Below, piece after piece: positions 1-57,300 of a stretch of DNA of 57,300 nt (its first letter is position 1; every line of letters begins with the position of its first letter). Source of the DNA: Hydrurus foetidus (lineage: Eukaryota); contig UYFQ01000427.1 in NCBI GenBank assembly GCA_900617105.1, positions 1-57,300 on the forward strand. Direction: 5' to 3'. The notes beneath the pieces were generated by a model. The model was given only the letters and a program-made list of their open reading frames with translations, had not been told where the DNA came from and ran no database searches. Position numbers and translations under genes: made by a program.

Positions 1-1490
1 GGTCCCGCTTCATCTGACGGATCAACCTCTGCCTTTCCCACTGGATCTAAATCGGCCTGCAGAGGGGAAGCATCAGCGGGTACGATCTCAACTTCTGCTA
101 AGTCGGTTACGGCGTGATTGCTGTCATCCTCTAGTACCCCTCGACTTGGGTCTAGTGGGTAGGGGCTATCTGGATCGGGTAGTGGCTGTTCAATCAATTC
201 TTGAGGCACGCTTTCGATGGTTGTCTTTCCAGCAAGCTGCCGTAGACGGTCAATTGCATCCTGAGTCAACGGGGCGGGCCTGAAGGTATCTCCTTTCATC
301 TCGGCGAGCGTAGAGAGGTTGAAGCACCAGTGTGTCCCTTTGAGGTTGCGTGTGGTCCCGAGCCACAGGCAGTAGTCTGCGCGAGGTGCAGCGGTGTTGC
401 TCCGTGGTCCTGGCGCACGTTGGAGAAATCCAGTTGTACCAAACGCATATGGTGCATCGACCTTATAACTCGGGGCCCTACCTCGAAATGACGTGTATGC
501 AGGGAGATGACCTGGTGCATTGCACTTTGGAATCATGTTAATGGTATGCACTACAAATGCGATGAGGGCGGCAGCGAGTCGCGTAGGCAACGGATAAGGT
601 AAGCTGTACAGAGTCGACCTAGCTTTGTTTTTGACGTGCCTTATTGCCGATTCAGCATGAGGTGTGTGTGAGCCGTGTCCGAGGATATTTAGTTGGGCAC
701 CCAACTCCTCTACACCAGAACGTGCTGATCTTACTGCCCCTTCGCCATCAGATGTCACTGTTCTAACATAAAACCCCTTTGACTTGTATTGATTAATGTG
801 AAGGAGCAAAGCCTTGCCTGCCCTCGAGCGCGAGCCCTCGGCAACCTTCGGACCTGATGCGGATCTGTCTTGGCCCGGCCCGAGATGAGTTACCATAACG
901 AGACCCAGGAGTACAGAGATACTTAAAAAGAAGACTTGACCGAGAAAGTAGAAGACATCGACTTGAAGCTCCTGGGACACAGACTCATGCACAAGTATCT
1001 GTTCGTCTTCACGGCATTTGTCTGTCTTTTGAGTTCCTTGGCCCATCTGGTAAGCAGCTGGAGTTCCGTATATGTTTTGAGCATTGACTAAGTCTGATCG
1101 AGTAAAGTCGAGATCTTTCATTGAACCGCGTTGAATAATCTCTGCAGCGCCTTTGTATCTCACAAATCCCATACGCTTTATGAATTCATAGGCCTTACGA
1201 GCACTTGCTAGCTGCCTTACAGAGTACTTCGAAGGACTGTGAGTCATGTATACTGGGACAACGTTGTTGATGTCCATGGTGTAGCGACCTCTAATGCAAA
1301 CGAAGGTAAGAGTTGGGCCACTTCTTGGCACGGTGATAAATGTGTCAGTGTCTTCATCATAGTGAACCGAATGAGTTTCCTTCAATTTGTGGTAGCTAAT
1401 TATATTAGCTTTCATGGAAGGGCTGTAGTAACCCTGGATTCCCATGTCCTTAATTGTAGCCACTTTGTTGATCCGAACTTTGTCTCCAAA
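1..1490 (-). pseudogene. Copia pol fragment (protease C-terminus, integrase)
   Basis: Manual translation gives ARKAYEFIKRMGF..VNAQNIYG (CoDi-type pre-integrase without HHCC) and the D,D,E core. Confidence 0.8.
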
Positions 1491-2853
1491 CTTGGACTGT
1501 TACAGGTGATTCGGCGTTGCGGATATCAATAGCGATCGCGGAGCTGCTGATTAAGTGTATACTCGACTGAGTATCCAGCAGGATGGTGGTGTCTTCTCTT
1601 CTCGAGTCAGCTGTCAGAAACACATTCCTAGCTTTAACTTCACCAACCTCATGTGAAGTATAGAAGATCGTTTCGTCCTCGGCAAGTCCCGTGAAGTGTA
1701 CTCTCTTCTCCGGGCAGCTCGAGGATCGATGCCCTCTCTTGCCGCATGTCCAACAGACGATGTCGTCAGGTGTTATGGATTTGGTGTTCTCAGAAGCAGC
1801 AGCGCCGTCATGTGCGGCATGCGATGTATCAAGCAATTTCTCTGGTGCTCCTCGACCCTTCCCGCGACCACCACGGCCGCCACGGCCACCTCTACCGCGT
1901 CCTGAGCGACCTCCGCGTCCACGTCCTTTCCCACCGTCTATGTGCAAGTCGTCTGCCCTTGATAGGTAAACACTTTCAAGAGCACCGCCTCCTGTGCCTT
2001 TGAAGCGTATAATTTGTGTATCTTTTATCTCCTTCCACAGTGTGGAGCTAGCGACTGGGAGGTCCGCGATACCCCTCCTTTCATTATCGAAGTAGTCCTT
2101 AGTTAAGGAGGCATATCTCGACATGTCCAATCGGTTCAAGATTCCGATGACAAGCTCCTCCTCTGGTATCACGGGAAGTCCTACAGAGGCGCGTTCGAGT
2201 TGGTGGTCCTCCACCCTCTTTCTGAAGGCGAAGCTTGTCTCATGCTGGAACATTCTCAAGTTGGACCATAACATGTTCACCCTTTCTCTGTCTTGCCCGG
2301 GGTTCCCACTTTGTCGGGCAATGTGGGTGGCGCGGATCCTGCCAATGAGATAAAGTAAGTCCCTGTTTAAGTACGCTTCTGTCCATTTCTCGTTGTCTTT
2401 GACTTCTGCTCTTGATGATTCGCTGAGTTGTGCGTAGACGAGTGCAAAGACTGAATGCTTATTTTCCATAATCTTCTTGGCTTCTGTTTTCCAATGTTTG
2501 TGGTCGCTGAAGTACTCAGCGAGGACGTTTTTGCCGATGTTACCCGCAGGAATATCATCTGGCATCTCTGGCTCCTCCTCCTCGATCCCATATTCCGGCG
2601 GAGTTGACCAGAACGCGAAGCAGATGGAGGCCTTGTAATTAATCGCCACATGCTCGCCCATCGTCTGAAGGAATTCGATGGGCTTGTTCTCTTTTCCGGA
2701 AGCTCCGAAATTTAGGTTTGGGAGTTCCGGGTTGCTGCCTTTAAACTTAGGCTCTCGGTATGATCTTGACTGACCAGCCGTGGGAGAATGCCTTCCTCGG
2801 CCGCCTCCCCTTCCTTGGCCTCGTGGACCTCGTCCGTGTCCGCGTCCAGACAT
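1450..2853 (-). CDS. Copia gag plus start of protease; frameshift near 1490 into pol
   Basis: 467-aa ORF with RGG-rich termini, CX2CX4HX4C knuckle and LLDTQS protease motif. Confidence 0.88.
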   Translation of the reverse strand: MSGRGHGRGPRGQGRGGGRGRHSPTAGQSRSYREPKFKGSNPELPNLNFGASGKENKPIEFLQTMGEHVAINYKASICFAFWSTPPEYGIEEEEPEMPDDIPAGNIGKNVLAEYFSDHKHWKTEAKKIMENKHSVFALVYAQLSESSRAEVKDNEKWTEAYLNRDLLYLIGRIRATHIARQSGNPGQDRERVNMLWSNLRMFQHETSFAFRKRVEDHQLERASVGLPVIPEEELVIGILNRLDMSRYASLTKDYFDNERRGIADLPVASSTLWKEIKDTQIIRFKGTGGGALESVYLSRADDLHIDGGKGRGRGGRSGRGRGGRGGRGGRGKGRGAPEKLLDTSHAAHDGAAASENTKSITPDDIVCWTCGKRGHRSSSCPEKRVHFTGLAEDETIFYTSHEVGEVKARNVFLTADSRREDTTILLDTQSSIHLISSSAIAIDIRNAESPVTVQVWRQSSDQQSGYN

Positions 2854-2950
2854 GACATTTTCTGCGCAGATTCTCTCTGATTCCTTCCTGATTCTCTCAG
2901 GACTAGCTTGCTCTCTAGATGCTCTCTATTCCAAGCGTCTTATTTCTTTG

Positions 2951-3374
2951 TGTTCGGTAAAATCGTGAAATTCACTTTTGATTCTTTCCGGCGACTGATG
3001 CAGTCAACCTTTCTAGACAGAATCGTGTATTTCTAACTTGTGCTTGTAATATCTTTGTGCTTGTAATATCAACCTGAAACTCCTTGAAGACAACTCTGCG
3101 ATTGTATAGGCGCGCTTTCCTATACGCTCAAGAGTCTCTAGTGAGAGGAGTTTGCGAAACTGGCTTGGACTTATAATTACTTGACAAAGAAATATGAGAG
3201 TTGCAGTAGAATACTCTATCTATTTCTTATGAGATGACGATGTGCCGTTGCATTCATCGACTAAATCGTACTTGATCTACCAGATCGTTTGGATATCCTT
3301 CATCCACGTCACGATACATTCAACTGTCCTACGACAGCCATCATTTGTGGATTGTTGAGATCATCACTTCAACA
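2951..3374 (-). repeat. Putative 5' LTR of the first Copia (424 bp)
   Basis: TGTT...AACA termini. The inner edge abuts a 10-nt segment complementary to an internal LTR site. No second LTR is in the window to confirm the boundaries. Confidence 0.55.
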
Positions 3375-3486
3375 AGATTCCGTATCCTCCATCCGGTAAA
3401 CTTGTACAGGGGATACCGTAAACCGTAAATCCCAAACAAATTAGAGTGGTGGAGCAATCTGGAAATAATTCCGCTTTTTGGGGGGT

Positions 3487-4115
3487 AAATCCGGATTGAA
3501 ACCGTTCCTTACGGCACGAGTTGATCTGGGATTTCGTAAAATCACCCTATGGGGCAGAAAATACGTGAATTTTTCCAGAACTCAAAAACTCAGAACTCGA
3601 GTTGTTCTGGAAAAACAGGGCCATTTTTCCAGTTCTACTGCGGTTCGTGTCACTGAGCCACCGTACTCACAACTCAACTCCATCTTCACCGCGCCTCCCG
3701 GTCCCTCTCTCTCACAATGAAGCTGGGGTGTGTGTTGCCTTACTAAGTTTTGTTAATCTACTATGGGTGCGCTTAGATTGCTCTAGGGACCCCGGCCCTT
3801 CCCGATTTCGTCCCCGAAGGGATAGATTAGGTTGCCCGGGATATCACCTTCCTTAGAGCGACAATATAAGCGATCAAAAAACAAAACAAAAACGATTGAT
3901 TAAATAAAATGATAGGCATGGTTGGCTACGGGGCAAAAGATCACAGCACGAAGTTACCGTCGTACGATATGTGAAGTTGAAACAGTATTCGATTTGAAAT
4001 CTGTTCAAATTTATGCCGGACGTGTACCCCGCATTCCAGTACTGGAAAGTGTGCATTAGTCACTCACTCTGCGGAGAACCTGCACAAGCGTCCACTAGCT
4101 ACCGCCCATTCTCAA
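3487..4115. repeat. Long direct repeat copy 1 (matches 16087-16771)
   Basis: Near identity at offset 12600 over 3487-3957 (3 substitutions seen), then two indels (~64 bp and ~8 bp). Confidence 0.93.
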
Positions 4116-4335
4116 TTCTACTGCGGTTCGTGTCACTGAGCCACCGTACTCACAACTCAACTCCATCTTCACCGCGCCTCCCGGTCCCTCTCTCTCACAA
4201 TGAAGCTGGGGTGTGTGTTGCCTTACTAAGTTTTGTTAATCTACTATGGGTGCGCTTAGATTGCTCTAGGGACCCCGGCCCTTCCCGATCTCGTCCCCGA
4301 AGGGATAGATTAGGTTGCCCGGGATATCACCTTCC
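4116..4335. repeat. 220-bp split repeat B (other copies 3633-3852 and 16233-16452)
   Basis: TTCTACTGCGG...GATATCACCTTCC seen three times. Confidence 0.93.
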
Positions 4336-4365
4336 ACCCGATGTCTCCCCGAAGGTGACCTTTGC

Positions 4366-5538
4366 CTATCTGGTTGGTAAGCACCGTCCGACGTGATCTA
4401 CCAGAGGCTTCACTGTTCCTTGCGCCCCCAAGTTCACGTTACACGCCAACGGTCCTAATGCTACAGTAGAGTAATCATAAATCGTGTCGTACACATTTGA
4501 ACCGTCCGCATAGTTTCCCCTGTCCCTACGATCATCTGATGACGCTCCTAATCCCCTCATCTGCGACATGCCTCCTTTGCGTAGAGAGTGAGCCGAGAAT
4601 CGTTCAGGTGAGAATCCCGCGTTGACCGCCATATCCTTTACTGCACATCTTATTATCTCAGCTGACAGTCTCTTCTTGAACACCTTCTTCGTTTGTACCG
4701 GAGCGGATGGACATAGATTCCAGCACCATTTGTCTCTTGCTCGCGCTCCCTTGTGCGACGATGCTTCTACCTCGCAGGCGACTATCTTGCAATCTGGATC
4801 ATCATTGATAGCCTGCGCCAGTCCCGCCCCCGACACTACCCGCTGATGCCCCCCTTAAATGATTTCAGTTACGAACGACAACTGTCATACCTGCACGCAG
4901 TGATTCTCTGATGATGACTCCGCTGCAGTGAACTCGCTTACTCTCGCTACTTGATCAAATCCCCACATAAGCCCAAGATAAGTCATCCTATCATCGACAT
5001 CTCCCCACTCCCAAGCCTTGTTCACCCACAATCTCACCCTGGCTTCCATCAGCATGTCCTCGCTAACCGGGAGCGTTGCCCTGCTTTTCGCATCCCTTTT
5101 GAACTCCCGGATCTCATCACATGATGGCCTGCACGCTGCTCTTGCGCTCGTTATGATTTGATGATCAAATCATTCCACGGATCTGAGCGCTGCGATGAAG
5201 TGGTGCCTAATCCCAGCGCTCACGCATGTGGCCTGTCTCCCTCTCATTTTCCCTATCTCATATCTCTCTTTGAAGAACAGCGCAAGGGTGACTGCCCTCT
5301 CTGCGTCGCTGCGAGCCTGGTCCAGGTACACGTCCCCCTGAACATAGCTCGCTGAAGAATTCCCAATGAAGGACACCCAGTCCTTCCAGTCAGCAGCGTA
5401 GCCGTTTCTCGTACCCCTTGTAACTGCTTTTGTGAGGACCTGCCCTAGCTCTCGTCCGGGTCCACCGCTCACTACCACACAGCCCGTTGTAGGCCGTTCC
5501 AATGCGGCCCCTTCCTGAACCCGACGTTCCGATCGCAC
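4366..5538 (-). pseudogene. Tyrosine recombinase ORF (frameshifted)
   Basis: GFDQVARVSE (catalytic R), AHSLRKGG (HxxR), RGNY and a C-terminal Tyr. Split into ORFs 5170-5538 and 4366-4836. Confidence 0.88.
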
Positions 5539-5543
5539 CGACC

Positions 5544-8012
5544 CTACAAGGTAGAGGGAAATGGTGGAGTAGTGGATGGGTTAGTCACGGCCTTTTCCAC
5601 CTCGCTCAGCGCGCTTCTCAATTCCCCCCAAAACCCTAAGAATGTTCCCTCCCCCTCCAAGCTCCTCTTCGGATCGCAGCATGCAAGTAAGGTTTGTACT
5701 TGAAAATTTTCTTGCAAGTTTACTACGATAATCTGACTCAGTCCCATCGTATCAAGAACTTCCCGCACTCCAACGCCTCCCGACTCCTCCGACCGTGATA
5801 ATCTATCGCAACGCCAGTTATCCTCTCCGGATATATGGACGCTCTTCTTCACATCTAGGTTGAAGCGAATGCTAAGCAGGGTGAAAACCATGGACGCATT
5901 CGTGACAAGTTGCCCTCTGGTCCTCTCCGTCTCAGCCCATGTAAGCGCCGCAACGCTATCCCCCCTAATTTCTATGTTCGCGTCCCTCACTCCCAGGAGT
6001 ACAAGCCCCACCATTCCAAGAATGCAACCAATGTACTCAGCTGCGTTCTGGAATGAGGAGTCGGACCCAAACCCGAATCCTCTGAGGTCAACGGCGCCGC
6101 CCCCCATAGCCACCTCTATGCCGTTTGCCTGCCTTTTATACCACAGGATGCCTGCCCCCGTGAGGGACGCATCAAACTCCACGACGTACTCCAACGTCTC
6201 TGGCACGAAGGATTCCATCCGGCGTGTGTATCGCTGGTCATCAAACGAGACGAGATACAGCATGGCCCGCCACCCTCGTATCGCCCTCTGAGTTTCCTCA
6301 GGTAAAAGGAATAAAGCGTGACGACTCTTGCGCCCGGACGTAGCCCGATGCAGAGCTCCACAGAAACGGCGCATAGCCCGACATATCTTAGAGTATCTGC
6401 TTCCCCATGAGGCCAGCTTTTCCGCTGTCTTCAGCGAGACCTTCTTATCCAAGTTCGTCGTAAAGAAACCGTAAACGGCATTCAGCAAGTTCTTCCGCGA
6501 AATCGAAATTAGACGCAGTTTGATGTCAAGGATGTACCCGAGTACGTCAAGCCGAGTCCCGGTCTCTGTCTTGTCCTCCGCAATCGTATTTGGTCCGAGG
6601 AGGCTAGTGCACACGTCCTTGGCGCGCTGAACTTCTTTGTCGAGACCCTGGGCGAGACACACACCGACGATGTCGTCGACATACATTTTGCACCTGCCTT
6701 TTAAGCTGTGCTGTAGCTCCCACTGAATCCCGCGAGACACGACCTGGAACGCCGCAGGTGTGCACATCCAGCCGAAAATGCCACAGATTCGTTCGCCATA
6801 AATCTCCATCCCAAAGTATTTTGCCGACTCAGGATGCAGGGACATCAATTGGTAGGCTCCTCTAAGGTCTGTCTTCCACAGCCGTAAGTCCTCCCATTGA
6901 ACTAGTGGATCAATACGAACCGCCTCACTATAGAACTCGAGAATCATGCACACCATCTCATCGATGGTAGGCAGTTCTATTTTACCCCACCAGCTCTCGG
7001 CAATCTGCTTGGATTCCTCACAGTTGAGCGGAGTACCATCGCAGAATGACATGTCGCCGATGCATCGGCCCGACGCTTTGCCTTTCTTGGGCGTCCACGA
7101 TGCCTTCCCTACGTGCAGTCCATCAATCAGGGCAATAGCCTCAGTCTTTGGAAGACAGAAAGCTAGCCCCTGGGCATGTAGATCGGCTAGCATTCCATCC
7201 ACTGCTTGGTGAACCTCTACGTACGCCGGTCGCATGGGAGTATGGTCTCCCTTTCCATTTGGGACAAACCCTGCAGGCAGTGGCACTCTCATTCCCTTCG
7301 CAATATCGAACAGACGCGTACGCTCAGGATTGTCCGCTCGAAGCAGCTCGACTCAGTGGGCGGACATTCTCGTAGCTCCGATTTTCTTCAGCCGCATCCT
7401 CACCATCGCGCTAAAATCGAGCTGCGCTGCCCTGAATAAGCTCATGTCACTGTCGACCAGGTCCTGCGGGAATTTAAATCCTCCTGCCCACTTGACGGCC
7501 TCCTGTTTACCATAATTACCGTCGGCACTCGCTATGGACTCCCTCGCGAGCTCCTCCAGAGTGTCTTTCGGTAGCCCCTCGTCTGGCGCAAACATGCTTA
7601 TCGCAGTGTCTAGAATACTTTTAATAAGTTCGGGGCTCATCCTTTCCCTCTGAACATCGTCCAAGTTTGACTTTCTGTCAGCAGCCCGACCTCTCAGACT
7701 GTTCGTTAGGAGTTTACTCTCTCCTCCGCTTGGTACTTTAGAGTGCTGCGACTCCCTGACCTCCCCTCCTTCGCACGGTGCTCGTGAGTACTTCGACCCT
7801 CTCACCTCCCCTCCTACGCTTGGTGCTATCGAGTGCTGTGACTCTCTGACCTCCCCTCCTACGCTTGTTGCTACCGAGTGCTGCGACTCTCTGACCTCCC
7901 GTCCTACGCTTGTTGCTACCGAGTGCTGCGACTCTCCGACCTCTCCCCTGCCTAAACTTCTCAGTGTGGGTGTTACTTCTGGTGGTAGTGCCCTCGGGTG
8001 GCTACCACGCAT
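5544..8012 (-). pseudogene. Reverse transcriptase-RNase H ORF of the YR element (one in-frame TGA at 7353-7355)
   Basis: KTDLRGAY, IFGW and YVDD RT motifs; RNase H motifs EFDAS/AEY/RGDS/CDRLSR. ORFs 7353-8012 and 5544-7292 are in the same frame. Confidence 0.9.
7722..7950 (-). repeat. 45-bp coding tandem repeat x~5 (GGEVRESQHSVATSV)
   Basis: Visible in both DNA and protein. Confidence 0.9.
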
Positions 8013-8015
8013 GAC

Positions 8016-8273
8016 CTACGGCTTGAAACCTTTGATACCACCCACTAGTGGAGATAGGCAATTCTGCATCCATAACGGCATTGTAGCTATAAGGCCAACA
8101 GCTGCCTCCTTCGTCATGTCACTGAGCTTTCCGTGCTTAAATTTGCAGCTTGCTCCCTTTAAGCACTTAAGCGGGGTCCCGTTTTTCTTCACCGCTCGTA
8201 GCAGCAGTCCTAGATGCGAGCCACACTGATTTGCTTCTACGTTGTTTACCTCAGATTCCTGACTGGTTACTTT
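8016..8273 (-). pseudogene. C-terminal part of YR-element gag with a C-x5-C-x3-H zinc-finger-like motif
   Basis: Removing the Gypsy and one 4-bp TSD joins ...GKAK to VTSQES...CLKGASCKFKH in frame. Confidence 0.8.
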
Positions 8274-8538
8274 TATGGTCGTTGGTGACCAAAGGACGGT
8301 GGACGAGGACGATGGACGAGGACGGAGGGCGAAAAACGAAGATGGAGGAGGTGGAAGAGTATTCTTATAGTTTACAGCGAGAAACAAGCAGTAGTATCTA
8401 CAGTGATGTGTACTCGCGTGGAAACGAAAAGAAAAGAAAACTGTACCGGACTTTGGGTCCGTTCTAGAATCTACAGTACAGGTATAGTATACAGTCACAG
8501 TGTATCCGTACATGCAGTACAGATACAGTGAGGCTACA
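8274..8538 (-). repeat. 3' LTR of Gypsy 1
   Basis: Matches 13750-14014 and is preceded by a polypurine tract on the minus strand. Confidence 0.93.
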
Positions 8539-8743
8539 CTACCCCTTCTTCCCTTTTCTTTTCCAATGAACTCTACTAATATTTGTATGAGAGTGGGAAA
8601 GAAAGACGAAACAAAACACATTTTGAAAAAATGAGAAACTTCGAAAACGATGATGTCAGACTCTTACTGACTAAATTCCTCCAAAAAAGAATATAAAAAA
8701 ATAGGAGGTAAATTCTTCATGAATAACGTTTCGAGTGAAGAAA

Positions 8744-11700
8744 TCAACGGTGTTGTTTATTGATTAGTTTTGTCAAATTATTTTGACGCAAGTAATCATG
8801 AAGTTTATCAACATCACGAAGATTGGAGTAAGGCTCCCAAGTGTTTTTATCAGAAGGGTAATTTAACCATTTGACTAAAAACTCAATCTTGGAGCGTTGA
8901 TGAGGTCCACGGTGATCAAGGATGTCTTCTACGAAGTATTCCATATGGTCACGACGCGCGACATCAACAGGATTTGTAATCGCTGGATCATACAGAAACG
9001 GTTTCATGGCAGATACATGATATACCGCTGTTTTTGTGTGATCAAATCGTATAGAGTGTAACGAGAATTTTCGCCACTGACGACTTTTAATGGACCTCTC
9101 CAATGCGTATGAAGACGTGTTGGAGGTGATCCATCGCGATAATGTACAAGAACATATGAGTCGCGAGGGTACTCAATATGCTGAGAGATCTGAGATTGGT
9201 TTTGATGAAGTAAATCTGTACGAAGAAGTTCTTTGGCCGAAGCTTTGAGAAGACTATCTTGTATTTTTAATAGATTGCTCATACGTGCCGACAAAGGTTT
9301 GTCATTAATAACAAGTCTCTCAGATGGAGGAAGAAATATTCCTCTGTCTAATTTGAGTATATTGCCGAAAAGCAATTGAGATGCAGAGATTTTTAAACGA
9401 TCACTGTGATTAGAATTTAAAATTCGTTGCACAAATGGTAGTGATGTTGAATAATCATCAAGCGTTACGTTATCGTAAGTTAAAGCACGAAGGTGTCTAT
9501 TAACTTCTTTATTCATGCGTTCAACAATGGCGTTTTCTTCTTTAGAATAAGCTAACGTTAAACAGTGTTGAGTGCCAATAAGAGTTAGAAACTCTTTGAT
9601 AACTTCGGCAATGAAGTGTGGCCCATTATCAGAACGGAGTTGGAGAGGTGCGCCGAAACGACCGAAATGTTGCAAAAGGCATTGAGCAGTCGAAAGTGCC
9701 GAAGCATCTTTAGTATGAAACAGCTCAACCCACCTTGTGAACGTATCGATAATTACGAGTACGTACCCCCGTCTGGAAACGGTCCTACGAAGTCTATGTT
9801 AAGGCATTCCATAGGTGTGTAAGTAGAAGTCGAAAAGCCGTGAGCATGAATTGGGATCTTTAACATGCTCATCTTTTGACAACACGAACAGTGATCTATG
9901 AACCACCTGACATGCTGTCGTTGAAACTGCCACACCTTGTTGTTGTCTTTGAGACGCTTTAAAGTGCGCTCAAGACCAAAGTGACCAACTTGTGAATTGT
10001 GTACATTACTTATAGTATTGTATTGTTCACGAGTCAGTTTGAATTTTTCAATAATATTGGCAGACATGATTGTCTCAAGTGAATATTCTTGAGGATGGTC
10101 AATCATGTTGTTACGACAGAGTCGAGACATCGAATCGGCTATGTCATTGTTAACACCAGAAATGAATTCAATTTTAAATGAGAATTCTGATAAAGCCATA
10201 AGCCAACGAACAATCATTGGATTTGAATGATTTTTAATGTATAACAAGTTACGATGATCGGTGCGTAAAGTAAACATCCGATCACGTAATAGCGATTTTA
10301 AATACGTGCACGCAAAGAAAATAGCATATGCTTCTTTCTGTATAACTGCCCACCTAAGTTGAGCTTTGTTAAGCGATTTACTAACAAATGCTACGGGCGT
10401 CTCTTTTCCGTCAACTAACTGAAAAGATAAGCACCTACACCGTAATCCGATGCATCAGTGTGCAAGTAAATCGGATCGGTGTCACTTAAAAAGTGCATTG
10501 TCGTGCATTTTGCAGTTTCAGATTTAATTAACTCAAATGCTGAGTCAGCTTCTGGTGTCCAAACTATTTTTTAGATTTATTATAATCAACAAGCAACTGG
10601 TGTAACGGATATAGTACACTTGAAGCATTTTTGATAAAATCGTGAAAATAGTTTACCAAACCTAAAAAACTTTTAAGTTGTTTAGATATATCTGGTTTTG
10701 GAAAATCTAAAACTTGCCGTATTTTTTCTTGTGACATTTTTAGTCCTTCAGCAGAAAGGACTTTGCCAACATAATCAATTTCGGAATAGCCAAGATAACA
10801 TTTATTTGGTTTAAGAAATATTTTATGTTGTCGAAAGCGTTGAAAAACAAGACGGAGTCTAAAAACTAATTCGTCAGTGTCTTTGCCGAAAACATTGCAA
10901 TCATCAATGTACATTTCGCATATAGTGTAAATCAATCCAGCTAATACAACAGTTGCCATGGTCTGTTGAAAATAAGAAGGAGCTCGTTTAGGCCCAAAGG
11001 GCAGACGAGTGAATTGATACACGCCACAGAAAAGTATGAATGCAGTGTATGCGCGTGCTGCCAGTGTAAGCGGTGCTTGATGATATCCTTGAGTGAGATC
11101 AAGTGTAGCGAATACTTTAGCTTTATGAGCACCAATTCGACGTAACATTTCATTTATGTTAGGAATGGGCCATGATGCATCTTCGGTACAATCATTAAGA
11201 TTTCGATAATCTATACACATGCGTTTGGTTCCGTCAGACTTTGGAACCATAAGCACTTGGCTGTAATAAGCCGCATTTGATTTCTCGATAATCCCTTGCT
11301 CTTCAAGTTTCGCGAGTTGACGTATAATGTCAGCTTGATTTGCAGTGGATTGTGGTCGAGGAGGTGTTCTATTACGGGAGACTTTCCATTTTACGTCATC
11401 CACGTTAAGTTCAAACGGTGGGATATCAGCAGGGCTAGCCGGAAGCTCACTGCTAAATATATCCCTAAATTCGTTACATAGTAAACGGAGTTTATTTTTC
11501 TGATCTTCATCACCTGCTATGTGTATTAGCGAGAGTGAATCTGTATCAAGAAATTCATTAATCCATGGTGAAAAGGAGTCATTTAATGAATCATCAATTT
11601 CATCTTCATCAGGCGGCACAACTCCAAATAGTTGTTCCGACTCTTGAATTAACGAAGCTAGTATGACATGTGTTTGGGTGACTGCCGGATCTTTCATTTG

Positions 11701-13674
11701 GGTTAATGAAAGATCTTTTGGGGTTCCTTTAGAGGTTTGCAAAGTCTCTTCGGGCTGACAGCCACATGTCATGACCACATCTTCAGAAGTGGAGACTCCC
11801 TTTATTGGGGTTGGTCGCGATGAAGTGCTTGATTTTATTTGATCTGGGAAAATCGAGAATAGATCTAAATCTCGTATAATTTTTCTTCCCACTATTAGAT
11901 CAATTTGTGTTTGTTCTAAAACATAAGCCGTGATTTGAAAAGAAGAATAATTATTTAAATCAGGGCAAAAATAAGAAAGTTTTAAGTCGATGGTTTCAGA
12001 AATTTCATAGCAATGATTATCTAAACCACTACAAACTTTACACGCTTTCTTAGAAGATTTAGAAACATGTTGTGTTAAGTTAAGATTATTTATAACACGC
12101 CTAGCTATAAAATTGCTGGCGATCGATCCCGTATCCAATAGAGTGAAGACTCTATTTTTCTCTTCCAGCGAAGTTTGCTGAGAAATATGAGAAATAAAGA
12201 AGGGGATAAGATGTTTATCTGACGAAACGGAAGAGTTGTCAATTGACGACATATTAAGGTTGTAAACGTAGTCACCTTTTTGTTTCTTCGCGACACGAGT
12301 AGTGTCTGCTGACGAGGCAGCGGTCTTAGAAGACGCAGAAGAAGAGGAGGAAGCGGAAGAAGAAGATGTTCCGTACGCGTTTGGAATGAACGTCGCTTTG
12401 GGATCGATCTTCAAAAGATCTTTGCCTCCTTCCGACTGAAGGAAAGGTTTCTCGGTACTGTTAAAGTACGGAGAAGAGCCGAATCGACAAGTGGCTACTA
12501 AGTGGCCAAGTCTCCCACAGCCGGAACAGTGGGGTTTGTCAGATTGCTCAGGCTTCTCGTCCTCTCGTTGCCGTTTTTTAATTCGTGGCTCTTGAGGAGG
12601 ACGGTTAGAGTTTTTGATCTGGCGAGAATGATCGCCATAAGTCGGGTGAACGTCTACAAACCGTAAAGCATCAATTGCTTCTCGTAGCTTTCTTAGTTGC
12701 GCACGCCACACGAATCGAAAATCATCGACCGTGATAAGACGTGGCGTTCTATCGAGAGTGCGGTACAAAACTGACCTCCAATTAATGGGTTCAGCTGGCA
12801 ACTTATCAATAAGAATTTTAGTTGCTGTTAACTGCATGGCAGCTGACACCTCAGGGAATGCATCGACAATATCAGCTAAAAGCTGGTCTGTCTTTTCTTC
12901 CACTGATGGGTTCTTCAGGTCAAATTGAATTTGAACCTGAGTAATGGATTCAATGAATCCTAGTTTATCCGTTCTGGACGTCGCAGTTGCAGGAATTGCC
13001 AAATTCAATTCTCTACAAAAATTCTGATTAGTCCAGTTTCTCCAGTTGTTACAACTGTCTCGACGATCAGGGTCGGTTGCAAATCGAAGTTGCAAAAGGG
13101 TTTTAAAAGATTGGAAGTTGCTGTGATGAACGACATCAACTGGCCGAAACGGCGTTCCATTCGAGAGGAGAACCTCTGAAACTCTTTGAACTTCTTGCCA
13201 AGACGGCTTGGCGCTCAACTTAGGAGCTTTCTCACCAACTTGCACGTACTGAGTTGGTGGTGCCAAAGCACGTTGATTAGCAGATCTATCGACCGAAGTC
13301 GACGTGATCTCAGCCGAAGCTGGTGTCGCAGCCGAAGCTGGTATCGCAGCCGAAGCTGGTGAAAGCGATAAAGCAGACAACGCAGAAATGACAGGCACAT
13401 CAATAGCAGACACGACCGCAGGCCCCGACGTCGGCTGAGACGCCGGCGCAGACAGGTCTCCGGCGGGGTCCTGAATCGCAGGTGATCCAGGAGACTCTAT
13501 GTCTTGGACGTTGCGCTGCGTATGCTTAAGATACGCCTTCCGTGCTGCGACGGCGACAGCGCGCGGCTGAGCTCGTCTTAAGATGGCGCTGGTGTTGTCG
13601 GTAGTGTTGGTGGTTGCCTTAGCGTTGGTGGTTGCCTTAGCCGAGGCTTTGGCACGGATGCGGCGAATTGCCAT
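8744..13674 (-). pseudogene. Gypsy 1 gag-pol (gag, PR, RT, RH, IN, chromodomain), several frameshifts
   Basis: ORF pieces 10564-13674, 9753-10277, 9004-9675 and 8744-9103. CSGCGRLGHLVATC knuckle; chromodomain EFLVKWLNY..NTWEP. Confidence 0.92.
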
Positions 13675-13749
13675 GATCCGAAAAATTTCCCGAGAAAAGA
13701 TGGATGAGTAGAAAGAAATAATTTTGGTCGTAGAACCAAATATCGATAT

Positions 13750-14014
13750 TATGGTCGTTGGTGACCAAAGGACGGTGGACGAGGACGATGGACGAGGACG
13801 GAGGGCGAAAAACGAAGATGGAGGAGGTGGAAGAGTATTCTTATAGTTTACAGCGAGAAACAAGCAGTAGTATCTACAGTGATGTGTACTCGCGTGGAAA
13901 CGAAAAGAAAAGAAAACTGTACCGGACTTTGGGTCCGTTCTAGAATCTACAGTACAGGTATAGTATACAGTCACAGTGTATCCGTACATGCAGTACAGAT
14001 ACAGTGAGGCTACA
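13750..14014 (-). repeat. 5' LTR of Gypsy 1 (TG...TA)
   Basis: Matches 8274-8538. Confidence 0.92.
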
Positions 14015-15911
14015 CTTTAGCCTTTCCCTTCGCCCCAGGTGCTGGGGTGCCTGCACGCTCCCTCTTGAGCCTGACCTGAACGGAGTATCGCTTCTCGAGT
14101 ATCGTAGCCTTAGCAACGTCGGTGAGCTCTTGTACCATCTCCTCTAGCATTGCTCTCAGAAGAGCCGTGCATCCCGCCGGGCATGTGACATCGCTCTCCG
14201 GAAATGCGATGGTTTTATCCTCCTTGCTAACGATTCTGAAGAATCTCGTGATTGTCCTCTCTATAGTGTGTACGAGGAAACCAGAATCCCTTAGCCTAAG
14301 CGGTCGCAAGTGGTCTCTCAACGCTTCGATGAGGTCATCGCACGCACCCGCGAATTGAGGTGAGAAGAGCACTTCGAGGGCCACCTCTAATGTCTCGATG
14401 GCGCTCACAAGTGGTCCGTTCTGTAAGACACAGGGATGCGCGGCAGTCGACAGCTTCGACCCCGCGCAGAATGAATCGATCGTGAGCTCTCCCTCACCGA
14501 AGTCCCCCGTTAGAAACAGCTCAAGGGCCTTTGAGCTATTCGCTATTGCTGTCCCATTCAGCAACGATACTTTGCTTGCCCTCAGGAAAGCTGAGCCTAC
14601 AGGCTACTCAAGGGCTACTCATCCCGCCGGGCATGTGACATCGCTCTCCGGAAATGCGATGGTTTTATCCTCCTTGCTAACGATTCTGAAGAATCTCGTG
14701 ATTGTCCTCTCTATAGTGTGTACGAGGAAACCAGAATCCCTTAGCCTAAGCGGTCGCAAGTGGTCTCTCAACGCTTCGATGAGGTCATCGCACGCACCCG
14801 CGAATTGAGGTGAGAAGAGCACTTCGAGGGCCACCTCTAATGTCTCGATGGCGCTCACAAGTGGTCCGTTCTGTAAGACACAGGGATGCGCGGCAGTCGA
14901 CAGCTTCGACCCCGCGCAGAATGAATCGATCGTGAGCTCTCCCTCACCGAAGTCCCCCGTTAGAAACAGCTCAAGGGCCTTTGAGCTATTCGCTATTGCT
15001 GTCCCATTCAGCAACGATACTTTGCTTGCCCTCAGGAAAGCTGAGCCTACAGGCTACTCAAGGGCCTCAGCTTCGTCCTGAACGATCTTCCAGTAGGCCT
15101 CAGTTTGGAGCTTATACCCAGACCCAGCCATATGTTTCCGGAGTCCCTTCTCGGCCGCCCTCCACATAAACTCCAATTGATCACACCTGACTTGCAGGTT
15201 GCTCTTATCCCTTATCTGCAGCCTCACACCGTCTCTCGTAACTAAAAAATACCCTCCTCGTTTCTCACCTTCTGTGCGCTCACCCCCCGCTTCCTGCGCG
15301 CTCTGCGCTGGCCTTTTCTCATGTAATTCTGGCTGGAGAGCCTTACCGCTGACCGCTTTCTCCAGTCTCATCTTCGCTGCGATTGCCGCGAAGTCCCCTG
15401 ATGCCAGCAAGAAATGGGTTGGTGATTGAATTATGAGACGCCTTTGCGCAAAATCCACTTCACCGACTAGGTCACTCAAATATCCGAGACACTTTATATA
15501 CGCCAGAGGGTCGGGCGGACCGAGAAACTCGAAGAACACAAGGTTCGAACACGCTAAAAAATCCATGTCGCGCGCTTCGTTCTCGTCGGGCTCCTCAATC
15601 GCGGCGACTGCAATATCGCTCGACTGCACTCTCGACCTTACCACACGATTGATGTTGAACTCTGCTGTCCTGCGACCTGCCTCCGTCCCGAATGACGTTA
15701 GCGACGTGCTCGCCGCAGTGATCCAAGACTCAAATTCAGCTGGTGCTACTTCGTAGTCCACCAGCTGGCTGTATTTGTCCGATACAGCAATCGACCTGTT
15801 GCGCTTTCTCGTAGGGACGCTGGCGCTACCTACGGCACTCTCAGATGTGCTCCCCAGATTCTGCGACGTAGAAGACGAACTGGAAGTTTCGCCGTTGCTC
15901 GCGCCGCTCAT
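14015..15911 (-). pseudogene. YR-element gag/ORF1 (premature TAG at 15054-15056; internal 450-bp duplication)
   Basis: ORF 15054-15947 continues in frame into 14619-15014 and 14010-14564, and rejoins 8016-8273 across the Gypsy. Confidence 0.75.
14170..15065. repeat. Exact tandem duplication, period 450 bp
   Basis: 14170-14615 equals 14620-15065, with a TACT junction. Confidence 0.95.
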
Positions 15912-16086
15912 CGCAAAGAAATTTCGGAAAACGTTCTTTGCAGTCAAGGTCAGAGGAAAACGATTGGCCTTTTAGCTGTCGCGACTATCGTATTACTTCG
16001 CTTAAGGGGCCTCAGGTACCACCACACCCCGTCCTCGCCGCTTTTTGGAAAATCGCGAGGCCTCTAGATTTCGATCGAACTGCTCA

Positions 16087-16862
16087 AAATCCGGATTGAA
16101 ACCGTTCCTTACGGCACGAGTTGATCTGGGATTTCGTAAAATCACCCTATGGGGCAGAAAATACGTGAATTTTTCCAGAACTCAAAAACTCAGAACTCGA
16201 GTTGTTCTAGAAAAACAGGGCCATTTTTCCAGTTCTACTGCGGTTCGTGTCACTGAGCCACCGTACTCACAACTCAACTCCATCTTCACCGCGCCTCCCG
16301 GTCCCTCTCTCTCACAATGAAGCTGGGGTGTGTGTTGCCTTACTAAGTTTTGTTAATCTACTATGGGTGCGCTTAGATTGCTCTAGAGACCCCGGCCCTT
16401 CCCGATCTCGTCCCCGAAGGGATAGATTAGGTTGCCCGGGATATCACCTTCCTTAGAGCGACAATATAAGCGATCAAAAAACAAAACAAAAACGATTGAT
16501 TAAATAAAATGATAGGCATGGTTGGCTACGGGGCAAAAGATCACAGCACGAAGTTACTCACTTCGACGATGTCAGATCGTACTACTGTCTTGCTGATAAT
16601 ATATGACATGTGCATGCTACTCGTCGTACGATATGTGAAGTTGAAACAGTAAAAATCTGTTCAAATTTATGCCGGACGTGTACCCCGCATTCCAGTACTG
16701 GAAAGTGTGCATTAGTCACTCACTCTGCGGAGAACCTGCACAAGCGTCCACTAGCTACCGCCCATTCTCAAAACTCGAGTTCTGAGTTTTTGAGTTCTGG
16801 GAATTTGAAAATTCCAAGAACCCCGAACTCATTCCGTAAGGAACGGTCTGATCCGAAATTTG
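16087..16862. repeat. Long direct repeat copy 2, bracketed by an imperfect inverted repeat (16087-16203 vs 16772-16862)
   Basis: CCAGAACTCAAAAACTCAGAACTCGAGT and ACCGTTCCTTACGG occur inverted on both sides. Confidence 0.85.
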
Positions 16863-17089
16863 ACTTGACGACTTTTCGCTGTAACCGGTCCCAGAGCGGG
16901 GACCGAAAACAAGGATATATATTGTGCCGGTCACAACTAAACGGTGCCGCAGAAAGAAAATTGCGGCGTATTCGTGTTTTTGACAGCAGAATCAAAATAA
17001 CAGTTATTTTGACCTCAGTAAAAAACACGAAAAACCTCCCCGCAAAATAAAGGTTAGGACCCACTAGATCTTTTTTCAGTAAATAAATC

Positions 17090-17276
17090 CCACCTTACAA
17101 CTTTCGGCACCCAACTCTCACCTTTCAACTCTACTCACTTTACAACTCCCACCGTACAACTCAACTCACCTTACAACTCTACTCACCTTACAACTCTACT
17201 CACCTTACAACTCAACTCACTTTATAACTCTCACCTTACAACCCTCACCTCACAACTCAACTCACCTTACAACTCC
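17090..17276. repeat. 17-bp subterminal array (ACTCACCTTACAACTCT), left TIR
   Basis: Direct reading; degenerate units. Confidence 0.9.
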
Positions 17277-18209
17277 GACTCATAGGTGGCGGAAATTAAA
17301 AAAAAAGTTTATTGAAGTGTTTTTTTTAATCTCAGTATAAAAACTGTTATTTCTTTAGTTTCGCTTTTTCAATTTTTTTCTAGTGAACAGCCAATAATTC
17401 TCTGAGGCATTCAATCGAAAGGCACTTTATGATTTTCTTTAGATAAAGTGGGCATTGATCATGAGCGACAAACTTTCTGGAGCCAACCGCACCAAAATGC
17501 AAAATCTTGGAACCCTCGGTCCTGGTGGTGTGAGCCCCACGCCGTACCACTAAGCCACACAGGAACTGCGTACTCGACGGCAAAAATACACAAACAAATA
17601 GTACGTGCATACTTAGGCTCATCGTCACCTCGGGTCAACACTTCAGAGAACACTGTTAGATTCATCTTTTTGACGTTATGAAAATTGAAATTCAAAAATC
17701 TAAAAAGTTATGATCGTTATACCGTGGAATCGGCATACTGCATGGCCGGAAGTACTACCGTGCGTGCATCTATATCTGCTACTAGTTTACAACTGATGTA
17801 ATTAAGTTTGTGTGTAGTCTGACATTTTCTATTCGATATCCTTTTTGAAAATACCGATTTAATTCTATAGATGACATATTTTCAAATCATTTTCAACTGA
17901 ACAGCGAATTATAGTGGCAAAATCTTTTATGTGCTGATGACTTGAATTATTAAAATGAATTATTAAAAATCGTTCTTATTATTTATTGTAATGTGGAATC
18001 AAAATATATATGATTCATTCGATACTGTTTTATCAGAAGTCAGAATTCGACCACGCAGAGCTAGGCTTAGAGTTACGTACGACAGTAAAGTGCCTTCGAT
18101 TAATTGTTGATTATGTTGGGATTTAGTGACGAAATTTGCAATCGATGATGGTATGGTGGATGGTTCCCTAAAGTCGTATAGACGATTCAAGTTAGATTTC
18201 GTATATGAT

Positions 18210-19881
18210 TTAGTAATGCATAAGATTAGAAATCGTTGAAACATACTCGAGTGGGGTTAACTCATTATTATTATACCGTTGTTTGCTTCTTGCTAGCCTT
18301 CGCTCTTTTTCCTTCAGTTTGTGTGTGAGTGGGACAAAGATTGCCTCGTTATTCATCTGATTTTGCTCCAGTTCTTTGGCAGTCTGCTCGATTTGATTTT
18401 TGTGATGAACTTCCACAGGTTAGGATTGCTGTTAATCGTTTGGACGAGATGAGAATGCCAACCTTCCATGTGATTGTTTGTTCTGTTCTTGTTCAATCCA
18501 TAGACGTTCCAAGACCGTAAACGTCCCATCCAAGTATGGTTGAAGTACTGAAGGAAGTCATTTACATGAGCAGCACTAATGTCGTCTCCGACTAATGCCA
18601 TTAGATCGTTGGTGAGAATGTTGAGAACTTGGCGAAGATCACAGTCCCCATTATCAGCGATCTGTGTGGGAGTTTTCTCGTGTCGGAGAAACGCTGCTGC
18701 AAAAAATTTTCTCATCACCACTCTTAGACCAGTCTCTTCCCGATCGTATGCTACTTAATGATCATGATAATTGAAAAAAATCAAATCTCAGGTAAAGAAA
18801 GGAATACTATAAATTTGAAACTTACTTTCATATTGTGCTGAATTCTCCTGAATAGCGCTTGACAATAATGAAAGTGACATCCCTTTTTATCAACATCTGG
18901 AAACTTCACTGTCAAAGCGGCAAAAATGGACAGTTCAAAATCTGACATCGACTTCTGCCAGTTGATATCGTAGTTCCAATGAGCGGCTTTCTCGATGACG
19001 AGTTGGAAGAACCTTTCGTAAACGATATGAGATTTCCGCTTAGTAAGCAATACATTCTCGGAAGCAATCTGTTGTCTAAAGAATCCTCATATCCCACGTT
19101 ATCATCGTGATGAAATGAGCAAATGGTAATAAGTTGCTGATAAGGTGCTGGACAAACTTTAAAAGTCCCATCCATCTGAACTACTGTTGCATTGCACATT
19201 TTCTTGAAGAATTTCCTTGTACCAAAACATAGAATATGGTTCTCGAGAGGTCTGCCAGGAATATTTGGAAAGGAATCTTGGAAAAGTAGAAATTGATGCC
19301 CATTCTCAGCTCTTCTGTATTCTTCTGGTATAATAACGTCGTTGTAGCCAATAGGTAATCTTGGTAAGACAGAGAGCCTTCGTCGACTATAGGCGCTATG
19401 CAGACTGTCCGCAGTAAACATCTGTCCTGCAGCAACTAGATTATCCAGCTGAATGGGATTCATCACATTTGCATATGCAACGTATAGGTCCACACCTGAA
19501 AATGATACAAATCAGAAAAACAACTTTTTTATAGTGAAATACGGTATTGAACTTACCAGCGGTTGCTTCTCTAAGCACATTGTTCCTTGCATTTCTGACG
19601 GCAATGTCCATCTCATCTGTAACGCAATACTCATCGTCATGATCAGTCGCTACGACGTTGATGATTCCATCTGTCATTCCATCGTGACCTGGACCCGCCA
19701 CATCAAGGTCCACCTCATAATGAACCTTCGCCTTACAGCCTTTGCGAATGTTTACGCAAACCCAATAGCATTTTGTTATTTCTCCATTAACATCATGAGC
19801 AAATTTGGTTTTAGAAAATAACTTGTTGTTCATCTGCAACAGATTTTTTCCTTTCGCGGACTTCGTGCCAAAATGAAGCAT
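18210..19881 (-). pseudogene. MULE transposase with FLYWCH-like N-terminal zinc finger; 2 introns (19556-19496, 18825-18751) and frameshifts
   Basis: YWVC..CKAKV..H; MDGTFK; MSDFE; GCHFHYCQA; RTNNHMEGWH. Confidence 0.88.
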
Positions 19882-20384
19882 CGTCCAAAGAAATTTAGTA
19901 AGTTGACGAGATTTTCTATCAGGAATAGAAATGATATGATATCAATTATAACTTTTTAGATTTTTGAATTTCAATTTTCATAACGTCAAAAAGATGAATC
20001 TAACAGTGTTCTCTGAAGTGTTGACCCGAGGTGACGATGAGCCTAAGTATGCACGTACTATTTGTTTGTGTATTTTTGCCGTCGAGTACGCAGTTCCTGT
20101 GTGGCTTAGTGGTACGGCGTGGGGCTCACACCACCAGGACCGAGGGTTCCAAGATTTTGCATTTTGGTGCGGTTGGCTCCAGAAAGTTTGTCGCTCATGA
20201 TCAATGCCCACTTTATCTAAAGAAAATCATAAAGTGCCTTTCGATTGAATGCCTCAGAGAATTATTGGCTGTTCACTAGAAAAAAATTGAAAAAGCGAAA
20301 CTAAAGAAATAACAGTTTTTATACTGAGATTAAAAAAAACACTTCAATAAACTTTTTTTTTTAATTTCCGCCACCTATGAGTCG

Positions 20385-20635
20385 GAGTTGTAAGGTGAGT
20401 AGAGTTGTAAGGTGAGTAGAGTTGTAAGGTGAGTAGAGTTGTAAGGTGAGTTGAGTTGTAAGGTGAGTAGAGTTGTAAGGTGAGTAGAGTTGTAAGGTGA
20501 GTTGTAAGGTGAGTAGAGTTGTAAGGTGAGTAGAGTTGTAAGGTGGGAGTTGTAAGGTGAGTAGAGTTGTAAGGTGAAAGTTGTAAAGTGAGTAGAGTTG
20601 GAAAGTGAGAGTTGGGTGCCGAAAGTTGTAAGGTG
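20385..20635. repeat. 17-bp subterminal array (GAGTTGTAAGGTGAGTA), right TIR
   Basis: Reverse complement of the left array; longer and more homogeneous. Confidence 0.9.
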
Positions 20636-20786
20636 GGATTTATTTACTGAAAAAAGATCTAGTGAGCGATGACCAAAATAAATTCTCCCGTTTAGTTATG
20701 ACCGGCACAATATCGTTTTTGAGTAGCTCTTGTCGAGATAAGTACGGTAATGGTACTATTGTATAGTCGCTTCGTATCATTTAGAG

Positions 20787-20926
20787 CAGGGGAGCGATTT
20801 TAAAAAGACAGAAAATTTCGGATGGAAAAAAACAGGGGAAAAAATGATGGGGACCGTTTAGAGAAAGCTTGGGACAGTTTACAGGAAGCATGGGACCGTT
20901 TACAGAAAGCATGGGACCGATTACAT
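20787..20926 (+). repeat. Possible DNA-transposon end (CAGGGG terminus) with 21-bp subterminal repeats GGGACCGTTTACAGAAAGCAT
   Basis: Four degenerate 21-bp units at 20850-20926. No partner end found. Confidence 0.4.
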
Positions 20927-21086
20927 GTAAATAGCATTTTTGAGTAGATCCATCAAAATAATGCGTGAAATGGTACTTAAAAGCATTGCACTTGTGATTT
21001 TTGTTGCGAAAAACGATTTCTTAGATTTTTAGGACCAATGGAAGTGGTCGGGAATCGAATACAGATAGAAGGTCTCAATATCCGTT

Positions 21087-21536
21087 TAAAACACTGTTAT
21101 GATACAGCCAGATGTTGAACTACTATCAAACAAGATATAAAACTGCTATATATATGTATCATAATCATGAAAATAAAGTGGGGTCGATGTACTCGATGTA
21201 TTACAAAAAATATTAACTTTATAAAGCCATAATACAGTGAGTATTATGTGTGTAGGTAAGAGTTAATGGAAATCAGTGTAAAACATATAATAATAATCGT
21301 ATTACTACAACTCATAGCTGTATTTGGTTTCATTTTGTGTGATCCATCGCATGAATGATGTGTCATGGGATGGTTCGATAAGCGTGAAATGATATAATCG
21401 ATTCAAAACAACTGCAGTAAAGTACAGCAGTATTCCGCTAAAACACTGTTATGATACAGCCAAATGTTGAACTATTATCAAACAAGATCTAAAACTGCTA
21501 TACATGTGTATCATAATCATGGAAATAAAGCGGGGT
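21087..21536. repeat. ~97-bp dispersed direct repeat (21087-21184 / 21439-21536)
   Basis: TAAAACACTGTTATGATACAGCC...AATAAAG(T/C)GGGGT occurs twice with a few substitutions. Confidence 0.85.
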
Positions 21537-21794
21537 AAATAAGGCGATGGCACGCTTCGAAACTTTGTAGGTCAGAAGCAGATTTGAGATGAGTCCGTCA
21601 GCCATCATTTTTTGGTTTTTATCTTCTTTGTTGAACCTATTAAATAGATCTATAGTGTCTTGGGCCTGCTCTGGCCCGCCCAAATATTTCTGAAACTCAA
21701 ACATGGGATCGTCATCTCGCAGAAGTCGTTGATTGTCGTGATTGTTGATCAATCTCCCCTTCTCCCCTCTATGTACCTTCAGACGCGTGTCCTC

Positions 21795-22260
21795 TGTAGT
21801 CCGGATAGGAAGTAGGTCGATAGAGTGGAGGTGATAGTTAGTTACAAGTCTAAGCTAGAAGCTAGGAAGAACTTCTACGAGTAGGCTAGAGCTAGCTAGC
21901 AGCTGTGCTAGAGATGTATATGTACAGTAGGCGGTAGGATCGGATGGATCGGGACTAGGTCCGGTACGGCCCGTAGGCCCGGTGTAGCCGATCCGACCAC
22001 ATTACCCCCACTTTTCGTTTTTCGAAGAAAAAGAACCTATGACGCGACCACCACGTTTTGTACAAAAATCTAATACAACTAAAACTAACTAAAGGAAGAA
22101 TAAAGAAAAAGATTACAAATATGTAAATCTCATAATACATTGTAATATATATAAAAATAAAAATCTATACAAATAGGCTGGGTGGTGGGAGGCCACCTGC
22201 AGCGTCCACGTAGAAGTTAAGTAGCTTCTAGCCTAGCGCCCTGTAACTAAGCCAACCTAC
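21795..22260 (-). mobile_element. 3' LTR (21795-22001) and 3' UTR remnant of a third Gypsy-like element
   Basis: Minus strand reads purine tract AAAAGTGGGGGTAA, then TGTGG...GACTACA, an end resembling the Gypsy 2 LTR. Confidence 0.5.
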
Positions 22261-25200
22261 CCTCGACTCCCCTTCTGCATCTGCCCGACCACAACGGTGC
22301 ACTTGTGACCGCTAAAGATCCTGAGAAGGCAACCGGTAAAACCGGAGGTGCCAGGAAGAAATTTTCTTTAACTGACATTACCTGTCATGTTTGCGGTCTC
22401 AATGTCACTACGCGAGGAACTGCAGTGAGCGGAAATCATCTCCGGAGAAAGCTCACGTAACTCCAACCGACTCAGACAATATCGACTCAGATGACTACGA
22501 CGTAGCACTAATCACTACCGTGGAATCGTGCCTATTCTCAAGATACGACGTGTTGCTGAATAATGAGGCATCACTTAATATTTTTAGTAATGGAGATCTA
22601 CTTACCGGCTTAAGGAAATCAGACAGGACAATCATTGTTGGTGGGATACAGCTAGGGGGAGGAGTGGCAGTCGACGAGGAGGGAGACTTTAGAGAGCTGG
22701 GACGTGTGTTCTATAGTGCAGCGGCATCCGCTAATGTGCTGTCCTTTGCTTCTCAGGTCGACTCGGGCGCAGCTGTAAGATACAACCACAATGGTGATTG
22801 CTTTACATTACAGCCACGAAACAGTACAATCGTCTACAGATTCGGCAGAAAAGATGTACCGGGCAGTGAGGGTAGGTTCTACAGCTGTGATTGGCGAGAA
22901 GTCATGAAGGAATCAGCATTGGTAGCCACGGTAGAGAGCAACGCAAAGGCATTCACAAAACGAGAAATCGAGTAAGCACGGAAGGCGAGGGAACTATTGG
23001 CACGAATGGGCTTTCCCACAGTCACGCAGGCGATGGCGATTATGAACTCTGGAAGCAACTTCGAAGTTACATCTCGAGATTTCCAGATAGCCGATGCGAT
23101 ATAGGGAGCTGACATCGCCTCTCTCAAAGGAAAGACTACTAAAAGAGCGACACCTTCAGCAGATATCACCGTCAACGCGAAGATCGTACAACAGGATCAG
23201 ATCCTGGCGATAGATATCATGTTCATCGACAAGACAGCTACTCTAATTGGCGTGGCGACTCCTTTAGGACTGACAATCGCGTTCAGCCTCAATCACCTTG
23301 TTATGAATAAAGCAGTGAGAGCAGCGAGAAACATCAAAAGAGGCATCGACCACTTTATCACGACGCTAGCGTCACAGAATTTCAAGACTAAGATTATCAT
23401 GAGCGATGGAGAGCGATGAGTTACCAGTTTAATACCTGAACTTGAGGCGATTGGGATCGAAATGGACATCAGCGGCGCCGGAGGACATGTCTTCAGCGTA
23501 GAACGGCGAATTCGTGTAATTAAGGAACGGCTACGCTCTCACGTAGCATATCATCTGCCATGCACTTTATCGAGCATGGGAATAGCGATGTTTATTCTGT
23601 ATTGCGTATCCCGTCTCAACTACGAACCGTACGGAGTACGAGAATGGGGACCCAGTCCAAGAGAGGCTTTTGTCGGACGTAAGGCTGACGGTAAAAAGGA
23701 TTTCAGATGTTCTTTCGGAGACTATGCCCAGTGCACTGTGCCCAGCACTGACAGCACCATGAAGGGCAGGACTGAGGACTGCGTCGTGATGCTGCCGCTG
23801 GGGAATCGAACGGAAAGTGTTCGAATGTTGTCGCTAGTCACGGGAAGACTGGTGAACAGAGACCAGTTTAGGGTACTTCCTATGCCACTATAAGTTATTC
23901 TAAGGATGAACGAGTTCGCTCTTAAAGATGGGAGAGTTAAAGGGAAGGGGGAGTTATCCCAAAAGCCAAACACATACATTATGCAGAGTGGAGTGGGGAA
24001 CGGTCTACCTGATGACACCATAAATACCCTAACGAGCAACGGAGTCGACCCTTCCTTCATGATTGGTAGCGACGAACCCAATCTGGACTTAGCGGAGCCA
24101 GAAGAGATTGGGGGTGACGACATCGCTATTCCTGACGACAGACATGAAGGGAATAGGGGTGATGACGAAGGGAATGGAAGTGCTGAGGATGTAGAGATGC
24201 AGACCATCAACACTGATTTTGCCGATGATGTGATCCCGCTTTTCATTCCACATGGAAAACCGAAGGATGTAGACATGGGCGATCTGATACATAGCTTCGA
24301 GGGACTAGGTTCAGGGAGATATGACGACGAAGGCATAGTGGGTGAAGAGGATGGTGGGCCAACGGGTGCAGAGGTGAGCGGCGACGTCACTGATGTACCG
24401 TATAAGGATGCGAGCGGAGCTCAAGATACGCAGCATGTTAACCAACAGCGGGCAAATCGTCTAGACATCATGCAGATGTTTCGCAAGGGAGTAAATGGGG
24501 GGACACTGCTGACCAGATTGTACATCGAGCATGGTACGGACTGGAGAGAGCGAGTATTTAACATGTCAGTCAACCAGGCATTACGTACTCGAGGAAGAGA
24601 TGCGGAGATAATCATCATGAAGCAGCTCGGGCAAATCCTAAAGAAGAAAGTGTAGACTCCTGTTGACATCGGGTCGTTGTCATACAATGAGAAGAGAAGG
24701 ATCATCAGATCTAGCATGTTTCTAAAGGAGAAATTCCTTGTGAGCGGAGAGTTTGAAAAACTCAAAGCTCGACTCGTAGCGGGTGGAGATCAATAAGACA
24801 AGTCGCTCTACGACGATTTGTCTGCACCAACTGTCGGAACGAGCTCAGTGTTCACTGTACTCAGTATTGCAGCTTATGAGAATAGGGGTGCAGCAGTCAT
24901 CGATATCGGAGGAGCATTCCTGAATGCAAATATGGATACAGGACTACCTGTACACATGCGTCTGGACAAGAACATGTCGGGTATGATGACTAGGTTATCA
25001 CCCGAATACGAGCAATATGCTGACGCGAAGGGCTGTGTGGTGGTAAAGATAAGGTGTTGTATGGGTGCGTAGAGTCAGCAGCACTCTGGTATCAAAATCT
25101 GCGAGGGAGTTTCTCAGATTTGGGATACACACCGAACGAGTATGACATCTGCGTGTTCAATAGACGCAACGAGCAGGGTGCACAGTGTACTGTGGCAATC

Positions 25201-25617
25201 CACGTAGACGACTTGCTGATCACTAGTGTAAGTTCGCTCATGATCGAGGATTTAGCGGAGGGTCTGTCTAAAAGATATGGTGAGATTGCGAGAAAGAACG
25301 GGCCGATTGTGAACTATTTGGGCATGGTGTTTTATTTGGCTACACCAGGGAAAGTAAAAGTGAGCATGACGGGGTTCGTTGACGAGATGCTCAAAGAATA
25401 CGGGGTTACGGGGAAAGCCTGCACACCTGCGACAGAGGGGCTATTTGATGTGCGACCCGATATCGAGTCTGTGACCGAGCAGCAGAGAGTAATCTTTCAC
25501 AGATGTGTAGCGAAGCTGCTGTATCTGGCGAAGATGGCGAGACCTGATTGCCTCACTGCGATGTCCTTCCTTGCGACGAGGGTGAATAGGTGCACCTCGG
25601 ACGACTTAGCCAAGCTA

Positions 25618-26088
25618 CAGGCTGATGACGCCTGTACCGGGCAAAAGTATATATTTTCGTTTCCCAATTCAGCCACTGAATCATTTTTTGTGACTGATGG
25701 CTCAAAAGAACCGAAATGAAAATCCACACATCACTATCTCGATGCTTTTTTCGTTTTTCGTTTTTTCAAATTTTTTTGGCCAACTAAAATTTGGCGGATA
25801 TTTTGTCATCGCAATAAAATTTGCGGAAGTACAGAACTCAAAAAAGCATCGAGGTCACACTTTAGACCACATCATACTGATTCATGTCATAAATTCAGAT
25901 TCGTCAGAGTCACAACCATCGTGTTGGGATCGAGCAAACAGATGTGATGCTTGCCCAGTGCTTCCATTCGATTGTTTGAGTGCCCAAATCGAGGATTTCA
26001 ATTTTTAAGATGTTTTTTTTCCAAAAAAAGGGGTTGAAGATGTTTTTTTCCAAAACCGTATTTCACGTTTCTTGACGTCATCAGCCCG
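25618..26088. mobile_element. Tc1/mariner-type MITE (471 bp), TA TSD, inserted in the Copia RT
   Basis: TIR CAGGCTGATGACG / CGTCATCAGCCCG. Removal restores DLAKLQRLMRY. Confidence 0.9.
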
Positions 26089-26698
26089 TACAGCGTCTGA
26101 TGAGATATGTGAATATGACAAAAGAGAGAGGGGTCATGTTCTCACCTGAGGAGATCGGTATCGAAGAGAGCGTGCTGATTGATGCTGCACACGGAGTGCA
26201 TCCAGACGGGAAGTCCCACATAGGGAGCTGTGTTGTGATTGGAGATGTGGGAGCAGCGCACTGTAAGTCAGCGAAGCAACAGATCATGACGAAATCGAGT
26301 ACTGAAGCAGAGCTAGTAGCGCTACCTGATTCAGCGAATCAGGCCCTCCACATCAGGAGTTTCGTGCTGGCACAGGGACACTCATGCGGGCCTGTCTCCA
26401 TCTATCAGGACAACATGTCCTGCATGGCGCTGATAGATCGAGGACGATCAGCGGCGAAGCGTACAAGACACATCGCCATCAGATACTTCTAGGTAAAGGA
26501 GCGTGTCGACGCAGGAGAAGCGAGGGTGATACACCTGGGGACTAAGAAAACATATGCGAACCTGCTCACGAAGCTACTCAAAGGAATCCAATTTCAAGAG
26601 GAGAGAAAAGGGATCACAGGGTGGAACGATACGATAATTGAGTAGACGTATGCACACGAATCGGTCGATGTGACGTTTGTGTAAGTGCCATAGGGGTG

Positions 26699-26967
26699 TG
26701 TTGAATATATCTGCGTATATGGCACGTACACAATCTGTGTACTTACAAAAGCGTACTGCATCCGTGCGCCTGTATCCTACAACAGTAGAATAAAATGTGA
26801 TTGAATGAATTGAATGAACTCGTAGCCTTCTGACTGATGTATGCAGTCTAATTAACAAGTGTTTACTGATACGCTAGATCTTATTTTATGAGTCCTGATT
26901 GCTTCGGTCTCACGCCGCTGTACCCCAAGTACTAGAGTCGGCTGCGAGAACACGGATTCAATCAACA
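26699..26967 (+). repeat. 3' LTR of the degenerate Copia
   Basis: TGTTG...CAACA after PPT AGGGGTG; partly similar to LTR 42852-43179. Confidence 0.85.
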
Positions 26968-28210
26968 TCTTGCCACTTCGCGATTATGCTAGCATTTGCT
27001 CGGCATAATTTGGACGTAGAGGATTTTTGAATTTTGCTAGCAATTGCTAGCAAAATAAGTAGCAAAATAAGCATAATTTGAAACTGACCTCGCAAAGCTT
27101 TTTTCGGAGGTAGCAAAACTTATTTTGGTGACAGCATAACTTTTTATGGTGACAGCATAACTTTTTATGGAGGTAGCATAACTTTTTATGAAGGTAGCAT
27201 AACTGTACTGCCAAGTGGCATTATCAGACAATTAGATGGAAATTGATAATTCAGATGAGATTTTCTTTTTTTTAGTTGGCACTAAAAATATTGCGCCCCT
27301 ACCCAGGAATTGATGTGACGACCTAAAACCACCCATCGAAACTCAAAACTTCGATCAAGTCTTCTCAATTATCACCATCAGGCACTGATTTCCACCATCT
27401 GGAAGCTGAACACCGCGGCAGTAAAGGAGGCTCCCCTCAACATGCGGGCGACTGAAAGGATGGTTTCACCGCCAGCTGTTTGCTTGAAGCGCGAGGCGTG
27501 CGAATTGGCTAAATATCGCCGGATTCGCTGTTTCACTTGCCTGCGCTCCATGCCGCAGCTTTGAAATTGCATTCTATGTCACCAAAATGCCTTTGGACTG
27601 CGCGGCTCTTTGAAGATATAAATGACATCTGAGTCGTGGCCATTTGATGCTCTCGGAACACCGATAAATTTGTTTATACCATTTTTCTACGGTTGCCTAC
27701 TGAATTTTGCATCATTCATTCGCTTTCATTTTGCAGATGACTATGCTCTCTACGCCTCCAAATGGAAGGTTTGGAAAGCTGGACAAGAATCGTGAAGGAT
27801 TGTGATAAGTAGTCAACTTCGTTGTGCAAATATTATGACTTTGTAATCTCAAAAAAATGAAATTCTTCAACTTTGAAAGCTTTTTAAAGAATGGAATCCT
27901 TTCGGGAGATGGTGAAAAGTCACTTTCTACAGATGAAAGAGTTGCGAGGTTCTTTATCTCTCGATTTGTGATACCGTGATAGTGACAGGTATCGTGGATG
28001 AGAGAACCGTTTAATTCGGCGGAACAGAAACCGTAAATACGGTTTTTGCACATATTATGAGGAATGTGGGCTGCTAGCTACTCTGCGCTCTGCTGCTCTC
28101 TGCTGTGCACTGCACAGTACACGCCACAACGAATGACGAGGTACTTCACAATTGAGTCTGCAGATTGTCTTACTCGACATTGAGAATCGAAGATTCTGAG
28201 CATCAATTTC

Positions 28211-30960
28211 GTGGCGCCGATAGAAAAACTTACCGAGGATTATTCTGACAGTGAAGAGGAAGGATCTGTCCCTCGAATTGAGTTTAAAAGCCTCAAGATG
28301 AATCAACCTCTGGTCAAAAAAGCTTGCATCTTACAAAGTGCAGCTGCGGAGGATTACTCTGACAGTGAAGAGGAAGGATCTGTCCCTCGAATTGCAGTTA
28401 AAGGCCTCAAGATGAATCAACCTCTGGTCAAAAAAGCTTGCATCTTACAGAGCACAGCCGACCATTACAAATCAAATGAGTGCGGCGATAGAACTTGAAC
28501 CAACCTTGCTTCCTGTTCAAGCAGCCAAAGCGGCAATTTAAGCAACTTTTTCTCCTCCCGCAATACACAGCAACAGGTATTATAATTCAGCGCGCATTGT
28601 GTCTGATAATAATGCCTATCATCAGCATACTCTGACACGCAACTTAAAACCTGTCATAGAGAAATAGCGTTGTTTCGGTGTCAAAGGGAGGTACAGGATT
28701 CAAGAAGGGACAGAAGGTTCCTTTTAAACAGATTGAGATTCTTGACGAAGAGGACGATTCGCAAGAGGAAGATTACATTCCACCGAAAACCTTTGATTTA
28801 CACTCTGACGAAAGTGAAGAGGCTAGCGATGACGAAGACGAGGCTAGCGGTGACGAAGACACGGAGAATCAAGAGGACGCATTAGAGAGAATCAAAAGTA
28901 ACCTACCAAAGGAAAGCAACCTAAGCCGGAAAAGAAAAGTCAAAGTGACTCAATGGGTAAATAAGAGGCAAAAACTCAAGGTTACGAAGAGTATTCTGAA
29001 GAAGACAGCAGAGGATCGTGTGCGGGAATTCCCCGACAACTTTCTCTCTGTAAGGAATGGTCTTCTCCACTGCAGAGCGTGCAATCTTCCGGATATTTCA
29101 CTGAAGAAATCGAGCAACAAGAGCCACCTCAAAGGAGAAACTCACAAAAAAAATGTCACTAGAAGAGACAAATCTCAGTTGACGTTACTCGATTACAAGC
29201 GTATCATTGTGGTGAATGAGAATGAAGACACAACGGCAGGAAGTACTCTGCCTCTAGATGTTAACGCATATAGAATGACAGTAGCGCACGCGCTGTTGAA
29301 GACAGGAACACCGTTTTCCATACTTGATGCTGATAGTGAGTTCAGACAGCTCCTTGAAGACGGTCACACAACGTGTCCTAAACAGGCATGTAGTGATCTC
29401 ATTCCATCACTGAACGAGAAAGAGCACCTCCTAACTTTGGAAGAATTGAACGGAGCCACATCTTTTTTTCATTAGTACAGACGGTACCATAAATGTAGCA
29501 GAGGCTTTGGCGATGGTAAGAAACACATTCAAAATTGCTATGCATACAACACTTCTGTTTTATCTGTCACACTGCAGTATAATCAAATACATCTCTTACT
29601 TTTCAGGTTGTTAGATATGTATGCAAAAGGAAAGCAATTCAACAACGATTACTGTGTTTAAAGTTCCTTGCTGATCCTCTTACTGGCAATGCACTAGCTG
29701 CCCAAATCATTGAAGTTGTCATGACTCAATCCGGCCAGCATCCACGGAAACTTAGATTCAATACTGCTGATGGTTGTGCGACCAACGGTCTCGAGAATGA
29801 TGTCATGAAAGCAATATTCCCTCAGTGTGATCTCATTTGCCTGTCCTATTCCTCAAACCTGCCGATGGCGCTATTCGAGAAGGCCACCTCAACTGCAAAC
29901 AAGTTTCTACAAACATGGAGTCAATGCCTCACCCAGGGCTCTAGAGTTCGGTCAGCTTTTACTGCTGCTACTGGGGAAAAGGGGCTTCGCAGTCATGCCA
30001 TAAGGTGGATGGCGCAATTCAGAGAGGCAGTACAAGTGTATGCTCGTTTCAGAATAGTTAACAACATAGTGAGTTCTGCGGAAGTTGGTTGTGGAAGCTT
30101 AACGAATACACTCAGGGCTATTATTGACGCACCAGCTGGAGGTAAGACACGACCAATTACTGTTCACCTAGTAGCTTATACTAAACTCGACATTACACAT
30201 CGAAATAGATGAGGGCTTGTCAGGCGAGGAGATTCTTCTGACTGAACTGGCTTTAATTGTTGATGCGGATGAGCACATTGCACAATTCTGCAACTACTTT
30301 GAGGGCGATGGATTTCTAGCACCATACGCATACGATTCCTGGCACAAGCTGAATGCACAGATGAGCATTATATCGGAGAGGTACATAGAGGAGGAGTATC
30401 CATCTACCCTGAGAAACATCGTGAGTCAACTACGTCCCGATGACATCAACGCGCAATAGCGCATCATGCAACTCACCCTGACTAAAGTCAAGCTGGTGAA
30501 GGACAATCTAGAGTATGACACTCTCACAAGACTAGATGAGACTTTAAAAACGTTAAGAGGCTGCCGTTTAGTGGGTTACCAATTTGTCAAGGAGATGAAT
30601 ATCGAGGCGCTGGAGGAAGAAGTCCAATTTGTTCAGCGGTTACCCTTGGCAGTGCCCATGATAGATGGGCTGCTGGAGGAACTTCCTACGTACAAGAGGC
30701 TAGCGGACGAATATCAGAATGATAATTCAGATGGGTGGTTGTTTTGGAGAAGATACTGTAATTCTCTTCCTTATGGTATAAAATTGCAGCAGAAGTGGTT
30801 CTTGTTATGTGCTCTAGTGCTGCTCTTGAAAGGATTTTCTCACTACTGAATTGCACTTTCGATGACCACCAACACCAGGCACTTAATGATTATAAGGAGG
30901 CTTCCATCAGAATCAGATATAACGAAAATTTCCGGGACAGAAAACAGTATTCATGTGAAA
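28211..30960 (+). pseudogene. hAT transposase (intron-containing, degenerate) with CGGBP1/BED-like zinc finger
   Basis: DRVREFP..LHCRAC..KSHLKGETH; TADG; IRW; C-terminal FW..LP..SSA..ERIFS dimerisation motif; stops and frameshifts. Confidence 0.8.
28235..28451 (+). repeat. 114-bp tandem duplication (38 aa) in the 5' part of the transposase
   Basis: EDYSDSEEEGSVPRI...KKACILQS occurs twice. Confidence 0.9.
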
Positions 30961-31450
30961 TACTCTTTTAATTGTTGACTGCTGATTGTTGACTGTCGAT
31001 TTTTGAATGGCATATACGACTTAACATATACAGAGTGCAGCAGCGAAATAATTGATTGAGTAGCAAAATTTATGGAAAAGGTAGCAAAATTCATTCAATA
31101 GGTAGCAAAATTCATGTAACAGGTAGCAAAGTTTTTGTAATAGGTAGCAAAGTTCCTCTAACAAGTGGCATAACTTCGGATGCAGGCGGCATAATTTTTT
31201 TGGAAAATAGAGAAAACCCAGCAGAATTTTGCTAGCAAAATCTTAAAATTAGGTGGCATAATCGCGAAGTGGCAATCAACATCCCACTCAAAAAAAGGAA
31301 GTTATGACCGGCACAACAAGTCTGAAAATTTTCACGGAAAAAAGACCGTTTTATTCCGCTGTCGTAATAGGAATCCGAATCCTATTTACTATTTAGGCTT
31401 TCCTGTAAAAGCCCTATCCGTAGGGGTTAGGATATCGGAAATAATTTACC

Positions 31451-31669
31451 GTGTACTGAATTGAGAGATTCGTGCACTGAATTAATAGTTTGATGTACTG
31501 AATTCTATACTTAATGATAGGATTAGGGTTAGGATTAGGGTGAAGATTCGGGTTAGGGTCAGGGTTAAGGTTAGGGTTAAAGTCAGAGTCAGAGTCAGGG
31601 TTAGGGCTAATACACCCTAACTCTAGAGTTAGGGTGTATTAAGTACATCAAACTATCAATTCAGTACAC
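31451..31669. mobile_element. MITE-like element with degenerate TTAGGG repeats and a 34-bp perfect palindrome
   Basis: TIR GTGTACTGAATTGA / TCAATTCAGTACAC; TTAGGG-like array at ~31518-31606; palindrome at 31608-31641. Confidence 0.7.
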
Positions 31670-32015
31670 CATTAATTGGGTCGCGTTAGGACATCCCACA
31701 AAACCCTATGTCAACGAAGTATTTATATTTGAGTTTTAATTAAGTTTTAGGTTTTCGTCTCTCGAAAGGTATATAATGCACGGTATCTTACAACATCCTA
31801 TGCAGCTAGGCATTCTAAATAGTCGCAGTGTGGACCCCGCGACGAGGTGCTACTCAATCTTCTCTGTCTCTACGTGTCTCGAAAGTAATTTGATGGCGGG
31901 TATAGCTTAAGTTCCGTTCTTAGTCCCGCACGAATCTTTAGTAGTATAGTTAGGTGATTGTACGTCAGGTGTCGACGGTTTTGATTTAGAAAGTATTTTT
32001 TGGACGGTGGCAAAC

Positions 32016-35000
32016 ATGTCCGAAGAGCAGGCGAGTGAATGGGGATGGGAAGCTATGGGTTCCGAAGAGGACGGCGAGAACGATAGCTCTCTTATTGCGG
32101 TAGATGACAACCGCACGAAAGACATCGAAGGCCAAAAGTCAGATTGTGGGAGAGCTACCCCCTCATCGACATCAGTTGACAAACCCCAGCCCCCAAAATT
32201 CAGTGACCCGAAACAGGTTGCCGTATCTATAGGATCACAATCCTTACAGAAGGGTATTACTTCTAGTCCGTCTTTTCAGGAGTTGGAGAGAGCTATTGGA
32301 GCAACTTTGGCAATGAGTCTAAATGTTGCTGACCAAGATCAGCATCACAACAAGAGTGTTGGCTTCGACATAACTCAACAGAAGCTCCAGCAACAGAGAA
32401 TCAGGCAGCAACAACACCATCGCCAACAGCAGCCGCAGCACCCATCAGCATATAGTCCACGCCATGGGCTTGGTCAGTATCCTCCCCCGCATCCAATGAA
32501 CAGTCAGCAATCTAGTGCACGAAATGAACTTGGGCTCTTCGTGAATGAATCTGAATCAAGGGCGATCATTCTATTTCACTCCCCATTAGTTTCTCCGATT
32601 GCTGTGCGCGATGCGTGTCAAAAATGCGGTGTGCTGTACTATATTCGTCCAGAGTTTCACGGCAAGGGTGTAACACTACTCAGTTACTTCGATCTCCGCT
32701 CTGCCATACATGCGCATGGTTCAGTGGTGGAGGAGCTTGGACAGGGCGCAGAGGCCTCAGCTCACTACAGCGTCATGCTCCACGCTGCCAACAATAATTC
32801 CGAAGAATTTCGACTTGTAGCGAGAAATTTGCCTGAGGGCCATCCGGAGTCAGAAGTGCAGTCGATATTTAGCCGCTATGGGCAACTGAGGAGTATACAG
32901 CGAATATTCGGCACTACTGAGGAAGACGAGAACAAATCCATGGACCCTGCTTCTGTCTCGGAATCTTCTTCTGCGACAAGTTCCGAAGAATCTGCGTTCA
33001 AGGTTGAATACTTCAATATTCAGGACGCACGCTTGGCTGCTTCGGAATTGTGCGCTACCTCTGCACAACTGTTGGGTCCTGACGCTGTAGTGTCTTTCGC
33101 TCCACTGGACAGCAGGAAGCAGCAACTGTGTCGACAACTCCTCGCAACCCTCTCTAGGTGGAGGAGCGAGTTGTCCTCGTCACCGTCCTCACTAACTGGT
33201 CACGGCAACATGAATAGAGGAGTAGGGAACATGGGTGGCCTTGGCATGTATTCTTCCACTCCAGGTTCTCCAGCGTACCAGATGCCCATGATGGCTGCAC
33301 ACCAGCACCAGCAACAGACATTCCAGGGCATGTATAGCAATGCGAGTGGCATCGGACTGGGAGGCGTGCTCATCGATCCTAGCATTAACATAGGGCAGCA
33401 GCAGCAGCAGTACTCAATGGGTATGGGTATGGGTATGGGCATGCAGATGGGTATGGGAATGGTGCCGTATGGTGTGTCCGTTCAGCTGCCGTATGGACAC
33501 GGCATACAACAGCCTCAGCAGCAGCAGCAAAGACATTTCGACTTCAAAGACAACCAAAACAACATTCCAAGTGGAGACAAGTTTCGCTTGCGTTCTGGCG
33601 ATCCGTCCAGCAACGACAACTCTGCGCCAGTAGCTTCGAAAGATGAATCATCACGAAGCTATGATTTGCATGAGCAAAGCATTGGAGGTGACTCATGGGG
33701 CTCCAACAACAACAACAACAGGTCAGCAGGTCAAGGACAGCACTATGGAGACAAAGTTGGACATCCCCTTGGAGGCGATGCGTCTCCCACCGACCTCCTC
33801 TCTCACCGCAACCACTACGCCTCATACGGCACCACCCCTAGTCCCCAATCCCAGCAACTGTATGTGCAGCACCAGCAGCAATTGAGCCACAACTATAGGG
33901 GCAACAAGTCCCAGATGCCCACCAGCATGACTCAACAGCAACAGCACTACCCTTATCAGTCCGGTCAGATGGCCACTACCGATTTCTACGCTCAGAGTCA
34001 CCGTCCCCACCACCACAATGGGGGGCACGGGCAGCACATGTTAGGGGGATACGCACAAGGACAGATCGGTCAGATGCAGAGTCGCAGAACAAACAAGGGG
34101 GGCATGGCGGGGTCGGGCTCTCAGCCCTTCTCAGGGGGGCAGGGACAAGGACAAGGTCAGGGTCCTTCTAACGGGTCCCAAGGGGCTGCATCCGGAGGGG
34201 ACTACGCGCAGTCAGACTTCTCCCTGGACATCAGCAGAGTCAACGAAGGGGAAGATGTCCGAACTACCGTCATGGTGAGTCACGCCCCACTTGTTATCAT
34301 TCCGTATCTGTCACCTGTCATTCCGTTATGCTAACCCCATTTGCTATCTACCTTCAGGTGCGGAACATCCCTAACAAGTACCAGCAGCAGATGCTCCTCG
34401 ATGAAATCAATGTGAGCCACGAGGGCACGTACGACTTCTTCTATCTCCCCATTGACTTCAAGAACAAGTGCAACGTGGGCTACTGCTTCATCAACTTTCT
34501 TGATCCGAAGCACATCGTAGCTTTCGTGAAAGAGTTCAACGGTTTAAGATGGAAGAGCTTCAATTCAGAGAAAGTGTGCGCCATTACTTTTGCTCGTATT
34601 CAAGGCAAGGGCAGCATGGTCAGCAGGTTCCAGAACAGCTCTCTGCTCGAGAAGGATGACGAGTACAGGCCTCTGCTCTTCTTCTCCTCAGGACCGGACA
34701 GAGGAAAGCCCGAGCCCTTTCCCTCCAGTTCGAGATCCATGGCATCGCAGCAGCACCAACAGCACGCATCCATCAGTAACAACAACACCAACAAGCAGGG
34801 AGGGATCAGCACCTACAATGGAGGGCAGCCGTTGCAGCACACTCATGACTCTTCCCAGAGCTTCTCAGCGACTGCACCAATTGAGAATGAGGCGTCTAGG
34901 AGTACTGATGATGCCGCATCGAGGAACCATGAGGTGTCAGGTGAAGTGCCGTCATCAGGTTTCGCGGGAGGTGAGAAGGAGAATGAGAGGGAGAATGGCT

Positions 35001-35122
35001 CCACAGCCATCGATCGAGAGAGAGAGAAGGAGAAGGAGAGCAAACATACCCTCTCCGAGGATGGTAACGTGCACCATGTGGACGAGCACGAGGAGTCACC
35101 AGCACCTCCAGTCGTGCCATAA
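32016..35122 (+). CDS. Mei2-like RNA-binding protein (3 RRMs); exons 32016-34274 and 34358-35122
   Basis: RTTVM|VRNIPNKY..YDFFYLPIDFKNKCNVGYCFINF..ARIQG is the Mei2-type C-terminal RRM; GT-AG intron; two N-terminal RRMs. Confidence 0.92.
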
Positions 35123-37045
35123 CTCACTCATTTATCCAGCGCCCCGCGTCGTGAATTCAATCTTCATGATTACCCTCTCAGCCGCAAGCTACTCAATTCA
35201 AATCAAATCAAATCAATTTTGACCATTCCACTCCCCAGATTTTCCAGGAACTAATTTTTGACCAGAGAACGTTGGAAGCCTGACTGACTGTGTCTTCCTC
35301 GATTTTAAAGTTTTTGTTCGGCCATACCGAAGTTGTTACATTTAGCATTTAGTCCAATTGATGTGGAAATTTTGATTATCACGCGAATATTTTTGAGTTT
35401 TTGACACTTGCACAACCTGCCCATCGGAAAGGTAAAAGGCATTGCATGCACTTGGGAAACTGTCAGCAGGAGAATTGCATTTTTGACAGGTACAGTATTG
35501 TACATTCCATCTTCGGAAGTTGCAGGAAAGAAAGAAGAAAGGGAGGGAGGGAGGGAGGGAGGAAGCGCCTTGACCGACCTCTCCTCTCCTCTCCCTCTAA
35601 TAATACGACCCTTTTTCTATCCATCCAACTTTATGCCCACCTTACCTCACCTACTCTCACCTTTACACCACATGATGTGCCACAATGGCCGAACAGAACA
35701 GGGGAGATCAGAACAGACCACCACTCCAACTCGCACTCACACCCTCATTCACCAGTAGAGTAGCATCACCAGTGAACTTTCCCTTTTGCGTCGATGTGAA
35801 GACGACTAATTGAACTAAAGAAAAGCATTTGTTATCGCGCCCAATCTTACAATTCGAATTCATGTTATCTTATCCCAGTCGAATAAGTGTCAGTGGCCTC
35901 CCCTGGTACTGTTGGTTCGTACTGGTGAAGATTAAAAGAGCCCTATTCAGTGCGCCATTTGCTCTCCTAAAGACGAGTGATGGGTGATCTCTTCTCTCAT
36001 CATCAAAAGTGCTGCTCTAGGCTCTCTCCGGTACTTGGTAGTCGCTTCCAGTTTAGTGGTGACATGATTAGTTCTACATTCCCTTTCCCGATTTTTAATC
36101 GGGTGTACCGCATAGTCACGCCACAAGCCACGACAGTGTTGTGCATCAAAAATGTGGGACAATAGTAAATTAATTTCTCTAGATTAGACGACAGTTGTGC
36201 GAGTATGAGAGGGCTGATAAGTGACTAAAAAACTAAAGATAAGTATGATAAATGATGATAGGAGTGAGGGCATAACTTCTATGAAAAACCTTACTTCCTT
36301 CCTTTACACATATCGCATCAAATTTGATGGTTTGATATTTTTCTCAACAGAAATACATCATGACAGAAACGTACTTTCCATCGATGGAACTATTGTCCAT
36401 GTAATCAGTATGAACCGAATCTGAAGGGATCATGGAAATTGAATCCACTTGATGAGTAAAAAGATCTTACAAATTATTTGTAAAAAAGTTTTTTCTTTGA
36501 GTAATACCTTGTATTTGACTATGCCTCCGTTATGATAATACTAGAATAATTAGGAACGGAGAGAATGGCTCCCAGAGTCAGTAAGATTTTCAGGATTATT
36601 GATATTCCAACGTGTTCTTTTCAGATGATATTCAATTGTTTACAACTGTCCAAAACAAAGAGTTTTAGAATTCAGCCACAGACTCTCATTTTTTCTGTCA
36701 ACGGTAGGATAAACTGAAAGGAGCAGAACGTCTGGAAAAGTGACATCATTCATTGAGGCAAAAAAGCGACTTAGTCATCGATTCGGCTACGCACTGTACG
36801 GCGTACACCGTTCCGTACAAAATGCCGAAAAAAGTGATAAAAATCCGTATTCGGTATCTGCACATTTTAAACCTACCCGCGCGAACAATAACGTGTGTGT
36901 GTGACAACGCCCAACGTTGGTGTGACGAACTTCGCTATAGAGCTCTTTGCCAGTCACACGACAGCCTTTGCCATACGCCATATGCCATATGCATATGCCA
37001 TACCGTCGACAAATTATGCACATTTGAAATAGAAAAAAGCTTAAA

Positions 37046-38090
37046 ATGGAATTATCGAATCAGTCCCTAGTCCTCATGAGGAATGGACAAAAACTGAATG
37101 TGTTGCAGCTACGATGCGAAGCAGAGAAAGATTCATTCTGCGACACAACATTATTCTTCATTCATGGCAGCATGGGATGTCTCACTCAATTTTCTCATCA
37201 GTTCGAATTGTATAAGGGACGCGCAAACATTGTGGCTTACGATACTATTGGATGCGGTAGCAGCGAGAAGCCAACATCACATGGTGAATATTCCACGGAT
37301 TCTTTTACTGCCCACACAATCGAAATATTCGAGAAGTACTCCACTAGTAGAAACATACTAGTCGGCCACAGCTACGGTACATCTCAGATTGCTCGTCTTT
37401 GTGAGCACCTCCAGAAGAAAAATGATATCGAACCGATCAGCACAATTACCGGAGTTGTTCTAATTGGAACAATGGACACACTACCACCCGGCGGAACAGC
37501 TGCATTCAGGATTTTTACCTTTCCCTTGTGTCTGCTAAATCCAATGCAGGGCTGGATGACCAAAACATATATGAATATGGCATACTCATCATCCTTTGAC
37601 CCATCCATGAAAGAACGCGCCATAACTTTGGCAGGTAAACAAATTTGCAAAACTCATGCGAAGATGTTTCAGGAACTTCGCGCAGAACAATTTTAATAGT
37701 CGGAATTCGTCAAAATCTGCAGGCAAAAACAAAATGTACGTTTGCAAAGCATTTTATCAGCAGTTTCAGTGGGCCTCGCGTGCTCATTGGGAGGCTTTAT
37801 CGAGCTATCCCGTACTAGTTTGTCAGGGAGATGATGACAAAATCACCCCACTAGATGGCGCTCAGTCTCTTGTTAACCTGCTTCTGTCGCGGTCAAAAGA
37901 GAAAGATGATGCGTCACGCGACATGGGGGAGGGGGAGGGGAAGGTAGATAGTCATGTAGCCGGGAGAGGCCGCAACGTCCGGCTCGCAGTCATCACCAAC
38001 TCCGGCCACCACACCATGGAGGAGCAGCCCGTTCAGCTCGCGGAGCATATGACTGCATTCTTCAGAGAAGAATGCGGCCTTTCTTTCTAA
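37046..38090 (+). CDS. Alpha/beta hydrolase fold protein; exons 37046-37634 and 37723-38090
   Basis: FIHGS, D..GCGSS, GHSYG nucleophile elbow, QGDDD, SGHH; in-frame GT-AG intron. Confidence 0.9.
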
Positions 38091-39138
38091 CGGCGTCCAG
38101 CGATGTCGCAAGTGCTACCGTATGCCGGAGCGATTTAACCGAATCGGCTGCACTTCACTCAAACCCCACGGCAGAGTAGCCACATATGAAATCACCGGGG
38201 TTTTTATTGGTATTGCGTAATTTCTCTTCTGCATCCAAGTAGATACAGAGTTGAAATGAATCGTATTAAATTAATATTCCGTATTGAACACACTTCGTTC
38301 GGATGCTACACGGACTGGAATGGACTGAACTTCCTTTTTACAGCTGACTAGACTAGCAACATGACCTATGTTATTTTATCGTATTTTCCTCTTATCAAAT
38401 ACGAATAATAGACTATGAGGAGTGTGGGAAGGGGGGCATGCACTTCCAATTCATACTCCTCAACATTTTGATAATCTGCTTTCTACAGTAACTACTCTCC
38501 ATTCAATTCAATCGATTGGGCTATCTTTATTTCTTCTCTGGTATGGAGTAGTATGTGTGAACAGGAGGTGTTCCTTACGGCTAAACGGTTATTTCTACAA
38601 TTCAAAGTTGCATCAATGCTTCTGAGCACTCCGATTCAAGCCACCGCACCTAAAAATAAAGGGAACACATTACTGAGATAGATGGACTTCAAATTATCCT
38701 GCAACTATTCCATTCCATATCCCATAACATATTACCGTAGCAGAATAAAAAAATCTTCGAGAATGTACACAAATTCAGGGTTCCCCATCGTTCAATTCAT
38801 CAATTTTTCGTTCAGTGGCCAACTCCAAATCCTCAAAGGCGTGGCAGTCAATATGGCACTACATTTTTCGAATTCAGCGAGCTCATTCTCATTTCTGCCT
38901 TCAATGTGAGGAGCCTTGCCTTCTGGAGTCCCCAACGGTGTTCATCCCTCCCCATCCCACAACGGGTATGGTCGGAACCGTTTACCCCCACCCCCACCCC
39001 CACAATTAGAATTTCGTTTGTTCGACGTTCGACTTCGACTTCCTCCAAATAATGGTGGATGGGCTATGAACTCCCCACGACGACAACAGACGTTAATTAT
39101 CGCACTAACTCTTTCTTTGACCGAGTCAAGATACCGCC

Positions 39139-39446
39139 ATGTCTGACGTCAATACCTTACTAATTGAACCGCTCACGAAATTCGTGAAAGACTCAGCTTA
39201 TCTCGTCAAGAAATGTACGAAGCCTGACCACAAAGGTATCCAATCTATTTCAGTCAGACATTGCTTGAAATTTTGGCATTGGCCCCCTCTTCAGCTAATC
39301 TTTCATCAATTCACTTTATCATACTAAAAGAATTTGCCAAGATTGCAAGAGCGACTGGATTCGGATTTCTAATCATGGGATTTGTCGGATTTTTTGTCAA
39401 GCTCATTCACATCCCTATCAACAACATCATTGTCGGTGGAATGTAA
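39139..39446 (+). CDS. SEC61G: Protein translocon Sec61 gamma subunit; exons 39139-39235 and 39331-39446
   Basis: [37 protein letters not shown]; 70 aa. Confidence 0.96.
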
Positions 39447-40787
39447 TCAGATTATGTGCTCACTTAATCTTGATGAGGATAGCATTCTGTATCTAAGTGA
39501 ATGATGTGGTATCAAATCTCGAATCAATTTGTCGCGATTTGAGTCACTCAAAGACGCAATTGTCGTCCTCCTACCTATTTTATATTGAGGATTCACATGT
39601 TCAGCCAGAAGTTAAACGCGCGCGGACGCATTTTCCTGTACAGTAACATCATTACAATATCTCACGCGTACCCACTAATGGGATTTATCATTATGGTCAA
39701 CGATCAGTTGACGAAGGTGTCATTTGAACAAGCTGACACGTGCGATCGCAGCCAGAGTGATCTTATCCACATGAGAGATGACTAAAAGGATCACTTGGTT
39801 GACATTAGTGCCTTTAATTTCTCTGCTTTGGAGGCAACGGAAGGACTGTGGGATGCTAGATCTCATGGAATACATTTTTGGAACAGGAAGTAATAGAGAA
39901 ATAGTAGACCGGGGAATAATGCACTGCTACTTGGTATTGCATCAAAACAAATATCTTTGTCCCGCCTCAAAGTTTCTGCCACTCAGCACAACCTGACGAG
40001 GCTTCAGAAAGTGCTGACTCCTAACATCCCTTCCTCGGCAGTCACATCTGATGTGCACACTCTCATCAACCTTAACGCGGTCAAACGATGATCCAGTAGC
40101 ACGAAAGTAGCAACCGAACGTCATTCCGCCATCTATCGTTTCAGTGCCCACAGTTAAGGTACGATAAGGTTACAGAGGCGAGGAGACAGTTACCTGCATC
40201 TCGTCCGCCAGACACTTGAATCCAAAATATTGTGATCTCCCGCGTCAGAGGTATGAATAGAAAGTGTCTGGTACAGCAAGAAGCGAATCCGACAATAGAG
40301 TGAGCCGAGATCGAAACAGAGGAAGTTAGATGGAGGTGAGACCACGATTCATTTGAGCTCTGCTGGGCTTTTTCTCTTTAGTTTAGTACGAACAAATCAT
40401 TAACGTAACAACTCCTGAGAAACGCAATATTGCACTGTTAATCGATGTTTTGAGTAACGATTACTAGTACTAGTTGATTTCAAGACTCTCAAAGTCCGTC
40501 CCTATGCGATACGCAGCAAGGGGGGCGATTTATCTATATCATCTCTGGCATTTAAGCGTCCATCGTCTTCACGTAGTTGTTACGAAGAGTACATTCCTCT
40601 ACGATTAATTATGAACACATCTGGATAGATATGCTGAGTATCAGCAGTAGTATGGGATACAGCGCATTGCAATACCATCAGGAAAAGCAGATGGCAGAGA
40701 GAGCTTTAATGATCATCATAGCTATTGTCCCGAACAAGAAGGGCGTAACCTAACTAGCCATCTCGACCAGCACTCCCCGCACCGCGT

Positions 40788-42725
40788 TCACCTCCGCTTC
40801 TTCGCCCCTTTAACATCGCTTCTTTTATCGGACCGTCTGTCTTTATCTGGCCGCTTATCCTTATCTGATCGTTTATCTTTCTTAACTTTTTTATCTGAAA
40901 CCTTCTCATCAGCCTTTTCCTTTTCTTTTTCGCTTTTTTTGCGAGCCGCTATGTTTTCTTTATCTTTTCTCTCCAGCTGCTCTTTCTCAAATGCTTTGCT
41001 GGAGACTATGTCAGCTGCGGCAGAGGAAGAATCTCTCGGCCTTTTCTTAGAGGGAACATTCAAAACGCTATTACTAGATTCTTTGTTATCCTTCATCTCC
41101 TTCAGTGTCAATGGTGTAGCGGTGTTCCATGCCACTACACCGGTCAGACGCGGCTCCATTTTCACCTATAGATGCGGGGTACAAGTATTATTACACGTCA
41201 ACAGCCATGATCACTTATCGATGTGATTGTCATTCAATGAGAAGCATGGCAGTTTCTCAATGCGGTGCCGTACCTGTGTGGAGACCAATGTGCACTCTTC
41301 CAGGCTGCCTCCCCCCTCCAGGGACCGACAGCTGATGATGCTGATGCGCCCTAGGGACGTGGCGATCACCAGACAGTCCCCCTCCTCCTGGAGCACGCTC
41401 AATATACTGCTGCCTCCGACACCATCGCCTCCCACTATGTCTGCTCATAGACGTTCATAATGTTACACAATTGACATTGAAATAAAGAAGACGTGTTCAA
41501 CAACGTATCGTCACCTTTTCCTGTCATGGATAATTTGCAGCTCCACATATCTCTCGGTCGCCCGTCCAGTCCAGCCACATCCATGCGAGCCGTCTGTTCA
41601 ACAGAAGCCTTGAGATTGAGGTAGGAGATAAAGGGCAATGGTAAGGACAGTTCCATTCATACCTGGGTACCGTCGAATTTGTAGAGAAGAAGAATTCTGT
41701 TTTCGCAGACACAAGCTACCCGTAGGACAGAAGCTGCATCCTCCGAAGCCGCGCTAGTGCTGCTTGTTTCAAGCCCACAATTTACGAAAACAGCTTTATT
41801 GACTCTAGTCGGATGCTTTATTGTCGCCGTGCAAACATTATCGGAAGCACGGTAAATCTAAATAGATGCGATGAAAAAAATTAGAAAAAGATGACTTAGG
41901 GGAGATAGACCAAATATTTATTAATTCTAATTCGCAACCTGCACTTCCATTTGCACTGTGAGTAGGTAGTACTCCCCTGAGGGATTCCACAGAACCTTCT
42001 CGGCTGCTCCTCTGAGTCGACGGGTGAATGAGCAGCGACCTGAATGACGAGGGGAATTAGAAGCGATCTCGTTGTGTCAATATGCAGGACTGTGAAATAC
42101 CTTGCACAAGATTCCACAGCTTCAAGGTGTTGTCCTTGCTGACTGATAAAGCTAGTTTTCCTGAGGGGTGAATGGCCACTGAAGTAATAGCCTCTTTGTG
42201 CCCACTTAACACATGCACACATTCCCAATCGTGGCAGCGCCAGATTCGCAGTGTCGTATCCTGTAAATGTTGTGTCAATGATTGTGAGAGTTGATCTCGT
42301 CTCAATCAATTTGTTTACTGAGCTGATACCTCGGAGCCACTTATCATATACGAGTCATCGAAGAAATCGAGTGCGGTTATCGCTCCTTCGTGAAGACCCA
42401 GCTCGCCCATGCTTTTATTCTCTGCCACATTGAAGATGTGGATCCTCTCATCACTGCCACCACATGAAAGATATTGCCCACCAGATGAAACCGCAAGAGT
42501 CTTTAGAGCTCCTTGACTGCAGCTAAACCCGAACGACATAGGTAGTTCAAGGCCCTCACCACCTTTGTCTTCTTCAACATTCCAGCCAAATATTGATCTA
42601 TCGGTGTCATTTTCAGAAAGGAATTGGTGGAATCAGCTGACACTTTTCCTAAAACAGGTACGCACTAAAGAGATGATAAGAAAATTTCTTTCGTACCCTT
42701 CATATGAGCACGATGCAACTCTCAT
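40788..42725 (-). CDS. PAK1IP1: WD40 60S biogenesis factor Mak11/PAK1IP1-like, ~7 exons
   Basis: MRVASCSYEG|SIFGW; SGGQYLSCGGSDERIHIFN; GHKEAITSVAIHPSGKLALSVSKDNTLKLWNLVQGR; Lys-rich tail; GT-AG introns. Confidence 0.85.
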
Positions 42726-42851
42726 CCTTGGACAAGACCTTCGGAACACTTTTGAACGAGAGCCCGTCACCTGAACCGTCTCTGCATGGATGTCGTGGTT
42801 GGAACGATGAGCATGTGTTTGGTTGGATGGAAAGGCGAAGTGTCTGAAGTG

Positions 42852-43179
42852 TGTTGACGGATCTTCGGTTCAGCCGACACGTACGTGGGTGAGTGTACAG
42901 CGGTTGAAGAACGCTCGGTCAAGGCTCGTGAAATAAGCTTTGGGTTGTCAGTAATCACTTGTTAATTGACTGTGCTTCATCCCTGCTGAAGTCCCCGAGT
43001 CCCTTTCAACGCAACAACAAAAGACATCCTACACTACTTCTTGAAGTACCGAGCCGAAGCACGGGTCCACACATCGTCGTCACGCATGCACGCACACACA
43101 CACACACTAATCCGTACGTCCGTACGAATGCATAAGTACACAGATTGTGTTCGTGTCATAAACTAAGATATCTCCAACA
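42852..43179 (-). repeat. 3' LTR (328 bp) of the intact Copia
   Basis: TGTTG...CAACA; apparently identical to the rejoined 5' LTR. Confidence 0.95.
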
Positions 43180-43245
43180 CACCCCTATGCCACATCACAA
43201 TCATCACTGTTCACGCATCACGCATAATTCTTCACAAGATAATGT

Positions 43246-46200
43246 CTAAACTACTGCCTCATCGTCCCAGCCCGTGAGCCCCTGTCTCTCGCACTTGAAT
43301 TGTGTCCCCTGCAGCGGCTTCGTCAGAAGATTCGCGTACATTCCCTTGGTCCCGAGGTGCCTCACTCTTGCTTCCCCTTGATCCACTCTCTCCTTAAGCC
43401 AGAAGTACTTGATGGCTATGTGCCGGGTGCGCTCCGCCGCCGACCGTCCTCTTTCGATGAGCGACATGCATGACATGTTATCTTGGTAAACGGTGACCGG
43501 ACCGCACGCGTGTCCTTGCCCTATGATAAAATGTCTGACGTGTAATGCTTGGTTAGTGGAGTCAGATAGTGCCACCAGCTCCGCCTCCGTGCTCGACTTG
43601 GTCACGATCTGCTGCTTGGCTGACTTGCTATGCACCGCACCACGCTCTCCGATTACCACACAGCTCCCGGTGTGCGACTTCCCGTCTGCATGCACCCCAT
43701 ACGCTGCATCGATAAGTACACTCACTACGATCCCCTTACTCCCAGCTGCGAACACTAGCCCCCTGTCCCTCGTCGCGCTCACATACTTGAGCAGTCTGTC
43801 CAGCTTCACGAGGTCGTCTGATGTGCACCGAGTTACCCGAGTCGCCAAATATGCCACCGCCGTCAGACAGTCCGGTCTTGCACGCTTCGCGAGGTACAGC
43901 ATCTTCGCCACTAGGCGATGGAACTTGATACGCTGCTCCTCGGTGGCCATCTCTGCGTCCTCTCTCACTTCGAACAGTCCCTCTGTCGCCGGCGTCCTCG
44001 CACCCCCCTTCGCCTCGCTTTCCTTGAGCATGTCCTCCACGTAGCCGGTCATCGACACGCGTGCAACACCTGTGGTGGTAAGGTCGAACACCATGCCTAG
44101 GTAGTTTACTACAGGTCCATCCTTCCTAGTGATATCGCCGTACCTTCTTTTCAGCCCACTAGCCACTGACTCAATCATCGCACCATTCTTGCTAGTCACC
44201 AGTAGGTCATCCACATGTACGGCGATGGTGCACTGCACCCCGTATTCGTCATGTTTGTTAAACACGCATATGTCGTGCGCATTCGGCACATACCCTAGTT
44301 CCGATAGGCTTACCCTCAGATTCTCGTACCATAGCGCCGCCGACTCCACACACCCGTACAGCGCTTTATCTAGTCGCACCACCACGCATCCTTTGTGGTC
44401 TGTGAACCGCGAGTATCCCGGTGACAGTCTGATCATGATGTTCGACATGTTTCTGTCCAACCTCATATGTACAGGTAGTCCTGTTGTCATATCTGCGTTC
44501 AGGAAAGCACCGCTGATATCAATCACAGTGATGCTTCTCGTCTCGTGTGCTGCTATGCTTAGCAGAGTGAACACTGAACACGTCGCAACAGTAGGCGCGG
44601 ATAGGTCATCATACAGGTCACGATCCTGCTGATCGCCTCCCGCGACGAGGCGTGCCTTCAGCTTCTCGAACTCACCACTCGCGAGGAACTTCTCCTTAAG
44701 GAACATACTCGACCTGATGATACGCCGCTTCTCGTCCGACGATAGCTCTTTCACGTCGACCGGTTCCCACACCTTTTTGTCAACCATTTGTCGTAACTCT
44801 TTCTCTATCACACTCACTGCAGCATCACCCCTTGTGCGCAGCGCTTCGTTCACCGAGATATTGAGCACGTAGTCGCCCCAGTCCGTACCGTCTCCGTCGT
44901 AGTTGCGCGTCAGCAGCGCTGTCCCTTTTCCGTTCCTGAAGAAATCTATCACTGCATGCTTATTCAGTCCGTACCGCTGAGGACTCGCATACGCCGGTTG
45001 TGACTCATTCGCACCACTCAGTGCATCCCTCGAATCAGTGTGGTCGTCCCACTCGCCGCTTGCCGCTGCATAGTCTACCGGTACTCCTCTCTCATCGACA
45101 ATTCCAGATTCATTTGTGTGGTCGTCATGCGGTCCCGCTCGCATGCCGTTCATGCTGGCTATCAGGTCGTCCATTGCGTGGTCGGACTCAGTATCGTGTG
45201 CATGATGTGTTGGTTCACTATGATGCTCGCTTACGTCTAGCTGATTCGGCTCGTACAGTGTCTCACCGCTATCGTACTGCTGATCCCGGTAGTCACCCCC
45301 GTTTTCAACCGGTTCACCCCCACTGTCCGGTCTCTCGTCTATCGCTTCCCCATGCTCATCTCCGTCTAGCGGTAATATGGATGGGTCTACACCGTCGTTC
45401 ACCGTAGGCTCGATCGTGTCTGGTAGATTCCCCCTAGAGTCTCCGTCCTGTTTGTACGACAACGGTCGCTCGTACAGCTCACCTTTACCTTTCACACGCC
45501 CGTCTGCTAGCGCAAGTTCGTTAAGCCTCTTGATTACCGATTCTGGCATCGGTAATATTCTAAATTGGTCTCTATTCACCAGTCGTCCAGTACTCAGAGA
45601 GAGCATTCTCACGGACCCTGTACGGTTGCCAAGCGGGAGCATCACCACGCAGTCTTCTGTGCGACTCCCTAGTCCTGCATCTGTGTTTGGTACGGTACAC
45701 TGCGCGTAGTCGCCAAACGAACAACGAAAATCTCGCTTACCATCTGGCTTCCTTCCTATAAACGCCTCGCGGGGACTTGGGCCGTATCCCCGTAAACCGG
45801 CCGGTTCGTAGTTCAGCCTAGATATACAGTACAGTACACACATGGCTATACCCACGGTCGACAGGGTGAACGGCAGGTGGTACGCTACGTGAGCCCGTAC
45901 CCTTTCTTTAATAACTCTTATTCTTCTCTCGATTCTAGCCACGTGACCCCCAGCTCCGCTCACGTCGACTTCAACTCCGAGTTTTCCCAACTCGTCGACA
46001 AGGCTGGTGACCGCCCCCTCTCCGTCGCTCATGATGATGGACGTCCGAAAGTTTTGAGACGCGAGGACACCGAGGAAATGGTTGATGCCGATCTTGACTT
46101 GCCCTGCTGTCCTCGCCGGCTTCTTTAGATCAGCTGTGTTAAGACTGTATGCGATAGTTAGTCCTAACGGAGTAGCCACCCCAACTAGAATAGCTAATTT

Positions 46201-48111
46201 CTCTATAAACATAATGTCAATCGATAACACCTGATCCCGTTGTAAGATTTTTGTGCTCACGGTTATATCGGCGACGGCTGTAGCTCTCTTCGTTGTTTTA
46301 CCCTTCAGCGATGCGATGTCCTTCCCCCATATCGCGTCTGCGATCTGGAAGTCTCTTGCTGTCACGTCAAAATTGCTCCCGCTATTGACGATTGACATCG
46401 CCTGTTCTACCGTCGGGAATCCCATTCTGGCCAGTAGCTCGCGGGCACGCCTGCCCTGCTCTATTTCGCGTTTCGTAAATGCCTTTAAATTCTCGACTAC
46501 TGTCGTGACAAGTGCGCTCCCGCACTCCATCTCTCTCCAATCACAGGAATAGAATCTTCCCTCGCTCCCAACGACACGCTTTCTTCCGAAGCGATAGATC
46601 CTCGTGCTTCCCTTCGGCTGGAGAGTGAAGCAGTCGCTCAGGTGGTCGTACCGAATCGACGCCCCTGAGTCGACTTGGGAAGCAAATGACAGAATATTTG
46701 CTGAGGCTGAACCGCTGTAGTACACCGTCCCAAATTCGCCGAACTCTCCTTCCCGATCGACTGACACTCCCGCTCCCTGTTGAATTCCGCTCACTTTTAT
46801 TGTTCTCTCGGACTTTCTAATGTCGGTAAGCAAATCAGGATTGCTGAATATATTTAGTGACGCCTCGTTGTCTAGTAGCACGTCAAATCGCGAGAAGCAG
46901 CACACTTCGTCTGCAGCCACAAGTGCTACTCCCCACTCGCTCGATTCACCTTCGTACTCCTCGTCCGACTCCCCCGTCGTGACGTGGACTTTTTCCGATG
47001 ACGATTTCTTTTGTGGGCAGTCCCTTGCGTAGTGCCCTTTAGTTTCACACTTGTAACACTCCACATCCGCTATTGATTTCTTACTGCCCCCTCCGGCTTT
47101 CCCCGCTTTCTTCTCGGCCGGGTCCTTGGTCATAGTGACATGTGCACCTTCGGCAACGTACGCCGCGTTCGCACCCGCAGGTGTCGGAGTGGGTGTATGG
47201 ACGGGCACTCGGTCATTCCACTCTGACAAGATGTGGAATGCTAGGGCGAGCGTGGTGGGGAACGCACCCGGTTTGCGCCGTAGCGCGTCGTGCTTCATAT
47301 CGTCCAACATGACCTTGTACCGACGGGTGTCGAGTTTCCCTAGGAAGTCCAATGCTCGCTTTGACTCCGACACTGCGGCGATCCCCACGGCTGCGTTCGC
47401 TGTTACCTGTTCATCAAATCTGTTCTTGAAGGTGACGATATGTTCCCTCTCACCTTGCCTCATTGACCCGTACTTACTCTCCTGTTCGTGTTGGTTGTAC
47501 TCTTGCAGTGACTCGTCTCCACCGTACATGTGTGTGAGGTGGGTTCTTCTGATGAGTGTCCACAGCAGAACACAATCCAGGGTGTCATACGCGGTCTTGA
47601 ACTCTTCCTCCTCCCTCACCCTACTCTGCGATAGTAGCGACATACGCTTCCACATCATGGGGTACATTGTACGTTCGTTCTCACGTTGCGTTTTGACATC
47701 TCTCTTCCTCTGAATATAATCATCCTCCTTAAACTTCGCTCTCGAACGTTCCGACGCTTTTCGTCTTCTCTCGTTTCTCGCCAGTCTGGCGGCGACACGA
47801 GCAGGTTTCGCAGCAGCGTACGCTACGGCCTCTGGGTCAGGTGCTGGCTGTGGTTGATCGTCGCCCCCGTCGTCGTCGTCCTCATCCGAGCTGGAGCTCT
47901 CCGACGACGAATCCGCAGGGTAATCCCTGTATGAAATTCTCGGGAGCTCATATCTCACGTTGGTGGAGAAGAACATGCCCACTATCCCGTATAGCTCGGT
48001 TACTACCGTCTGCATGTGTTCTCTCCATCTTATGATGTTGTTGTGTTTGCCGTATTGAAGCGTACACTCCTCTGTACTTTTGAAAGCTTCTGCGGCGCGT
48101 TTGGGAGGCAT
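43246..48111 (-). CDS. Copia gag-pol polyprotein (gag, PR, IN, RT, RH), uninterrupted
   Basis: CYKCETKGHYARDC, LLDNEAS, IDIMF/MSDGE/IERR, KARLVAGG, HVDD, KSSTEAE, ANLLTKPL. First ATG at 48111. Confidence 0.95.
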   Translation of the reverse strand: MPPKRAAEAFKSTEECTLQYGKHNNIIRWREHMQTVVTELYGIVGMFFSTNVRYELPRISYRDYPADSSSESSSSDEDDDDGGDDQPQPAPDPEAVAYAAAKPARVAARLARNERRRKASERSRAKFKEDDYIQRKRDVKTQRENERTMYPMMWKRMSLLSQSRVREEEEFKTAYDTLDCVLLWTLIRRTHLTHMYGGDESLQEYNQHEQESKYGSMRQGEREHIVTFKNRFDEQVTANAAVGIAAVSESKRALDFLGKLDTRRYKVMLDDMKHDALRRKPGAFPTTLALAFHILSEWNDRVPVHTPTPTPAGANAAYVAEGAHVTMTKDPAEKKAGKAGGGSKKSIADVECYKCETKGHYARDCPQKKSSSEKVHVTTGESDEEYEGESSEWGVALVAADEVCCFSRFDVLLDNEASLNIFSNPDLLTDIRKSERTIKVSGIQQGAGVSVDREGEFGEFGTVYYSGSASANILSFASQVDSGASIRYDHLSDCFTLQPKGSTRIYRFGRKRVVGSEGRFYSCDWREMECGSALVTTVVENLKAFTKREIEQGRRARELLARMGFPTVEQAMSIVNSGSNFDVTARDFQIADAIWGKDIASLKGKTTKRATAVADITVSTKILQRDQVLSIDIMFIEKLAILVGVATPLGLTIAYSLNTADLKKPARTAGQVKIGINHFLGVLASQNFRTSIIMSDGEGAVTSLVDELGKLGVEVDVSGAGGHVARIERRIRVIKERVRAHVAYHLPFTLSTVGIAMCVLYCISRLNYEPAGLRGYGPSPREAFIGRKPDGKRDFRCSFGDYAQCTVPNTDAGLGSRTEDCVVMLPLGNRTGSVRMLSLSTGRLVNRDQFRILPMPESVIKRLNELALADGRVKGKGELYERPLSYKQDGDSRGNLPDTIEPTVNDGVDPSILPLDGDEHGEAIDERPDSGGEPVENGGDYRDQQYDSGETLYEPNQLDVSEHHSEPTHHAHDTESDHAMDDLIASMNGMRAGPHDDHTNESGIVDERGVPVDYAAASGEWDDHTDSRDALSGANESQPAYASPQRYGLNKHAVIDFFRNGKGTALLTRNYDGDGTDWGDYVLNISVNEALRTRGDAAVSVIEKELRQMVDKKVWEPVDVKELSSDEKRRIIRSSMFLKEKFLASGEFEKLKARLVAGGDQQDRDLYDDLSAPTVATCSVFTLLSIAAHETRSITVIDISGAFLNADMTTGLPVHMRLDRNMSNIMIRLSPGYSRFTDHKGCVVVRLDKALYGCVESAALWYENLRVSLSELGYVPNAHDICVFNKHDEYGVQCTIAVHVDDLLVTSKNGAMIESVASGLKRRYGDITRKDGPVVNYLGMVFDLTTTGVARVSMTGYVEDMLKESEAKGGARTPATEGLFEVREDAEMATEEQRIKFHRLVAKMLYLAKRARPDCLTAVAYLATRVTRCTSDDLVKLDRLLKYVSATRDRGLVFAAGSKGIVVSVLIDAAYGVHADGKSHTGSCVVIGERGAVHSKSAKQQIVTKSSTEAELVALSDSTNQALHVRHFIIGQGHACGPVTVYQDNMSCMSLIERGRSAAERTRHIAIKYFWLKERVDQGEARVRHLGTKGMYANLLTKPLQGTQFKCERQGLTGWDDEAVV

Positions 48112-48224
48112 TGGAATGCCTGCTCCAGTCAATTATGTTGACGGATCTTCGGTTCAGCCGACACGTACGTGGGTGAGTGTACAGCGGTTGAAGAACGCTC
48201 GGTCAAGGCTCGTGAAATAAGCTT

Positions 48225-51200
48225 TGTAGCCTAGCACGTACGTTCACCGTACACTTTATATACGTTTGTATATATTCACGTATGTATATAATTCACGCAC
48301 CCATAGTCTATTTTCATCCACATCAACTGTCCACCGGTAACGGACGCTCATCAGCATCAGCACCCTTGTAGCCTATCGTTTGTGTCTGTTGTTAGCTGCT
48401 TGCTCGCTTCTTTCACAAACTGTAACTAACCTAACAGTTTACTCCAGCATACCGTCTTTACCCGGATTCTTCGTACTCGAATCCGGCCGCGACTACAATA
48501 TTAATATTGAGAGTTGTTAGACGAACTCTCGTTACTGGAGAGCTAGATAGATTTTCAACCGCCGACATCCGACGACCATCTGGCACTGATCACCAGTATG
48601 GTTTCCAGCAACCGACGAAGACTTTCCAGGGTATCGGCCGTTTCGACGGCTCCCCTGTCGATTTCACAGGAAGCGCCATCAACTGACGCTGTCGACGAAA
48701 TCGTCGCCAACAGCCAGGACGCTAGCACAACGGGAGATTCCGACTCGGCGAATCCTCCCTCGCTTCCAGATCCATCTGTTGCTGCGACTGATGTCGCAGC
48801 CCATCTATCTATCGCCTCTAACCCCTTCTCGAATTTGGCCCCCGGCGTGGGAGGGGGAAACCCCTTGCAAAATTTTTTGCAGCCATCTTCCGCTCCATCT
48901 GGAGCTTTTACAGCGGATCTAGCGATATCCCAAGCGGGGAAGTCTCTGTTGAACATCAACAACTTCCCCAGCGAGTGGATGGAGTATTTTTGGAGCCGGC
49001 GCCTTCGCCACCAGCACCATCACCATCATCATCCACGATGATAGCCGCCACCGCCGACATCACCGCCATCACCGCCATCGCCGCCACCGACATCACGCCA
49101 CTACCTGTCATTGTGCGTGATGTTTTGCCTGCTTTGCCTGTGCTGCCTGTGTTATCTGCCGCAGTTTTGCCTGCAAACCCGGTGCAAACCGATTCCCTGT
49201 TGCCCACTTCCGACAGCAATGTCATGAACAGTAATGTTCAGAGTGTGGCAACTTTTGCTACCGTTGGTGGTGTTACTACCGATGTTGTTGTTTCAAACCT
49301 TGCTGCACGCTATCTATTACCTCATGAAAAGGTTAGAAAGCTCAGCAAGGTTCCAACTCATCTGGAAGTTTTAAGCATCACCAACGACCTTCGCAAGAAT
49401 GGTTGCCCCTATACGTTTCTTGACGTGGTACCATTAGACGTCGAGCAATCTCTTGTAACACTCCTGCAAAGGCAGTATTGCACTGAGAGAGCAATTCGCG
49501 ACGAGTGCGAAGAGTGGAAGTCATGGACTACCGAGAGATTCTGCAAAGAACTCCTCAAGGCAGTACCTGATGAGTCCATCGATACACCTTTGGGTCAGGC
49601 ATCGTTCCTCGAGCAAGTCTCATCGTTCAATTTCAGATTTGATTTGAACAACATTGAGACTGACTCCTGTAACGATACTGCCCTTGGTGCATTGGTAGCA
49701 AATTTCCCCAGCACTACTGCTGAGGAACAGCTTAAGGCTGTTAAGATTCTAGAGCGTCAGTTGCCTACCCACCCCGTCAATTGGCAGCTCATCTTACGCC
49801 GCAAGGTGAACGGTGAGACTGTTCCAATCAACGATTTGAAAGATTTTCGATTCGTTTGGTGGACGCAACTGACTACTCTCAGAAACTCAGCTAACGAGCT
49901 TCGGGCTGCTGGTTATGAGGTTACTCCAGGCCCAGCTACGCGTTCTAAAGATAAGCCTATCTCCAAACGCGCTGCTGAGCCTGATGAGGACACCATCAAA
50001 CCACGTGCTAAGTCCGCGAAGACTGCAAAGTCTTCGAATCCCTCAACCACTCGCACCGTACAGGTCTGTGTTGGTTGTGGAAGATCTAATCACACTATCT
50101 CTGTGTGTAGATTTACTGCATCACCCTACTTCAATTCTTCTGACAGTGCATATGCTGATAGCAATGCATTTAAGAAACTGAAAAAGGATTACCCTGATGC
50201 ATTGGTTGCAAGAGGAGCGTACGTGCCTACCACCTCCTCTTCTTCCTCTTCTTCTACTGCTACCGCGTCAGCCTCGGCTGTACCGGAGGGTCCGTCTAAG
50301 CCGGTCACTAAGCAAAAGAGCTTAAAGAAGACAAGTAAGTTATCATCAACTATTAGTTTCACTGATGTTGTTATTCCTTCTTCCATATTGGGAGCTCTTA
50401 CGAACCTTTCGTCAGCCGACTTTCTAACTGCTACTGTCACCTATGTGTCACAGCCCAGCCAGCCAAGAAATGAAGTCCAAGTGCTGATCGATACGGGATC
50501 GCTCGCCGGCAATTTTGTTGCCATGCGTGTAATTAAGAATTTTCATTTAGAAGAATTTATTATTTTCGACAAGACACTGACTGTTTGTTCAGCCTTAGAT
50601 GGAAAATGTTATAACATTTCTAAGTCTATAAATTTGAAAATGACTTACTTTTCTGAACGTTTAAATAAAAATACTTTTTTAAATTTCAAAGCAATTATTT
50701 TAAACAAGTCTTCAGTCGATGTTGTGATCGGACGAGTGACAATTCGGGAATCACAAATATTCCTCGAGTTGCCTAGTCAATTAGCATCGACTAATATAGT
50801 GCACAGGGCAGCGACCTCAGTAACACCCCAAAGGGTTATTGTATCAGGTCTACTAGCTTCTCTCGTCATTCAATCCGAGAATACATCTCAACTGGCTATG
50901 CCAGATGATGATGAAATCGGTGAACATGAGGCTAGTACCTTTTCACCTTGGTTACCGGATACCAATCCGGAACCGGTTGACCCAGTATCCCTGATTAACA
51001 TATCGGGTACTCCTGAACTTCAGGAGTTGATTAGACTACTCTGTATTGAATACAGAGATATCTTTTCAAATACACTTTCATCTCAGCCTGCTTCTATTCC
51101 TCCTTTTGATCTGGTTGTTCAGGACCCTAAGTGGCGTGTCTCTAAAAATAGACAACCACCTAGACCTCAATCAGCAGCCAATCAGAAGGAGATTACTAGA

Positions 51201-54200
51201 CAATTAAATATCCTCATTGAGCAGGGTATTATTGAGAAATCCACGGCGGCTTATTATAGCCAAGGATTTTTAGTAACTAAGGCTGACGGATCTAAAAGAT
51301 TCGTTATAGATTACCGTAACTTGAACGAATGTACGGAACATGCCTCTTGGCCCGTACCGAACATAACGGAAATGTTACAGAGAATCGGTTCTCAGAAACC
51401 GACGATCTTTGGCACGGTGGATTTTGCTCAAGCATACCATCAAGCCGCATTAACACTCGCTACTAAAAAATATACTTCGTTTATATTATATAGTGGTGTC
51501 TATCAGTTTACTAGACTACCTTTTGGTCTAAAGCAAGCACCTTCTTATTTTCAAGAGATGATTGCTACTGAAGTGTTAAATACGTTACTTTATAGAATTT
51601 TAGAAATTTATATCGATGACGTTAACATTTTTGGAAACAGTCCTGACAACTTTGTTGCACGACTGCGAGAATTCTTTTCTCGCGTTCGTCTCCATAAAAT
51701 GATCCTTAAACCATCCAAATGTTATCTTGGCTATGCCGATTTAAAATTTGTTGGTAAGGTTATATCACAAGAGGGACTTAGAATGTCCCAGAGTAAAATC
51801 CAATTAGTTTTGGATTTTCCTTGTCCTACTGTATCCAAACAACTTAAAAGTTTTCTTGGATTGGTAAACTATTTCCGTGATTTCATCAGAAATCAGTCTA
51901 CGATAGTAAGACCGTTACATGCGTTACTTACAAATTATCAAAGAACAAAACGGATAGTATGGACACCAGAAGCAACTTCTGCTTTTAATGAAATAAAGGA
52001 ACAAGTATCGAAATGTACTACCATTCATTTCATTAGTGATACTGCACCAATCACGTTGCACACTGATGCATCTGATTATGGTATCGGTGGTTACCTCTTC
52101 CAGACTATTGATGGAAAGGACTATCCGGTTGCATTTGTAAGCAAATCTCTTTCTGGGTCTCAACTTCGTTGGTCCACTATTCAAAAGGAAGCTTATGCAA
52201 TTTACTATTCTTGTATTTTTCTACAATCACTTTTACGTGATAGATTATTTACAATTCGAACGGATCATAGAAATCTGTTATACATATATAACAATTCTAA
52301 TCCAATGATTGTTCGGTGGTATGTAGCACTCTCAGAGTATACATATAAAATTGAATTTATTAAAGGTGTTGATAATGATATCGCCGACTCTATGTCTCGA
52401 CTATGTCGTAACAATATGATCGACTCACCTAAGGAATACTCTGCAGATATGATTCTTGCAGCAGCTATTATTCCGAAAATTCAACTCACCGATATGCAAT
52501 ACAATGCTATATCATCAGTTCACAATTCTATGGTTGGTCATTTTGGACTAGCCAGAACTATGAAACGATTGAAAGCAAATCAACATAAGTGGGAATTCAT
52601 GGAAAATCATGTTAGATATTTCATTGACTTTTGCCCACAATGTCAAAAGATGAGTATGATTAAAATACCTATTCATGCTCATCCTTTTACGACTTCGTCG
52701 TATTACCCTATGGAATGTTTAAACATCGACTTTGTCGGTCCATTTCCTGACGGAGGACATATCCTCGTTATCATTGATACATTCACTCGTTGGACTGAAT
52801 TGTATCATACTACTGATTCAACTGCACTATCCGCCGCCCAATGTCTAATACAACATTTTGGTCGTTTCGGAGCACCTCATCAGTTAAGATCAGATAACGG
52901 TCCCCACTTTATTGCTGACGTAATACGTGAGTTTTTATCGTTTGTTGGTACTCGACACTGTTTAACATTAGCTTACTCTAAGGAGGAAAATGCTATTGTT
53001 GAACGTATGAACAAAGAGATTAACCGTCACATCCGATCACTCACATACGACAACACTTCATTAGAAGATTACAAATTAGCTTTACCTTTCGTTATGAGAA
53101 TAATTAATTCAAATCATAGTGATCGTTTAAAGATATCTTCTGCACAATTACTGTTTGGTAACTGTGTTAATCTTGATCGTGGTATGTTCCGTCCAATTGA
53201 CGAAGTTCCTCCTTCAAAGAAATCTATGTCAGTCTATATGAGTAACCTTCTCAAGACACAAGATAGTCTTAGAAAAGCAGCTGCTAAAGAGCTTCTTCGC
53301 ACTGACTTACTTCATATGACACATAAAAACAATTACAACATACGGATTTCCAACCCGGAACGTATGTATTGGTACATTACCGTACAGGTCACCCGCCTAC
53401 ACGTCTTCATACGTTCTGGCGTGGTCCTATGAGAGTTATTTCCGGATCAAACTCAAGGTTTACCCTTTATGATCTTATCTCTCATGTCGAAAAAGAATAT
53501 CATGTTTCAGATATGAAACCTTTTCTTTTTGATCCACTACGTGTTGAACCATTAGACGTTGCTCGTCATGATTATATGGAATTTTATATTGAAAATATCC
53601 TTGAACATCGTGGTGACTTACAACGCAAAACTTCGTTAGAATTCCTTGTCAAATGGTTAGGTTATGCCGATGAACACAATTCATGGACATCCTATGCCAA
53701 TCTTCGTGATACCGAAAAATTACACGAATACTTGACATCTAACAATCTTCAACGTTTAATACCTAGAAAGTTTACAAACGTTGTAGATACAAATATATAA
53801 TACTAAACAATATCCATGATGGATTTCAACCCTATTTTTTGTTTGTTGTCGGTCAACATTCTTTTTGGGAGTTTTTAGTCAGTAAGAGTCTGACATAATT
53901 GTTTAGATATTATACCCCGACTCTAAGGAGTGCCGCCGATGAAAATCGTGTCGACAACATTTTGATTTTCATATCCACACATACTACCAAATCTTTGACG
54001 ATAGATAGGCGTATGGGATCCCTGAATAATTTGAAGTGGCACCTTTTTCAAATGAGCTATACGTTACCACATGTATTTCCACTCATATTCATTTTCTTTC
54101 ACTTAACTTAAATTTTAAGGAGGAAGGAGTAGTGTAGCCTAGCACGTACGTTCACCGTACACTTTATATACGTTTGTATATATTCACGTATGTATATAAT

Positions 54201-54405
54201 TCACGCACCCATAGTCTATTTTCATCCACATCAACTGTCCACCGGTAACGGACGCTCATCAGCATCAGCACCCTTGTAGCCTATCGTTTGTGTCTGTTGT
54301 TAGCTGCTTGCTCGCTTCTTTCACAAACTGTAACTAACCTAACAGTTTACTCCAGCATACCGTCTTTACCCGGATTCTTCGTACTCGAATCCGGCCGCGA
54401 CTACA
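48225..54405 (+). mobile_element. Ty3/Gypsy chromodomain LTR retrotransposon 2 (full length), TSD GCTT
   Basis: Apparently identical 273-bp LTRs at 48225-48497 and 54133-54405; PPT at 54117-54132; GCTT on both flanks. Confidence 0.96.
48598..53800 (+). CDS. Gypsy 2 gag-pol with chromodomain; frame changes near 48990 and 53330
   Basis: ORFs 48598-49041, 48975-53432 and 53369-53800. CVGCGRSNHTISVC, LIDTGS, YIDD, TDAS, SDNG and chromodomain EFLVKWLGY. Confidence 0.92.
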
Positions 54406-54831
54406 GCTTTGGGTTGTCAGTAATCACTTGTTAATTGACTGTGCTTCATCCCTGCTGAAGTCCCCGAGTCCCTTTCAACGCAACAACAAAAGACATCCTA
54501 CACTACTTCTTGAAGTACCGAGCCGAAGCACGGGTCCACACATCGTCGTCACGCATGCACGCACACACACACACACTAATCCGTACGTCCGTACGAATGC
54601 ATAAGTACACAGATTGTGTTCGTGTCATAAACTAAGATATCTCCAACAAAGTGCACAGTCTACAGCTCTGTGTTTTGTACATGATACAGAATACGCGAAA
54701 TACCCGGAATATCCGAGGAAAGAGCAAAGTTCATCTTAGTTTTCAAATGAGAATTGAGGACGGCTGAATGGCTTTATCAGCACCAACATGAGTAACACGG
54801 AGAGGCCCTGAAGCAAAAGCGGTAATCGACA

Positions 54832-55612
54832 ATGTCGATCAGTATTCTTGCAAATGATCAACTGATTGACTATGAAAATGTCTTCAGGCTGGTTCAAATT
54901 GACTTAAAACTGAAGGAAATAAGAGATTGTGATAAGACGAAATCACCTTTTAGGCTGACGAGGCTAGTTACGGCGAACGACGTGATCATTTTCTCTCTTT
55001 CTGACTCTACCTATAGGGTACTTAACTCTGCTGGAAAAAGTAGTTATCGATCGCTTTGATTTACCGCTGCGGACAGGAGAGCAAGTTGATCATATATTTC
55101 TAGATCATACTGGCATCATTGCATCATAAGTTTACTCAAAGGTGCTCCATATCAGACTATTAATACTGAATTGGTGCTCTCAGATATGAAGTCGACTCGA
55201 TTTATCTTCACATCTCAACCTCAACGTTATCTTTACATCTGAACGATGTGTCTGACGTATATTTGCAGCCACCAACTGGTATTGTCATTTGAAGGAATTC
55301 TGTCCTTCTAATATATTTTCATTGACAAAATGTTTATGTTGCAGGTGATTGCTACTATCATTTATTGTGCTGGCACACCCATTAAATTATCTAGACTGCA
55401 GGGGTCTGGTGCAGAGTGTTGCGTTCAGCAACCACATTCTTGATCAAAGCAATAATCATGATTTATCGATAGTTATGCTAATCGGGACTAGTGTGGGGCT
55501 ACTATACGAAGTTTCATTCTCTTCGGAGTTTTCTTTTGTTGGGAGGGCAGTGAGTCAGGAAAAATCATGCAGGGTGGCGCACAAGCTAGACCACCCGATT
55601 GCTATCATATGT
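54832..55612 (+). pseudogene. VPS18: VPS18/Pep3 N-terminal fragment, truncated by a Copia
   Basis: VDHIFLDHTG, GLVQSVAF and LIGTSVGLLYE resemble the Vps18 beta-propeller (recognised from memory); apparent frameshift near 55114. Confidence 0.6.
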
Positions 55613-57300
55613 TGGTCACGATCTGCTGCTTCGCTGATTTGCTGTGCACCGCACCCCTTTCTCCGACCACAACGCAGCTGCCCGTGTGCGACTTTCCATC
55701 CGGGTGTACTCCATACGCTGCGTCTATTAGCACGCTGATCTCGATACCCCTGCACCCCGCAGCGAACACTATGCCTCTGTCCTTTGTCGCATTCACGTAC
55801 TTGAGCAGTCGCTCGAGCTTCGCAAGGTCATCGACGCTGCATCTCGTAACCCGAGTTGCAAGATAGGCCACTGCCGTCAGACAGTCCGGCCTTGCACGCT
55901 TCGCAAGGTATAACATCTTGGCGACGTGGCGGTGGAATCGCACCCGCTGCTCCTCAGACGCCATGTCCACTCCCTCTCTCGTATCGAACAAGCCCTCTGT
56001 CGCCGGTGTCCTCGCACCTCCCACCGTTCCGCTTTCCTTGAGCATGTCTCCCACATATCCCGTCATCGACACACGTGCGACACCTGCGGTAGTAAGATCG
56101 AACACCATACCTAGGTAATTCACAACAGGTCCATCTTTCCTCGTGATGTCGCCATACCTTTTGATAAGACCGCACGCCACTGACTCGATCATTGCGCTGC
56201 TCGTGCTGGTGATCATCAGGTCATCCACATGGACCGCGATGGTGCACTGCACCCCGTGCCCGTCATGCTTATTGAAGACGCACGTGTCGTGCGGGTTCGG
56301 TACGTACCCTAGTTCTGCTAGACTCGCTCTCAGGTTCTCGTACCATAGTGCTGCGGACTCCACACATCCGTAGAGTGCTTTGTCGAGCTTCACTACTATG
56401 CATCCCTTGTGGTCAGCGAATGGAGAGTAGCGTGGTGCCAACTTGATCATGATGTTGGACATGTTCCTGTCCAACCTCATGTGAACAGGCAACCCCGTCG
56501 TCATATCCGCATTCAGGAACGCGCCGCTGATGTCGACCACGGCAATGCTCCTCCTCTCATATGCCGCTATGCTCAGCAGTGTGAACACTGAACTTGTCGC
56601 CACCGTTGGCGCGGACAGGTCGTCGTTCAGGTCGCGGTCTTGTTGGTCTCCCCCTGCCACCAGCCGAGCCTTCAGCTTCTCGAATTCCCCGCTCGCCAGG
56701 AACTTCTCCTTCAGGAACATGCTTGATCGGATGATTCTCTGTCTCTCCTCGCACGACAATTTCTTCACATCGATCGGTTCCCAAACCTTCTTATCGATCA
56801 TCTGTCTCAGCTCTTTCTCGATCACAGTTACCGCCGCGTCACCCCTTGTGCGCAGCGCCTCATTCACCGATATATTGAAGACAAAGTCTCCCCACTCGGC
56901 CCCATCGCCGTCGTAGTTACGTGTCAGCAGGGCAGTCCTGTCGCCGTTCCTGAAGAAGTCCATAATGTTCTGTCTGCCCACATTAACGTCTGGAACACTC
57001 AGTGTTGCTTTGGCAACGCTCACCGCATCATCCCACGCGACAGCGGTTGCCGTGTAGTCCACCGGTACACCGCGCTCATCTATACCACCTGTAGAGTACT
57101 GTGGGTGGTCGTGTGGACCAGCTCGCATTCGATTCATACTGTCGACCAGGCCGTCCATTTCGGGGTCGGCGTCTTCAACCCGCTCCGGTGTCGCTGACTC
57201 CACGTGGTGCCCATCCGCATCGTCAGGTTCCCGCTCGACAAGCGCACCTCCCTCGTCGTACTGCTGAACCTCTCCAAGCTCCGGCTCGTCTGGGTTGTAC
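55613..57300 (-). mobile_element. CoDi-like Copia (IN linker, RT, start of RH), 3'-truncated; continues past the window end
   Basis: ORF 55605-57203 is closely related to 43246-48111 and breaks at KQQIVT without the RH end, PPT or LTR. Confidence 0.92.

Follow-up and report, generated by a model that had tools for sequence, protein, structure and literature searches.

Element B at the start of the window

The window, a 57 300-nucleotide stretch of repeat-rich eukaryotic DNA, contains several retrotransposons. Element B is a minus-strand Copia element located at the window start, and a pair of matching 10-mers lies at its 5′ end. The frame encoding Gag, with a CCHC knuckle, and the start of the protease occupies positions 1450–2853 (minus strand) and opens with an ATG at 2853–2851, 98 nt past the LTR. 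The protease–integrase frame (3–1499, minus strand) runs off the window, with the reverse transcriptase (RT) lying beyond it. One frameshift near 1490 was judged against relatives of ∼71% identity that have a single ORF. The order of a CCHC Gag followed by protease–integrase is that of Copia elements, and relatives of B with 50–74% identity carry PF07727 and align colinearly.

The 5′ LTR of B comprises 488 bp (2951–3438, minus strand), as delimited by contig ends and an inverted repeat. Public contigs from 20 runs in 13 studies cover part of the window. Four of these runs (X1, X3, X7 and X10) were compared with it, with X10 and X7 re-examined in finer bins, whereas the RNA runs X18–X20 (contigs, shares of 0.07–0.26) were left out of the comparison; all run data were assembled contigs. 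Within the LTR, 10 nt present in the window at 3041 are missing from the compared contigs. An earlier note on this DNA had placed the outer LTR edge at 3374; however, contigs of all four runs have G at 3375 and continue at LTR-like depth, and this edge was rejected and replaced by 3438, where the contigs of X10 and X7 cease to match. In its non-matching end past 3438, the X7 contig enters a purine tract that ends in ...AAGGGGTA (element sense) and resembles the AGGGGTG preceding TGTT in another Copia element of the window, element A, and in relatives. Because the X7 contig enters the polypurine tract of the lineage at this point, the outer edge was set at 3438 and the LTR start at TGTTTGG. The LTR ends are of the TG...CA type (TGTTTGG...CCGAACA, a 6/7 inverted repeat).

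With the outer edge at 3438, the inner edge at 2951 proposed in the earlier note scores higher than all others of 42 CA candidates as a 7-nt terminal inverted repeat, with 6/7 matching; 3075, which that note had named as the alternative that would overturn its proposal, lies outside the ten best inverted-repeat candidates and was rejected. Under a 5-nt inverted-repeat rule, ten edge candidates were tied for B. The contig depth approximately doubles or more from the bin 2910–2950 to the bin 2951–2991 in X1, X3 and X10 and is flat in X7; in finer bins, the depth step of X10 sits at 2972 or later. One X1 contig ends at 2980 (2951 + 29), which fits a branch at 2950/2951 and equally a variant at 2981. 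The inner edge at 2951 can be regarded as well supported but not proven. Contig breaks at 3076, 2993, 3100 and 3228 were also considered as LTR flanks and were rejected; since they recur across runs on short diverged matches, they were attributed to related families. In addition, 3371 is linked to 3071 at a short common word by one small X7 contig (59 nt, depth 2), as expected of either a rearranged LTR or a chimera.

Several other elements are present in the window. The LTR of B is adjoined by a retroelement at ∼3440–16771, which we take to be DIRS/Ngaro-like. It has split direct repeats (3487–3957 is identical to 16087–16557, and 3958–4115 is similar to 16622–16771) and an RT-like ORF at 5544–7352 with no Pfam hit, and it contains a nested Gypsy element at 8273–14016. 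A perfect 446-bp tandem duplication beside the Gypsy insertion (14170–15065) is either real or an assembly artefact. A further element at 17062–20664 has terminal inverted repeats of ∼700 bp that hold 17-bp tandem arrays.

The 10-nt match in the leader of B

The 10-mer TATTTCTTTG at 2941–2950 directly adjoins TGTTC at 2951, and its exact reverse complement is located at 3185–3194, with an 11th pair formed by 3184 and the terminal base of the LTR; in these respects the earlier note was accurate. In element sense (minus strand), the 2941–2950 site reads CAAAGAAATA, occupies the primer-binding position directly past the 5′ LTR and has no TGG. The 3185–3194 site (minus strand) would supply the first 10 nt of the predicted RNA and the self-primer. 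It comes after CTCTCA in element sense, again as described previously, and is directly followed, on the predicted cleavage side, by TCAAGT (3179–3184, minus strand), which may be compared with the ACAAGT or similar motif in element A and several relatives. Each of the two 10-mers occurs once in the window, in which no tRNA genes were found. The site is part of a 31-nt block at 3177–3207 (bounding contig ends at 3178 and 3206) that is common to subfamily contigs whose sequences to the left and right of it diverge by as much as ∼12%.

An initiator-like TCA is located at 3195–3197 (minus strand), for which the predicted transcription start is 3194 (diatom TCAH+1W) or 3195 (the A). Initiators have been described as YCAYTYY in oomycetes and TCAH+1W in diatoms (PMC3599244, PMC4686930), and a predicted start of B near 3194 fits such a stramenopile initiator. 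In the predicted fold of the leader from 3195, the duplex between the two sites closes a domain (z of −2.73; 0 of 200 shuffles as good) and has a mean pair probability of 0.97, although the duplex by itself is weak (−8.0 kcal/mol). Furthermore, the 3′ base of the putative primer faces the base adjoining the LTR, as priming requires.

When every CA and CG in the LTR and leader of B was tried as the edge, exact complements reached at most 10 nt, compared with a mean of 7.2 nt in 400 dinucleotide shuffles of the same region (p = 0.022); the match taken alone is modestly above chance. A value of only this size would suit the view that, irrespective of the relatives, the match in B is accidental or stems from an edge picked after the fact in AT-rich sequence, as would the tie among ten edges under the 5-nt rule and the absence of a 3′ LTR junction at 2951 among the contigs displayed. 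We nevertheless consider this very improbable: the edge at 2951 is singled out by the 7-nt repeat to an outer edge that was fixed independently, TCA marks the beginning of the match and the downstream motif of the lineage comes after it, and B sits within a lineage that shows the trait.

Element A and the wider lineage

The edges of element A (42852–54648) were set from its pair of LTRs together with a target duplication of 5 bp, and its 5′ LTR is interrupted by a nested Gypsy element. The primer-binding position of A, TAATTGACTG (48126–48135, minus strand), comes right after the LTR, and its complement, 121 nt upstream, is located in the 5′ LTR at 54432–54441 (minus strand), with a 3′ LTR copy at 42962–42971. 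This 10-nt match gave p = 0.020 in the shuffle test used for B. The two elements share one geometry with different 10-mers, as the earlier note had recognized, but its description of them as unrelated did not hold: they are 25.5% identical over 501 amino acids of protease–integrase and fall on the same side of a split in the RT–RNase H tree. In this quick tree of unnamed elements only, in which seven relatives stand in for B (its RT being off the window), the clade of B (support 100), A and the tested loci are separated from 14 other Copia elements by a split with a support of 100. As A and B are distant kin, their common design is most simply explained as inherited, not independent. Two more decayed members of the family of A were observed at 22502–26967 and 55605–57299. 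The former, element C (3′ LTR at ∼26699–26967), has lost its 5′ end and keeps the site and an ACAAGT motif in its 3′ LTR; the complement of its site is absent from the window.

Relatives were collected as 70 loci from metagenome (51) and genome (19) collections, plus 45 whole contigs from further genomes; many of their contigs are collapsed circles with one LTR. A total of 26 non-duplicate relatives with a contiguous region from the pol stop to the gag ATG were kept, two of the ATGs being set by eye. Duplicates (L015, L027, L054, L057 and L124), partial re-fetches (L071–L082), weak matches (L050 and L051) and short or linear contigs without a contiguous pol-to-gag region were excluded. An exact complement of 9–17 nt directly after CA or CG was found in 22 of the 26 relatives (each p ≤ 0.025, 400 dinucleotide shuffles), and the other four (L025, L033, L059 and L065) missed this test; L033 has a 16-nt match, but at a non-CA end. 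When the edge was picked blind, from the polypurine tract and a 5-nt inverted repeat, a match of at least 9 nt was obtained for 12 of 17 relatives; this rule missed B and five of the 17 relatives, and nine of the 26 had no tract-defined start.

Together with A and B, the 22 relatives make up 24 positives, among which there are 23 distinct first 10-mers, so the design recurs with other letters, as had been predicted for self-priming. Cognate pairs match over a mean of 11.8 nt (24 elements), in contrast to 4.6 nt for non-cognate pairs (552 pairs, of which four reach 9 nt). None of the 24 positives has a TGG within 8 nt of the LTR edge, and in the same complement test the two Gypsy elements of the window reached at most 5 nt. 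The relatives are kin, and these counts do not represent independent events. The tested relatives also all lie outside the clade of B, and the evidence for covariation is that of the wider lineage: no member of this clade was found among the 51 metagenome and 19 genome-collection loci (best protease–integrase identity ∼31%), viral contigs yielded none, and five further genomes yielded 12 matches with only 24–31% identity.

The motif at the start of the site played no part in finding the sites. Nevertheless, 21 of the 24 positives have CA where the site begins (2.6 expected), and 16 have TCA there (1.0 expected). This site-start motif matches both the oomycete YCAYTYY and the diatom TCAH+1W, the latter of which puts the +1 of B on 3194. 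The predicted fold barely forms the duplex in two of the 24 elements (pair probabilities of 0.06 and 0.10).

Contigs outside this set were inspected by eye. Among the linear contigs, matches were observed in L061 (16 nt), L083 (10 nt) and L041 (8 nt), none was observed in L005, L011, L026, L055 and L062, in which the LTR is incomplete, and only a 13-nt hairpin within the 3′ LTR was observed in L084. Among 21 contigs of other Copia clades, most of them incomplete and without LTRs, a TGG shortly before gag was seen in L098, L101 and L105. One clade (L024, L029, L030 and L033, also L011; support 99) has LTRs that seem to start and end with CG, not TG...CA. At L061:8500–9487, a lineage member adjoins, as judged by eye, an apparent large-subunit rRNA sequence. 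In addition, bin G001, filed as a bacterium, contains 67 Copia RT and 11 Gypsy matches (L055, L059, L062, L065 and L083–L122), indicating that eukaryotic transposon contigs were mis-binned in the prokaryote genome collection.

Predicted self-priming and known systems

The reading that we favor, with a probability of roughly 0.8, is that B is a Copia LTR retrotransposon that primes reverse transcription with the first 10–11 bases of its own RNA, in the manner of Tf1. Transcription would begin at 3194 or 3195, and the RNA 5′ end is predicted to pair back onto the primer site 244 nt downstream. The RNase H of the element would then cut after base 10 or 11, by analogy with Tf1, and the reverse transcriptase would extend the freed primer end across U5 and R. 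The plus strand may be primed by the AGGGG tract, and the primer would be retained and re-copied, keeping both sites in step.

The last step bears on another explanation, in which the match is a footprint of copying, a template switch or end repair having copied the RNA 5′ end beside the LTR, with no present role in priming. The matches are exact and stop sharply at the predicted start, as such copying would leave them. Furthermore, the main internal contig of X10 has 2944 T>C in the primer site, while the partner base is unchanged in the LTR contigs displayed; this leaves a G–U pair and not a compensatory change. Against this explanation, no other primer site is evident and an active element needs one, and a primer that re-copies itself would be expected under self-priming in any case. 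We regard a mere footprint as the most improbable of the explanations considered.

An unlikely, although less remote, alternative is that the duplex is real and serves leader circularization, packaging or a translation switch, with priming left to a different small RNA, for instance a fragment from within a tRNA. Half-tRNA priming, which does not need a TGG, is known in Copia lineages (PMC6317226). In some relatives (L023, L068 and L006), the distance between the paired site and the gag ATG is 5–18 nt and the ATG can be covered, and a TAAT or CAAT start is common to many sites. However, the 23 different first 10-mers in 24 elements would require many different RNAs, and one side of the pairing begins precisely at the LTR edge while the other begins at an initiator-like motif, which is the geometry needed for self-priming.

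With most tested relatives keeping the design in different letters, the lineage of B likely copies itself without tRNA, and the design was likely passed down within a deep Copia lineage of stramenopiles to which A also belongs. We lean, somewhat beyond even odds, towards the broader view that this deep lineage, with families ∼25–30% identical, self-primes free of tRNA separately from plant TAR and Gypsy Tf1, either because the mechanism arose once more or because it has survived from long ago, with primer and site changing together by family. Finding the full sequence signature throughout much of a large Copia lineage of protists extends the range of self-priming and bears on the repeated or ancestral origin of tRNA-free priming, a question raised in PMC3601003. 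It also offers a direct test, namely of a Copia RNase H cutting an RNA–RNA duplex. Such elements would be overlooked or wrongly placed by annotation tools that insist on a tRNA site, and the match between LTR and primer site predicts their start sites.

To our knowledge, the demonstration of self-priming has been restricted to the Gypsy-type Tf1 of fission yeast, and its prediction in Copia elements has been limited to one plant lineage. PMC6317226 gives self-priming as demonstrated for Tf1 and predicted for the Gypsy element Tcn1 and plant Copia TAR/Houba. In Tf1, the RNA's initial ∼11 bases complement the primer site and RNase H cuts between bases 11 and 12 (PMC7175516, PMC4600332). Like the Schizosaccharomyces pombe elements Tf1/Tf2 and the Tf1/sushi group, Tj1 included (Ty3/Gypsy), B has no tRNA site and carries a self-complement. 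Unlike this chromoviral group, B has the Copia order, with integrase preceding RT, and groups with RVT_2 elements; its duplex is one of 9–17 nt across the lineage. Tf1 also has extra U5 structure, and in B the start site and the cut are predicted.

Fungal GalEa Copia elements lack a tRNA site and have a 'conserved hairpin site' (PMC5445492); they have a palindrome and no LTR complement, the reverse of what is seen in B. The two Gypsy elements of the window, which have no TGG site and no LTR complement, recall GalEa: each has at the primer position a 12-nt palindrome that includes the last A of the LTR (AATATTAATATT and AATATCGATATT; window 48497–48508 and ∼13738–13749) with a short hairpin next to it. 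In L128, the one testable Gypsy relative of four, a 10-nt palindrome of another sequence occupies this position (L128:6276–6287). By analogy, these palindromes possibly represent a third way of priming without tRNA, in this case within a Gypsy lineage.

The nearest ESM Atlas clusters to the RT–RNase H of A are RVT_2 clusters of three to four members each, with Bacillariophyta as the commonest taxon, which suggests diatom CoDi-like Copia elements as a lead only. A term look-up in the accessible text of two papers (PMC2806351 and PMC2774666) returned no mention of priming. No report of self-priming in stramenopile Copia elements was found in a search that covered few subscription journals.

For the plant Ty1/Copia TAR lineage (Houba and Osr-1), the criterion for self-priming in PMC6317226 is a complement of at least 10 nt starting 0–5 nt after the LTR. 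The leader of B has 10 nt at offset 0, or 11 with the terminal base, and no TGG. The mechanism is already known from the Gypsy-type Tf1, and B is likely a self-priming Copia element of a lineage without such a report among the literature searched; its host is stramenopile-like, as judged from named relatives of one gene in the window, and its likeness to TAR lies in the criterion.
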